Below, piece by piece: positions 1 to 38,614 of a stretch of DNA of 38,614 bases; positions within the stretch are counted from its first letter, which is position 1, and each line of letters begins with the position of its first letter. Source of the stretch: Candidatus Bathyarchaeia archaeon (GTDB lineage Archaea; Thermoproteota; Bathyarchaeia; TCS64). The translations under genes and the position numbers were made by a program. The stretch spans positions 1 through 38,614 of the forward strand of contig DASWLJ010000138.1 in the NCBI GenBank assembly GCA_036396185.1, given 5' to 3'. The notes under the pieces were generated by a model, which saw only the letters and a list, made by a program, of their open reading frames with translations, had not been told where the DNA came from and made no database searches.

Positions 1-123
1 GTAAAAAATGTGGTTTAAGGGCCCAGCGCGCGCTCACAGCCTGAAGAGTAGCTAACTCAACCAATCAAAGTTCACCTGAAGAAGGTTAGTTTGAGATGAG
101 GATAAGGTTACGGTGAGCCTGGC

Positions 124-1437
124 TTAGGGGAGTTTCCTCCCAGCCTTCTTAAAGTACTCCTCAATCTCCTTCTTCTGCTTCTCAGGTATCGTTCTCTCAA
201 AGGGCCAGGCAGCGGCCTCCGCCACGTAGCGCCTAAGGAACTCCTCGGCGAAGGCTCCGTGTGTCCTCAGCGCCTCGGGGCTCAGCCACTTCTCCTCATC
301 CTCCCTGCTATGCATCAACAGGTTCGTAGGCGTATCCCTGCTGAGGGACACACTTGGGACCCCGACGGCGGAGAGGGGCGTCCCGTCCGATGAGTAGACG
401 GCCTCGGAGACGCTGAAGACCACCCCCTTCTCCTTGGACAGCAGCTTCACAGCCGCGGTCAGCTCGGGTGGGCCAAGAACCTTGGCGCTGTTTGTGCCTA
501 TCAGACCCCCATGGACATCCAGGTTAAGGCAGAGAACCGTGTTATCGAGCTCCGTGGCAGCCTCCTCGTCCGCCTTCTTAGCCGCCTCGCTCGCCTCCCT
601 GAGCCTCTTCGCGTACTCCCTGCTCCCAAGCAGACCGAGTTCCTCGCAGCCCCAGGCCACGAAGCGCATCGTCCTCTTCGATCCCCTCTCCTTGAAGACC
701 CGTGCAAGCTCCAGCATGATCGCGGTGCCGCCGGCGTTGTCCCCGGCGCCAGGGACCTCCAGGACGGTGTCATAGTGGCCGCCCACCACTGTGATCTCCT
801 CGGGGCGCAGCGTCCCCCTGACCTCCGCGACCACGTTCTGGGTCCTGACTGTCTTCTCCTCGGTCACCGCTGTGAGACGCATGCTCTTAACCCCGGACTT
901 GACGAGCTTCACCCCATCCTCGAAAGTGACCCTGACCATGGGTATGTCAACGTACTTCTTCCTGAACGTCGGGCTCCCCCAGAGGTTCTTAGCCATCGCC
1001 CCCGGCGTGGACTCGATCATTATCATCCCCGCGGGCCTGTACTTCTTCAGCTGGGCGAAGGCGCGGTCCCTGTTGGCGGGGGCCCCTGAGGTGATGATGA
1101 ACTTCCCCTCCACATCCCCTGTGATGTACTCCTCATCATACGAGTCGAGGTGGAGGACGCTCCCCGTCACGCCATTCGCGCCTGTGCTACCCGAGAGCGG
1201 CATCACCTCGCACGGTATCTCCGCCTTGTACGGCTTCAGCACCTCAAGCCTTTTCGCTTTGACGCTCCCCGTGAACGCGTCGAACTCCTCGATTCTGGCG
1301 TCGAGCCCCAGCCTCTCAAGCTCCGATAATATCCACTCTGCGGATCTCCTCTCCGCGTCTGTTCCGCTGGGCCTCGACCCGATGTCGACGGCAAGCTTCT
1401 TCATATACTCGAATGCTTTCTCACCGCTGAAACTCAT
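124..1437 (-). CDS. M28-family zinc aminopeptidase with PA (protease-associated) insert
   Basis: 437-aa ORF with C/G-ending codon bias. The translation carries M28 metal-ligand motifs (GGHYDTV, GAGDNAGG, WGCEELGLLGS, NLDVHGG) and a PA-like insert (GSVLHLDS...GKFIITSG). Antisense and alternative-frame ORFs 434-775, 501-773, 511-1089 and 791-1456 are low-complexity shadows. Confidence 0.85.
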   Translation of the reverse strand: MSFSGEKAFEYMKKLAVDIGSRPSGTDAERRSAEWILSELERLGLDARIEEFDAFTGSVKAKRLEVLKPYKAEIPCEVMPLSGSTGANGVTGSVLHLDSYDEEYITGDVEGKFIITSGAPANRDRAFAQLKKYRPAGMIMIESTPGAMAKNLWGSPTFRKKYVDIPMVRVTFEDGVKLVKSGVKSMRLTAVTEEKTVRTQNVVAEVRGTLRPEEITVVGGHYDTVLEVPGAGDNAGGTAIMLELARVFKERGSKRTMRFVAWGCEELGLLGSREYAKRLREASEAAKKADEEAATELDNTVLCLNLDVHGGLIGTNSAKVLGPPELTAAVKLLSKEKGVVFSVSEAVYSSDGTPLSAVGVPSVSLSRDTPTNLLMHSREDEEKWLSPEALRTHGAFAEEFLRRYVAEAAAWPFERTIPEKQKKEIEEYFKKAGRKLP

Positions 1438-1539
1438 AATAGGTTCCTCAACCTAGAAGGGGGCATTCATTAAAAAGAATATTCCTCGCGCCGGCTTATC
1501 TCGAAATTCATTGCTAGAGCGCGCGAGTTTTTTTTTCAA

Positions 1540-1814
1540 TCATTCTAATAATAAAAAAACTCGAAAATTAATGCACCTGACCTTCGCCAGGGCCTCCTCC
1601 GAGTAGTCCCGCACGTATCTGACGAAGAGGTTGCCGCCGGCCTTACCCCCATCTTCTCGTTGACAAGAACCACATTGTGCTTCTTTCTTATCCTAGTCTC
1701 CTGTAAGTGGGTGAGGGCCGGCCCATCAGTCCGTTCTATCAATATGTAGTCGTTGTAGACGCCGGCCCTCTGAGCGGATCCCTGGTAGTTTCCCTCTTTT
1801 TTTCGATTTATCAT
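1540..1814 (-). pseudogene. Small ORF broken by a frameshift at a homopolymer (C5 on + strand, 1646-1650); function unknown
   Basis: Track ORF 1545-1814 reads MINRKKEG...HNVVLVNEKMG and then becomes Arg/Ser/Thr-rich nonsense. Shifting one frame at the G5 run gives protein-like ...GGKAGGNLFVRYVRDYSEEALAKVRCINFRVFLLLE*, ending at 1540. It could equally be a sequencing error. Confidence 0.25.
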
Positions 1815-1916
1815 TTTAAACCGAAACTATTTAAGCTCAGGGTCAAACCTGACACCCGGCCAAAACACGTGAACGAGTGAAAAAACGCCGAAAATAGAGG
1901 AGTTCTGTAGGAGAAC

Positions 1917-2231
1917 ATGAGCGAATTTGTACCCTGGATCGAGCAGAGAAACGCCGAGAACTGGGTGCTAATGAACTCAAACTTAATAAAGGCTCTAAGG
2001 GAAGCCTCAAGAACGGTAACAGAGACCTTCAACCTCTTGAAGAACCAGGGATACACAACTGAGTCGAGCATACGTAAGTCTCTAAAGACCGGAGAGAAGC
2101 AAGGAATCATATACAGAACAGCAAACCATCCGGGGCATTATGCACAATTTAATTTAACCGATTTCGGCATAGAACTGTACAACACAGTGGTTCAAGGAGG
2201 ACTAACTTCCAGACCTGGGGTTACTCCATGA
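1917..2231 (+). CDS. Small hypothetical protein, possible winged-helix DNA-binding fold
   Basis: 104-aa ORF with an ATG start and an A/T box (aaaata, 1891-1896) about 21-26 nt upstream. The segment TVTETFNLLKNQGYTTESSIRKSLKTGEKQGIIYR looks like helix-turn-helix plus wing. No family recognised. Confidence 0.45.
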   Translation: MSEFVPWIEQRNAENWVLMNSNLIKALREASRTVTETFNLLKNQGYTTESSIRKSLKTGEKQGIIYRTANHPGHYAQFNLTDFGIELYNTVVQGGLTSRPGVTP

Positions 2232-2621
2232 AACACGCTACACACCTCCTAAATGGTGGAATTAATAGAATTTTAAGAGGAAGACGAAGAGTAACCTTGA
2301 CCTCATCTAAATGTCTTTGAGAGCCTTCCTTGTCTCCTCGGGGAAGTCCCGGAGCAGGTTCCTGATGTCCACCCCGCCGAAGACCCGCGGAAAAGCAGCG
2401 GACACAGGCCGACGGCAGTCGCCGCCTAAAGACCCGGAGAAAAGCCTCCAAACCGTGAAACAAGCCCGAAAACGGGGAACCGTGACGGCGACGACTACAC
2501 CCCTCCCCTCCACCCGTGCACGCGCAGACAAATACACACACACAAACGCCCCATACCTCCCGCAAAAACCAGGCAATGGGATCTTCACAATTCAGCCTAA
2601 AAAAGAGAAAGAGTGAAAAAA

Positions 2622-2906
2622 CTAGTCCTTCGCCAACAGTATCGCTATGTTGCTTACGTTCCTGGGGCTACCGTCCTCACTCTCCAACTGCTCAGTCCCT
2701 ATGCTGATGTCCTTCACATGAAGATCCGAGACGAACTGGTTCCTGACCACCTCAGCCACGTCCACCGCCTTGCTGATGGCGCGGCCCCTGGCCATGAGGG
2801 TGACCTCGCTTCCCTCGCTCTTCAGGGACGTCATCACCGCTAAGCAGTAGGCCATAACGGGTTTTCTGCCGATATAGACAACGTTACTCTGCTCCACTTG
2901 TATCAC
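2622..2906 (-). CDS. albA: Alba (Sso10b) DNA/RNA-binding chromatin protein
   Basis: 94 aa with a near-canonical Alba sequence (NVVYIGRKPVMAYCLAVMT...VTLMARGRAISKAVDVAEVVRNQF...IGTEQL). GTG start at 2906. Confidence 0.95.
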   Translation of the reverse strand: MIQVEQSNVVYIGRKPVMAYCLAVMTSLKSEGSEVTLMARGRAISKAVDVAEVVRNQFVSDLHVKDISIGTEQLESEDGSPRNVSNIAILLAKD

Positions 2907-3065
2907 CGTGTGTTACCGTGTGTTCGGTACCCCAAACTCTGTCAAAACCAGTATTAATCTTTTAGGAGTTGTTTCACACATGAATATGCATGCTCTCAGC
3001 GTACCGTTGATATTTACACGAATAAACATCCATATTCACTATAAGAACGCATCAAAAGAATTCCT

Positions 3066-6017
3066 TTGAATTGTAGGTTGAAGCGAGGAGAATCAGAGAA
3101 CAAAAAACTTCTACTGACCGCACTCATGGCACTAACAGTATTAAGTCACGCAACTTTATGGCCGTTTAACATTCTGGGCACTAGAGCGGTACTACATGAA
3201 CCTGCACTCAACAGCTCCATCGGCAACGTAGGCGACACAGTTCTCGTCCAAGGCGGCCCAGGCGAAGTAGGAGGCGGCCTACCCGTCTACCTATACTGGG
3301 ATAATGTCCAGCAGTGGAACGGCTACGAGGGACTGCTCAACGCAACTAGATCAGATCCAGACGGAACATACGCCATGAGCTTCACCGTACCGGAAGTCTG
3401 CGCAGGAAAACACACACTCTGGGTTAAAAATAGCTACTCAGGGGAAACCACTTCCGCATCCTTCCATGTGGCGCCCTCAGTCTCACTGGAGAAAATATAC
3501 ATCACCCAAGAAGACAGCGTCAGTTTCTCTGGAACAGGTTTCGGTTCACGAAACAAGGTTACATTCATCGTGACTGATGTCAATCTGGGTGGAGTACCAG
3601 GATGGCCTACCACATCGGATGTCAAGCAAATAGGTGAAGGCAACGGAGTAAAAACAGAGTGGACCTCTGTCCTATCTAACCACCCAGTCAAGCCAGGGTC
3701 AATATCGGTAGACGTAGACGGATCCTCGATCCTTGACCAAGGGTATGGCACACTTAAAGGTGAAGCTGGGCAGGGTACAATCGATTATGTGTCAGGTGAA
3801 GTGAGAATAGTCCTCCATGAGCCGCCTGCAAGCGGGCTCTCCGTCTCCCTAAGCTACGAGTACTTTGAGGAAAGCGCCGAACTTACTCTTCTCTCCGAGC
3901 TGATCACATCAACCGAAAAAGGAAAAATCGTTGGAGCAGCGTCTTTCCCAGATCTACCTTACGGAAACTACACTTTCACCGCCATAGACTCTGAAAACAA
4001 CACCGCCTCCAACCTGATCCACATCTCACCTAAGCTAATCCTTAGCAAGACTAGAGTAGACGTCGGCGACATACTCCATGTAAAAGGCCAGGGCTTCACA
4101 CTCGAAAGTAAAATCCTTCAAGGCCACGTCATGGTTTACAGTAACATCTGGAACGGTTCAAGCTGCTCCATCTATAACTATCCAACTGGAGGTGTACCTG
4201 TGGACACAGAAAACGAATTCTCTCTCTACCTGATAGTTCCTCAAGTGCCTCAACCAGGTGGCCAATACTTACTCAGTGTTAAAGACTCCGCAGGGCTAGT
4301 GAGTCAAGGCAGTTTACTGATCGAAAAGACAGCTTACATCGAAGTAAAGGTTGATTCCAGTAGCGATAAACCTAAAATCACTGTCTTTGGTAAGAACTAC
4401 CCTAACATCCAAGGAAGGCAGGTGTCTCTCGCACTTAAGAGCGTTGAAGAAGATCAGAAAATCAACATAGGTTATGCCACCACAGACTATAATGGATACT
4501 TTCAACAATCCTTCACATATAGTAACTCCGCATACTTCCAGTACGAACTTGTAGCCCAAGCCGACAACATTCGATGTTGTTACATGATACAGATTTCCCA
4601 TCTAAACGTCGAGCTTTCACAAGCCTACGGTGCACCCGGAGACACTATCAAGATAACCGGAACAGGGTTCACAGCAGGGGGGTCTTGGTCAGCAACCTTG
4701 AACAGCGTCATCGTCGTGGATCAGGAAGACGGTGTAGTTAATAATCGAGGGCAATTGAAGATCAACTCACGGACCCCCCAGTTCTCAATACCTCAGATAT
4801 CCCAAGGCAACTATACACTCATCATCCAAGACACAGTAACAGGGTGGAAACAGCTACTTGATTTCACAGTGCTCGACGATACGCCAAACTGGAAGACGGA
4901 GCTCCCTCAACCTGTATTCACTTCCCCCAGTGTTCTCAATGAGGAGCAAACAATCGAACTAAATGGATCAGCTTCGATTGATCCCGATGGGGTGATTTTA
5001 TCTTACCACTGGGACTTCGGGGATGGCTCAACATCACAGCAGATACGTCCTATCCACGTCTATCATCAAGACGGTGTCTACTCGATAACACTGTCCGTAA
5101 GAGACAATAATGGCGCAACCGCTCAAACCACAAAGGAAATACAAGTAAATGACATAGACCCCGCGCCCGACTTCAAATCATCAAAAACCAGTGGCTGCTG
5201 TCCTCTAACAATCAGGTTCACCGACGAAACCATACACCATGATAACATAACTCTCTGGAGCTGGAGCTTCGGTGATGGCGGAACCAGTACAGAGCAAAAC
5301 CCATACCATACGTATTCGAGACCCGGTGTTTATACGGTTACGCTCAAGGTTGTTGAGGACGATGGAGATGAATCAACCATAACCAAGACCAACTACATCA
5401 ATGTTTATGGCGACGATAACCAACCTCCAACAAACCATAAAGCCGTTGCTTGGGCAATAGGCAACACCATTACAGTATACGCAGTGATCAGTGACAACTC
5501 CAATATAGCGTCAGCAAAATTACTTGTACCGGGTTACCCAGACGTCACATTGGAGGAACATCCAACTAAGATGGGTCTATACTCGGCGTCCTTCACGGTA
5601 GCAGAAAAGATCAAGGAAGTATGGCTTTATGTAAAGGACTACAATGGAAACCAGGCTGAGGCCAACGTCCAAGTAGACGGCGAAGAGCCTGTAGGAACTA
5701 CATCACTAAGTTTATCGGTAGGCTGGAGCACTGTGAGCATCTCTGGCAAAGGCTCAGCGTCACTCATTGAACTTAGAAAACAATTGGAAAACTTCAGACA
5801 AATATATACAGTCTACTCAGAAGTGTTCCCTGAGCAAAAAACTGTGGTTCCTAAAATAACGGCAGTCTGGACGTATGATGAGTACCGTGGCTATCTCTGC
5901 TGGGACCCTGAAACCGGGCAAGGTGAATTCGATCAACTGGTCGGAGGAAAACAGTACCTGTTTCACCTTGAAGGTGAACCATCCACGGTACTAAATGTCA
6001 TTCTAGTCTATAGGTAG
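3066..6017 (+). CDS. Large secreted multi-Ig-domain surface protein (IPT/TIG-like modules plus two PKD domains)
   Basis: 983-aa ORF with a TTG start. N-terminal hydrophobic signal (KKLLLTALMALTVLSHA). Repeated Ig-like modules with GDxhxhxGxGF signatures (SVSFSGTGFGS, GDILHVKGQGFT, GDTIKITGTGFTAGG). Two PKD signatures (YHWDFGDGSTS...GVYSITLSVRDNNG; WSWSFGDGGTS...GVYTVTLKVVEDDG). No C-terminal TM anchor. Confidence 0.85.
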   Translation: MNCRLKRGESENKKLLLTALMALTVLSHATLWPFNILGTRAVLHEPALNSSIGNVGDTVLVQGGPGEVGGGLPVYLYWDNVQQWNGYEGLLNATRSDPDGTYAMSFTVPEVCAGKHTLWVKNSYSGETTSASFHVAPSVSLEKIYITQEDSVSFSGTGFGSRNKVTFIVTDVNLGGVPGWPTTSDVKQIGEGNGVKTEWTSVLSNHPVKPGSISVDVDGSSILDQGYGTLKGEAGQGTIDYVSGEVRIVLHEPPASGLSVSLSYEYFEESAELTLLSELITSTEKGKIVGAASFPDLPYGNYTFTAIDSENNTASNLIHISPKLILSKTRVDVGDILHVKGQGFTLESKILQGHVMVYSNIWNGSSCSIYNYPTGGVPVDTENEFSLYLIVPQVPQPGGQYLLSVKDSAGLVSQGSLLIEKTAYIEVKVDSSSDKPKITVFGKNYPNIQGRQVSLALKSVEEDQKINIGYATTDYNGYFQQSFTYSNSAYFQYELVAQADNIRCCYMIQISHLNVELSQAYGAPGDTIKITGTGFTAGGSWSATLNSVIVVDQEDGVVNNRGQLKINSRTPQFSIPQISQGNYTLIIQDTVTGWKQLLDFTVLDDTPNWKTELPQPVFTSPSVLNEEQTIELNGSASIDPDGVILSYHWDFGDGSTSQQIRPIHVYHQDGVYSITLSVRDNNGATAQTTKEIQVNDIDPAPDFKSSKTSGCCPLTIRFTDETIHHDNITLWSWSFGDGGTSTEQNPYHTYSRPGVYTVTLKVVEDDGDESTITKTNYINVYGDDNQPPTNHKAVAWAIGNTITVYAVISDNSNIASAKLLVPGYPDVTLEEHPTKMGLYSASFTVAEKIKEVWLYVKDYNGNQAEANVQVDGEEPVGTTSLSLSVGWSTVSISGKGSASLIELRKQLENFRQIYTVYSEVFPEQKTVVPKITAVWTYDEYRGYLCWDPETGQGEFDQLVGGKQYLFHLEGEPSTVLNVILVYR

Positions 6018-6072
6018 CCTCACCATACATAACGATATACTGTTAACTAGCCGTCATTAACGTGGAATAAAC

Positions 6073-7461
6073 TTGAGACAGCGTAGATACAGTAATCAGA
6101 TGCTACTGTTTTCTATGTTGTTATTTACGTCCAATTTCGTTATTAGTGCCGGCGCCTTATCCCCTCTTCCACACGCCATCAGTGGCCGGATACTTTCTCC
6201 GGAAGGAACCATACCTGATTACCTATTACTGGATGCTAGAATAAATGGGACAATTTATGCGTCCACCTACGTCAAAGACGGCGAGTTCGGTGTAAACCCC
6301 TCTTTCAAAGTTCCTTCAGACGATCCAACCACAGAAACCGTTGAGGGAGGACGGCTAGGTGACCTAATCCTGCTCTTTCTTGATGGAGAGAGAGTCGGTG
6401 AACTCGTATTCGAGCCGGGCCGGATAAACAGGCTCATACTTGAAACAGACAAGATCATGGAACAGAAGCCCAGAGTACTCTCGGGAGGACCCTACTATGG
6501 AGTCGCCGGCTACACAGTGAAACTCGATAGTGCAGTAGTGTTCAACCCCGAAGATAACGAGCCTACCTACAGCTGGGACCTGGGAGATGGGTCAACTTCA
6601 AGTCAACTCGAGCCCTCACACAAATATGCACATCCTGGTGACTACATAGTTAATTTTAAACTGGAGGACTCTTCAGGGGTGGTTGACTCAGTTAAAACCA
6701 TTGTCCATGTAGCTACCCTCCCTGACCCAATTTATGGGCGTATTCACCCTGTCCCCATTATTGGTGAAAGCGAATCCATCGAAGACCAAGAAACAGGTCT
6801 CAGTTTCCATCTAAATAGCATCGGTGCTGCGAGTCTATCCTTACTGAGCTACATGGAGCCGTTTCTTCAAAAAGGCAAACCTCCTATTATCAATGGTGCG
6901 TATAGTTTAGGTTTCAGCAATTTGGATGAAATCGCGTGGCCAATATATGTGGAGCGGCGCATGGATGAGACTGTGCCAGGGGCCGGTTTCTATACTTGGA
7001 GTGAAGGCGTCTGGAAGAGAGTTTCATGCACTGGGATAGCCCCAAGTAAAGAAATTGTTTGGGCGTGGCTCACCAAGCAGGAATTAGAGGAAGGCTTATT
7101 ATTGCTGGGAGCCGACCCCGGCAATTATGTTGAGGTCGTATCGGTGGAAACAGTGGTTTTACCTGACAACGTTTACGAGTTTAAGGTAAACATGCTTAGT
7201 AGAGGCTATGAAGGTAACTACACCCTCAACATTGGTCTAGACGGTGAGATATTGGAGCGAAGAAGCACCACGTTTTCAAACGGTGAAACTCGTTCCGAGT
7301 CCTTTGAATATGGTCTAGAGACTGGAACTCATCTGTTGGATGTTAACGGCTTAGAGTATAGCGTCAAAGTTGATTCGCTGATTAAACCTTTCCAGACAAT
7401 TTTATTTAGCATAATACCCATGGCTTCCCTTGTCCTCTTCGTTATGAAGAAACTATTCTAG
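6073..7461 (+). CDS. Secreted PKD-domain protein with C-terminal transmembrane anchor
   Basis: 462 aa with a TTG start. Signal-like N-terminus (MLLFSMLLFTSNFVISAGA). One PKD signature (YSWDLGDGSTS...PGDYIVNFKLEDSSG). A CARDB-like beta module lies near the C-terminus, followed by a terminal hydrophobic helix and basic tail (ILFSIIPMASLVLFVMKKLF). Confidence 0.8.
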   Translation: MRQRRYSNQMLLFSMLLFTSNFVISAGALSPLPHAISGRILSPEGTIPDYLLLDARINGTIYASTYVKDGEFGVNPSFKVPSDDPTTETVEGGRLGDLILLFLDGERVGELVFEPGRINRLILETDKIMEQKPRVLSGGPYYGVAGYTVKLDSAVVFNPEDNEPTYSWDLGDGSTSSQLEPSHKYAHPGDYIVNFKLEDSSGVVDSVKTIVHVATLPDPIYGRIHPVPIIGESESIEDQETGLSFHLNSIGAASLSLLSYMEPFLQKGKPPIINGAYSLGFSNLDEIAWPIYVERRMDETVPGAGFYTWSEGVWKRVSCTGIAPSKEIVWAWLTKQELEEGLLLLGADPGNYVEVVSVETVVLPDNVYEFKVNMLSRGYEGNYTLNIGLDGEILERRSTTFSNGETRSESFEYGLETGTHLLDVNGLEYSVKVDSLIKPFQTILFSIIPMASLVLFVMKKLF

Positions 7462-7554
7462 GCGCGTGCGATTTTATGGCTCCTTTTATTGTTAAGTTCG
7501 TTAAAAAATAATAAGATTTAAACACGCCTCGGTTGTCATGATATCTGATTACCA

Positions 7555-8100
7555 ATGTCAATGGACGACAGTACGCTAGTTTTTACTATCGATGTTAAAA
7601 AACTCGTAGCTATATTTTTTCTAGCCTCAATTACTGTAGTTACCCTTTACACGTACACAACGGCTCTTTTAGCTTTCATTGCCCCCTATCCTGGAGATTA
7701 CCCCCTAGATGTAACGTCTTCAGGAAGCTATACAACAGACAATACAGCGGAGTCCAGCTTCACAAGAGGAGAAACTGTTAGGATAAAAGCTACCCTTGAA
7801 AAGGGAACCGATTACTGGACTTCGTATCCAGACTATACATCCTACACATCCTTTTCGGGGACTACCAGTTACCGTGTATTCATAACCATTCTAGATTTAA
7901 ACAATAAACCAGTGAAATTTTATACTTCAACCGGTGCACTGTCACCTGGAGAGAGTAAAAACTATCAGACCGATATGCCTACTACAAGTAGCTTTACATC
8001 CGGTACTTACACAGCACAGGTTCTGGCCTGGAGCACGGGGCTGCCTGACGGAGTGTCTGAGACACCGACCGTGACGGAGTTCACGTTCACGATATCATGA
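7555..8100 (+). CDS. Small N-terminally anchored/secreted Ser/Thr/Tyr-rich beta-sandwich-like protein
   Basis: 181 aa. N-terminal TM or signal-anchor (LVAIFFLASITVVTLYTYTTALLAFI), then a beta-rich region (FTRGETVRIKATLEKG...YRVFITILDLNNKPVKF...GTYTAQVLAWS). Ends 12 nt before the next gene. No family recognised. Confidence 0.65.
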   Translation: MSMDDSTLVFTIDVKKLVAIFFLASITVVTLYTYTTALLAFIAPYPGDYPLDVTSSGSYTTDNTAESSFTRGETVRIKATLEKGTDYWTSYPDYTSYTSFSGTTSYRVFITILDLNNKPVKFYTSTGALSPGESKNYQTDMPTTSSFTSGTYTAQVLAWSTGLPDGVSETPTVTEFTFTIS

Positions 8101-8112
8101 GGTTGATGAAAG

Positions 8113-9993
8113 ATGAATAAAAAGTATCTTTTAGGACTCGTTCTCGGGATGCTAGTATGTAGCCTTGTACCTGTTCACGCTGTTGGTATCACTGTGTCTA
8201 CAGACGCCGCGGAGTATGAGCGCGGAGACACCATCAATATCCAGGTTGGCGGAATAACTCAAACCGGGGAATTCCTGTACCTCCAATTCAAAGACCCTAG
8301 TAACAACATTAAATGGGTCAAACAATACAGTATCAGTGCAACAGGTACATGGTACATCAACTTTATTATTCCTTCAGATTGGAACGGCGGAACGTGGACC
8401 ATTCACGTTAAAGAAGGAGCCTCGACAGCTGTATCAACCACATTCGAGCTGAATGTTCCTGTTGTATCACCTGCAGCAGGTAGTAGAGTGATAATTCCAA
8501 CCCCAGATGACATAGAGGACATGACTGACCTCGGGGCAGCCAACACGTTAGCTGAACTCGATCCTGAGGACAGCGCAGACATATTATCAGAAGTTACCCT
8601 TGAGAAAGCTGTTGACATTCTAGAACTCATGGACCCAACACTTGTCACACAGATACTTAGCGAGATGGATACCGATACTGCCACAGCTATTCTGGAACTT
8701 ATGAACAAGAGCAAAGCAGTTGAAGCTATCGCGGGTCTAAGTACAGATTCGGCTGTATCAATACTTGAGGACATGTCTTCATCGGATGTCGCTGGCCTGA
8801 TGGAGGAGGCCGTTAAGAGCGGCGACGTAGACCAGTTCTCAGAGATAATAAACGAGATGGATGAGGACACTGCGGCGGGCATCCTGCTTGATATGGACCC
8901 CGAGTCCGGAGCGGACTTGGTAGTTGGCATGGCACAGAACAACCTTAATGAGGCCGCTAAACGCGTCGAGGCGGCAGTCAAGAAGCGCCTTGGAGAGACT
9001 GACCCTGCAAAGGCGCAGGAAATCATCGATAAAATTGCTGCAACACTGGAGAACGCGGACACCGACACACTTGTCGACATCTTCATAGAGATAGCCAACC
9101 TACCGGCCACGCCATCCACAGTCGCAACCGTGCTGGAGGCCATGGAGCTAACCAAGACCCTGGACGTCGTATCCGCCTGGGTAAACACGGGAAGCCTTGA
9201 GGAGCTAGCCGAGGTATTCAGCTACATGAGCGACGGCTTCTTGGACACCCTGTGGCCAGCCATGGCCTCAGCCGAGAGAAACGCCCTATTCCCGTATCTT
9301 GACTCCGTCACTGTTGCCAAGCTGCCGCAGATGGGCGAGTTCCAAGTCAGTGAGCTATCAGTCTCACCGGCGAGCGTTCAGGCAGGCGCGGTCGTGACCA
9401 TAAGCGTCAAGGTAAGCAACACAGGGGCAGAAGCGGCATCCTACACAGCCGTCCTGAAGGTGGATGGATCAACGGAGGCCACCAAGACGGTCACGATAAA
9501 CGCGGGGCAGTCCACAACGGTATCCTGGACGACCTCCAAGACCACCGCCAAGACATACAGCGTCTCCGTCGACGGCTTAACGGGAAGCTTCACCGTGCAG
9601 GCACCCCCGCAGCCCGCCGCGTTCACCTACTCTAACCTACTGGTGAACCCATCTACGGTGGAGACAGGTAGCCCTGTAACCGTCACAGTCGCGGTATCCA
9701 ACACGGGGGGACAAAGCGGGGCAACCACCGTGGAGCTCAAGGTTAACGGCGCCATAGCGGACACAAAGTCGGTGACAATAAACGCCGGTTCTAGCACCAC
9801 AGCCACATTCACGGTGACCAAGAGCACCGCAGGAACCTACACCATAGGAGTCGGAAGCCTCACAGGCAGCTTCACGGTCCAGGCGCCCCCACAGCCACCA
9901 CAGGACAACACGATGATGTACATCCTAGCCATAGGCGTAGTGCTGGTGGCCGCAATAGGTTACTACTTATACAGCCAAAGAAAAAGCCAGTAA
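8113..9993 (+). CDS. Membrane-anchored surface protein: N-terminal Ig-like domain, MgtE_N-like acidic helical repeats, two CARDB-like domains, C-terminal TM
   Basis: 626 aa. Signal peptide (LLGLVLGMLVCSLVPVHA). The central ~250 aa are Asp/Glu-rich helical repeats resembling the MgtE N-terminal/FliG-like repeat (DPEDSADILSEVTLEKAVDILELMDPTLVTQILSEMDTDTATAILELM...). Two ~90-aa CARDB-like repeats both end in LTGSFTVQAPPQP. C-terminal TM plus basic tail (MMYILAIGVVLVAAIGYYLYSQRKSQ). Confidence 0.85.
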   Translation: MNKKYLLGLVLGMLVCSLVPVHAVGITVSTDAAEYERGDTINIQVGGITQTGEFLYLQFKDPSNNIKWVKQYSISATGTWYINFIIPSDWNGGTWTIHVKEGASTAVSTTFELNVPVVSPAAGSRVIIPTPDDIEDMTDLGAANTLAELDPEDSADILSEVTLEKAVDILELMDPTLVTQILSEMDTDTATAILELMNKSKAVEAIAGLSTDSAVSILEDMSSSDVAGLMEEAVKSGDVDQFSEIINEMDEDTAAGILLDMDPESGADLVVGMAQNNLNEAAKRVEAAVKKRLGETDPAKAQEIIDKIAATLENADTDTLVDIFIEIANLPATPSTVATVLEAMELTKTLDVVSAWVNTGSLEELAEVFSYMSDGFLDTLWPAMASAERNALFPYLDSVTVAKLPQMGEFQVSELSVSPASVQAGAVVTISVKVSNTGAEAASYTAVLKVDGSTEATKTVTINAGQSTTVSWTTSKTTAKTYSVSVDGLTGSFTVQAPPQPAAFTYSNLLVNPSTVETGSPVTVTVAVSNTGGQSGATTVELKVNGAIADTKSVTINAGSSTTATFTVTKSTAGTYTIGVGSLTGSFTVQAPPQPPQDNTMMYILAIGVVLVAAIGYYLYSQRKSQ

Positions 9994-10073
9994 CCTTTTC
10001 TTATATTTATCTACTTAATCAAGATCGTATAGGAAATATTTTCTCCACAGCAAAGAAAGAATAGGGTTCTAAC

Positions 10074-10313
10074 CTAAACCATCTTACCTGGCTTATCTTT
10101 CTTCTCGATGATGGCCTGCATCAGCTTGATCTCCCGCTCTAGAAAGTTCTTCTTCTCCTTGAGCTCCTCAAGCTTCTTACCCATGTCAACGAGCTCGTGC
10201 TCCCGCCTCATAACCTCGTAGAACTCCGGGTGGCCGTACTTCAGGTGAAAATCCATCTGCTTCTTCTCAAGCCTCTCCAGACCACAGAAAGGGCAAATGT
10301 AGGCGCGTTCCAC
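10074..10313 (-). CDS. Small C2H2 zinc-finger protein with C-terminal coiled coil
   Basis: 79 aa. YICPFCGLERLEKKQMDFHLKYGHPEF has the classical C-X2-C-X12-H-X4-H spacing. The remainder is a Glu/Lys-rich helix (KKLEELKEKKNFLEREIKLMQAIIEKK). Confidence 0.7.
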   Translation of the reverse strand: MERAYICPFCGLERLEKKQMDFHLKYGHPEFYEVMRREHELVDMGKKLEELKEKKNFLEREIKLMQAIIEKKDKPGKMV

Positions 10314-10343
10314 CGATACTCCTCACCTATTCCTCGGTTTGCC

Positions 10344-10355
10344 GTATATAATAAA
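10344..10355 (-). promoter_or_regulatory. TATA-like box for the zinc-finger gene
   Basis: tatataataaat lies 31-42 nt upstream of the start codon at 10313 on the minus strand. The spacing fits an archaeal TATA box with a short or absent leader. Confidence 0.35.
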
Positions 10356-10481
10356 TCTTTCAAGCCGACCTTACCCCTGATCAACTTTATAGTAGGAGTA
10401 AAAACAGAGCTTGGTTACGTACTTTTAGTCTAGACCTAGATTCCACGAACCTTTTAAGACTACCTGACGCCGACTGACTCA

Positions 10482-10715
10482 ATGGAGATCAAAAACAGAT
10501 CAGTGATCTTCAAACCGGAAGATCTGAACGTGGTGGACATGGCTACTGGTGGCGGGGTCGCTGACAACTACATCCAAATGGCCAGCGACATCATCTTCCA
10601 CAAAGGCGTAGAGGATGACCAGCCAACGATCCACATCATTGAGCCCCAGTTCTCCGGAGCGAAGTTCATCGATCCCTGGCGAAGAGACAACGTGGGCCCC
10701 CGGTTCACGCCATAG
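10482..10715 (+). CDS. Hypothetical protein (77 aa)
   Basis: ATG start and strong C/G third-position bias like the confident genes. The overlapping minus-strand ORF 10500-10850 translates to a less protein-like sequence. No family recognised. Confidence 0.4.
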   Translation: MEIKNRSVIFKPEDLNVVDMATGGGVADNYIQMASDIIFHKGVEDDQPTIHIIEPQFSGAKFIDPWRRDNVGPRFTP

Positions 10716-10927
10716 ATCTGGCGTCATCCGGCTCATTGGCCCATTGGTTAGTATGCTTACCGTATTAGATACATCGTTGATAATCGATGAGTTTTGATAT
10801 CGGGCTAAGCCTCCTCCTTCACCAGAGATGGGCACATCCCGGTAATCCATTAAATATAGACGATGAGTAGAACTGTTTTTAATAATAGGGTGTTTCAGCC
10901 ACTAAAGTGAGTGTTACTAAGTTCGAG

Positions 10928-11107
10928 CTATATTACAACTGCCGCCCCTATCATGAATCCGAGCCACAGCGATAGATGGTATAATTTAATCACCATTTTT
11001 CTGAAATCCGTCATCTTATCATCCTTCGCTTTCCAAGTGTCTTCGATTGGTCCGTCCCTCATAGTGTATATCTCTGGCCAAAGTTGGCCCATGGGCGTCT
11101 TATTCAT
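10928..11107 (-). CDS. Small (59 aa) protein with C-terminal TM helix, below the ORF-track length cutoff
   Basis: My manual reverse-strand translation gives MNKTPMGQLWPEIYTMRDGPIEDTWKAKDDKMTDFRKMVIKLYHLSLWLGFMIGAAVVI*. It is more protein-like than the opposing track ORF 10911-11123. Confidence 0.3.
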   Translation of the reverse strand: MNKTPMGQLWPEIYTMRDGPIEDTWKAKDDKMTDFRKMVIKLYHLSLWLGFMIGAAVVI

Positions 11108-11201
11108 GCACTATACCGCTTGATATGATTTATTTTAAGAACACAGTGGAATCCTCTGGAACTATTTATTATAGTAGATGACTGATAAAAAACGAGGGTG
11201 G

Positions 11202-11966
11202 TTACCCCATCTGAAGTTTTACTCTGAAGCTTAAGAGATCGTTATATGTGGCGATGTCCGTGCCAGATAGGTCTTCAATGTTTGAAACAAGAAGGTAGTA
11301 GGTGCCGGGTCCAGAGTTGAAGGGAGCCTCTATGGAGTACTGGGTTGACCCTGACACTGTGATGGTTGGCGAGGTTTTTCCGTTTTTCCAGTAGTCGCTC
11401 CACACAAGCAGCTGTATTCGTCCAGTGAACGGGCTCCCGTTAAGGTGCCTGATGTTAACTGTTCCCGTGATCGGGATGTTATACGGGTACGTGTTCGAGG
11501 TCACGGTGAGGTTCACTCGTAGGTTGTTTACCACGAAATAAGTCCACGACGGGACCCTCAACTCGTTGTACTTCTCCATGAGTTTCACGTACTCGATTGA
11601 TAGGTCGTGGTTCTCGTCTACTAGGATCTGGTTCGTTAGTTGGAGCTCCTCCAGCTCATTTGACATATCCTGGTAGCTCTCCTCAAGCTCCTCGTACTCT
11701 GAGAGGGCTATACTGTTGCCTGCCAGGTCGTTGTAGCTCTGTGTTACCTGCGTGAGCTCGCCTAAGGCTTCGGTGTAGTTGGCCTGGAGTGCCCCGAGCT
11801 GGGTCTGCAGCGATGCTACCAGGCTTGTCTTCTGCTCAAGGTCGGATGTTAAACCGTTGATCTTTGGGTTGGTGAGAGTGTAGTTGACATAGAAACCTGA
11901 ACCAAGGCCCACTATGAGAGCCAGGGTCACAAGGTTTGTGGTGCTGAACAGCTTTTTTCCAGCCAT
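11202..11966 (-). CDS. Membrane-anchored coiled-coil protein with C-terminal beta-sandwich-like domain
   Basis: The likely start is MAGKKLFS (ATG 11966); the track ORF extends to 12017. One N-terminal TM (LVTLALIVGLGSGFYV), ~100 aa of heptad-like Leu/Glu/Gln repeats, then a beta-rich domain (NLRVNLTVTS...GTYYLLVSNIEDLSG). Confidence 0.75.
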   Translation of the reverse strand: MAGKKLFSTTNLVTLALIVGLGSGFYVNYTLTNPKINGLTSDLEQKTSLVASLQTQLGALQANYTEALGELTQVTQSYNDLAGNSIALSEYEELEESYQDMSNELEELQLTNQILVDENHDLSIEYVKLMEKYNELRVPSWTYFVVNNLRVNLTVTSNTYPYNIPITGTVNIRHLNGSPFTGRIQLLVWSDYWKNGKTSPTITVSGSTQYSIEAPFNSGPGTYYLLVSNIEDLSGTDIATYNDLLSFRVKLQMG

Positions 11967-12141
11967 ATAATCCTCACAAGGTGAGAGAAGGGGCGCGCTA
12001 TTAAAAATGATGCTCACCTCTGCTAGGTATCTCTGCTATGTTGTAGTGAAACGGAGCCGTGGTCGGGTTCTACGTTCACTCCCGCATACTTTCAGAAGCT
12101 GCGTAACTACTTTAAACGAAGCACCATATAGTCGTATCGAG

Positions 12142-12342
12142 ATGGGCGCCTTATCCTTCGTGGGTTTTCTGGCTGTTATGATGGGCTTCTCTCTGCATGT
12201 GTTAGGCGGAGGAGCATACTCGAAGGCCAGGTTCAGCCACGGCGACACTCTCGTCGTAGGACAGGCGTGGTTCGTGGTCCTGGTTCTCGGTCTTCTCATG
12301 ATGGCTGTGGACGCCTACATGTTCTCGGGCGGGTTTCAGTAA
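12142..12342 (+). CDS. Small two-TM membrane protein (hypothetical)
   Basis: From the internal ATG: MGALSFVGFLAVMMGFSLHVLGGG...AWFVVLVLGLLMMAVDAYMF. The upstream part of track ORF 12007-12342 is Arg-rich and not protein-like. Confidence 0.35.
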   Translation: MGALSFVGFLAVMMGFSLHVLGGGAYSKARFSHGDTLVVGQAWFVVLVLGLLMMAVDAYMFSGGFQ

Positions 12343-12383
12343 GCTGGACAGCTGCTAAATATATCCCAAGCCTATCATTCTCC

Positions 12384-14117
12384 ATGGTTTTTACTACTCG
12401 GCCGGTCATCATGGGGACCCACGGCGTTGTGGCTAGCACCCATTACCTGGCCACGGTCGAGGGTCTTCAGGTCCTGAGGGAAGGTGGGGGTGTGGTGGAC
12501 GCTGGAGCCGCCATGTGGTTCACGCTGTCTCTGCTTGAGCCCCACCTGGTGGGCGTCGCGGGGGAGGTACCCATCCTGCTGTACCTTTCAGACGAAGAAC
12601 GCGTCATCGCGGTCAACGGGCAGGGCCCGGCGCCGGCCGCCGCCACCATCGAGTGGTTCAAGGACCACGGGTATCCCATGATCCCGGAGGACGGTTTCAC
12701 GCCAGCCGTGGTCCCGGGGGCCTTCCACGCCTGGATGAGGACCATGGACGAGTACGGGTCCTTGAGCCTCAGGAGAGTCCTCGAACCGGCCATCAGGCTG
12801 GCCAAGGCAGGTTTCCCCGTCTACCCGACGCTCGCAGGCTTCCTTGAGCGCCTCAAGGACAGATACCAGGCGGAGTGGCCCAGCTCAGCCAGGGTCTATC
12901 TCCCGGGCGGAGCCCCACCCGTGGTCGGCCAAGTGATAAATAACCCTGATTGGTCGAGGACCTTCAGCGGGCTCCTCAAGGAGACCAGCCGGGACGCCAA
13001 GACGGGGAGGTCTCACGGGTTCGACGCGGCCATCAAGTACTTCTATGATGGGCCCATAGCCGAGGCCATCATAGACTACACGCAGAGCTTCAGGTGCAGA
13101 GACGTCTACGGGATGGAGAACCACGGGCTGCTAACTAGAGAGGACCTATCCGGCTACAGTTCGAGGTTCGAGAAGCCCGTGTCCGTCAACTACAGGGGCC
13201 TCGACGTCTATAAGTGTGGGCCGTGGACCCAGGGGCCGGTGCTTCTGCAGATGCTTAACCTGCTGGAGGGCTACGACCTGAAGTCCATGGGCCACAACAG
13301 CGTGGAGTACCTTCACACAATAATTGAGGCCGCGAAGCTCGCCTTCGCTGACAGGGAGCAGTACTACGCGGACCCCAACTTCGTGGACGTGCCCCTCGGC
13401 AGGCTTCTATCCAAGAGTTACGCCGACGAGCGTCGAACCCTCATAGACCCAGATGAGGCGTCGATGATGCTTAGGCCTGGGGGTGTGCCACCAATCGAGC
13501 TGAAGGAGAGCGGGGAGAAGCCCTTCCACGAGGGCGACACGGTGCACCTTGAGGCCGTGGACCGCGAGGGAAACATGTTGTCGGCTACGCCCAGCGGCGG
13601 ATGGATCAGGACCAGCCCCTTGGTTCCCGGCCTAGGCTTCCCAGTGGGCACCCGAGGCCAGTTCTTCCACCTGGACCCAAGCCATGTGGAGCGGCTGGAG
13701 CCGGGTAAAAAGCCCAGCACCACCCTGACCCCGAGCCTCGTGTTGAGGGACGGCAGGCCCTACATGGTGTTCGGTACGCCGGGGGGAGACCAGCAGGACC
13801 AGTGGACCCTACAGCTGTTCCTCAACCATGTGGATTTCGGGATGAACGTGCAGGAGGCTATCGACGCCCAGACGGTTCACACCAGCAGCTTCCCTGGCAG
13901 CTTCTGGCCTCATGCTGTGAGGCCAGGCGAGGTGAGCGTGGAGCCCGGTATACCCGTCGCCGTGGTGGAGGCGCTCAAGAAGAAGGGCCACAGAGTGGTG
14001 ATGAGCAGGCCCTGGAGCCATGGCAGGTGCCTGGCGATAAGGTTCGACGCCGAGACGGGGGTCATCCACGGAGGGGCTTCGCCCAGGACGGGTAATCCTT
14101 ACGCCATGGGCTGGTGA
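12384..14117 (+). CDS. ggt: Gamma-glutamyltranspeptidase family (Ntn hydrolase)
   Basis: 577 aa from ATG 12384; the track ORF start at 12267 adds a non-protein-like extension. GGT hallmarks: THGVVASTHYLAT, nucleophile region EGDTVHLEAVDREGNMLSATPSGG, C-terminal FGTPGGDQQDQ. Confidence 0.93.
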   Translation: MVFTTRPVIMGTHGVVASTHYLATVEGLQVLREGGGVVDAGAAMWFTLSLLEPHLVGVAGEVPILLYLSDEERVIAVNGQGPAPAAATIEWFKDHGYPMIPEDGFTPAVVPGAFHAWMRTMDEYGSLSLRRVLEPAIRLAKAGFPVYPTLAGFLERLKDRYQAEWPSSARVYLPGGAPPVVGQVINNPDWSRTFSGLLKETSRDAKTGRSHGFDAAIKYFYDGPIAEAIIDYTQSFRCRDVYGMENHGLLTREDLSGYSSRFEKPVSVNYRGLDVYKCGPWTQGPVLLQMLNLLEGYDLKSMGHNSVEYLHTIIEAAKLAFADREQYYADPNFVDVPLGRLLSKSYADERRTLIDPDEASMMLRPGGVPPIELKESGEKPFHEGDTVHLEAVDREGNMLSATPSGGWIRTSPLVPGLGFPVGTRGQFFHLDPSHVERLEPGKKPSTTLTPSLVLRDGRPYMVFGTPGGDQQDQWTLQLFLNHVDFGMNVQEAIDAQTVHTSSFPGSFWPHAVRPGEVSVEPGIPVAVVEALKKKGHRVVMSRPWSHGRCLAIRFDAETGVIHGGASPRTGNPYAMGW

Positions 14118-14136
14118 GGAACTAAAAAAAGGGTGG

Positions 14137-14421
14137 TTAAGCTTTTTTCTTAGCCTTCTCGTAGGCCGCCCTCTCGATTATCGGGCTGACCTCAACGTCT
14201 AGGTATGGGGCGTAGTCCTCCACCCACTTGGCGACCTTGATCTCGTCGTCTGTGTCCACGACGAAGAAGGCCTTGTACTGCGTGACGAAGTGGTGGATAG
14301 GGAAGATCATTTCGTCTCCCCAGTTCTCGCCTCTCTCAATCCTCTTCTTCTCCACGTCGTAGGCTTTCTTGGTGTTCTCTGCTACGGGCTCGCGGGCGCC
14401 GTAGACGAAGACGTACTTCAA
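14137..14421 (-). CDS. Small alpha+beta protein, DUF3303-like (recollection of family pattern, unverified)
   Basis: The track ORF starts at 14439. An in-frame TTG at 14421 preceded by GGAGG gives (M)KYVFVYGA..., which matches the short-N-terminus pattern of this ~95-aa family. The C-terminal part is ...VAKWVEDYAPYLDVEVSPIIE. Confidence 0.6.
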   Translation of the reverse strand: MKYVFVYGAREPVAENTKKAYDVEKKRIERGENWGDEMIFPIHHFVTQYKAFFVVDTDDEIKVAKWVEDYAPYLDVEVSPIIERAAYEKAKKKA

Positions 14422-14475
14422 GCATGGGTGCCTCCACACATTAATGGGTGGAGAAACTAAAAATACGTGTCGCTT

Positions 14476-15438
14476 TCAGTGGGCGGGTAGATACTTCTTA
14501 GGGAACTTGGCGACCACCGAGTAGTTGGGGTCGACGACGTTCCCCACTCTGCACCTGCCTACCTGCGAGAGTAACTGTAGCGCGTCCATTTTACCGTAGC
14601 CGTAGTCCTCGCAGAGCCACTTCACCATCTCGACGTGGGCGATCTTGTACGCCTCCATCAGTGGTCTTGTGCTCCCCACGGTCATAATCCACTCATCGTC
14701 CACTATGCGGGGCCACTCGATGCCCTTACCCTTAACGACGTCAACCCTCACGGTCACCTCTGAGGAGGTCTCAAGGGCCACGCCGCACAGCTCCCCGTCG
14801 CCCTGAGCCGCGTGGACGTCCCCGAATACAAGGTAGCCCCCCTCAACGAAGACCGGGAGGAGAAGCGTCGCCCCTGCCCTGGTTTCGACGCAGTCCATGT
14901 TCCCGCCGTACTCCCCCGGGGCGAGGGACATCTCCACTCTCCCAAACCTTGGTGCCACGCCTATGGAGCCTATGAATGGGTGGAGAGGGATGGACGCCTC
15001 CTTGAGGATGCTGTCAGGGAGCTCGACGAACCCCGTGTTCTCCTTCAGGTCGAGCCTCCACTCGTACCTTTTATGAGGTAGAGGATCGTTCAGGAGCAGT
15101 CTCCGGCCGGGCACCTCCTCCGTGAGAGACCCGAACCATGGGAGGATGTTCGAGTAGGCTGAGGGTCTGGTGAGCTTGATCCTCTGGATGTCCACCACCA
15201 GAGTGTCCCCCTGCTCCGCCCCCTCCACGTAGAAGGGGCCCGTCAACGGGTTTGATGAGCTGAGAGAGGTGCCCCGCATCCTCTGCCTCATCTCGTCTGG
15301 GATGGGCTTACCTTTGTGGTCCTGCCCCCCCGCGTCCACCGTTGGCGCGGTTATTGTGTCACCAGGCTTTACGTGGTGGGCGGGCTCGTTGGGGCCGTAC
15401 GTGTGATAGAATATGTTTGGCTTAAAGTGATGGTTCAT
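14476..15438 (-). CDS. Acetamidase/formamidase family amidohydrolase
   Basis: 320 aa. Family-typical segments: VKPGDTITAPTVDAGG, GPFYVEGAEQGDTLVV, GGNMDCVETRAGATLLLPVFVEGGYLVFGDVHAAQGDGE. Confidence 0.92.
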   Translation of the reverse strand: MNHHFKPNIFYHTYGPNEPAHHVKPGDTITAPTVDAGGQDHKGKPIPDEMRQRMRGTSLSSSNPLTGPFYVEGAEQGDTLVVDIQRIKLTRPSAYSNILPWFGSLTEEVPGRRLLLNDPLPHKRYEWRLDLKENTGFVELPDSILKEASIPLHPFIGSIGVAPRFGRVEMSLAPGEYGGNMDCVETRAGATLLLPVFVEGGYLVFGDVHAAQGDGELCGVALETSSEVTVRVDVVKGKGIEWPRIVDDEWIMTVGSTRPLMEAYKIAHVEMVKWLCEDYGYGKMDALQLLSQVGRCRVGNVVDPNYSVVAKFPKKYLPAH

Positions 15439-15528
15439 GGTTTACTTTTATATTCTCTCCGCATTTTAAACTACTGAACATCAAGAAATTTAGATGAGTG
15501 TTTTCAACGTTTTTTTCACGGCTCAAGT

Positions 15529-15543
15529 AAAAAAAAAATAAAA
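15529..15543 (-). terminator. Oligo-T terminator candidate for the receiver gene
   Basis: An A10-T-A4 run on the + strand (T4-A-T10 on the minus strand) begins about 27 nt downstream of the minus-strand stop at 15570. Archaeal termination typically uses oligo-T tracts. Confidence 0.4.
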
Positions 15544-15569
15544 TGTGTAGCTTGTATCCGTTAACTTTG

Positions 15570-16010
15570 TTATAGGCAGCTCATGTTCCTCAGCAGTGTG
15601 ATCTCCTCACTTTTTCTGTCGTAGGCCATCTTCATCCTGTACTTATCGACCACGTTCTTGATCCTTTTCAGTAGCACAACGTAGTGGGCCGCGTCGTAAG
15701 CTTTCGTTACAAAGTCATCTACACCGGCCCTGAAAGCCTCCTCTGCAACCGCCTCCTCCGATGAGCCGGTGTAGAGGATGACCGGAATCCCAGATAACTC
15801 TCTGAGCCTCTTTGTGAACTGTATGCCATCCATCTCAGGCATCTTGTAGTCAGACAGCACAACGTCTGGTTCAGTGTCCCTGATGTTTTCGAGGACTCTG
15901 CTAGGAGAAGTTGATGTCTCTATCTCCATGTCTTTGTCGTAGGCCATGATAATCTCCTTTGTGAGTTCAAGGTAGTTCTTCTCGTCGTCGATGTGTATGA
16001 TCTTAATCAT
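15570..16010 (-). CDS. Stand-alone CheY-like response-regulator receiver
   Basis: 146 aa. It has the full receiver residue set: acidic pair (IHIDDE), phospho-acceptor context (VVLSDYKMPEMDG), ILYTGSS, and the conserved Lys in DFVTKAY. No output domain, only a ~25-aa tail. Confidence 0.92.
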   Translation of the reverse strand: MIKIIHIDDEKNYLELTKEIIMAYDKDMEIETSTSPSRVLENIRDTEPDVVLSDYKMPEMDGIQFTKRLRELSGIPVILYTGSSEEAVAEEAFRAGVDDFVTKAYDAAHYVVLLKRIKNVVDKYRMKMAYDRKSEEITLLRNMSCL

Positions 16011-16389
16011 GAAGCGCCCCCCCTTGTAGAATCCCGCCTCTATTGCGCTGGATACTGGCTTTGGGAGGACGTTTCACCTTGTCTACTTTATTCTTGTTAT
16101 AACTGAATAACTGTGTATCGGTAGGAAGGCATCCGTATGTTTCGTCCACTTTTGTCATCTACATCCCATTTTTCGTTGTTTTGCAAATGCATCTCACTAT
16201 GGTGGTTTACCCTACACAGAAGTCGATTCCCACCCGCACACACAGTGTCTGGGATATTATTGCCAATTTGCTTGATGCAATTAGCGAATCTAGTTGAGGG
16301 TTCAGCAGATATAAGGTTATTGCATCTATTTTCTCCAATATAACGGGATGCTAAGGAGCTGATGATTAAAAAATATAAGAATTTAGCTA

Positions 16390-17289
16390 CTACTGGGAGA
16401 TGACGTACTGAATTGTTTGAATGGCGGTGTAGATGTTCACGGTGGCCTCGGGTCCCCTATAGACTCCCTTATGCCCGGGGCACATGATGGTTTTACCAGA
16501 GATCAATGGTAGAATACTGTTCAGTGAATCCATCTGCATGTTGAGGAGCATCGGCGCATACATTTTTAGCATCTCCAGGGCACCATAGTCGAGCTCATAG
16601 GTGAAGTCCAGCGTGTGTATGTCTTCGTCTCGGGACGGTAGGCTCGCGTCGCCCGTGAATAAAAGTTTCTTGCAAGTGTACTCCAGCGCAACGCTCCCCA
16701 TCGTGTGCCCAGGCACAGGGTGATACAGGAAGCCGCCCGGCATGCTGGATGCCTCGTATGCGGCGTCGGGCGTGTACCCCGTGTACCTGAAGTCGTCGTA
16801 GGGTGCCTCGGCGTTACCCGTCTCAACCATCTGCCAATCCATTACCCCTATGAACACGGCTGCGCCTTTATCCTGGAAGAAGCCCCCGCCTCCGGCGTGA
16901 TCAGCGTGACCATGTGTCAACAGAACGGCTGTGATCGGTTTTCTCCCAAATGTGGCCTTAACCCTGAGGTACAGTCTCTGAGCCAGGTCCTCCGTGCCGC
17001 TGTCAACGAGGATAACCCCCTTCCCCGTGTCAACGGCGTAAACATTGACCGAGTAGAACGCGAACCTCGGGAAACCCTCGATTGTGATGGGGACATACTC
17101 CGTGTACCTCACGACCCCCTTACACACCTGGTCTTGGACGATCAGGCCATCCTCGAAGAACTTCATTGCCTTCGGCGTAGCGTACGCTACCTGTGCGAAA
17201 GACGGCGCGACTAGGACCAAAACTATGGTTAATATGAGGGCCTTACTGGCCATGTGTCTTGTTTGACTCATCTTACTTTCCTTCTTCAA
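16390..17289 (-). CDS. Secreted metallo-beta-lactamase-fold hydrolase
   Basis: 299 aa. Signal peptide (ALILTIVLVLVAPSFAQVAYA), HxHxDH motif (LTHGHADHAGG), and downstream His/Asp ligands (VPGHTMGS, FTGDA, CPGHKG). Confidence 0.9.
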   Translation of the reverse strand: MKKESKMSQTRHMASKALILTIVLVLVAPSFAQVAYATPKAMKFFEDGLIVQDQVCKGVVRYTEYVPITIEGFPRFAFYSVNVYAVDTGKGVILVDSGTEDLAQRLYLRVKATFGRKPITAVLLTHGHADHAGGGGFFQDKGAAVFIGVMDWQMVETGNAEAPYDDFRYTGYTPDAAYEASSMPGGFLYHPVPGHTMGSVALEYTCKKLLFTGDASLPSRDEDIHTLDFTYELDYGALEMLKMYAPMLLNMQMDSLNSILPLISGKTIMCPGHKGVYRGPEATVNIYTAIQTIQYVISQ

Positions 17290-17709
17290 CGTTTGTTGAA
17301 TTTACAAACAGCACAAAAACTATGTTTAAGCGGACAAGAAGGTGCAGCTCACCCACGATCTGCGTCTGGCTACCCGTCAGTTTCTTGTGTCCGTTTGAAA
17401 CTCTACACATAAAATATATTATGGATATATAAACTATACGCGCAGTGGACCGCTTTCATCATTTTTTTATTGTGTTTAATATACAAATTTAACAATTTTA
17501 TTCATTGATTCCTATCAATACGTCTAACTAAAACTCCTGTATGATGCTAAATGGTTTTCCCATGCCTATAGTAAAAGATTTTATTCTTCTATTATTTTCA
17601 TCCCATTAATTAATGTAAAAACAGTTTATCACATTGACACGAGAATATGAGACAATACTTTTATAGCGAATCATATTTAGTATTTATACTATAGGCATCT
17701 GGCATCAAA
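17290..17709. promoter_or_regulatory. 420-nt very A/T-rich divergent intergenic region with a 12-nt inverted repeat and a TATA-like box
   Basis: No credible ORF. atgcctatagta (17562-17573) is the exact reverse complement of tactataggcat (17687-17698). tatttatact (17681-17690) lies 20-29 nt upstream of ATG 17710. Confidence 0.4.
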
Positions 17710-18864
17710 ATGTTAGCAGATTTAGAAATCCCTGTCAGATTTCTAAATGGCTTGGTTACTGTAGGTTTTTTCTTTCATCTCTATAGGGTGTACAAGAAAA
17801 CCCAGAGGCGGTTCTACCTCTACTGGGGCATTGGGTTCCTGCTGTACGGGCTAAACATATTAATGAGAATAGGTGAGGGACCGTCCTTCTCCCAGTGGCT
17901 GGCCGCGTTCTTCCTTCTAGGCGGCTTCATCAGCATGATAGGCGGCATAGCCGACCTGGTGAATCGCATAAGCCTGCTCTACGTTGTGCTCATACTGCCC
18001 ATCGCCCTGTTGGTACTGCTGGTGTCACCTTTCCCTGAGGTCATGCTCGTGGAGAGGATCGGCTGGGTGATAAGCATCCTCCCCTTTCTAATCATATTCC
18101 TCAGCTTCCTACTCATCCAGATCAACTTCGCCTCCTCCATAGACCTCCTGCTGGTGGGCTGGGGCCTCCTCCTCCTGACAAACATCGCTTTGGCATTCAA
18201 CGCCATGGAGGTCTACTTCGTCGACGTGATGGCCATATTCGCCAAGATAGTGATCTTCGTGGGCATGATCAAGCCCAGCTTCTCTCTGCTCGTGGACGAC
18301 TTGAAGGAGTACCTGATAGCGGGGAACCCGACCGCCTACGTCTCCGAGGCTAACGGAGGAGTCTCGCTGATAAGCACGGGGGTGGACCGCAGCGCCGTGT
18401 TCGACTGGATCGTTGACAGGGTGAGGGATAACTCCATCAAAGGAGTCCGAACCATCCTCATATCCACGTATGACCTGATCTCCGTCAACGACCTGTCCTC
18501 GAGGATGATCGAGGACAAGGTGTACTTCGTGAGGATGATAGCGGGTGGCCGCAGCGCCAAGAAGATCTTTGAAGAGAACATCATGCAGGTGGACGATGAC
18601 CTCAACATATTGGAGCTTCTCTTCACGGATGTCGTAACCTACTCTAATGAGAGGAAGCTAAACTGTGACATAATCCTCTACTCGATATCCAGCCTGATCC
18701 ACAACCACGGATGGAGGAGGATGTACTCGTTCCTCCTATCAAACTTGACTCAGTTCAAGTCAAGCCGCGTACGGCTCCTATTGTTCTTCATCCCCGAGAC
18801 CCACGAAGACGAGTCTGAGGTTAAACGGTTCGAGGCCGTGGCCGATAACGTCGTCACCCTGTAG
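17710..18864 (+). CDS. Polytopic membrane protein with C-terminal degenerate (Walker-A-less) KaiC/RecA-like domain (DUF835-type architecture)
   Basis: 384 aa. The N-terminal ~190 aa form 6-7 hydrophobic helices. The C-terminal ~180 aa have KaiC-like strand/helix periodicity (GGVSLISTGVDRSAVFDWIVDRV...RTILISTYD...CDIILYSISSL...LLLFFIPETHED), but the P-loop GxxGxGKT is replaced by STGVDRSA. Confidence 0.8.
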   Translation: MLADLEIPVRFLNGLVTVGFFFHLYRVYKKTQRRFYLYWGIGFLLYGLNILMRIGEGPSFSQWLAAFFLLGGFISMIGGIADLVNRISLLYVVLILPIALLVLLVSPFPEVMLVERIGWVISILPFLIIFLSFLLIQINFASSIDLLLVGWGLLLLTNIALAFNAMEVYFVDVMAIFAKIVIFVGMIKPSFSLLVDDLKEYLIAGNPTAYVSEANGGVSLISTGVDRSAVFDWIVDRVRDNSIKGVRTILISTYDLISVNDLSSRMIEDKVYFVRMIAGGRSAKKIFEENIMQVDDDLNILELLFTDVVTYSNERKLNCDIILYSISSLIHNHGWRRMYSFLLSNLTQFKSSRVRLLLFFIPETHEDESEVKRFEAVADNVVTL

Positions 18865-20281
18865 AGCTCTTGAGGAGCTCTAGGCTCTCCTGCGACATGT
18901 TTATCCTGCTTATCTTGGGTATCCCCGTCTTCCTCTGCAGGTACCTGTGGAAAGTTCCCTTCGGCAGCGTCTCGATCTTCAGCGGATTGTACTGCAGCAT
19001 ACTGCTCATGTCGCGCCAATCCTTATCGTACTCCATGAGCCGCGCATTGACCCTGGATGATACTTCCTCGGTGTCCATCGGCTTCTGCAGTTCGACGTAC
19101 ATCTTCATGTATTCACGGGAGTACTCTATCTCCCTCATGGCGGTGAAGTCAACGTACTCCACCCCCGCCGTGTTTAACACATCGATAAGCTCATCCTCGT
19201 TTATCCTTGTGAAGTTGTGGAGCACTATCAGGTTGTCGGCCCTCGCGTAGTACCTGAACACGGGTATATTTGACCCGATGATTTTATCCTCGAGGGCCAC
19301 GCACTCGACCAGGTCCGGCATGGCGTACCTCACAAGGTCGTTGCCGTAGGGGGTCGCGATCAGCTGGTAGACCTTCCCCACCTCCACGCCCGTCATCGAC
19401 ACCACATCCTCGATGGGATCCGTCGTGACCCTGCCGTTGTCCAGCCTCTGCTTCTCCGGGAGGAACTCCGCGTAGACGACCCGCCAGTCGAAGAAGAAGC
19501 AGCCCGGGTACTCGACGGATGGCAGGGCGATCAACATGGTCTCGGTGGACCCGAAGATTGTCTTCGGGTAGCTCCCCGTCACCTCCTTGATCTTGTCCCT
19601 CAGGACGTACGCGGAGCGGTCCGTCGTCAGGAACCCCTTCAGTTTGATGGGTTCCTGGATCTTGGGGTAGACCTGGTCCAATAATGTGGTTACCGTCATG
19701 TACGCTATGTCGATCTCATTGTAGTGTTTGAGGAAGTAGTCCACCTTCTCCTGGAAGGAAAGGTTCGGGTCGGGAACCTCAGTGATCCACCCCACATGCT
19801 TCCTCGTTATGATGTCGTAGTAGAAGCCGCTGATGAACTGGCCGCCGGGCATGTTGTGGTAGACCACGTCCCCCACCTCGTAGGTGATCCTATGGCCGTC
19901 ATGGGTGCAGAGGAACTGGAACGTCAGCCCTGTCTTCTGGATGCTGTTCCAGAGCCCTGTTTTGGGCAGAAGGAACGTCTTGGGCTTACCCATCGTGCCG
20001 CTGGTTAGTACTCGCAGATAGTCGCTGATAGGGTAGATGAAGTCGCCGACATGAGGGTTCTCGAAGAAGGGCTGATAGAAGTTGTAGTGCGTCAACGGGA
20101 CATCGCTTATCGGTGTCTCAGGTTTGACTCCGAGTTTACGCCCGATTCCCGTCTGCGCGACCTTCCTCAGATGGTCCCTTATTAAACCGTCTACCTTAGC
20201 CTTGTAGTCTCTCTCCTTTAACCAGTTCATCGAGTAGTACTGCAGAAACGGCTTCATGATCTGGTTGATGATCTTTGGCAT
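18854..20281 (-). CDS. GH3-family-like adenylate-forming enzyme (ANL/GH3 superfamily)
   Basis: 475 aa. The N-terminal pattern is typical of bacterial/archaeal GH3 proteins (…IGRKLGV…PLTHYNFYQPFFE…RVLTSGTMGKPKTFLLPKTG). A second adenylation motif is IFGSTETM. The 3' end overlaps the convergent gene by 11 nt. Confidence 0.8.
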   Translation of the reverse strand: MPKIINQIMKPFLQYYSMNWLKERDYKAKVDGLIRDHLRKVAQTGIGRKLGVKPETPISDVPLTHYNFYQPFFENPHVGDFIYPISDYLRVLTSGTMGKPKTFLLPKTGLWNSIQKTGLTFQFLCTHDGHRITYEVGDVVYHNMPGGQFISGFYYDIITRKHVGWITEVPDPNLSFQEKVDYFLKHYNEIDIAYMTVTTLLDQVYPKIQEPIKLKGFLTTDRSAYVLRDKIKEVTGSYPKTIFGSTETMLIALPSVEYPGCFFFDWRVVYAEFLPEKQRLDNGRVTTDPIEDVVSMTGVEVGKVYQLIATPYGNDLVRYAMPDLVECVALEDKIIGSNIPVFRYYARADNLIVLHNFTRINEDELIDVLNTAGVEYVDFTAMREIEYSREYMKMYVELQKPMDTEEVSSRVNARLMEYDKDWRDMSSMLQYNPLKIETLPKGTFHRYLQRKTGIPKISRINMSQESLELLKSSTG

Positions 20282-20294
20282 GGGCCCATCACTT

Positions 20295-21029
20295 TTACGT
20301 GATCACGGCTTCCTTGTTGAACACCGAGAAGCCCCTGTTGGTTATGAGGTATCTTCTGGGCTGCTCATCGAAGCTTGTCCCCCTCATCTTGTCGATACGC
20401 AGTGTCTTCACCAGTTTAAAGTCTATGATCTCCTTTTCTAGAACAAAGACCCCATCTGATAGGAACTGCTCCATGTAGAAGTCGTTGTTGTTGGGTATGC
20501 TCTCAGAGATGATGAGTCCAGTGCACTTCTTCCTCTTGATTGAGTCAAAGATCTGGCCGATCTGGTACCTCTTCGGCCCAGACCTGACCTCGTGGATGAC
20601 GATGCTCGTCAGGGGGTCGATCACGATGTGCTTAGCCTTTATCCGGTCCGCCTCGTCCTCTATCGCCTTTATGATGCCCATCTCTAGTTTCCCATGAACC
20701 CTCTCATAGGGCTCCACTATGCCCCTGGCCTGAGGAATCATGCTGATGTCCAGGACCCCCAGCTTCTTGTCGTCCATGGCCTTCTGGAGGTCCCAACCGA
20801 ACTCCTTCGCGTTCTCTAATTTATCCGGGAAAGACTCTTCCAGCGAGACGTAGACGCATGGCTCGCCTCGGTTGATAGCGGTAACCATGTAGTGTTGCGA
20901 GAATATTGTCTTCCCGGTTCCAGGACCCCCGCATATAAGAATGATTTTACCTTTAGGCACCCCACCCGTAAGCATCTCGTCCAGGCCGGAGACCCCGGTC
21001 AACACTCGGTTCAATCCTTGGCTTGTCAT
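20295..21029 (-). CDS. Single-domain KaiC-like (RecA-superfamily) ATPase
   Basis: RVLTGVSGLDEMLTGGVPKGKIILICGGPGTGKT (Walker A), HIVIDPLTS (Walker B), and a KaiC-like C-terminus (LRIDKMRGTSFDEQPRRYLIT). The track ORF starts at GTG 21086, but a TATA-like box (21088-21100) abuts that codon, so ATG 21029 is more plausible. The gene ends 13 nt before the GH3-like gene. Confidence 0.9.
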   Translation of the reverse strand: MTSQGLNRVLTGVSGLDEMLTGGVPKGKIILICGGPGTGKTIFSQHYMVTAINRGEPCVYVSLEESFPDKLENAKEFGWDLQKAMDDKKLGVLDISMIPQARGIVEPYERVHGKLEMGIIKAIEDEADRIKAKHIVIDPLTSIVIHEVRSGPKRYQIGQIFDSIKRKKCTGLIISESIPNNNDFYMEQFLSDGVFVLEKEIIDFKLVKTLRIDKMRGTSFDEQPRRYLITNRGFSVFNKEAVIT

Positions 21030-21384
21030 AGTGCTGTCGCCCCCCGTCAAGTCACCTATAGAGAATATGTTCTCTTTATTTAACACGTTATTTATACTTT
21101 ATTATCTTTAAGATTTAGGTGTCTATCACGGTGTTGATGTTTTAGGGTAACCGTTTTGTTGATTACCTTTTCTATGGACGTTCAGGTTATCTTATTCGAG
21201 ACAAGCATAGGGACTTAGTTGCGCGCGCTTGCGTTGTACTTGGTCAAGGCCGAAGGCAACGTCTTGATAAAGCTACGGGGGGGAGGCGTCGAGGGCTGGG
21301 GTCAGGGGCTGCTGAGACCTCAGTCTCTGGCAGTCTAGAACCTGGCAGGAGGGCCTCGCATCGATATCGTTCAGGGTAAATATA

Positions 21385-22458
21385 TTAGTCCGGGTCTCTG
21401 TCCTCGCCGAGCATCCGATTGATGTAGCTCAATGCGACCCTTTTATAGTTGAATGCGATGGCCGTCTCAGGTGGGAGATACATGGTCCTGGCGTCGCCTA
21501 TCCTATCAGGGAATAATCCGCGTAGATCCTCCACCCAACTCAGGTAGCTATCAACGTCCTCGTGGTTACCGAACAGTAGAAGGTTACCCGCCTCGTTGGC
21601 TGTCTGAATGGCCACCGGGACGTGCGGGTCCTCGACGAGGTGGTTGACGAGAGCCTCGTCAAGCCTCTTGACTTGGGCCTCAGTTATTGTGAGGAGGTAT
21701 CCAGGGGGCACGAGGAACCCCGGGAACCTGCAAACAGGGTCGGCGACGTGCCTACCCGTTAACAGCAGGTTGACCCTCTTCTCCACCGTCTTCCTGTGGA
21801 GCCCAGACACCGCACTGAGCTTGGTAATGTTAGTCTTTATGCCTCTGCCCTCTATCAGGGACCTCATGATGCGTACGTCAAGCTCGTCCAGCTCCAAGCC
21901 ACCAAGCGTGACGCTTCCCTCCTCCTGAACCGTTTTCTCGATGAGGTTGACGCCCGAGCCTGGGCTGTACTTGACCATGAGCTGGTTACTGAGGTAGGAG
22001 ACGCTGCTCTGAAGGTCACCCTGCTTCCCATCCACCCCGTAGCTTGTCGACAGCATCCCGGGAATGGCCCCCATCCATAGCTGGTGGCTGGCGACGCTCT
22101 CATGGTAAGTTAGTAGAAGCGTGTCGTGACTCCACATCCTTGAATGGAACGCAGCCAATATATGCGGGTCTTCGTGCATCCACCGAGTCAAGCCCCCTCC
22201 TTGGCTAAGTCCACGTGTATCGAGGTAGACGATGGCGAGTATAGGGTAGACCCTGAAAACTCCATGGAATGGATAGAGTGGAGGGTCCAACACGCTATGC
22301 TCCATCATCGCCTTAACTCTATGATCGATGGTTGCCCTATGTCTGCCCAGGCTTCTTGAGAGCTGGTTTACGTTGACGCTCACAGCGTCGCCGGAGACAA
22401 GCTCCAACAGTATCCTCAGATTGCGAGAGTCCTCAAGCAAGGCAGACCTTAACAGCAC
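21385..22458 (-). CDS. Transcriptional regulator with two tandem wHTH-plus-effector-like modules
   Basis: 357 aa. There are two Lrp/AsnC-style HTH segments (NLRILLELVSG...VNQLSRSLGRHRATIDHRVKAMMEHSVLDP and LDVRIMRSLIEGRGIKTNITKLSAVSGLHRKTVEKRVNLLLTGRHVADP), each followed by ~100 aa. Confidence 0.8.
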   Translation of the reverse strand: MLLRSALLEDSRNLRILLELVSGDAVSVNVNQLSRSLGRHRATIDHRVKAMMEHSVLDPPLYPFHGVFRVYPILAIVYLDTRGLSQGGGLTRWMHEDPHILAAFHSRMWSHDTLLLTYHESVASHQLWMGAIPGMLSTSYGVDGKQGDLQSSVSYLSNQLMVKYSPGSGVNLIEKTVQEEGSVTLGGLELDELDVRIMRSLIEGRGIKTNITKLSAVSGLHRKTVEKRVNLLLTGRHVADPVCRFPGFLVPPGYLLTITEAQVKRLDEALVNHLVEDPHVPVAIQTANEAGNLLLFGNHEDVDSYLSWVEDLRGLFPDRIGDARTMYLPPETAIAFNYKRVALSYINRMLGEDRDPD

Positions 22459-22627
22459 TTCACCGAAGAGTAGATAATGTTTTTCTTACTCTCGGCGCTA
22501 CCTCCTCGAATATACTCTCCCAGCGACGAGACCACAAGGGTCCCCCACGTTGTAGTGTGCCTCTGTACCCTGAATCGAGATTCACATTCCACCAACATTA
22601 AATACGCGCCCTCTTGCGTCATTTCAC

Positions 22628-22930
22628 ATGGAAGGCAAAGATAGATCACTGATTAACACGCCTGCGCGTTCAGCTAAAGCCTCCAATGACCTAAACACCT
22701 TCTGGGACATGACCCACATCAAACAGATCGAGCCTCTTGAGCGACTGAACCAGGTTTCGACGAAGACCAGACTGGCTCCCGAAACCATGTCAGAGATGGA
22801 GGACACTCTGAAGGACCTGGTCAGGCACGAGGAATACGTCAGGAACATCAGGCAGGAATTTGAGAATAAACTCAGGATTTTCGTGTTAAACGAAGCAAGC
22901 TCGGAGTTTACCAGAAGTAAAGTCACCTAA
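22628..22930 (+). CDS. Hypothetical protein (100 aa)
   Basis: ATG start and coding-like codon usage, mostly helical and charged (ETMSEMEDTLKDLVRHEEYVRNIRQEFENKLRIF). The mirror ORF 22624-22926 (-) is Ser/Leu-rich and unlikely. No family recognised. Confidence 0.4.
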   Translation: MEGKDRSLINTPARSAKASNDLNTFWDMTHIKQIEPLERLNQVSTKTRLAPETMSEMEDTLKDLVRHEEYVRNIRQEFENKLRIFVLNEASSEFTRSKVT

Positions 22931-23070
22931 GCGTAAGCTTCAGTGAGCCCACCGAAGAATGCGTGCTGGTCGGTTAAAGGTAGTCGTTAATCTTATTGTA
23001 GGAATGCGCAACCCGCAAAAATAAATATACCAACAGTATATTGGTAGATTACCAAAACGGGTGTCTTTAG

Positions 23071-24021
23071 TTGAACAGAACAGCCATAATCGCAGTAGCG
23101 ATAATTATCCTGGGTGCGGCAGGGTACGGGTACACCCAGTGGAGCAGACAACAGACAGAGACCATAGCGGTCTCGGGTGCCTTCGCCCTCTACCCGCTGA
23201 TGGTCCAGTGGACGGATGAGTACAGCAGGCTTCACCCCAACATAAAATTCGAGGTCTCGGCAGGGGGGGCAGGCAAAGGCATGACCGACGCCCTCAACCA
23301 GCTGGTAGACCTCGGCATGGTGTCCAGGCAGATCTACCCTGAGGAGGTTCAGAGGGGCGCGTTCTGGGTGGCTGTCGCCACGGACGCCGTGGTGGTGACC
23401 GTGAACGCGGACAACCCTGTCCTCAGCGAGCTCATAAGCCAAGGATTCATAGCCGAGAAGCTGGCCGCCATATACGTGCAGGGCAACTTCACAACGTGGG
23501 GTGATGTCGTCGGCAGGCCCGAGGTTACGGATCCGATTAACGTCTACACGCGGAGCGACGCATGTGGGGCGGCGGCAACATTCGCCGAGTATATGGGATA
23601 CGCGCAAGAGGATCTGCTGGGTGTGGGGGTATACGGCGACCCGGGCCTGGCCGAGGCGGTCAGAGGCGATCCATTCGCCATCGGGTACAATAACGTCAAC
23701 TACGCCTACGACATGAACACTGGGCTGCCCGTGGAGGGGATAGCTGTGGTGCCCCTCGACGTTGACGGCGACGGGAGCATAAGCCAAGCGGAGGACTACT
23801 ACTCGGATAGAGAGAGCATCATAGACGCCATCGCTGATGGGCGCTACCCGTCGCCTCCTTCAAGGGAGCTTAACCTGGTCACTAAGGACGAGTTCAGGGG
23901 GGCCACTCTGGAGTTCATAAGATGGGTTCTGGCGGATGGCCAGGAGATGGCTACGGACGCTGGGTTCGTGCCCCTCTCGCCTGAGCGTAGACAGCAGGAG
24001 ATATCGAAGCTGGGTGGATAA
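23071..24021 (+). CDS. pstS: Phosphate ABC transporter substrate-binding protein
   Basis: 316 aa with a TTG start directly followed by a signal/anchor (NRTAIIAVAIIILGAAG). PstS-type PBP pattern (SGAFALYPLMVQWTDEY...FEVSAGGAGKGMTDA...VDLGMVSR). Confidence 0.92.
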   Translation: MNRTAIIAVAIIILGAAGYGYTQWSRQQTETIAVSGAFALYPLMVQWTDEYSRLHPNIKFEVSAGGAGKGMTDALNQLVDLGMVSRQIYPEEVQRGAFWVAVATDAVVVTVNADNPVLSELISQGFIAEKLAAIYVQGNFTTWGDVVGRPEVTDPINVYTRSDACGAAATFAEYMGYAQEDLLGVGVYGDPGLAEAVRGDPFAIGYNNVNYAYDMNTGLPVEGIAVVPLDVDGDGSISQAEDYYSDRESIIDAIADGRYPSPPSRELNLVTKDEFRGATLEFIRWVLADGQEMATDAGFVPLSPERRQQEISKLGG

Positions 24022-24022
24022 C

Positions 24023-24910
24023 TTGGACCGAGCAAGGGTCGACAGGGCGGCGTGGACCGCGATAAGAGTCCTGGTCCTGTCCTGCGTAGCCCTGCTGCTC
24101 CTCATAGCAGGCGTCCTGTTCAGCAAGTCGATCCCCCTCCTGAGTTCCGTCCCCTTGACGAACCTACTGTTCTCTTCGAAGTGGTTTCCTCTGAGGGGCG
24201 AGTTCGGGTTCATGGCCTTCATAATAGGAACGCTGATGGTCACATTGATGGCTATGCTTCTATCCGTACCCGTGAGTCTTCTCACAGCGATATACCTGTC
24301 GGAGTACGCCTCCACTCGGGTGCGCGACGCGGTTAAGCCACTGATCGATCTGTTGGCGGGCATCCCCTCGGTGATATTCGGCCTCTGGGGTGTCGCCTTC
24401 GTCGTCCCCGCTGTGAGGTACAGCATCGCCCCCCTGTTCGGCGTAAACACGACGGGCTACTGCGTTCTGTCGGCGGGCGTCGTGCTAGCGATCATGGTTT
24501 TTCCTCTCATAATATCGGTGGCCGAGGAGGTCCTCAGGGCAGTCCCCAGTGTCCTCCGGGAGACAGCTTACTCTCTGGGAGCCACGAGGTGGCAGACGGT
24601 AAAGCACGTCGTCCTTAAGGAGGCCAGCGTGGGCGTGCTGGCCTCCGTCATCCTCGGCTTCACGAGGGCGATAGGCGAGACGATGGCAGTGCTGATGGTC
24701 GTGGGTAACGTCGCCCAGGCCCCCAGGACAGTGTTCGACGCGGCGTACCCGCTGCCGTCACTCATCGCCAACAATTACGGTGAGATGATGTCCCTCCCCC
24801 TCTACGACTCGGCCCTAATGTTCGCGGCCCTCGTGCTTCTCCTGGTGGTGGCCGGGTTCACCATATTGGCTAGAACCCTGCCCAGACGTGTGGCGAGGCT
24901 GCAGCAATGA
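24023..24910 (+). CDS. pstC: Phosphate ABC transporter permease PstC
   Basis: An in-frame TTG at 24023 lies 2 nt after the pstS stop; track ORF 23936 overlaps the pstS tail. Motifs: EYASTRVRDAVKPLIDLLAGIPSVIFGLWG and the EAA-type loop AYSLGATRWQTV. Confidence 0.92.
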   Translation: MDRARVDRAAWTAIRVLVLSCVALLLLIAGVLFSKSIPLLSSVPLTNLLFSSKWFPLRGEFGFMAFIIGTLMVTLMAMLLSVPVSLLTAIYLSEYASTRVRDAVKPLIDLLAGIPSVIFGLWGVAFVVPAVRYSIAPLFGVNTTGYCVLSAGVVLAIMVFPLIISVAEEVLRAVPSVLRETAYSLGATRWQTVKHVVLKEASVGVLASVILGFTRAIGETMAVLMVVGNVAQAPRTVFDAAYPLPSLIANNYGEMMSLPLYDSALMFAALVLLLVVAGFTILARTLPRRVARLQQ

Positions 24911-25755
24911 AGCCGAGCGCCATCGAGGAGACCTTCTTCAGGGGCCTGATGATTCTGTCGACGGCGCTGGTGGTGGGCAGCCTGTTAGCCGTCTTTGCCT
25001 TGGTTACCCTCAAGGGCCTCCCAGCCCTCAGCGTAGAGATGATTACACAGACGCCTAAGGGCGGCTACTACATGGGGAAGGAAGGAGGCATCCTCAACGC
25101 CATAGTGGGGTCCCTCTACCTGGCCACGGGCGCGACGGTCCTATCACTCCTGCTGGGGCTTCCGGTCGCCTTCTACCTGACTGAAGTGTGTGGCGACACG
25201 AGGACGGCGAGCAGCTACAGACGCGTACTGGACGTCCTCTGCGGGGTCCCTAGCATCGTCTACGGGGCCTTCGTCTTCACCATCATGATCGTCCTCAGGG
25301 CCAGGGCCAGCCTCCTCTACGGCATCGTCGCCGTGACTCTCTTCGAGTTCCCCCTCATGACGCGGGCCATCGACGAGGTCCTGAAGAAGGTGCCTCAGAG
25401 GCTCAGGGAGACCACCTACGCGCTGGGGGCCACCCGGTGGGAGGTCGCCACGAGGGTTGTGACAAGGCAGGCTCTGCCCGGGGTCCTCTCAGCTGTGCTA
25501 CTATGCTTCGGCAGGGCAATAGGGGACGCGGCCGCTGTACTGCTCACGGTCGGTTACACGGACAACATCCCGACTTCTCTGGGGGACCAGGCCGCGACGC
25601 TGCCACTGGCGGTGTTCTTCCAGCTGGCCACCCCAATGCCCGAGGTGCAGCAGAGGGCTTACGCCTCAGGCATAATACTACTAGTTATAGTCCTAACCCT
25701 GAGCCTCGCCTCCAGGTGGGGCTCACAGAAGCTAACGAGGTACATCAACAGGTGA
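24907..25755 (+). CDS. pstA: Phosphate ABC transporter permease PstA
   Basis: 282 aa. The ATG overlaps the pstC stop (ATGA). Motifs: VLCGVPSIVYGAF, and ETTYALGATRWEV. Confidence 0.92.
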   Translation: MKPSAIEETFFRGLMILSTALVVGSLLAVFALVTLKGLPALSVEMITQTPKGGYYMGKEGGILNAIVGSLYLATGATVLSLLLGLPVAFYLTEVCGDTRTASSYRRVLDVLCGVPSIVYGAFVFTIMIVLRARASLLYGIVAVTLFEFPLMTRAIDEVLKKVPQRLRETTYALGATRWEVATRVVTRQALPGVLSAVLLCFGRAIGDAAAVLLTVGYTDNIPTSLGDQAATLPLAVFFQLATPMPEVQQRAYASGIILLVIVLTLSLASRWGSQKLTRYINR

Positions 25756-25760
25756 CGTGA

Positions 25761-26522
25761 TTGGATTACGAGGAACCGGTGCTGAAAGTCAGGAACCTGA
25801 ACGTCAACTACGGGCAGCTTAGCGCGCTGAAGAACATCAACGTGGACATACCGCGCAGAGGAGTGACGGCTATTCTGGGGCCATCGGGCTGCGGCAAGAC
25901 GACGCTGCTGAAGAGCTTCAACAGACTGGTGGAGCTTAACCCCGAGGCCAAGGTGTCGGGGGAGATAATCCTAGATGGGGTCAACGTCAACAACCCTGAG
26001 TACAACGTGATAGAGCTTAGGAAGAGGGTCGGCATGATCGGGCAGGTCCCCACGCCTCTACCCATGTCCATATACAACAACGTCGCCTTCGGCCCTAGGA
26101 TGCACGGACTAGAAGGCAAGGATACAGCTGTCAACGTTGAGCGGTGCCTGCGCACGGCCGGGCTCTGGGAGGAGGTGAAGGACAGGCTGCGCGAGCCGGC
26201 CAACCGCCTATCCGTTGGCCAGCAGCAGAGGCTGAGCCTCGCCAGAGCCCTCGCCGTGGAGCCCGAGGTACTGCTCTGCGACGAGCCCACGTCCGCCCTC
26301 GACCCCGTCTCAGCTAAGCACGTGGAGGACCAGCTCATGGGCCTGAAGAGGGAGTACAGCATACTCTTCGTGACCCACACGCTGCGGCAGGCAAAGAGGA
26401 TCAGCGACTACGTGCTGTTCATGTACATGGGTGAACTCGTCGAGCACGGGCCAGCGCACAGAATGTTCACCCAGCCCACCGACACCCGGACAAGGGAGTA
26501 CATGGAGGGCGTCATAGGGTAG
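25761..26522 (+). CDS. pstB: Phosphate ABC transporter ATP-binding protein PstB
   Basis: 253 aa with a TTG start. Walker A GPSGCGKTT, signature LSVGQQQRL, Walker B LLCDEPTSALD, and the PstB-specific C-terminus (FTQPTDTRTREYMEG). Confidence 0.96.
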   Translation: MDYEEPVLKVRNLNVNYGQLSALKNINVDIPRRGVTAILGPSGCGKTTLLKSFNRLVELNPEAKVSGEIILDGVNVNNPEYNVIELRKRVGMIGQVPTPLPMSIYNNVAFGPRMHGLEGKDTAVNVERCLRTAGLWEEVKDRLREPANRLSVGQQQRLSLARALAVEPEVLLCDEPTSALDPVSAKHVEDQLMGLKREYSILFVTHTLRQAKRISDYVLFMYMGELVEHGPAHRMFTQPTDTRTREYMEGVIG

Positions 26523-26714
26523 AACAGCCGCGCGAAGCCTCACGCACCGTAGGCTGCACTGACGCCGAATAGTTACATTGCGTTTAGGTCCATCAGGGTA
26601 TCACAGGTGTCGTGATCGGATATGTGTGGCTCACGTGAACCCCGTCACTTGCACACACGTCGGCGCACGATTAATGGTACCATTAATGAGAATTGAAGAG
26701 GATGCTCAGCGGCA

Positions 26715-27767
26715 TCATGTAAGGACTTTCTTGAAGACCCTGAGGTCGTTGGCCCCCAGTATCTTCTCAATGTCGCTGTCCGAGTAGCCGCGGGCCACCA
26801 TGCCCTCCGTGAGCGTCGGGAACCGTGACACGTCGTCGAGGCCTGGGAACCCGCAGCCTCCGTCCAAGTCGCTGCCGATGCCCACGTGGCCAGTGCCTAC
26901 GAGCCCCACGGCATGGTCCAGGTGGTCGAGCCAGTCGTCTACCGTGACCTTCTTGAGGGCCTCAGGGTCGCCGAAGCCTACGCCATCCTTGATGAAGCCG
27001 CCGCAGAAGCTGAGGTTCATGACTCCGCCGTTTTCGGCTAGAGCCTTGATCTGGTCGTCTGTGAGGTTCCTGTGGTGGCCGCAGAGGGCCTTGCAGTTGC
27101 TGTGGGTGGCTATGACAGGGTCCTCTGTGAGCTTCAGGACGTCCCAGAACCCAGTCTGGTTGATGTGGCTCACGTCCACGATCATGCCGAGCCTGTTCAT
27201 CTCCTGGACCACTTCTCGGCCGAACTCTGTCAGGTGGCTGCCCGAGTCGGCGCCCGAGCCGTCTCCCAGCTCGTTTCTGGGGAAGTGGGTGAGAGTCATG
27301 CTCCTAACCCCGAGTCTGTACGCTGTCCTCAGTGCCTCTATGCTGCCCTCCAGGGGCTCCCCGCCCTCGATGGTGATCACCGCTGCGACCTTACCTTCTT
27401 TAACGGCTTTAATGATCTCACGGTGAGTGGTGGCGAGAGCCATCTGGTCCGTGTTCTTCTCAAGCTCCGCGTGGAACGCGTCCAGCATCTGGACCAGGCG
27501 GCGCAGCCGCGCCACATACAGGGGGCTGACGTACATGGCGAAGAGGAGGCAGTCCACTCCGCCCTCCCGTATGCGCGGTATATCGATCTGCCCGTGCCCC
27601 GTTCGTTCACCCAGCGTCCGCCGAGGCGGAAGTGGCTCCGAGCCCGAGGTGCAGAACGGGGGCGCCTTGATGAGGTGGAGTACGGTGTCGTTGTGGGTGT
27701 CCACGACCAGTGATGACCCGTGGATGGCCTTAGCCCTGGCCATCTGATCCTTGGTCAAGTTAAACAT
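26715..27767 (-). CDS. M19 (renal-type) membrane dipeptidase family
   Basis: Motifs: VVDTHNDT, LTHFPRNELGDG, VDVSH, ATHSNC, IGSDLDG. The track ORF starts at TTG 27830. ATG 27767 (MFNLTKDQ...) lies 24-31 nt downstream of a TATA-like box and is preferred. Confidence 0.92.
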   Translation of the reverse strand: MFNLTKDQMARAKAIHGSSLVVDTHNDTVLHLIKAPPFCTSGSEPLPPRRTLGERTGHGQIDIPRIREGGVDCLLFAMYVSPLYVARLRRLVQMLDAFHAELEKNTDQMALATTHREIIKAVKEGKVAAVITIEGGEPLEGSIEALRTAYRLGVRSMTLTHFPRNELGDGSGADSGSHLTEFGREVVQEMNRLGMIVDVSHINQTGFWDVLKLTEDPVIATHSNCKALCGHHRNLTDDQIKALAENGGVMNLSFCGGFIKDGVGFGDPEALKKVTVDDWLDHLDHAVGLVGTGHVGIGSDLDGGCGFPGLDDVSRFPTLTEGMVARGYSDSDIEKILGANDLRVFKKVLT

Positions 27768-27790
27768 GGTTACGTTGTTGCTGTCCATGG

Positions 27791-27798
27791 ATATATCA
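27791..27798 (-). promoter_or_regulatory. TATA-like box for the dipeptidase gene
   Basis: atatatca on the + strand (tgatatat on the coding strand) lies 24-31 nt upstream of ATG 27767, consistent with a leaderless transcript. Confidence 0.35.
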
Positions 27799-27943
27799 GG
27801 ATCGAGACACCGCCGCCGAGTCCACAACACTGGACGTCGTGTATTGTTACCATGGGATTCCAGCGTATTCCGTAGAGGGCTGTTTCCCTAGAATCTGTAG
27901 TATATGGATACGTATTGTAAGTAGAGACCGGGTTTCCACGGAG

Positions 27944-27951
27944 TTTAAATA
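27944..27951 (+). promoter_or_regulatory. TATA-like box for a small unlisted ORF
   Basis: tttaaata lies 17-30 nt upstream of the in-frame GTG codons at 27968 and 27974. Confidence 0.3.
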
Positions 27952-27967
27952 GACTCACCTGGGGGAA

Positions 27968-28135
27968 GTGTTCGTGGAAAACAAAGATAGAACAGTGATC
28001 TCGGAGCCACAGATATCCACCGAGTCACTGTACCGAGTCTTGAAGATCGTCAACGGCGTAGATCGTCGGAGATACGCCGAGGACGTTCCACGTTCACGTG
28101 ACTTGTTCGAGTCCGTGATCCAGAGAATGGTGTAG
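27968..28135 (+). CDS. Small (55 aa) hypothetical protein upstream of the archaellin gene, below the ORF-track cutoff
   Basis: My manual translation gives (M)FVENKDRTVISEPQISTESLYRVLKIVNGVDRRRYAEDVPRSRDLFESVIQRMV*. It is flanked by a TATA-like box (27944-27951) and an oligo-T tract (28188-28202). The opposing track ORF 27955-28152 is less protein-like. Confidence 0.3.
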   Translation: MFVENKDRTVISEPQISTESLYRVLKIVNGVDRRRYAEDVPRSRDLFESVIQRMV

Positions 28136-28187
28136 TCGTGCGCTGTGCGCATAGCGCCGTATAATCATTCACAGGAAAACCATCCTA

Positions 28188-28202
28188 TTTTTTATTGTTT
28201 TT
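28188..28202 (+). terminator. Oligo-T tract (T6-A-TT-G-T5)
   Basis: ttttttattgttttt begins about 50 nt downstream of the small ORF stop at 28135, in an archaeal-terminator-like context. Confidence 0.3.
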
Positions 28203-28397
28203 CGCCGGCACCGGTCGCCCATGATCCCTGCAACTCTAGTTCACTAAACGTTGCATTAGACTACCTTTACGTTAGATACTTCTTGTGCTCCTCTACCACC
28301 TGGCTAGATTGGTTCAGACGCTGTGTGTCTTCCCTATTCACTTACACAAGCCTATCTTGTGTCTCGGCGACGCCATTGGCGAAGGTGAATAAACACT

Positions 28398-28997
28398 TTG
28401 CACAGTAAACGAGGCATGACGGGGCTGGAGACGGCCATCATCCTGGTAGCTTTCGTTATCACGGCGGCCGCCTTCGCGTTCGTCGTGCTAAACATGGGTT
28501 TCCTCACGGCGGAGAAGGCGCAGTCTGTGATCAGCTCAGGCATGGCCGAGGCCAGCTCATCCATCCTCATGGACAGCGGCCTCATCGCCCAGTTCAACAA
28601 CACGGGCGGGGCCCAGGCCGATGTAAGGCTCCTGAAGGCAACCTTCTACCTGAAGTTGAGCCAGGGCCACGAGCCAGTGGACATGAGCGACGACAAGCTA
28701 GTGGCCACCTACACTAACGTGAGGTGCCACGGCGAGATCTACGCCAGCAACGGCACCATCATGACCATCAAGGGCGTGAACAGCGACGGCGACAGGCTAC
28801 TCGAGACTGGTGAGAAGGTCAGGGTCACAATCGACTTCACAGCAATAGACGCGGCTGAAATGGACCCCACGGGGGCCGACGTGTACGCTCACCCATACGA
28901 GGAGTTCAGGATCGAGCTGAGGCCCTCCATGGGGGCGGTGCTGACCATCGAGAGGCAGCTGCCGGCAGTGTACACCACCATAATGACGATAGATTAA
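28398..28997 (+). CDS. arlB: Archaellin (archaeal flagellin)-family protein with class III signal peptide
   Basis: 199 aa with a TTG start. The N-terminus MHSKRG|MTGLETAIILVAFVITAAAFAFVVLNMGFLTAEKAQSVISSGMAEASSS closely follows the crenarchaeal-type archaellin N-terminal domain (compare the Sulfolobus FlaB pattern ...KG|LAGLDTAIILIAFIITASV...). The start is ambiguous: ATG 28416 lies about 25 nt downstream of aataaa. Confidence 0.85.
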   Translation: MHSKRGMTGLETAIILVAFVITAAAFAFVVLNMGFLTAEKAQSVISSGMAEASSSILMDSGLIAQFNNTGGAQADVRLLKATFYLKLSQGHEPVDMSDDKLVATYTNVRCHGEIYASNGTIMTIKGVNSDGDRLLETGEKVRVTIDFTAIDAAEMDPTGADVYAHPYEEFRIELRPSMGAVLTIERQLPAVYTTIMTID

Positions 28998-29067
28998 GCT
29001 AACCCCTCCTTCCCCTATCACCTTTTTTAACTATACAAGGTCTAAACGGCTCAAACCGCACTACGCT

Positions 29068-29565
29068 GTGAAAGCGATGAACAGAAGAAGAGGCTTGATG
29101 ATAGCAGCCTCCGTGGTCATGGCGCTGGTCTTCTACACCATCTACACAAGCACGATCATCCTCTGGGACGCCTACGGACTTGAGGTCACGCAGACCGAGA
29201 GCAGCGACCCCGAATCAACCATCACGGTAACATACGCTGATCTAGGCGACTACCCACTCGTAGAGAGCACATTGGAGACAGTGCGGGGGAACGACAGTAC
29301 GATAATCACCTACAAGGACGGTGACACCATAAACCAGTTCAGCGCCCTGGTCGATGCTAAAGGCGGCGACTTGGATCATGGATACGTTTACCTCAGCCTC
29401 GACGGGGACGAGTACTTGGTGGCCTACACCATCTACGGAGGCATGAAAGACGAACCTGTGTACCTGGCCTTGACGGGGCTATCGACCCTCACGGCGGTAG
29501 CCCTAACCCTCAAAGAGATTTTCAGTCACCTAAGAGGAACATTAAAGATGCCCTGCGACTTATGA
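29068..29565 (+). CDS. Hypothetical membrane protein (N- and C-terminal hydrophobic helices)
   Basis: 165 aa (GTG 29068, or ATG 29077 giving MNRRRGLMIAASVVMALVFYTIY). A beta-rich acidic middle region, then a second hydrophobic helix (VYLALTGLSTLTAVALTL). It lies 71 nt downstream of the archaellin gene on the same strand. Confidence 0.55.
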   Translation: MKAMNRRRGLMIAASVVMALVFYTIYTSTIILWDAYGLEVTQTESSDPESTITVTYADLGDYPLVESTLETVRGNDSTIITYKDGDTINQFSALVDAKGGDLDHGYVYLSLDGDEYLVAYTIYGGMKDEPVYLALTGLSTLTAVALTLKEIFSHLRGTLKMPCDL

Positions 29566-29569
29566 TGAC

Positions 29570-30619
29570 TCAACCTTTGTTTGTGGGTTTACTCCTCTCA
29601 GATTCTATCCTGTAAAGTGTTGATGTGACGTACATGGCTATGGTTTCAAGGAGCCTATGCTCACGATACCTGAAGGGGTTGAGCCTGTTACTCTGTACGT
29701 GTAGGAACGCGACGATCTCTCCATGCGTCTTTATCGGCACCATTAGCTCTGTTCTTATCAAGGGGACGTCCTCCTCCTGTGGCTGCTCCGGGGTAGCTCT
29801 ACCCTCCACATCGAAGGAGGTTCTCCCTATCTTCACCATTCTCCAGGTTACGCCCGTCTCGTCCAGCGACAAGCTCCAGTCGTGAGGAAGCGTAGCATTC
29901 TTCGGGAGAGTGAATAAGAACCGGAAGTTACTGTTCTCCACCACCCCAAAGCCGATCTGGTTAAAGACCATGACCTTTGAAATAGTTATCACAGTCGTTT
30001 TAGCCACGTCTTCGATTGACTTAGCGTCCTCTAAGTCGTGCTGATATTTGTACAGGAGGTCGATGAGAGCTCGCTCACTCTGAGGAATAATGTTTGCCTC
30101 TTTCTGGATCTCCAGAACTATCCTGTAGTTGAATGACTCTATGATGTTCAGCTTCACCTTGAGCAAACCTTCAAGGAAACCATAGATGAAGTAAGGGCTC
30201 GAGAAGATGGGTTTGGTAATAATTATTTTGTCGTTTTCAAGTGTAAAGAAGCCCCAGCCAAACAGCTTGCTCAAGTCACGGAGTATCTTCTGCGTGAATG
30301 CTTCCTCTAACAGATCGCTTTCCTCGTAGCGTAGGCTCACCCTGGCCATGCGGCCCATCTCCTGACCGGCCTCGTAGAGCTTACGATCCTCGAACTGGCT
30401 GAAACAAAAGTTGATGGTCTCGGACATGAATAGTCCAACCCTGTACTGGTTGATCCAGAATGATCCTTCCTCCCACCTGTCCAGCGAGTAGTACTCGTAG
30501 CGGTCCATGACTCTGTTGAAGAACTCCTCTAGGGATAACCCTGAGCTGCGAATTTTCTCTCTGCGTTCCTCCGATAGAAACAGGGTTGCCCTGACCTTCC
30601 GATCAGTTCTATCGTCCAT
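29570..30619 (-). CDS. Putative ligand-sensing regulator: RHH-like N-terminus, V4R-like domain, C-terminal GAF-like domain
   Basis: 349 aa. KVRATLFLSEERREKIRSSGLSLEEFFNRVMD fits a ribbon-helix-helix. ...LFGWGFFTLENDKIIITKPIFSSPYFIYGFLEGLL fits the V4R pattern. The C-terminus is GAF-like (ELMVPIKTHGEIVAFLHVQSNRLNPFRYREHRLLETIAMYVTSTL). Confidence 0.75.
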   Translation of the reverse strand: MDDRTDRKVRATLFLSEERREKIRSSGLSLEEFFNRVMDRYEYYSLDRWEEGSFWINQYRVGLFMSETINFCFSQFEDRKLYEAGQEMGRMARVSLRYEESDLLEEAFTQKILRDLSKLFGWGFFTLENDKIIITKPIFSSPYFIYGFLEGLLKVKLNIIESFNYRIVLEIQKEANIIPQSERALIDLLYKYQHDLEDAKSIEDVAKTTVITISKVMVFNQIGFGVVENSNFRFLFTLPKNATLPHDWSLSLDETGVTWRMVKIGRTSFDVEGRATPEQPQEEDVPLIRTELMVPIKTHGEIVAFLHVQSNRLNPFRYREHRLLETIAMYVTSTLYRIESERSKPTNKG

Positions 30620-30640
30620 TCCCTAGCTTGTTGTTTTGTT

Positions 30641-30712
30641 TTTATTTAAATCTAATGGGGTTTTACGCATGATTGCGCAATAATGAGTAAAAATGTGTGA
30701 ACTTTTATATAG
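30641..30712. promoter_or_regulatory. Divergent promoter region: two TATA-like boxes flanking a 10-nt palindrome
   Basis: tttatttaaa (30641-30650) lies 22-31 nt upstream of the minus-strand ATG at 30619. ttttatatag (30703-30712) lies 22-31 nt upstream of the plus-strand ATG at 30734. The perfect palindrome attgcgcaat (30672-30681) sits between them. Confidence 0.45.
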
Positions 30713-30733
30713 ATAATCCTTCAATACTAAACC

Positions 30734-31291
30734 ATGTCTGATGACCAGGCATTCATTGCACAGAAGAAACCATGGTGGTACATGTCTGCGCGGCAGATCG
30801 GCGTAGCGGCTGCTTTTTCCGGCATGGCTCTAGCCATCACACTTACCCACATAGTTGTACCAATCCCTGGCCTACCTGGTGGCGGCGGCATGGACCCTTC
30901 GGAGATCATCAGGGCGATTGGTGCTGCTCTCGGCGGTCCCTCGGTAGGGCTAGTGATAGGTCTATTCGGCTCGGTGTCCTCGATAAGTAACGTAGTCACC
31001 CATATACCTGCAGTAGTCTTCATTGGCTGGATCTACAAACGCATTTACTCTTACCCTAAGACAAAGAGAATGATCTACTGGCTGATATCGATAGCAGTTT
31101 ACTACTACATCGGTCTCGTTCCTCTGATAGCCCTTACTACCAGTATACAGTACTTTAAGGGGCTGGACATGTTCGTCCCAATGATAGTGGCCGTAGCTCC
31201 GGGGATTTCACCCGAATTTGTGGTCACTGCAATAGTTACGACAATCATCTGGGGCGCCCTCCCCGAGAAGTACACCAAGCCTCTGTGGTAA
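30734..31291 (+). CDS. Small 5-6 TM membrane protein, likely ECF-transporter S (substrate-capture) component
   Basis: 185 aa of Gly-rich TM helices (IGVAAAFSGMALAITLTHIVV, IIRAIGAALGGPSVGLVIGLFGSV, ...). Size and topology are typical of S components, and it is the first gene of an operon that also encodes an ECF-type A-A' ATPase and T component. Substrate class not recognisable. Confidence 0.6.
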   Translation: MSDDQAFIAQKKPWWYMSARQIGVAAAFSGMALAITLTHIVVPIPGLPGGGGMDPSEIIRAIGAALGGPSVGLVIGLFGSVSSISNVVTHIPAVVFIGWIYKRIYSYPKTKRMIYWLISIAVYYYIGLVPLIALTTSIQYFKGLDMFVPMIVAVAPGISPEFVVTAIVTTIIWGALPEKYTKPLW

Positions 31292-31293
31292 AC

Positions 31294-32688
31294 ATGACCA
31301 CTGATGCCGAAGCACCCCTTTTTATTAAAAATTTACTAGAGCGTAGACGAACAGATTTCTTCGATGTACGCTTCCAGAGAACCACAAGCACCGTAATTCA
31401 GATCCTGGACAGTGAGCCTACGCAGGCCAGTCAGTATACAGTCTCCGGGGTAGGGGTTAGGGTTCTTAGGAACGGACTATGGGGTTTTTCCTCAACAAGC
31501 GAACTGGACCAGGAGAGTCTGAGATCAACCTGCATTAAAGCCCTGAAATCAGCTAGAACAGGTAAACGGAGAAGGATAAAATTTCCCGAGATGAAAGCCG
31601 TAACAGGAGAGCACATCATTAAACCTGAGCTGGACCCCCTAGATGTGCCCCTACAGGACAAGTTGGACCGGCTTATAGGCTTTGAGGAGCTCATCAAGGG
31701 CTCCGACAGTCGGGTGAAGTCGACCCAAGTAAGGTACAGTGACTCAGTTGAGGAAGTCACAATAGTCAATTCAGAGGGCTCCAGCGTAGCCATGTCTCAG
31801 CCCCGGGTGGACATAGGCTTCAACGTGGTCGCCAACGACGGGAAGATGTCTCAGCACACGAGAGGAAGGGAGGCCACGCTCGGCGGCTGCGAGTTCCTAG
31901 AGAACCCTGTATTGAATGAGACGGCCCTGAACACCGCCAAGAGGGCATTAGACCTCTTGGAGGCTAAGCAGGCCCCCTCCGGTAGGTCAACGGTGGTGAT
32001 GGACCCGTCTGTGGCCGGTCTCTTCCTGCATGAAGCCTTCGGCCACTCAGCTGAGGCGGACTCCGTCCTCCAGGGGAGGTCGTTTCTGGCGGGCATGATC
32101 GGTGAGGCAGTGGCATCCGAGTTCGTCACAGTGTACAGCGACCCCACGATGGCTGGAAACCCCGGCTCCTACCCCTTCGACAGCGAGGCTGTCCCGGCCG
32201 TTAAAACCAGCCTCATAGAGGGAGGTGTCTTTAAAACGTATATGCACAGCAGGTCTACGGCGGCGGCTTACGGGATCAAGTCCACGTCCAACGCCAGGGC
32301 CGAGGACTATGGAAAGCCCCCCATTGTACGGATGAACAACCTCTACTTCAAGCCAGGCGGATCCACCTTAGAAGAAATAATAGGCGAGACCAAGAGCGGC
32401 GTATACCTCGTTAGCGGAGGCGGCGGCATGGAGGACCCTGAGAAGGGCCGCTTCCAGTTCTCTGTTCAGAACTGCTACGAGATAGTTGACGGCGAGATAG
32501 GTTCACCGCTCAGAGGCACATCGCTGTCGGGCTGGACCATAGAGACCATGCGGAGCATAGACATGCTAAGCAGGGATCTCTCGATTGACTTGGGGAGCTG
32601 CGGCAAGGGAGAACCCCTGATGCAGATTCTGCCGGTCGCAAACGGGGGCCCGTACATCCGGGTGAACAACGTTCTCCTCGGAGGGTAA
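31294..32688 (+). CDS. tldD: TldD-type metalloprotease subunit
   Basis: About 464 aa (ATG 31294; the track start GTG 31285 overlaps the upstream stop). It has the HExxxH motif in TldD context (FLHEAFGHSAEADSV) and a C-terminal Gly-rich PmbA_TldD pattern (GVYLVSGGGGMEDPEKGRFQFSV...). Confidence 0.93.
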   Translation: MTTDAEAPLFIKNLLERRRTDFFDVRFQRTTSTVIQILDSEPTQASQYTVSGVGVRVLRNGLWGFSSTSELDQESLRSTCIKALKSARTGKRRRIKFPEMKAVTGEHIIKPELDPLDVPLQDKLDRLIGFEELIKGSDSRVKSTQVRYSDSVEEVTIVNSEGSSVAMSQPRVDIGFNVVANDGKMSQHTRGREATLGGCEFLENPVLNETALNTAKRALDLLEAKQAPSGRSTVVMDPSVAGLFLHEAFGHSAEADSVLQGRSFLAGMIGEAVASEFVTVYSDPTMAGNPGSYPFDSEAVPAVKTSLIEGGVFKTYMHSRSTAAAYGIKSTSNARAEDYGKPPIVRMNNLYFKPGGSTLEEIIGETKSGVYLVSGGGGMEDPEKGRFQFSVQNCYEIVDGEIGSPLRGTSLSGWTIETMRSIDMLSRDLSIDLGSCGKGEPLMQILPVANGGPYIRVNNVLLGG

Positions 32689-32691
32689 GCC

Positions 32692-34089
32692 ATGTTGAAC
32701 GTCAACAACTTGATCCAGAGCCTGGACTTAGCCGAGTACGGTGTCCAGTATGCTCAGGCCAAGGGGGCTGAACACGCGGAGCTCTTCGTCTCGTCGGAAC
32801 ACTCCCAGAGAGCCCAGGTGGAGAAAGGCAAAACCTCCGTGATACAGAGCGTCACGGACTCCGGGGCCTTCATACGGCTCATAAAAAACGGCTACCTGGG
32901 AAGCGTAGTGTTCACCCAGCTTTCCAAGCAGGGGGTCACCGAGGCCGTTGAGACCGCAGTCAAACTCGCCAAAGTCATGCACACGGCCCAGGCAAGCTTC
33001 CCCGAGCCCCGCGGAGCCCAGGGCATCCACGTAAACGTGGACAGGAAGCTGGACCAGCTGCAGCCTGGGGACATCTACGAGTTCTCAAGGACCATGATCG
33101 AGTCCGTGAAGGAGAGCGGCTCAAAGGTGATGGCTACGGACGGTCTGTTCTCTTCCACCATCACCTCCATGGCCGTGGCCAACTCCAACGGCGTATCCGT
33201 GGCCGACGCCGGCTCGAAGCTCATAGTGAGTATGAGAACCAAGGCGAGGAAAACGGTGAACTGGGGGAGCGGGTACGAGTACCGGGTCGAGCCCAGCCTC
33301 AGGTACGTTGATCCTGAGGACGTTGGGAGAAAATCGGCCGAGCTTTCTCTAAGTTCTGTGAAGAAGAAGCGAATCAAGGCTGGCGATTACCCTGTAATAT
33401 TCGAGCCCCACGCGTTCGCGGACCTGGTTAAGTCTCTGCTAGTGCAGGCCGCGTTGGGCGTAAACATCGAGAAGAACGCGTCGTTTCTCTCCGGCAGGCA
33501 GGGGTCCGAGGTGGCCGACGCAGACTTCAGCCTGTATGATGAGGGCTTCTGCCACCGGGGCGCAAACAGGGGCTACGTGGACCACGAGGGCACCCCTATG
33601 CAGAGGACCCCGATAATAGAGAAAGGCGTATTCAAGGAGCCGCTCTACGACCACGCCTCGGCGGTGAGGGTAGGCAAGGCAAGCACAGGCAACGGGGTGC
33701 GCTTCTTCCTCCCAATCTACGATAGGCTCTACCGTTTCGTCCCCACGGTTGAGGGCACCAACCTCGTGGTTAAAAACGGAGGCTCAACGAGGGACGAGAT
33801 GATCGAGGGCGTGAAGGACGGCCTCCTCGTCACCTTCCTGGTCGGGTCTTGGTCCTTCAACTACGCCGATGGTAGCTTCTCGGCTGAGGCGCGCAACTGC
33901 TTCAAGATCGAGCGAGGCGAAGTAGCCTACGCAGTGGACGAGGCCACGGTCTCGGGGAACATCATGGAGCTGGTCAAGGGGCTACAGATAGGGGACAACC
34001 CACTGCAATCAAGGGGTTACGTGCCCCTCACGCCCTCCACCGTAATCACTCCCACGGTGAAGGCCGAAAATATAAGGATAGGAGCATGA
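32692..34089 (+). CDS. pmbA: PmbA/TldE-type partner subunit (no HExxxH)
   Basis: 465 aa, starting 4 nt after the tldD stop. PmbA_TldD family pattern (GLLVTFLVGSWSFNYADGSFSAEARNCFKIERGEV...) without the zinc motif. Confidence 0.9.
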   Translation: MLNVNNLIQSLDLAEYGVQYAQAKGAEHAELFVSSEHSQRAQVEKGKTSVIQSVTDSGAFIRLIKNGYLGSVVFTQLSKQGVTEAVETAVKLAKVMHTAQASFPEPRGAQGIHVNVDRKLDQLQPGDIYEFSRTMIESVKESGSKVMATDGLFSSTITSMAVANSNGVSVADAGSKLIVSMRTKARKTVNWGSGYEYRVEPSLRYVDPEDVGRKSAELSLSSVKKKRIKAGDYPVIFEPHAFADLVKSLLVQAALGVNIEKNASFLSGRQGSEVADADFSLYDEGFCHRGANRGYVDHEGTPMQRTPIIEKGVFKEPLYDHASAVRVGKASTGNGVRFFLPIYDRLYRFVPTVEGTNLVVKNGGSTRDEMIEGVKDGLLVTFLVGSWSFNYADGSFSAEARNCFKIERGEVAYAVDEATVSGNIMELVKGLQIGDNPLQSRGYVPLTPSTVITPTVKAENIRIGA

Positions 34090-34098
34090 TATGGTAAG

Positions 34099-35829
34099 AT
34101 GACAGAACCCGACATAACATTCGAGAACTTCTCGTTCTCCTACGAGGAGACCAAGGAGCCGGCCCTGAAGAACATCAACCTCAGGATCAAGAAGGGTGAA
34201 GTGGTGCTCGTAACTGGGCCAGCGGGAGCAGGCAAGAGCACCCTCTGCTGCTGCATAAACGGGCTAATACCCCACTTCTACAGCGGCAAGATCGAGGGAA
34301 AGATCCTCGTCAAAGGCGTCGACACCCAAGCCCTGACCATAGGGCAGCTAAACACCCAGGTCGGCCTGGTCTTCCAGGACCCCGAGAGCCAGCTCTTCAA
34401 CTTCACGGTGGAGGACGAGATCGCCTTCGGCCCCGAGAACTTGGGCATCGAGCCAGACAAGGTAAACGCACTCGTGGACGAGATGATCAGGAGGGTCAGG
34501 CTAGAGGGATACAACAAACGCAACCCACTGACCCTTTCAGGTGGGGAGAAACAGGCGTGCGCCATAGCCAGCATACTGGCCATGAGCCCCAACATAGTCA
34601 TATTCGATGAGCCGACGTCCAACCTCGACCCCATAGGGACCCAGAGCGTCCTCCAACTGATCACGGACCTCGCCAAACGGGAGAAGAAGACCATGATCAT
34701 AGTCGAGCACAACCTGGCCGACCTGGTAACCAAGGTGGACCGCATGATAGTCATGCAGGACGGCGGGATACTCTTCGACGACTCGCCGAAAGAGGTGTTC
34801 AGACATGTCGACAAGTTGAAGGAGATAGGCGTAAACATACCCCAGTCCACCCAGCTACTACTGAGACTGAGTGAGGCCAACCTGGTCCCCTCAGAGACCT
34901 GCATGACCATGAACGAGGTCTACGAGTTCATCTCCTCGAAGCTGGATGCAACAAGGTTTGAGAAGGCCAAGACCTACATCCTGGAGAAGGAGGAGGCGCC
35001 AGCAGGCACCGAGCCTATAATTGTCGTGGATAATCTGACTCACCTGTACCCCGAGGGCAACGTCGAGGCCTTGAGGGGAGTCAACCTCAAGGTATACCCT
35101 GGGGACTTCATGGCGATAATCGGGCAGAACGGCTCAGGTAAGACCACCCTGGTGAAGCACTTCAACGGGCTGCTGAAGCCGACCACGGGCAAGGTGTACG
35201 TGAAAGGCGTGGACACGAGCACATCGACGGTCGCCAAGCTGGCCAGGACAGTGGGATACTGCTTCCAGAACCCGGACCACCAGATAGTTAAGAACGTGGT
35301 GAGGGAGGAGATAGCTTTCGGCCCCAAGAACCTCGGTGTACCGGACGACGAGATAGAGAAGAGGATCGAGGAGATCACGACCAAGCTCAACATACACAAG
35401 TACTTGGATGAGGACCCTCACGAGCTCAGCAAAGGCAACAAGGCAAGGGTGAACCTCGCCGGCGTCCTAGCCATGAAGCCCGACGTCCTTATAGTGGATG
35501 AGCCCCTGACGGGCCAGGACTTCAAGGAGGCCAAGGCCATCATGGACCTACTGATGGACTTGAACAGGGAGGGCAAGACCATCATAATAATCACCCATGA
35601 GATGATGTTCGCCGCCGAGTACACGCGGAGGATCATAGTCATGAACAAGGGGGCCATGCTGTATGAGGGTACGCCCAAGCAGGTGTACACCAAGAAGGAC
35701 ATCCTTGAGGCGACCAGTCTCACGGAGCCCGAGATCACCCAGCTTGGCTTCAAGCTTTGCGGTGTCCCCGACATCACCACAATCGACGAACTCTATAACA
35801 TCATAGCGGGGAAGGAGGTGACTGGCTGA
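34099..35829 (+). CDS. ecfA: Fused double-NBD ECF/CbiO-type ABC ATPase (EcfA-EcfA')
   Basis: 576 aa. NBD1: GPAGAGKST, LSGGEKQ, VIFDEPTSNLD, VEH. NBD2: GQNGSGKTT, degenerate signature LSKGNKA, LIVDEPLTGQD, ITH. The N-terminal FSY...ALKNINL pattern is typical of ECF ATPases. Confidence 0.95.
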   Translation: MTEPDITFENFSFSYEETKEPALKNINLRIKKGEVVLVTGPAGAGKSTLCCCINGLIPHFYSGKIEGKILVKGVDTQALTIGQLNTQVGLVFQDPESQLFNFTVEDEIAFGPENLGIEPDKVNALVDEMIRRVRLEGYNKRNPLTLSGGEKQACAIASILAMSPNIVIFDEPTSNLDPIGTQSVLQLITDLAKREKKTMIIVEHNLADLVTKVDRMIVMQDGGILFDDSPKEVFRHVDKLKEIGVNIPQSTQLLLRLSEANLVPSETCMTMNEVYEFISSKLDATRFEKAKTYILEKEEAPAGTEPIIVVDNLTHLYPEGNVEALRGVNLKVYPGDFMAIIGQNGSGKTTLVKHFNGLLKPTTGKVYVKGVDTSTSTVAKLARTVGYCFQNPDHQIVKNVVREEIAFGPKNLGVPDDEIEKRIEEITTKLNIHKYLDEDPHELSKGNKARVNLAGVLAMKPDVLIVDEPLTGQDFKEAKAIMDLLMDLNREGKTIIIITHEMMFAAEYTRRIIVMNKGAMLYEGTPKQVYTKKDILEATSLTEPEITQLGFKLCGVPDITTIDELYNIIAGKEVTG

Positions 35830-36677
35830 TGGCCGTATTCATCGTGGGCAAGTCCTACTGGTATACTCTGGACCCTCGGGCCCGGGTCCTCTTCCTCATA
35901 GGCGTGTTCCTGGCGGCCTTCGCCTTCGACGATCCCATTCTTCTCTTCGTAGGTAACGTGTTGCTGATAACGTTCATCGTCCGCAACGAGCTTCCCCTGA
36001 AAAAGCTGTTCGGCTTGGTCAAGCCTCTGACATTCACCATGATAATATACATACTGATCACGGTACTCTGGATTAACCCGACGCCGGCGCAGTACAGGCT
36101 CCAGCCATTCATGTACCTGTGGCCCCAAGGGAACATGTTCCCGATAGACGCGGGGACTCTGCTATACTTGGTCGGCATAATTGAGAGGGTGTACATCATG
36201 ACCATCTCGGCGTGGTTTGTGACGATAACGCTGACGCCGCCCGAGCTGGTGTCGGCCCTGACGAAGTGGAGGCTGCCTCCCTCATTCGCGGTGGCCGGTG
36301 CAGCCAGCTTCGCCTCCCTACCCTTCTTCCAGTCCCTCATCGAGACCATAAAGGAGGCTCTCCAGTCGAAGGGGTGGGAGACGGAGCAGAAGGGCCTCAT
36401 GGGCACCATAAGGTCCTTCGTACCCATACTTTTCCCAGTCTTCTTCATGACGCTGAAGAGGTCCCAGGGACTGGCGCTGGCCATGGAGTGCAGGGGGATA
36501 AGCCAGATCGAGAAGAGGAAGCCCCGTAAGCAGCTAAAGTACACGGGCAGAGACTGGGTTTTCACCTTGTTCATCGTTGGTCTCGGCGTGTCCTGCCTTG
36601 TGCTCTACTACGGGTACGGCATAGGGTCAGTGAACATCACGATTGAGATGCTGAAGTCGATGGGCATCATCACCTGA
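35829..36677 (+). CDS. ecfT: ECF transporter T component (CbiQ family)
   Basis: 282 aa, polytopic. The ATG overlaps the ATPase stop (TGATG). It has the conserved Ala-Arg-Gly-type coupling helix region (LKRSQGLALAMECRGI). Confidence 0.88.
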   Translation: MAVFIVGKSYWYTLDPRARVLFLIGVFLAAFAFDDPILLFVGNVLLITFIVRNELPLKKLFGLVKPLTFTMIIYILITVLWINPTPAQYRLQPFMYLWPQGNMFPIDAGTLLYLVGIIERVYIMTISAWFVTITLTPPELVSALTKWRLPPSFAVAGAASFASLPFFQSLIETIKEALQSKGWETEQKGLMGTIRSFVPILFPVFFMTLKRSQGLALAMECRGISQIEKRKPRKQLKYTGRDWVFTLFIVGLGVSCLVLYYGYGIGSVNITIEMLKSMGIIT

Positions 36678-36707
36678 TTTTCTTTATTGTGTGGAGGTTG
36701 ACGGTGA

Positions 36708-37601
36708 TTGGTTAAGACAAACAAGGATAGGCTCCTAGAGCTGAACGTGATGGGGGAGGTTAACCACCCGCAGCTGATAGGAGGGAGAAGCTACATCACT
36801 ACATGGGATGGGCGCCCTAAGCTCTCCATGGGCTACGGAGGGATAAACTACAGTGTGAAGGTGGGTGACCCCGTCTTCGGGTGGGAGGAGGCCGACCACG
36901 CTGAGCCCGGGGTGTCGGTGAGCAACAAGGACTCCGGCTCCAACAACGCGCTCTGCTCCTACTCGTGCATAGGCAACGAGTCGCTGGTGCTCAGCGGGGA
37001 TGCAAAGGGCAGCCTGGGCACCGTGACAGGCAAATCGGGATACGTCACGATGCCTGACAGCGTCCTAGTCCACTTCGATGGGGAGACACTGCAGAAGCTG
37101 GCGATAGGCGACAAGGTCCAGGTCCGGACGAGGGGGCTGGGGCTCAAAGTAGAGGGCTTCGACCACGTCAAGGTATACGGATTGGACCCGGCGCTCCTGG
37201 AGAAGATGAGTGTCAGGGAAGGCGGCGGCCACCTCAAAGTGCCGGTGTCAATGGTTGTGCCCCCCCACCTCATGGGCCAGGGGGTCGGCGAACGGCCCAC
37301 TGAGTTCGGTTACTGGTGCATACAGACCACGTGCCCCCAGTCAGTTGAGGAAAACGGTCTCAGACGCCTTAGGATAGGCGACGTGGTCGCTCTCCTTGAC
37401 CAGTACTGTGGTTATGGTAGAGGCTACCTCAGGGGGGCTATGACCATAGGTGTGGTTATTCACGGGGCCAGCGACATAGCAGGCCACGGCCCAGGGGTCA
37501 ACCCAGTCATCACATGCAGGAGTGGGGAGGTTGTACCGAGGATAGACTCCGGGGCTAACATAGCGAGATACCTGGCGCTCAGGAAGGACCTTGGGTGGTA
37601 G
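36708..37601 (+). CDS. Uncharacterised conserved protein, paralog 1 (length and sequence reminiscent of DUF4438; unverified recollection)
   Basis: 297 aa with a TTG start preceded by GGAGGT. Soluble, Gly-rich (…VGDPVFGWEEADHAEPGVS…DQYCGYGRGYLRGAMTIGVVIHGASDIAGHGPGVNPVITCR…). Roughly half of the residues look identical to the next gene by eye. Confidence 0.85.
   Translation: MVKTNKDRLLELNVMGEVNHPQLIGGRSYITTWDGRPKLSMGYGGINYSVKVGDPVFGWEEADHAEPGVSVSNKDSGSNNALCSYSCIGNESLVLSGDAKGSLGTVTGKSGYVTMPDSVLVHFDGETLQKLAIGDKVQVRTRGLGLKVEGFDHVKVYGLDPALLEKMSVREGGGHLKVPVSMVVPPHLMGQGVGERPTEFGYWCIQTTCPQSVEENGLRRLRIGDVVALLDQYCGYGRGYLRGAMTIGVVIHGASDIAGHGPGVNPVITCRSGEVVPRIDSGANIARYLALRKDLGW
37398..37520 (+). repeat. 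Near-identical DNA tract shared by the two tandem paralogs (copy 1)
   Basis: My manual alignment with 38273-38395 shows the first 59 nt identical, 93 of the first 95 identical, and 115 of 123 overall. The rest of the two genes differs at many synonymous sites. Confidence 0.9.
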
Positions 37602-38467
37602 CGTTGATCGAGACGAACAAGGAGAAGCTGCTAAAAGTCGCGGTCATGGGCGAGATAGTTCACCCCATGGGGAGAAGGTTCTACAGCACGACCTGGGATG
37701 GCTCAACCAAGGTCAGCCTGGGGATGGATGGGATCACCTACAACGTGAGGGTGGGTGACCCGGTCTTCGGGTGGGCCTCGGCGGACCACGTGGAGCCCGG
37801 CGTATCACTGGTCAACAAGAACGAGGCCTACGACGTGGCCTTCGGAACCCTGTCCTGCATAGGAAACGAGGCCAAGGTGGTCTCAGGTGAAGCGAAGGGC
37901 TCACTGGGCTACGTCACGGGTAAACACTCCAACCTGCTAGCTTGGTTCAGGGACGAGGACATAGCGAAGATGGCCATAGGGGACAAGGTGCAGGTCAAGG
38001 TCTGGGGGGTAGGGCTCAAGATACACGGTTTCGACGACGTGAAAGTCGAGAAGATCGACCCCGAGCTCCTCGAATCCATGGGGATCACAGCTGAGAAAGG
38101 CAGGCTGGTGGTGCCTGTTGCCAAGGAGCTCCCGGCCTACATCATGGGGTCAGGCATCGGCCACTGGCCCATGGCGGAGTACGTGGACTACGACATCCAG
38201 ACGACCTGCCCGGAGGCCATCAGTGAGCTGGGGCTCGAGGATCTGCGGCTGGGAGACGTCGTTGCCTTGCAGGACCAGTACTGTGGTTATGGTAGAGGCT
38301 ACCTCAGGGGGGCTATGACCATAGGTGTGGTCATTCACGGTGCCAGCGACATAGCAGGCCACGGCCCGGGCGTTAACCCCGTCATCACGTGCAGAGCCAG
38401 TGAGGTTGTGCCGCAGATAGACGCCTGGGCTAACATAGCGAGATACCTGGGCATAGGAGGCGGGTGA
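37595..38467 (+). CDS. Uncharacterised conserved protein, paralog 2 of the preceding gene
   Basis: 290 aa. GTG 37595 overlaps the upstream stop by 7 nt. The alternative start TTG 37604 aligns with the paralog 1 N-terminus (IETNKEKLL versus VKTNKDRLL). Confidence 0.85.
   Translation: MVALIETNKEKLLKVAVMGEIVHPMGRRFYSTTWDGSTKVSLGMDGITYNVRVGDPVFGWASADHVEPGVSLVNKNEAYDVAFGTLSCIGNEAKVVSGEAKGSLGYVTGKHSNLLAWFRDEDIAKMAIGDKVQVKVWGVGLKIHGFDDVKVEKIDPELLESMGITAEKGRLVVPVAKELPAYIMGSGIGHWPMAEYVDYDIQTTCPEAISELGLEDLRLGDVVALQDQYCGYGRGYLRGAMTIGVVIHGASDIAGHGPGVNPVITCRASEVVPQIDAWANIARYLGIGGG
38273..38395 (+). repeat. Near-identical DNA tract shared by the two tandem paralogs (copy 2)
   Basis: See copy 1. Both copies encode the identical 41-aa segment DQYCGYGRGYLRGAMTIGVVIHGASDIAGHGPGVNPVITCR. 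Confidence 0.9.
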
Positions 38468-38471
38468 ACCC

Positions 38472-38614
38472 TTGGAGATAGTAAACGTAAACAGGATTAA
38501 GAAGACGAAGCTGGGCGGAGATCATGGTGGAGCCCTATTCCAGCGGGCTCTGGGTAGGGGAACAGATAAGCCGGACCTCATGATGTCGATGCGGGGGGTC
38601 TCAAGGATCACGGT
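38472..38614 (+). CDS. 5' end of a further same-strand ORF running off the window (unknown function)
   Basis: A TTG 5 nt after the previous stop opens a frame with no stop to the window end: (M)EIVNVNRIKKTKLGGDHGGALFQRALGRGTDKPDLMMSMRGVSRIT... It is too short for a family call. Confidence 0.3.
   Translation, partial: MEIVNVNRIKKTKLGGDHGGALFQRALGRGTDKPDLMMSMRGVSRIT

Follow-up and report, generated by a model that had tools for sequence, protein, structure and literature searches.

A predicted surface-protein cassette of two gene pairs, probably replaced at a fixed chromosomal site in Bathyarchaeia

Introduction

Bathyarchaeia are among the most abundant archaea of sediments, yet to our knowledge neither their cell envelope nor their viral receptors have been described in molecular terms. 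A contig of 38,614 nucleotides from a Candidatus Bathyarchaeia archaeon of the TCS64 lineage (DASWLJ010000138.1, assembly GCA_036396185.1), analysed here at its full length and referred to as the window, carries four consecutive genes, g1 to g4, that the initial annotation read as a low-GC operon for secreted and anchored Ig-fold proteins. What do these proteins have to do with one another, and how did a block of such composition come to lie between its present neighbours? The answer that we favour, with a probability of about 0.55, is that the segment ~2969-10060 represents one allele of a hypervariable surface cassette, which consists of two dyads and is swapped by recombination in a fixed slot. 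This slot lies between alba, on the left, and a small zinc-finger gene (zn79), on the right, in one genus of Bathyarchaeia.

Layout and composition of the locus

The four open reading frames, all on the plus strand and separated by gaps of 55, 93 and 12 nt, were reproduced with exactly the coordinates first given (Table 1). Their products all look exported or anchored according to Pfam matches, hydropathy and their N-termini; signal peptides and transmembrane (TM) helices were called by hydropathy and inspection. N-glycosylation sequons are not enriched. As the initial annotation had stated, no match to a characterised archaeal surface system was found in Pfam or NCBIfam.

Table 1. Features of the cassette and its immediate flanks (positions in the window)
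Feature	Position	Strand	Basis and remarks
alba, 94 aa, left flank	2622..2906	-	Pfam Alba 2.1e-17; divergent from g1
Left edge of replaced segment and g1 upstream region	2969..3065	+	Identity drop vs G013
g1, 983 aa, secreted, no anchor	3066..6017	+	ORF, Pfam, hydropathy, AlphaFold
g2, 462 aa, C-terminal TM	6073..7461	+	ORF, Pfam, hydropathy
g2-g3 spacer, 93 nt	7462..7554	+	Sequence inspection
g3, 181 aa, type-II membrane protein	7555..8100	+	Hydropathy, AlphaFold
g4, 626 aa, C-terminal TM	8113..9993	+	ORF, Pfam, hydropathy
Right edge of replaced segment, T-rich, terminator-like	9994..10060	+	Identity 0.37 vs G013 over 9991-10076
zn79, C2H2 zinc-finger/coiled-coil gene, 79 aa, right flank	10074..10313	-	92% protein identity to G013

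The low GC content that hand counts had suggested for 3066-8900 was borne out by computation (46.5%, against 59.6% for the genome). For the four genes together (3066-9993) the value is 48.2%, and only ~1% of the 7-kb windows of the genome are as low. The profile is far from uniform at the level of GC3, which amounts to 0.49 in g1, 0.47 in g2, 0.41 in g3 and 0.60 in g4, compared with a genome mean of 0.785; a GC3 below 0.55 is found in only 21 of the 865 long ORFs of the genome. Along g4 the value rises from 0.47 and 0.41 through 0.58 to 0.71, 0.75, 0.69 and 0.62. The flanks had been described as higher in GC, which holds in part: the total GC of the immediate flanks (1500-3000 and 10000-12300) is also lowish, at 0.44-0.53, whereas the GC3 of the flanking genes is near-normal (alba 0.78, an M28 peptidase 0.82, ggt 0.78). 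GC3 is thus the discriminating measure. In orthologous cassettes from other genomes it reaches 0.61-0.79, near that of the host, and the low GC therefore belongs to the present allele rather than to the gene family.

No RNA genes were detected by Rfam in or beside the cassette. A scan for bacterial promoters and terminators, whose models are bacterial while the host is archaeal, gave counts equal to those in shuffled sequence. By inspection, a TATA-like element (TATAAG) at 3040-3045, ~21-26 nt upstream of the g1 start codon, is a candidate g1 promoter.

A conserved site with exchanged content

The order alba-g1-g2-(g3-g4)-zn79 recurs in six genomes (G017, G013, G007, G024, G002 and G004) and in independent metagenome contigs (L029-L034). 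In all complete loci the cassette is bracketed by alba and zn79, with zn79 adjoining the last cassette gene. Comparison with the nearest relative, G013, locates the edges of the variable segment. Flank DNA is 92-95% identical between the two, and blastn aligned 2277-2968 (84%) and 10057-12551 (92%) with nothing between. On the alba side, where identity is 84-100% up to ~2968, sliding identity falls from 0.92-0.98 to 0.60 and then to 0.34-0.40 across 2949-3090; at the right edge it recovers from its minimum (Table 1) to 0.89-0.99. The proteins follow the same pattern, with identities of 96% for alba, 35% for g1 and 31% for g2, and g3-g4 are missing from the G013 cassette. Between G013 and G007, a more distant pair, g1 is 55% and g2 60% identical.

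The block had been proposed to be compositionally distinct and possibly horizontally acquired. The GC3 values uphold the first of these statements; as to the second, the comparisons indicate that the locus is a conserved chromosomal site with exchanged content and not a foreign inserted island. The 7.1-kb cassette would have arrived by allelic replacement: homologous recombination within the conserved flanks would have brought it in from an unsampled relative of lower GC. A search for the donor lineage found none, the best g1 match outside the present population being 40% identical. A provirus or integrative element was ruled out, given that no tRNA, no boundary repeats and, among the window ORFs, no integrase were found and that the slot is conserved. 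Nor does the GC shift stem from a chimera of assembly or binning, as both cassette junctions are reproduced in two other samples (L041 and L042) at 99.7-99.9% identity.

Immediately left of alba there is a further, separate junction that varies. The flank identities to G013, taken by themselves, show no clear gradient, and the left flank is less similar than the right. Given these unequal flanks and the variable junction, one exchange does not suffice to account for the history of the region. In one lineage, g3 has been swapped independently. The cassette genes are real and under selection: dN/dS is 0.2-0.5 in g1 and g2 versus 0.04-0.2 in the flanks, with dS also raised. Full g1-g2 orthologues were detected in ~11 of the 32 genomes of the genus; the pair is therefore accessory and not a universal wall.

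Replacement flexible genomic islands that carry S-layer or O-antigen genes have been described, one archaeon included (Lopez-Perez et al. 2014, PMC4033161), among them the Haloquadratum walsbyi surface-glycoprotein island and the S-layer cassette switching of Clostridioides difficile, and a SNP peak at the boundary was used as evidence for them (PMC4033161). The present cassette would be an island of this kind. Both occupy the same slot between conserved flanks, exist in very divergent versions with the same predicted role, and have sharp edges without an integrase, which points to homologous recombination; replacement islands encode exposed surface structures, and the cassette does likewise by prediction only. 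The scale of the comparison differs, however, since the islands were described among strains at >98% ANI, whereas here species of a MAG genus are compared whose flanks are about 92% identical. Moreover, the present cassette families are uncharacterised, and the allele departs from its counterpart in gene number (four vs two) and in GC3. Selection for such exchange would probably come from agents that recognise the cell surface, for example viruses.

Two separable dyads

The initial annotation took the four genes for one assembled surface structure rather than a set of unrelated exoproteins. Synteny bears out part of this: conservation of the four-gene order across many independent loci speaks for a functional link. 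The single unit, on the other hand, dissolves on closer comparison, as the block is two separable dyads, g1-g2 and g3-g4. The genes g1 and g2 are adjacent in every locus examined. Wherever both were found, the loci of the genus included, g3 and g4 are adjacent; they also occur alone, sometimes beside IS66 and IS605 genes, and g3 also precedes g2-like proteins. Oligo-T runs (7471-7493) and, after them, an A/T-rich TATA-like element (7503-7523) make the g2-g3 spacer a probable terminator and second promoter; a separate g3-g4 unit fits the occurrence of this pair alone elsewhere. Domains are shuffled freely among proteins of the cassette type, and one natural fusion (P0192) combines a g3-like part, PKD, the g2 core region (described below) and g4-like CARDB modules with a TM helix. 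The proposal of one free giant subunit with three anchored partners went further than the data, which tie specifically g1 to g2.

The g1-g2 pair

As first described, g1 lacks an anchor, with no TM helix by hydropathy; it starts with a Sec-type signal peptide (c-region SHA). Its two PKD domains were recovered by Pfam (614-780), but the IPT-like modules were not, no TIG/IPT match being listed at E <= 0.01. Precomputed PF01833 (TIG/IPT) matches exist in some g1 orthologues. The AlphaFold model (pLDDT 70) is all-beta and comprises, in order, about five Ig-like beta-sandwiches (46-602), the two PKD domains (614-781), one further sandwich and a small C-terminal domain (929-983). Per-domain conservation shows no clear outside-to-inside gradient.

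Residues 4-606 of g1 are 28-30% identical to a family of self-anchored proteins of ~950 aa. Members of this family (825-970 aa) combine Ig-like domains with an Ala-rich helical stalk and a TM helix; they are present in 29 of 45 f1 genomes and 4 of 4 f4 genomes. Thus, g1 is a paralogue, without anchor, of a self-anchored protein that is widespread and a plausible S-layer candidate. It lacks the stalk and TM helix of that protein, and its two PKD domains and C-terminal domain are gains.

The partner of g1 conforms to its first description as a PKD protein with a C-terminal TM segment: g2 has a Sec-type signal peptide (c-region AGA), one PKD domain (133-211, Pfam), and a C-terminal helix with a basic tail. 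Between them lies a conserved region (~215-335, WPIYVER...WAW), termed g2-core, which is found again in longer relatives as well as in the fusion protein. A word-based search with the C-terminal half of g2 returned the query itself only. The gene lies directly 3' of a g1 orthologue in every locus examined, and the pairwise identities of g2 track those of g1. In the self-anchored paralogues L024 and L025 and in the genome's own C180+C193, by contrast, there is no g2-like neighbour. A g2-like partner accompanies the anchorless form but not the self-anchored one, and on the model of SlaA/SlaB g2 probably holds g1 at the membrane. In the proposed arrangement, g1 would be a secreted string of ~ten Ig-like domains and g2 its C-tail-anchored PKD tether. 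Anchoring of g2 or g4 as archaeosortase substrates (PGF-CTERM sorting) was ruled out, as no PGF-type motif precedes the C-terminal helix; PGF, PEF and VPXXXP motifs are all absent from the C-termini of g2, g4 and their orthologues.

Is g1-g2, then, a true two-component S-layer, with g1 as the lattice and g2 as the stalk, forming an alternative or second wall beside the self-anchored paralogue? The gene layout invites this reading. In SlaA/SlaB of Sulfolobales and in the two-protein S-layers of Nitrososphaeria, a large exported protein without anchor is encoded immediately 5' of a partner of ~400-500 aa that carries a TM helix at its C-terminus, and here a large anchorless exported protein is followed, in one operon and always together, by a C-tail-anchored protein of ~460 aa. 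SlaA/SlaB, like g1-g2, are built mainly from beta-sandwich domains; SlaB has a coiled-coil stalk, and g2 has a PKD domain and a novel core region. Strings of Ig-like domains are typical of archaeal S-layer proteins. The N-terminal 600 residues of g1 are moreover those shared with the stalk-and-TM protein, which is widely distributed within the family. A cultivated Bathyarchaeon has an S-layer plus an outer sheath (PMC10477458). A preprint (10.1101/2024.05.28.596244) lists two-protein S-layers in related Thermoproteota and predicts Bathyarchaeota S-layer proteins of 791-1055 aa, which match the self-anchored paralogue in size class and multi-Ig architecture.

Several observations make the S-layer interpretation unlikely all the same. 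In Pfam and NCBIfam neither protein matched SlaA, SlaB or another S-layer family. The g1-g2 pair was detected in only about a third of the genus genomes, and its foreign codon usage would be surprising in a gene with very high expression. The structural comparison does not tell the possibilities apart: the g1 model retrieved only generic multi-Ig proteins from Foldseek (TM scores < 0.2), with the grappling-hook protein GhpA as the best match and the S-layer proteins of H. volcanii and N. maritimus only in 21st and 37th place. In sequence, the PDB matches are to PKD domains only, of collagenases and an endoglucanase. The whole-protein homologue search with g1 was dominated by bacterial PKD proteins.

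The g3-g4 pair

The description of g3 as an N-terminally anchored beta protein stands, with a signal anchor and one modelled sandwich. The N-terminal motif MS..D...V.TIDAKRL is followed by the TM helix; a conserved N-terminus of 13 residues is predicted to be cytoplasmic, and the AlphaFold model (pLDDT 75) places a TM helix at 14-42 and an extracellular beta-sandwich at 51-180. Neither Pfam nor NCBIfam matches g3. The family to which it belongs is a small one, with 74 representative clusters (E<=1e-10) in a set of 1.84 billion proteins, and in 13 of the 14 loci with a readable neighbour a C-tail-anchored g4- or g2-like protein follows downstream. In Foldseek, Wzt carbohydrate-binding domains rank first (E 7e-7, TM about 0.5-0.6, 12-14% identity), ahead of RhoGDI, A2M-MG and CARDB. 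With the S-layer-binding proteins FlaF/FlaG g3 shares its layout of N-terminal helix and sandwich; a FlaF/FlaG-like identity was not supported, no such entry being among the top 50 Foldseek matches and no Pfam match being found. A type IV pilin-like identity was not supported either, since no homologue has the class III cleavage site (Gly/Ala at -1, ahead of the hydrophobic stretch).

For g4, the CARDB-like domains and C-terminal anchor of the initial annotation were recovered (two CARDB, TM helix, basic tail), but the protein is not Ig-fold throughout. Behind a Sec-type signal peptide (c-region VHA) follow an MG2-like sandwich (~25-115), a helical repeat (~121-410), the two CARDB domains (~416-590) and the C-terminal TM helix. 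A previously overlooked MgtE_N match (3.1e-19; 69.8 bits, cut-off 25.9) covers three stretches within ~149-400 of the helical part, which is acidic (pI 4.05, 20% Asp+Glu) and aligns to the MgtE structure 2oux. By this profile evidence, an acidic helical repeat of the MgtE_N/FliG type makes up the ~290 residues at the centre of g4. Neither a CBS domain nor the MgtE membrane domain is present in g4. The closest known domains are MgtE_N and the ARM-like repeats of FliG (PF03448, PF14841). The repeat scores well above the gathering threshold for MgtE_N and is acidic like the Mg2+-sensing domain; the MgtE/FliG domain, however, is cytoplasmic and part of a transporter or motor, whereas that of g4 stands beside Ig-like CARDB domains and, because it lies between signal peptide and C-terminal TM helix, is predicted to be outside the cell. 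That it binds cations is a guess. The g4 family comprises only ~28 clusters, all from Bathyarchaeia-type sources. Some long g4 relatives carry a TIGR04279 domain; a split of this domain into g3 and the g4 N-terminus was rejected for lack of detectable similarity.

In the favoured reading, g3, anchored by its N-terminus, and g4, anchored by its C-tail, would form a second, oppositely anchored envelope component. The four proteins might instead be non-lattice adhesins or glycan-binding proteins for particles, polymers or partner cells, varying with the targets of the niche. Many adhesins contain PKD and CARDB domains, as do the polysaccharide-binding parts of exoenzymes, to which the collagenase and endoglucanase matches conform; the Wzt matches of g3, the GhpA match of g1 and the presence/absence pattern of accessory genes point the same way. 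We nonetheless consider this doubtful: the Wzt match is to a generic sandwich, no enzymatic or recognised lectin domain is present, and the constant association of an anchorless protein with one particular anchored partner would be left unexplained.

Independent proteins or a variable envelope module

A complex may also be absent altogether, with independent surface proteins accumulating in a recombination-prone, low-constraint region by alba, as the strain variability left of alba, the other exported proteins and pilin-like gene near alba in distant members of the genus, the free shuffling of domains and the exchange of g3 alone could suggest; this is distinctly unlikely in view of the strict g1-g2 and near-strict g3-g4 adjacency despite divergence to 30-50% identity, the presence of a partner with the anchorless form and its absence with the self-anchored one, and a fusion protein that joins g3, g2 and g4 modules. 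The exchangeable cassette of two dyads remains our preferred reading, and its overall function would be that of a variable envelope module, with g1 probably tethered by g2. A bolder version, for which we see little likelihood, would have part of the wall built from exchangeable two-gene kits: g1 would form an S-layer-type canopy on its g2 tether, g3-g4 would contribute, through a strongly acidic, MgtE_N-derived extracellular helical domain, a divalent-cation-binding spacer of a pseudo-periplasm, and whole kits would be swapped between species by homologous recombination as antiviral defence.

Significance

The locus offers candidate envelope components for Bathyarchaeia, including the more widespread self-anchored paralogue, and is a clear example of a replaced surface cassette from an archaeal class with hardly any cultivated members, comparable to the O-antigen and S-layer cassette swaps of bacteria. 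It also brings to light two uncharacterised protein families, g3 and the g2 core region, and an unusual, predicted extracellular placement of an MgtE_N-like domain. Because such loci break assemblies and are atypical in composition, they are easily lost from MAGs or taken for contamination. If the exchangeable-kit version were true, a Bathyarchaeial envelope would for the first time be described in molecular terms, and the MgtE/FliG fold would for the first time be seen in use outside the cell.

Gene content and anchoring of the block

The four genes g1-g4, together with the gaps of 55, 93 and 12 nt that separate them, lie exactly where the initial annotation had placed them. The PKD and CARDB domains proposed there for g1, g2 and g4 were recovered by Pfam profile search, which also returned a strong MgtE_N match in g4 (E = 3.1e-19; score 69.8 bits, cut-off 25.9; residues about 149-400). 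Hydropathy analysis and inspection likewise reproduced the suggested anchoring pattern: Sec-type signal peptides start g1, g2 and g4, a C-terminal transmembrane helix followed by a basic tail is present in both g2 and g4, g3 has an N-terminal signal anchor, and no transmembrane helix was found in g1. The source MAG (2.42 Mb, 388 contigs) is assigned to Bathyarchaeia, and the NCBI labels on the proteins and contigs of its relatives read Bathyarchaeota or Bathyarchaeia.

Positions and Pfam domains of the genes of the block
Gene	Position	Strand	Feature
g1	3066-6017	+	ORF; two PKD domains at 614-780
g2	6073-7461	+	ORF; single PKD domain at 133-211
g3	7555-8100	+	ORF; no Pfam match
g4	8113-9993	+	ORF; two CARDB domains and MgtE_N match

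Composition

The block had been described as lower in GC than its surroundings, and the contrast proved sharper at third codon positions: GC3 is 0.49, 0.47, 0.41 and 0.60 for g1 to g4, as against 0.78-0.82 for alba, the M28 peptidase gene and ggt, and a genome mean of 0.785. Total GC as low as that of the block occurs in only about 1% of the genome's 7-kb windows. GC3 values for orthologous cassettes elsewhere are 0.61-0.79, near those of their hosts; low GC is therefore a trait of the allele in the window and not of the gene family. Within g4, GC3 climbs from 0.41-0.47 in the first 200 codons to 0.69-0.75 over codons 300-600, and identity to orthologs is 34-38% in the N-terminal sandwich and 53-58% in the C-terminal half. 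This gene may be a recombinant mosaic. Further long ORFs with low GC3 (<0.55) on contigs C234, C318, C51 and C29 of the same MAG encode signal peptides and/or C-terminal transmembrane helices, and across this genome surface-protein genes in general seem to be atypical in composition.

A conserved slot with probably exchanged content

The slot was searched in genus relatives and public assemblies. The order alba (minus strand), g1-g4 and a gene for a 79-aa zinc-finger protein (minus strand) is present in three relatives (G024, G002 and G004), although the cassette of G004 lacks g3 and has a truncated g4. A short contig of G045 carries g2-g3-g4 in the same order, and the order from alba to the zinc-finger gene recurs in independent metagenome contigs (L029-L034). 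Two genomes, G013 and G007, have alba, g1, g2 and the zinc-finger gene without g3-g4, while in G017 one long relative of g4 and one of g2 come after g1 and g2. In lower-GC genus members (L015-L017, from G006, G023 and G016), the neighbors of alba differ and g1-g2 are absent there; alba is instead flanked by an exported, anchored protein of about 403 aa and a 203-aa protein whose N-terminus resembles that of type IV pilins.

Comparison with G013, the nearest relative found, delimits the replaced segment. The flanking proteins are 96% (alba), 92% (zinc-finger protein) and 90% (a 271-aa coiled-coil protein) identical, and the flanking DNA aligns at 84% over 2277-2968 and at 92% over 10057-12551, with no alignable DNA between these two stretches; sliding-window identity puts the left edge near 2968 and the right one near 10060-10076. 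Despite these close flanks, identity to the G013 counterparts drops to 35% for g1 and 31% for g2, whereas G013 and G007, a more distant pair, share 55% and 60%. The 7.1-kb cassette is thus an outlier for its genomic background. Chimeric assembly was excluded, because both junctions are reproduced at 99.7-99.9% identity in two other samples (L041 and L042). The proposal of horizontal acquisition would hold for the allele, which was probably exchanged and has foreign GC3, but not for the slot, which is conserved in relatives.

No tRNA and no integrase were found, and no repeats at the cassette edges. The left edge falls within the alba-g1 intergenic region, such that the upstream sequence of alba is retained and that of g1 is part of the cassette. 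The incoming cassette would have arrived by allelic replacement through homologous recombination in the conserved flanks, with an unsampled, lower-GC relative as the donor. The best g1 match outside the window's population (40%) is in G017, a lower-GC genome. dN/dS for g1 and g2 is 0.2-0.5, compared with 0.04-0.2 for the flanks, indicating that both are genuine genes on which purifying selection acts less strictly than on the flanks. Their dS is raised as well, suggesting exchange between lineages in addition to fast protein evolution.

A second variable junction lies to the left: from 2596 on, L042 matches the window at 99.7% identity, but it is unrelated left of this position, which directly adjoins the alba stop codon, and G013 also departs left of about 2277. 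Outside the replaced segment, the 271-aa protein (11202-12017, minus strand) runs from an N-terminal transmembrane helix through a coiled coil to a C-terminal beta-sandwich, making it another envelope candidate.

Two separable dyads

The initial annotation had treated the four genes as a single unit; their order is indeed conserved, but the unit separates into g1-g2 and g3-g4. In all loci whose contig continues, g2 follows g1, and the pairwise identities of the two track each other (93/93, 78/77, 59/57, 55/60 and 40/35). Similarly, g3 and g4 are neighbors wherever both are found, and they occur without g1-g2 in G016, in G005 and on two contigs beside IS66 or IS605/TnpB genes. Elsewhere in Bathyarchaeia, the gene after g3 encodes a g2-like PKD/CARDB protein in place of a g4-like one. 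In one lineage g3 was exchanged singly: between loci L013 and L032, identity is 90% for g1, 85% for g2 and 81% for g4, yet it falls to 44% for g3, whose dS is saturated. By inspection, oligo-T runs in the 93-nt g2-g3 spacer precede a TATA-like, A/T-rich element (about 7503-7523), and a second transcription start here is plausible.

A natural fusion, P0192 (734 aa, from the representative library), begins with a g3-like helix and sandwich and ends in a transmembrane helix; it also contains a PKD domain, the g2 core and three CARDB domains of g4 type. Both of its ends would be anchored. The g3, PKD, g2-core and CARDB modules therefore work in one surface context.

A second recurring pair, in which a long g4 relative (~790-910 aa) adjoins a long g2 relative (~740-800 aa), was observed at G007:C43 (L023), G017:C103 (L009), G008:C4 (L019) and G004:C5. 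The former contains MgtE_N, CARDB and a transmembrane helix, with a TIGR04279 match shown for the G007 member; the latter contains PKD, the g2 core, CARDB and a transmembrane helix. In addition, g3-family genes followed by anchored Ig-domain proteins were seen on L037 (QMZU01000088.1) and L040 (JANZKA010000095.1), labeled Aenigmatarchaeota MAG B50_G15 and Candidatus Culexarchaeum nevadense, reflecting either lateral spread or mis-binning.

The g3 and g4 families

The g3 model consists of a transmembrane helix (14-42) and one beta-sandwich (pLDDT 75). Structurally, Wzt carbohydrate-binding domains match g3 best (E 7e-7, TM about 0.6), ahead of RhoGDI, A2M-MG and CARDB. Both families are small: g3 has 74 representative clusters (E <= 1e-10), and g4 only about 28, all of Bathyarchaeia type, with a TIGR04279 domain in its long forms. 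The helical region of g4 is strongly acidic (pI 4.05, 20% Asp+Glu) and is predicted to be extracellular, an unusual location for an MgtE_N/FliG-type fold.

An anchorless relative of a probable wall protein

In the g1 model (pLDDT 70), about ten beta-sandwich domains follow one another in a chain, with a small additional domain at the C-terminus. Foldseek searches with it returned only generic multi-Ig proteins with TM scores <0.2; the S-layer protein of H. volcanii ranked 21st and that of N. maritimus 37th, which is non-discriminating. A paralog family (825-970 aa) is more informative: it shares 28-30% identity with the first 600 residues of g1, and its C-terminal end consists of an Ala-rich helical stalk and a transmembrane helix. 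It has low GC3 and its own conserved neighborhood, and evolves fast (35-46% identity within the genus). It was found in the family (29 of 45 sampled genomes), in a sister family (4 of 4) and in a further one (11 of 32). In the window's genome, a ~945-aa member is split over C180:2-1384(-) and C193:24-1721(+), whose ends overlap by about 110 codons with a few amino-acid differences; strain variation thus apparently broke the assembly inside this gene.

This self-anchored paralog is a better S-layer candidate than g1. Among the loci examined, none has a g2-like gene adjoining it. The main argument that g2 tethers g1 is precisely this: the anchorless protein is always accompanied by g2, whereas the self-anchored form is not. 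In the best-supported reading, g1 is a derived, anchorless paralog of the probable wall protein.

Proposed envelope role and significance

The best-supported reading of the block is a replaceable envelope cassette of two dyads. Here, g1-g2 might form a lattice, a looser canopy or adhesive fibers. A cultivated Bathyarchaeon has an S-layer and an outer sheath (PMC10477458), and predicted Bathyarchaeota S-layer proteins of 791-1055 aa have been reported in a survey preprint (10.1101/2024.05.28.596244). A main-wall role is opposed by the detection of g1-g2 in only about a third of genus genomes, by codon usage foreign to the genome and by the lack of an excess of N-glycosylation sequons.

Replacement flexible genomic islands carry O-antigen and S-layer genes, including in one archaeon, and the replaceable cassette shows the same pattern (PMC4033161). 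Surface-gene replacement islands are already well known as a phenomenon; what is new is their setting, in Bathyarchaeia and in uncharacterized protein families, together with the rule that an anchorless paralog comes with a tether and the predicted placement of an MgtE_N-like domain outside the cell.

Follow-up and report, generated by a model that had tools for sequence, protein, structure and literature searches.

Gene layout and protein identities

Bathyarchaeia are abundant, uncultured archaea of sediments, and the window that we analyzed is a 38,614-nucleotide stretch of DNA from one of them. It contains three neighboring genes. The membrane protein gene (384 aa, core component 1) occupies positions 17710-18864 of the forward strand in the ORF list. 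The gene for a GH3-like adenylate-forming ligase (475 aa, core component 2), identified from its ORF, Pfam matches, and model, lies on the reverse strand at 18854-20281, and the 3′ ends of these two genes overlap by 11 nt. On the same strand as the ligase, a single-domain KaiC-like ATPase (accessory component 3, identified by PF06745) ends 13 nt before the ligase start. The ORFs fall exactly where an earlier, sequence-only reading had placed them, including the gap and the overlap. The longest ORF listed for KaiC spans 20295-21086, but its true start is probably ATG 21029 rather than GTG 21086 since all orthologues begin where Met20 falls in the listed ORF; this yields a 244 aa protein encoded at 20295-21029. 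A TATA-like element, AAAGTATAAATA, could be read upstream of KaiC at 21089-21100 of the reverse strand, and its location only 3 nt from GTG 21086 also argues for the start at ATG 21029. We consider this element a candidate promoter of a KaiC-GH3 transcript. Cotranscription of the two genes, as originally proposed, appears likely: the 16 codirectional loci measured have gaps of 1 to 13 nt between them, most of 8 to 13 nt. Divergent from the membrane gene is a gene for a secreted hydrolase of the metallo-β-lactamase (MBL) fold (16390-17289, reverse strand; Pfam Lactamase_B, 94.5 bits), an occasional fourth member of the locus. The window also holds many peptidases and amidases. PADLOC defense-system models matched neither the ligase nor the membrane protein and for KaiC returned only generic P-loop matches.

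The KaiC-like protein matched PF06745 with 187.1 bits (cut-off 26.6), and the match runs from position 2 to position 230 of the 231-position profile. Its motifs are intact, namely Walker A (GGPGTGKT), the SLEES glutamates, Walker B (IVIDPLTS), and DKMRG..DEQPRRY, and equivalents with small variants were found in 17 of 17 aligned orthologues. Consistent with what had first been noted, KaiC thus looks like an active ATPase as judged from its catalytic motifs. The cyanobacterial circadian KaiC was rejected as an identity, as the protein has a single domain and scored only 155.6 bits (cut-off 408) and 113 bits (cut-off 546) with NCBIfam NF006799/TIGR02655. Neither a KaiA nor a KaiB-like gene was noticed across the window.

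Upon Pfam analysis of the ligase, we found matches to GH3_M (PF23571, 31.7 bits) and GH3_C (PF23572, 26.1 bits) over a cut-off of 23.6. The GH3 assignment made previously was thus borne out by the middle and C-terminal profiles. The GH3 N-terminal domain, PF03321, was not matched by the window protein at E ≤ 0.01; precomputed PF03321 matches are present in six homologues of 48 to 52% identity (P0036, P0039, P0051, P0057, P0070, and P0118). A PDB search with a profile of 16 ligase homologues retrieved plant GH3 chains only (best E 8.7e-6), and neither PaaK nor AMP-binding sequence models matched the ligase in Pfam, NCBIfam, or PDB searches. The AlphaFold model (pLDDT 89.8) shows a two-domain ANL fold, for which Foldseek returned E-values of 5e-19 to BT_0428/PaaK and 3e-18 to GH3.12/JAR1, all with probability 1.0. 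Taken together, the ligase is a member of the GH3/PaaK branch of the ANL superfamily of adenylate-forming enzymes, in agreement with the GH3/ANL-like designation that it had been given from its motifs. However, the carboxylate-to-amine chemistry ascribed to it at the same time is only putative, as its fold is equally near PaaK-type CoA ligases and plant GH3 enzymes.

Conservation was assessed over 69 ligase homologues. The phosphate-binding loop TSGTMGKPK (residues 93-101, encoded at 19979-20005 of the reverse strand) and GSTE are conserved; no variation was seen at T93-S94-G95, E247, D323, R347, D349, and N356-R359, and conservation at K99 and K101 is 90% or higher. Because residues of the nucleotide site are invariant or nearly so, the ligase looks enzymatically active. 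No fusion of GH3 with KaiC or with the membrane protein was seen among the homologues.

AlphaFold (pLDDT 78) modeled residues 3-187 of the membrane protein as seven transmembrane (TM) helices, 189-204 as a linker helix, and 217-383 as an alpha/beta domain. The alignment and the AlphaFold helices place the 7TM domain, a putative sensor or input domain, at 17710-18270, and the Foldseek fold match places an inactivated KaiC-like (iKaiC) domain at 18358-18858, both on the forward strand. In the family alignment, R10, N13, N49, R53, N158, and K179 are the invariant polar residues of the 7TM domain. Among 21 family members, Pfam gave no significant match of this domain to sensor families (best DUF5985, E 1e-3; 7TMR-DISM, 0.7), and it is unlike any transporter family, with a Foldseek match to KimA of only TM 0.17.

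For the cytoplasmic half, Foldseek matched FlaH, KaiC CI, RAD51/DMC1, and PH0250 at probability 1.0, with TM scores relative to the target of 0.38 to 0.59 (FlaH 0.48, KaiC CI 0.42-0.50, PH0250 0.59). Dozens of RecA-superfamily chains reached probability 1.0, and strand order and Walker-equivalent positions were aligned. The E-values were only 3e-3 to 2e-2, since the query contained the TM half. The modeled C-terminal domain is therefore a RecA/KaiC fold. STGVDRSA occupies the position of the P-loop, and the domain is inactivated because both Walker A and Walker B are missing in all 39 of the aligned family members. These results uphold the description of a six- or seven-TM protein with a KaiC-like domain that lacks the P-loop. 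They do not extend to its suggested DUF835 type, as none of 21 family members matched PF05763 even at E ≤ 10. Weak, subthreshold matches to the KaiC-like DUF7504 occurred in 15 of 21 members (best E 5e-5), and in P0330 the DUF7504 match falls on a genuine KaiC domain. Aligned by hhalign with the module's own KaiC, the iKaiC domain gave a nonsignificant probability of 0.13%. On these profile comparisons, the membrane family, which amounts to 110 clusters among 1.84 billion representatives, is a separate and very small family set apart from DUF835.

Both halves of the membrane protein also occur in other combinations. In P0182, a single sequence on one short contig, a receiver (REC) domain is fused to the iKaiC domain, which matches the family profile with E 4e-44. 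In P0237, the 7TM domain of the family is followed by another C-terminal region, for which NitrOD5 scored 25.6 bits, below the Pfam cut-off of 27. Lastly, operons of the order histidine kinase > REC-iKaiC > KaiC > TackOD1 contain another REC-iKaiC family, one that is probably related (hhalign 69%, E 4e-5).

Conservation of the gene pair and its linkage to KaiC

We assembled 124 related loci, of which 44 came from genomes, by way of the GH3-like protein, and 80 from metagenomes, retrieved independently by way of the membrane protein. The GH3-like gene adjoins a membrane gene in 43 of the 44 genome loci, and the exception (L030) is truncated by a contig end. At assessable loci, the GH3-like gene lies beside the membrane gene in 60 of 60 cases and the membrane gene beside the GH3-like gene in 62 of 62; one divergent membrane paralogue stands alone without a partner. 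Identity clustering excluded that the loci are near-identical assemblies of one lineage: there are 62 clusters at 90% identity and 37 at 70%, and every one of them keeps the pair. As it recurs in 62 nonredundant lineages, the arrangement is far beyond chance. Three orientations were observed, one convergent (3′ ends overlapping or ≤5 nt apart) and two codirectional (MEMB>GH3> and GH3>MEMB>). The distance matrices of the two proteins correlate with r = 0.92 (Mantel test, 0 of 2000 permutations), and 13 genomes carry two to three paralogous pairs, hence the pair duplicates as a unit.

KaiC is linked more loosely. It lies beside 32 of 55 assessable pairs (58%), in the arrangements KaiC>GH3>MEMB< (22 loci), MEMB>GH3>KaiC< (9 loci), and GH3>MEMB>KaiC< (a single locus, from a distant lineage whose GH3 shares only 35% identity). 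Many genomes have one pair with KaiC and another pair without it. The adjacency of KaiC and GH3 thus recurs, as anticipated, without being invariant, and the notion of a KaiC-centered module gives way to one in which the GH3-like and membrane proteins form the invariant unit and KaiC is accessory. The receiver, MBL hydrolase, and HTH genes said to flank the module are likewise not general features. The receiver and HTH genes are present in close relatives only and are local synteny, and an MBL hydrolase is found ≤510 nt from the membrane gene in 12 loci (34-89% identity), all of them KaiC>GH3>MEMB<. Some of the wider synteny, namely a prolyl-tRNA synthetase, an M20 amidohydrolase, and an Fe-S protein, is inherited within one subclade. 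Neighbors beyond the three genes vary between lineages and include no conserved catabolic, glycosyltransferase, or envelope genes.

Proposed mechanism and its alternatives

The reading that we favor, and to which we give about even weight, is that a 7TM sensor or scaffold bearing an inactivated KaiC domain is coupled to the GH3-type ligase, with KaiC as an optional ATP-driven regulator. Two proteins would form the obligate core of a membrane-anchored signaling module. The 7TM domain would sense a ligand, which may be anionic because two invariant Arg and three Asn residues lie in the presumed outer helix halves. The iKaiC domain, predicted to be unable to bind or hydrolyze ATP, would dock the ligase and make its activity depend on the sensor; both the protein-protein contact and the direction in which information flows are inferred. 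The ligase would then activate a carboxylate with ATP and hand the acyl group to an acceptor, with substrate and acceptor likewise inferred. KaiC, encoded alongside the pair in about 60% of lineages, would probably pair with iKaiC through RecA-type subunit contacts and contribute a switch or gate driven by ATP.

Most ANL enzymes have metabolic roles, and a distinctly less probable reading is that the locus captures a substrate by vectorial activation. The 7TM protein would act as a channel or permease importing an organic acid, for instance an aromatic or fatty one, and the ligase, docked on the cytoplasmic domain, would trap it as an acyl-CoA or amide; KaiC, where present, would regulate uptake, and the paralogous pairs would serve different substrates. 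PaaK-type acyl-CoA ligases head the Foldseek list (BT_0428, TM 0.64/0.70, along with PaaK1/2), JGI labels some homologues as "PaaK-like adenylate-forming protein," and two to three paralogous pairs per genome are usual for catabolic uptake systems. The invariant helix Arg and Asn residues could line a carboxylate path, and the abundance of peptidases and amidases in the window also fits. Yet at the sequence level the ligase matches GH3 models and not PaaK or AMP-binding, the 7TM domain resembles no transporter family, and the outer neighbors differ between lineages with no catabolic gene conserved beside the pair. The cytoplasmic domain is of a signaling type, as seen in the REC fusion, the 7TM domain is weakly matched to a signaling output in one relative, and an ATPase of the KaiC type is linked to more than half of the assessable pairs.

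Somewhat more tentative still is a hormone-like pathway in Bathyarchaeia, drawn by analogy from plants, where JAR1 makes JA-Ile. Here the 7TM/dead-KaiC protein would be a receptor controlling a ligase that makes or inactivates an acyl-amino-acid signal, with ATP-driven gating by KaiC.

An envelope or lipid modification system, loosely like DltA/DltB, is improbable. The ligase would activate a carboxylate such as an amino acid and the membrane protein would transfer it to a lipid or surface polymer, as the strict pairing of a cytoplasmic adenylating enzyme with a polytopic membrane protein and the conserved polar residues in the TM helices might suggest. Nevertheless, we detected neither a carrier protein nor a catalytic motif of the acyltransferase kind, the surroundings hold no conserved glycosyltransferase or envelope genes, and a dead ATPase-fold half that is also fused to REC, together with a linked KaiC, is unexpected for a simple transferase.

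We give hardly any credence to the idea that the three genes are neighbors by ancestry alone and functionally unlinked, with the "dead KaiC" an unrelated alpha/beta domain: although part of the wider synteny is inherited within one subclade and the C-domain E-values are modest, adjacency is held across the 37 clusters below 70% identity, three orientations, and duplications, KaiC reassociates on either side of the pair, and the RecA-superfamily fold is matched at full probability with strand order and Walker-equivalent positions in register.

Returning to the sensor-coupled ligase, the module looks like a new signaling device, and no description of a GH3-membrane-KaiC module was found in the searchable literature. 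KaiC-like ATPases have been proposed as the main native signaling hubs of archaea, and few of their outputs are known. A ligase of defined chemistry (adenylation and ligation) whose gene almost always accompanies that of an iKaiC sensor protein would be a concrete, assayable output of the KaiC network. We know of no functional study of any prokaryotic GH3 homologue, and literature searching found none; the strict membrane-protein partnership offers a starting point for GH3 enzymes outside plants. If the hormone-like reading were true, a prokaryotic GH3 homologue would for the first time have a function assigned to it, and KaiC signaling in archaea would gain a new kind of output. The pair, which is lineage specific and present in two to three copies per genome, probably reflects an important role of organic-acid perception or processing in Bathyarchaeia.

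Comparison with known systems

Archaeal KaiC-like signaling hubs and iKaiC domains, DUF835 and MEDS among them, are known from the summary of Makarova, Galperin & Koonin (2017) given in PMC5847659, which documents iKaiC-REC fusions as an archaeal signaling architecture. As in the systems covered there, the module places a single-domain KaiC beside a degenerate KaiC-fold protein with an input domain, and its iKaiC is found elsewhere fused to REC, as is DUF835. In contrast to those systems, its iKaiC matches neither DUF835 nor MEDS, the iKaiC protein has a GH3-type ligase and not KaiC as its obligate partner, and about 40% of lineages do without KaiC. No literature link between KaiC and GH3-type enzymes was found.

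The plant GH3 acyl acid amido synthetases (JAR1/GH3.11, PBS3/GH3.12, GH3.5, and GH3.6) are the only PDB sequence matches of the ligase. They share with it the GH3 middle and C-terminal Pfam domains, the P-loop N-terminal lead-in, three nucleotide motifs, and a common two-domain fold (TM 0.66 relative to the query). In contrast to the plant enzymes, the ligase of the window is about 100 to 130 residues shorter at 14 to 16% identity, leaves PF03321 unmatched, and is strictly paired with a membrane protein. PaaK phenylacetate-CoA ligase and BT_0428 of Bacteroides, both short ANL ligases, match its structure best (E 5e-19, TM 0.64-0.70) and are similar to it in size, whereas they are not matched at the sequence level and paa-type catabolic genes are absent nearby.

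ArlH/FlaH of the archaellum motor is a single-domain KaiC fold that docks on membrane partners, and its structure, 4yds, ranks high among the structural matches to the dead domain. FlaH is soluble and has a nucleotide site, whereas the dead domain has neither Walker motif and is fused to seven TM helices, and archaellum genes are not part of the module. Lastly, 7TMR-DISM receptors resemble the membrane protein in having seven helices followed by a cytoplasmic signaling module, of which P0237 may show an alternative. Only 5 of 21 family members match the 7TMR-DISM model (E about 0.7) and the extracellular DISMED domain is absent, so this likeness is one of shared design, not of membership.

Gene layout and identity of the three products

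ORF analysis placed three genes within 17710–21086, exactly where the sequence-only reading had put them. The membrane protein (384 aa) is encoded at 17710–18864 on the plus strand and the GH3-like protein (475 aa) at 18854–20281 on the minus strand; the two genes are convergent and their 3′ ends overlap by 11 nt. The KaiC-like gene, whose longest ORF spans 20295–21086, shares the strand of the GH3-like gene and precedes it by 13 nt. That ORF opens with a GTG at 21086, whereas all 17 orthologues in our alignment begin at the equivalent of the ATG at 21029, which is almost certainly the true start and gives a protein of 244 aa. By sequence reading, a TATA-like box, AAAGTATAAATA, lies upstream of KaiC at 21089–21100 and would stand only 3 nt from the GTG. 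No tRNA or Rfam matches were found across the window. In the closest relative, the uncultured Bathyarchaeia MAG contig L001, nine genes are kept in the same order at ∼94% protein identity, which places the origin of the window in Bathyarchaeia.

The KaiC-like protein matched the Pfam KaiC model PF06745 with 187 bits and scored far under the cut-offs of the two-domain circadian KaiC models. Its Walker A motif, glutamate pair, Walker B motif, and C-terminal DKMRG..DEQPRRY are intact in all of the orthologues aligned, and its assignment as a KaiC-like ATPase was upheld. The same is true of the GH3 assignment, since the ligase cleared the curated thresholds set for the middle and C-terminal domains of GH3 and was predicted to adopt an ANL fold. 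In the PDB, the sole sequence matches to a profile of 16 ligase homologues were plant GH3 enzymes, and the AlphaFold model (pLDDT 89.8) fitted plant GH3 enzymes and PaaK-type CoA ligases with similar quality (E from 5e-19 to 3e-18). We therefore describe the ligase, on its sequence and predicted fold, as a remote member of the GH3 family and an ANL enzyme. Because its nucleotide-binding motifs are conserved among 69 homologues, we expect it to be active in adenylation. The modeled fold would be compatible with either an amide or a thioester product, and the ligase is at most a putative amido synthetase.

No Pfam or NCBIfam model matched the membrane protein at normal thresholds. In its structural model (pLDDT 78), seven transmembrane (7TM) helices are followed by a linker helix and then by an alpha/beta domain, which Foldseek assigned to the RecA superfamily with a probability of 1.0. 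TM scores relative to the target ran from 0.38 to 0.59 for matches that included RAD51/DMC1, FlaH, the KaiC CI domain, and PH0250. Both Walker motifs are absent from all 39 members of the membrane family, as expected from the earlier proposal of a KaiC/RecA fold that has lost its P-loop. Profile-profile comparison of this dead domain with the module's own KaiC by hhalign was not significant, and a PDB sequence search with it gave no matches. Sub-threshold matches to DUF7504 were found in 15 of 21 family members, and in protein P0330 the region matched by DUF7504 is a genuine KaiC domain that carries a P-loop. The relationship to KaiC thus rests on the fold and on DUF7504, not on a direct profile-profile match, and its support at the sequence level is weak. 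DUF835-type domains had been cited as known inactivated KaiC domains; membership in DUF835 is ruled out, as that model was unmatched in all 21 family members searched. Given the predicted fold, the Walker loss, the DUF7504 matches, and the unmatched DUF835 model, the label of a putative inactivated KaiC/RecA-fold domain (iKaiC) is justified and that of DUF835-type is not. The top Foldseek hit of the membrane protein, a rhodopsin-Arf1 chimera, together with an invariant Lys in TM7, raised the idea of a rhodopsin, which was dropped given a TM score of 0.28 and an rmsd of 17 Å; the match mirrors only the overall layout of seven TM helices and a nucleotide-binding-type domain.

Recurrence of the ligase-membrane protein pair

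Related loci were sampled from two sides. A search with the ligase, limited to one genome per species, yielded 44 loci, almost all from Bathyarchaeia, with one from Geothermarchaeales and one labeled Thaumarchaeota; a search of metagenome contigs with the membrane protein yielded 80 more. Wherever there was enough flanking DNA, the ligase had an adjacent membrane gene (60 of 60 loci) and the membrane gene an adjacent ligase (62 of 62). Clustering to remove redundancy left 62 lineages at an identity threshold of 90% and 37 lineages at one of 70%, with the pair kept in every one. Convergent pairs have 3′ ends that overlap by up to 23 nt or sit no more than 5 nt apart, and the pair also occurs as MEMB>GH3> and GH3>MEMB>, where MEMB is the membrane gene and arrowheads give the direction of transcription. 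Thirteen genomes hold two or three pairs. Ligase and membrane-protein distance matrices are correlated with r = 0.92 (0 of 2000 permutations), which partly reflects shared species history. In some loci a second, divergent membrane paralogue (26–36% identity) lies on the opposite side of the ligase (MEMB< GH3> MEMB<). Loci with a divergent paralogue are found at L032 1314–5165, L035 25–3271, L037 1133–5037, L028 8841–13607, where KaiC adjoins the second membrane copy, and L111 1439–2650, where the paralogue is 31% identical and no ligase is nearby.

KaiC accompanies 32 of the 55 pairs that could be assessed, and its adjacency to GH3, first seen in the window, does recur in other genomes. Three arrangements were observed: KaiC>GH3>MEMB< (22 loci), MEMB>GH3>KaiC< (nine), and GH3>MEMB>KaiC< (one, from a lineage with just 35% ligase identity to the window). 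Several genomes carry one pair with KaiC and one without. As the pair stands without KaiC in ∼40% of the assessable loci, KaiC is ruled out as the center that it had been taken to be. The constancy of the pair and the presence of KaiC in 32 of 55 loci instead identify a core of two genes that a third frequently joins. The finding is genuine and sturdier than the sequence-only reading could show, with the ligase-membrane protein pair at its center.

Apart from a few relatives, the module is restricted to a single archaeal class. The MAGs of three loci (L008, L009, and L024) bear bacterial labels (Patescibacteria, Krumholzibacteriaceae, and Desulfaltia), and these loci are probably mis-binned contigs; Bathyarchaeia-type flanking genes are present in L009 and L024 and not in L008.

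Flanking genes and reuse of the domains

A receiver, an HTH regulator, and an MBL-fold hydrolase had been noted beside the module. Occurrence of the receiver, HTH, and formamidase genes is limited to relatives that share 60% or more GH3 identity, and we accordingly attribute these genes to synteny and do not count them as members. The hydrolase gene (16390–17289, minus strand), whose product has an apparent signal peptide, is divergent from the membrane gene across an AT-rich spacer of 420 nt. In 12 loci, each with the KaiC>GH3>MEMB< arrangement, a homologue is found no more than 510 nt from the membrane gene and is in most cases divergent from it. The hydrolase is fast-evolving (34–42% identity where the ligase shows 45–70%) and may belong to the module as a fourth member in some loci, where it would generate a ligand.

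Elsewhere in the window, a nitrogen/peptide salvage cluster at 12267–15438 (gamma-glutamyltranspeptidase, a DUF3303 protein, and formamidase/acetamidase) lies by the orphan receiver; its formamidase and DUF3303 genes and the receiver gene are syntenic in the closest relatives, L001 and L002. Two large PKD-domain proteins (3066–7461) precede a 626-aa protein (8113–9993, plus strand) in which MgtE_N and weak FliG_M-like matches occur, unusually, alongside CARDB and further Ig-like domains. An archaeal flagellin/pilin-type gene (28398–28997) is followed by a 165-aa ORF and a convergent gene for a 349-aa protein with a weak GAF match, the cluster ending at 30619. A TldD/PmbA metallopeptidase pair (31285–34089) lies upstream of an ABC ATPase whose ATP-binding cassettes are duplicated and a transmembrane component of the CbiQ type (34099–36677), themselves directly upstream of two tandem DUF4438 paralogues (36708–38467, plus strand; N- and C-terminal domains, E ∼1e-40). 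A defense role was set aside, as PADLOC defense-system models gave no support for the module and the neighbors are housekeeping genes.

When 1.84 billion representatives were searched exhaustively by HMMER, the membrane-protein profile matched only 110 clusters at E ≤ 1e-3, and almost all of these share one architecture of ∼385 aa. Two homologues differ in their domains. In P0237, the 7TM domain is followed by a stretch that weakly matches NitrOD5, a response-regulator output domain. P0182, from a 2.4-kb contig, fuses a receiver domain (REC, 95 bits) to the family's dead domain (E = 4e-44). The C-terminal domain of a larger family of response regulators (∼290 aa) matches the dead domain as well (hhalign 69%, E = 4e-5 over the second half) and is probably related to it. 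These REC-iKaiC proteins occur in operons in the order PAS-histidine kinase, REC-iKaiC, KaiC, and TackOD1. For instance, a PAS-PAS histidine kinase precedes the REC-iKaiC-like P0260, a KaiC ATPase, and TackOD1 at L125 3761–9187 and L126 3212–8638, a two-component system feeding a KaiC unit. Thus, iKaiC beside active KaiC recurs in another context. The P0260 operon adjoins type IV pilus/archaellum-type T2SSF and T2SSE genes. REC fusions in which DUF835 and MEDS supply the iKaiC part have been documented as a signaling architecture of archaea (PMC5847659). Together with P0182 and the REC-iKaiC operons, this indicates that the iKaiC half of the membrane protein behaves, as judged from sequence, as an interchangeable signaling part, and sequence comparison suggests that the 7TM half may be one too.

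Possible function and comparison with known systems

We give an even chance to a three-part reading in which the 7TM domain would be the input, the iKaiC domain a surface for docking and coupling the ligase, and KaiC, where present, an ATP-dependent switch that would bind the iKaiC domain through RecA-type subunit contacts. Among the invariant residues of the 7TM domain are R10, N13, N49, R53, and N158, which we take from sequence and model to lie in the outer halves of the helices and which might together bind an anionic ligand. Anionic molecules are the class activated by GH3 and PaaK enzymes. The PaaK-like fold of the ligase and the number of paralogues would suit the main rival, a capture system whose membrane protein admits an organic acid for the ligase to trap, but the lack of conserved catabolic neighbors, the signaling-type domain combinations, and the KaiC link make it rather unlikely. 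A system for envelope modification is less likely again, and mere synteny is highly improbable.

Our literature search found nothing on the ligase-membrane gene pair in Bathyarchaeia and nothing linking KaiC or iKaiC with GH3-type enzymes, a link that the supplementary tables of the 2017 KaiC-hub paper may mention. The chemistry of the module is directly testable. Under the three-part reading, it would work like the proposed archaeal KaiC/iKaiC signaling units. Unlike in those units, however, the iKaiC protein has a GH3/ANL-class enzyme as its obligate partner, KaiC is optional, and the iKaiC domain falls outside every described family.

Follow-up and report, generated by a model that had tools for sequence, protein, structure and literature searches.

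The analysed stretch of DNA (38,614 nt in total, hereafter called the window) ends with seven complete plus-strand genes and a partial eighth, which follow each other from position 30734 to the window end. The ORF list reproduces the spacing of -7 to +30 nt that had been reported for this same-strand series in the initial annotation (in gene order -7, +3, +9, -1, +30, -7 and +4 nt), and the described overlap of the ATPase stop with the start of the T gene (TGATG) can be seen in the sequence. The series encodes a 185-aa membrane protein, TldD, TldE, a fused EcfA-A' ATPase, EcfT, two DUF4438 paralogs and a partial cupin. As had been noticed before, the TldD/TldE pair separates the S gene from the ATPase gene, and the two tandem paralogs after the T gene both turned out to be DUF4438 proteins with N- and C-terminal domains. 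The ninth gene, previously regarded as possible, is real: it encodes a 117-aa cupin, and the operon runs on beyond the window with two more genes, which are found on contig L001 (99.8% identical to the window, 4586/4597 bases). The features of the locus are listed below, with positions referring to the window unless L001 is named.

29570..30619, minus strand: putative regulator, 349 aa (ORF), with a GAF-like C-terminal domain, transcribed divergently from the operon
30643..30650, minus strand: TATA-like box with the sequence TTTAAATA, 24-31 nt before the start codon of the regulator
30661..30692, no strand assigned: 32-bp palindrome TTTTACGCATGATTGC/GCAATAATGAGTAAAA, candidate operator, between both divergent promoters
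30704..30711, plus strand: TATA-like box with the sequence TTTATATA, 23-30 nt before the ATG of the S gene
30734..31291, plus strand: S-component of a new family, assigned by AlphaFold2 fold match and gene context
31285..32688, plus strand: TldD-type zinc metalloprotease, catalytic subunit, 467 aa, three PmbA_TldD domains
32692..34089, plus strand: TldE/PmbA-type partner, 465 aa, three PmbA_TldD domains, without HExxxH
34099..35829, plus strand: fused EcfA-EcfA' ATPase, 576 aa (TIGR04520, TIGR04521, two ABC_tran domains)
35829..36677, plus strand: EcfT, CbiQ-type transmembrane scaffold, 282 aa (PF02361)
36708..37601, plus strand: DUF4438 paralog A (TM1086 family), 297 aa (PF14505 and PF20999; PDB 3dcl/3n99)
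37595..38467, plus strand: DUF4438 paralog B, 290 aa (PF14505 and PF20999)
38472..38614, plus strand: 5' part of the cupin gene (117 aa, TTG start, cut by the window end), from open frame translation; L001 4455-4808
L001 4825-5682, off-window: BCAT-like class IV aminotransferase, by NCBIfam and PDB assignment
L001 5698-6705, off-window: Asparaginase_2-type (beta-aspartyl-peptidase-type) Ntn hydrolase, by NCBIfam and PDB assignment

Judged by this layout, the genes likely form a packed ten-gene operon downstream of one promoter region. The motif TTTAWATA occurs four times in the 38.6-kb window compared to 0.66 expected copies, and two of these four copies flank the palindrome in the intergenic region of regulator and S gene; no further copy was found between 30734 and 38614. 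The box on the S-gene side is conserved in relatives and is likely the operon promoter, from which the mRNA would have no or hardly any leader. Downstream of the last operon gene there is a hairpin as well as an oligo-T stretch. No tRNA or Rfam elements were found in the window. The palindrome consists of 16-nt arms without spacer that are 88% complementary; it is unique within the window and had no match in 100 shuffles. L008 and L090-L093 have it in conserved form, and it can still be recognised in L006. The regulator gene, too, is kept in its place and divergent orientation in all of these relatives (L006, L008 and L090-L093). Its proposed RHH-V4R-GAF architecture could be retained only in part: the GAF domain is a borderline GAF_2 match (26.9 to 28.1 bits, cut-off 28.6), whereas neither RHH nor V4R was matched even at E<=10, and the N-terminal and middle segments, when scanned alone, had no match of any kind at this threshold. 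A sequence search of the PDB found no relatives of the regulator.

The energising module is of the ECF type. The ATPase scores 521.6 bits with TIGR04520 (cut-off 315) and 509.4 bits with TIGR04521 (cut-off 330), and EcfT reaches 69.5 bits with PF02361 CbiQ (cut-off 25). However, its score of 49.6 bits with TIGR02454 is under the cut-off of 111.8, hence it is not a cobalt-specific CbiQ. The first gene of the operon had been described as S-component-like. Profiles gave no confirmation of this, as no S-component HMM, including PF12822 and PF07155, matches the 185-aa protein, and PF07694 does so only below its cut-off (E 0.075, 13.1 bits, cut-off 24.6); a PDB sequence search found no relatives either. 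The fold and the gene context, in contrast, confirm the earlier view. The AlphaFold2 model (pLDDT 89.8, pTM 0.82) was placed by Foldseek among ECF S-components at all PDB ranks 1-19 (probability 0.87-1.00, mostly about 1; TM 0.42-0.69), and from rank 20 onwards both values drop sharply, the probability to less than 0.3 and TM to about 0.3 or lower. According to this model, the protein is an S-component with the six-helix fold. Moreover, 51 metagenome S-family loci extend far enough downstream to be informative; in 40 of them a fused EcfAA' gene begins 80-200 nt after the S gene and is followed by EcfT. Among 50 family members at E<=0.01, 13 match PF12822, 6 match PF07155 and 38 match PF07694, and the family shares the motifs PIPG...DP(S/R)E...P(E/R)(K/R)Y(T/R)(K/R)PLW. 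One homolog was annotated by JGI as 'riboflavin transporter FmnP'.

A small-residue AxxxA motif on helix 1, which serves EcfT docking, has been reported to discriminate ECF subunits from sensors (Partipilo and Slotboom, 2024; PMC11109136). Helix 1 of the window protein carries the small residues G23, A26, A27, G30 and A34, as in ECF-linked relatives, spaced as G23xxxA27 and A26xxxG30xxxA34; the literal AxxxA pair, however, reads A27...M31 here and A27...A31 in 40/48 ECF-linked relatives. Kinase-fused relatives have I, L, V or F at positions 23, 26, 27, 30 and 34. Together with the ATPase and T component, which pass the curated cut-offs, the S fold and its coupling to EcfAA'-EcfT modules support an ECF-type transporter operon. 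The predicted importer is a dedicated, group-I-like ECF system that combines the new-family S-component with the EcfA-A' fusion and EcfT.

The remaining genes of the operon encode cytoplasmic amide-bond hydrolases (TldD/TldE and an Ntn hydrolase), an aminotransferase, a cupin and the DUF4438 pair. TldD and TldE, whose genes are 3 nt apart, both match PF01523, PF19290 and PF19289 above cut-off. TldD aligns to E. coli TldD (5nj5_A, E 6.6e-60) in such a way that HEAFGH corresponds to HEAVGH and GSCGK to GVCGK, so that the previously noticed HEAFGH and the metal ligands are present in TldD; HExxxH is missing from the translation of TldE, which matches 6j6a, 1vl4 and 5nj5_B (PmbA) in the PDB. With 321.8 bits for NF040952 (cut-off 635) and 219 bits for NF008006 (cut-off 513), TldD falls under the NCBIfam equivalog cut-offs and is therefore regarded as a divergent paralog within the family. 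The off-window aminotransferase scores higher with TIGR01122 (236.5 bits) than with TIGR01121 (145 bits) and has archaeal BCATs as best PDB matches, i.e. it belongs to a common housekeeping type, a point against the uptake-and-breakdown reading given below. The idea of a D-amino-acid-containing or racemised peptide substrate, which was taken from the class IV aminotransferase family, is unsupported by such a BCAT-like enzyme.

Both DUF4438 domains were found in each paralog with E values of 1e-37 to 1e-43. Paralog A matches TM1086 in the PDB with an E value of about 1e-63 (3dcl 1.2e-63; also 3n99), and the structural model superimposes on 3dcl with a TM of 0.88. Foldseek found nothing beyond TM1086 and hence no functional analogy; DUF4438 is an orphan fold. 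Furthermore, literature searches for DUF4438 or TM1086 found nothing on function. The two paralogs share 61% identity; over the 3' terminal approximately 180 nt of paralog B, the DNA identity to A amounts to about 93%, an indication of gene conversion. JGI set the start of paralog B 9 nt later. A Cys/His/Asp set is conserved in DUF4438, and the upstream copy in other lineages is often without H260 and C87, a loss that hints at an active/degenerate heteromer. An S9/PD40 peptidase is encoded directly upstream of DUF4438 in most of the 14 loci, chiefly of Bacillota, where this peptidase has the long S9 form; M20 peptidases also occur nearby, and a distant Bathyarchaeia locus (L057) shows the order TldD-TldE-DUF4438A-B. 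The neighbouring peptidases as well as the downstream cupin, aminotransferase and Ntn hydrolase genes are in keeping with the catabolism of peptides or amides. ECF A, A' and T genes beside DUF4438 at L023 and L058 were not counted as independent support, because they are convergent and adjoin glycerol-catabolism genes.

With respect to conservation, the regulator and the ten-gene block recur as a whole in two related Bathyarchaeia contigs (L006 and L008) with unrelated flanks and about 54-86% amino-acid identity per gene. The sister clade shows the order S-AA'-T-amidase without TldD/E, and an FmdA/AmdA amidase follows EcfT in 21 S-family loci. Hence, the S family is tied to amide hydrolysis in two independent arrangements. 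However, TldD/E between the S and ATPase genes is confined to close relatives within one Bathyarchaeia clade, and DUF4438 is found near TldD/E or ECF in only three lineages among approximately 80 loci, so that any link in function might be a chance one or of recent origin. The initial annotation knew of no described system with such an arrangement, and our literature search likewise found none; searches linking TldD to ECF, or Bathyarchaeota to TldD, gave nothing on function.

With moderate confidence, we favour the explanation that the operon, from a Bathyarchaeia-type archaeon, is induced by a peptide- or amide-like substrate and serves both the uptake and the breakdown of this compound. The S-component would capture a small peptide-like or amide-linked compound, which the ECF module would import by the usual toppling mechanism. 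Inside the cell the compound may be cleaved by TldD/E and the Ntn hydrolase, and also by the two DUF4438 paralogs, which probably assemble into an A/B hetero-oligomer, before the aminotransferase would make the freed amino acids available to metabolism. As to control, the GAF-like regulator is assumed to bind the 32-bp palindrome, which the TATA boxes flank on either side, and to switch the operon on or off according to a small ligand. It is tempting to extend this to a joint reading, in which the locus encodes the first ECF importer dedicated to a peptide- or amide-linked substrate and co-transcribed with its own degradation machinery, DUF4438 represents a new Cys/His-type hydrolase working as active/degenerate A/B heteromer alongside TldD/E, and the S family forms a direct sequence-level bridge from ECF subunits to the 5TMR membrane domains of sensor kinases; that all of this holds together appears unlikely.

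One has to consider that the operon could be a mosaic, in which the ECF transporter takes up some common micronutrient (vitamin, cofactor precursor or metal) and the enzymes are merely inserted or juxtaposed and co-transcribed without a shared pathway. The ECF substrates characterised so far are micronutrients throughout, and none of the described ECF transporters is known to take up peptides. The clade-specific TldD/E insertion, which sister loci lack, and the JGI name FmnP on one homolog are in line with such a mosaic, as is the situation in most Bathyarchaeia, where the DUF4438 pair adjoins housekeeping genes (e.g. for TiaS or for the alpha subunit of the proteasome) and no ECF genes. But the sister loci likewise end in an amide hydrolase gene, several hydrolase types are combined within a single operon, and ten overlapping or packed genes travel as one block with their regulator, which makes a mosaic a doubtful, albeit serious, explanation.

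It is rather improbable that the 185-aa protein acts as a membrane sensor ('transceptor') that signals substrate availability like its histidine-kinase-fused relatives. The profile matches include many HAMP-PAS-HisKA-HATPase kinases of 600-2000 aa with this domain at the N-terminus, most family members match PF07694 and one standalone relative sits among signalling genes. However, the window protein is standalone with nothing past the last helix, it is encoded by the first gene of an operon with a complete ECF module, EcfAA' directly follows the genes of 40/51 relatives, and the small residues on helix 1 are of the ECF-coupled and not the bulky kinase-fused type. Even less credit is given to a peptide maturation or export cluster with TldD/E as leader peptidase and an ABC system for export of, or immunity to, a ribosomal peptide. 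In favour of such a role stand the processing of microcin B17 by TldD/E and the ABC ATPases in the operon, but the spacing of -7 to +30 nt is too tight for a precursor-peptide gene, no YcaO or McbBCD-like modification enzymes were found among the operon protein matches, both the ATPase and the T subunit are of the genuine ECF type, which is a type of importer, and the other operon genes are catabolic.

Compared to known systems, the proposed uptake-and-breakdown operon resembles BioMNY, CbiMNQO and other ECF transporters of group I in having the S, A/A' and T set within one operon. It differs in the fusion of A and A', in the protease pair inserted between the S and A genes, and in that the linked genes encode hydrolases and not vitamin or metal enzymes. 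An ECF system tied to several amide-bond hydrolases would broaden the ECF substrate range beyond micronutrients. The six-helix fold is common to the S protein and the solved S-components ThiT (4tkr/3rlb), RibU (5kbw/3p5n), PanT (6zg3), 4hzu_S, BioY (4dve) and FolT (4huq/5d0y). Unlike known ECF subunits, however, the family is without Pfam or NCBIfam model, and its nearest sequence relatives are 5TMR-type sensor domains. With the 5TMR-LYT kinases (LytS, BtsS, YpdA; PF07694) it shares the membrane fold and a clear sequence homology, as its profile matches kinase N-termini at E values down to 9e-24 with the same motifs, whereas the window protein is standalone, ECF-linked, equipped with small helix 1 residues and under the PF07694 cut-off. 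A link of ECF S-components to 5TMR-LYT sensors by the 'S-component fold' was proposed by Partipilo and Slotboom (2024; PMC11109136). The present family, whose close relatives are either ECF-coupled or histidine-kinase-fused and predictably different on helix 1, offers a specific example on which the evolution from transporter to receptor ('transceptor'), as recently proposed, can be tested.

The TldD/TldE pair of E. coli (PDB 5NJ5) shows the same adjacency, the same three-domain architecture and the HExxxH and GxCGK ligands in TldD only; the window TldD is a divergent paralog and the pair is embedded in a transporter operon. Thermotoga maritima TM1086 (PDB 3DCL, 3N99) has about 43% full-length identity to the window DUF4438 proteins, which differ from it by occurring as two tandem paralogs in one operon. 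For DUF4438/TM1086, i.e. for thousands of proteins with a crystal structure in hand, the present operon is the first genomic context that hints at a function. Peptidase genes embedded in peptide-importer operons are known from iaaA-gsiABCD of E. coli and dppA-dppBCDE of B. subtilis, where iaaA encodes an Asparaginase_2-type isoaspartyl peptidase and thereby resembles the last gene of the present operon. The logic of an importer and an intracellular peptidase on one transcript is the same, but those importers are binding-protein-dependent type I ABC transporters and not ECF systems, and their operons are without TldD/E or DUF4438. Uptake of peptides or amides by an ECF-based counterpart would fit the proposed role of Bathyarchaeia in the degradation of detrital protein in sediments.

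A tight, conserved gene unit encodes a full ECF importer, whose S protein represents a new family, along with several amide-bond hydrolases, one aminotransferase, one cupin and a pair of DUF4438 proteins. According to the ORF list, seven complete genes occupy the forward strand between 30734 and 38467, followed by a frame that is open from 38472 to the window end:

30734-31291, forward strand, 185-aa membrane protein (S protein)
31285-32688, forward strand, TldD, PmbA/TldD family with three domains (Pfam, NCBIfam)
32692-34089, forward strand, TldE, PmbA/TldD family with three domains (Pfam, NCBIfam)
34099-35829, forward strand, fused ECF ATPase, TIGR04520 and TIGR04521, each far over its cut-off
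35829-36677, forward strand, CbiQ/EcfT, T component (Pfam/NCBIfam)
36708-37601, forward strand, DUF4438 paralog A, N- and C-terminal DUF4438 domains
37595-38467, forward strand, DUF4438 paralog B, N- and C-terminal DUF4438 domains

The intergenic gaps amount, in operon order, to -7, +3, +9, -1, +30, -7 and +4 nt, and the stop of the ATPase gene overlaps the start of the T gene in TGATG. In an alignment with E. coli TldD (5nj5, E 6.6e-60), the HEAFGH and GSCGK motifs of TldD coincide with the metal ligands; TldE is devoid of a HEAFGH-type motif and matches PmbA-type structures. The initial annotation had described gene order, gaps, the TGATG overlap, the TldD motif and the families accurately, as verified by the ORF list, Pfam and NCBIfam. 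Its possible ninth gene, the partial ORF at the window end, could be read on a 15.3-kb JGI contig (L001), which encodes a protein identical to paralog A and agrees with the window in 4586 of the 4597 bases that overlap; there it is a complete gene for a 117-aa cupin. Two more genes on the same strand follow in L001. The first encodes a class IV aminotransferase nearest to archaeal BCATs (PDB 5mqz, E 2e-69), which scored 236.5 bits with TIGR01122, below the cut-off of 245.6, and the second an Asparaginase_2-type Ntn hydrolase resembling beta-aspartyl peptidases (NF007589, E 1.5e-40, under its cut-off). Since the Ntn hydrolase gene is followed by an oligo-T stretch plus hairpin, and the gene after it is encoded in the reverse direction, the unit comprises ten genes.

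These ten genes appear to be regulated. The 114-nt intergenic region between the operon and a divergent 349-aa regulator gene (29570-30619, reverse strand) contains a 32-bp palindrome at 30661-30692, which occurs once in the window and had zero matches in shuffled sequences. It is flanked by two matches to TTTAWATA:

30643-30650, reverse strand, TATA-like box
30704-30711, forward strand, TATA-like box

Only four such matches exist in the 38.6 kb, none of them within the operon. Each box is located approximately 24-30 nt from its own start codon, a spacing that would fit leaderless archaeal transcripts, and palindrome and TATA box are kept in relatives. The RHH and V4R domains proposed in the initial annotation for the regulator were undetectable in domain and PDB searches, and the protein is probably ligand-responsive via a GAF-like domain.

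The regulator and all ten genes were found in unchanged order in two related loci, a JGI contig (L006) and a GTDB Bathyarchaeia MAG (L008), with approximately 54-86% amino-acid identity per gene; beyond the regulator gene the similarity is lost, and the surrounding sequence is unrelated. The regulator-S-TldD portion also occurs on short contigs (L090-L093). Hence, the neighbourhood is conserved as far as these loci are concerned, but the arrangement breaks up beyond this clade. The full gene set occurs in only one of 79 GTDB loci with DUF4438 (L008), and a distant Bathyarchaeia locus (L057) harbors TldD (32% identical), TldE (25%) and both DUF4438 genes without ECF components. The TldD/E insertion is restricted to one clade.

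DUF4438 is a large family (over 2,386 clusters at 90% identity), for which a literature search found no functional account despite the crystal structure of TM1086 from Thermotoga maritima (PDB 3DCL). The DUF4438 model superimposes on TM1086 with a TM-score of 0.88 and had no other match in the PDB. Conserved polar residues are D54, E66, C87, N90, K100, D135, K136, D225, D231, S/C255, H260 and N284. In tandem pairs (24 compared), H260 and C87 were present in every downstream copy, whereas the upstream copy lost H260 in 12 and C87 in four cases, a pattern that would resemble an active/degenerate heteromer. Both window paralogs retain the two residues. Their 3' ends (37410-37590 versus 38280-38455, approximately 180 nt) share approximately 93% DNA identity compared to approximately 50-65% elsewhere, with 80% identity even at synonymous third positions, and the tract spans the conserved S255 and H260 region; it therefore looks like the product of a recent partial gene conversion. 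The L006 pair is without such a tract, and another locus (L009) has a similar one at codons 90-120.

A long S9/PD40 peptidase gene is found in the neighbourhood of 14 DUF4438 loci, mostly from Bacillota and in most cases immediately 5' of DUF4438, where two M20 peptidase genes and a membrane module of four genes (DUF6754 and three uncharacterised ones) lie close by. The same module and a shorter S9 peptidase are encoded approximately 5 kb downstream of the operon in L001, and in L003 the module lies between two DUF4438 pairs. Module and S9 peptidase accompany DUF4438 both in Bathyarchaeia-type contigs and in Bacillota (Fermentithermobacillaceae), as seen at L001 8641-12958, L003 277-10953 and L052 7912-17634. 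The DUF6754 module may be a transporter and the more general partner of DUF4438. Furthermore, a proteasome alpha-subunit gene is located near DUF4438 genes in 12 Bathyarchaeia loci (including L057 1373-6993 and L062 9173-11531), which may be mere synteny or could indicate a tie to protein turnover. In L062 it abuts the DUF4438 pair divergently; in L057 the TldD/TldE pair is placed between it and the DUF4438 genes.

The S protein returned nothing in the HMM search beyond PF07694 (5TMR-LYT, E 0.075), nothing in the PDB sequence search, and five close homologs in a word-indexed search. Its AlphaFold2 model (pLDDT 89.8, pTM 0.82) matched exclusively ECF S-components at PDB ranks 1-19 (ThiT, RibU, PanT, 4hzu_S, BioY, FolT; probability 0.87-1.00, mostly close to 1, TM-score 0.42-0.69), with an abrupt fall thereafter. 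The S-component assignment of 30734-31291 is thus backed by the modelled fold but not by any S-component HMM. The protein is predicted to have the S-component fold, but to belong to an unmodelled family between S-components and 5TMR sensor domains, two groups between which a structural link was described in 2024 (PMC11109136). When 1.84 billion cluster representatives were searched with a profile, just 136 relatives emerged, many of which are N-terminal membrane modules of sensor kinases of 600-2000 aa (HAMP-PAS-HisKA-HATPase). These modules have the family motifs PIPGT..DPRE and PRRYRRPLW and are homologous to the ECF-coupled forms at the sequence level (P0126-P0260, E down to 9e-24). One standalone member (L089) resides amid HAMP-GAF, FIST and PAS signalling genes.

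In a metagenome scan, 51 S-family loci had 1.5 kb or more of downstream sequence. Full-length fused EcfAA' follows on the same strand in 40 of them, starting 80-200 nt 3' of the S gene and being 40-45% identical to that of the window, with a CbiQ-type T gene next. Sister loci (30-40% identity) have the order S-AA'-T without TldD/E, followed in 21 cases by an FmdA/AmdA amidase, which suggests that this ECF system may handle a small amide compound. These 21 include L088 and L108, and in some of them an Amidohydro_3 enzyme or S9/S15 peptidase is encoded as well. Small residues in helix 1 discriminate S-components from 5TMR kinases (Partipilo & Slotboom, PMC11109136). At positions 23, 26, 27, 30 and 34, the window protein and each of the 48 ECF-linked relatives have Gly or Ala, and the 44 kinase-length relatives have I, L, V or F; as a caveat, the literal AxxxA pair reads A27...M31 in the window clade versus A...A in 40 of 48 sister proteins. 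The three independent tests of fold, gene context and helix 1 favour a transport role, and it is improbable that the S-like protein acts as a sensor as its kinase-fused relatives might suggest.

We infer that the operon would take up and then degrade a small peptide-like or amide-linked compound, because it encodes several hydrolase types (TldD/E, the Ntn beta-aspartyl-peptidase type and possibly DUF4438), because the sister clade ties the same S family to the FmdA/AmdA amidase, and because DUF4438 retains peptidase neighbours in other phyla. A mosaic operon around an ordinary micronutrient ECF system is less likely; the lack of TldD/E in sister loci is compatible with it, and the movement of the ten genes as one block speaks against it. 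A peptide-maturation or export cluster could likewise employ TldD/E, but is very unlikely beside a full importer. Upstream of the operon, peptide and amide hydrolases abound in the window, which fits a peptide-scavenging lifestyle:

124-1437, reverse strand, M28 peptidase
12267-14117, forward strand, gamma-glutamyltranspeptidase
14476-15438, reverse strand, FmdA/AmdA amidase
26715-27830, reverse strand, M19 membrane dipeptidase

Other window genes encode two PKD-domain proteins (983 and 462 aa), an MgtE_N and CARDB protein, a KaiC-like ATPase, a Pst-type phosphate ABC transporter (PBP_like_2, two permeases, ATPase) and an archaellin-like protein (3066-7461, 8113-9993, 23071-26522 and 28398-28997, forward; 20295-21086, reverse). 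GC content varies between 0.42 and 0.62, and tRNA and Rfam searches of the window found none.

As components, ECF A/A' and T, TldD/TldE and DUF4438 belong to known families. New are the linkage between an ECF importer and hydrolases, a single S family whose close sequence relatives are either ECF-coupled or kinase-fused, and an operon that provides a contextual lead on the function of DUF4438.
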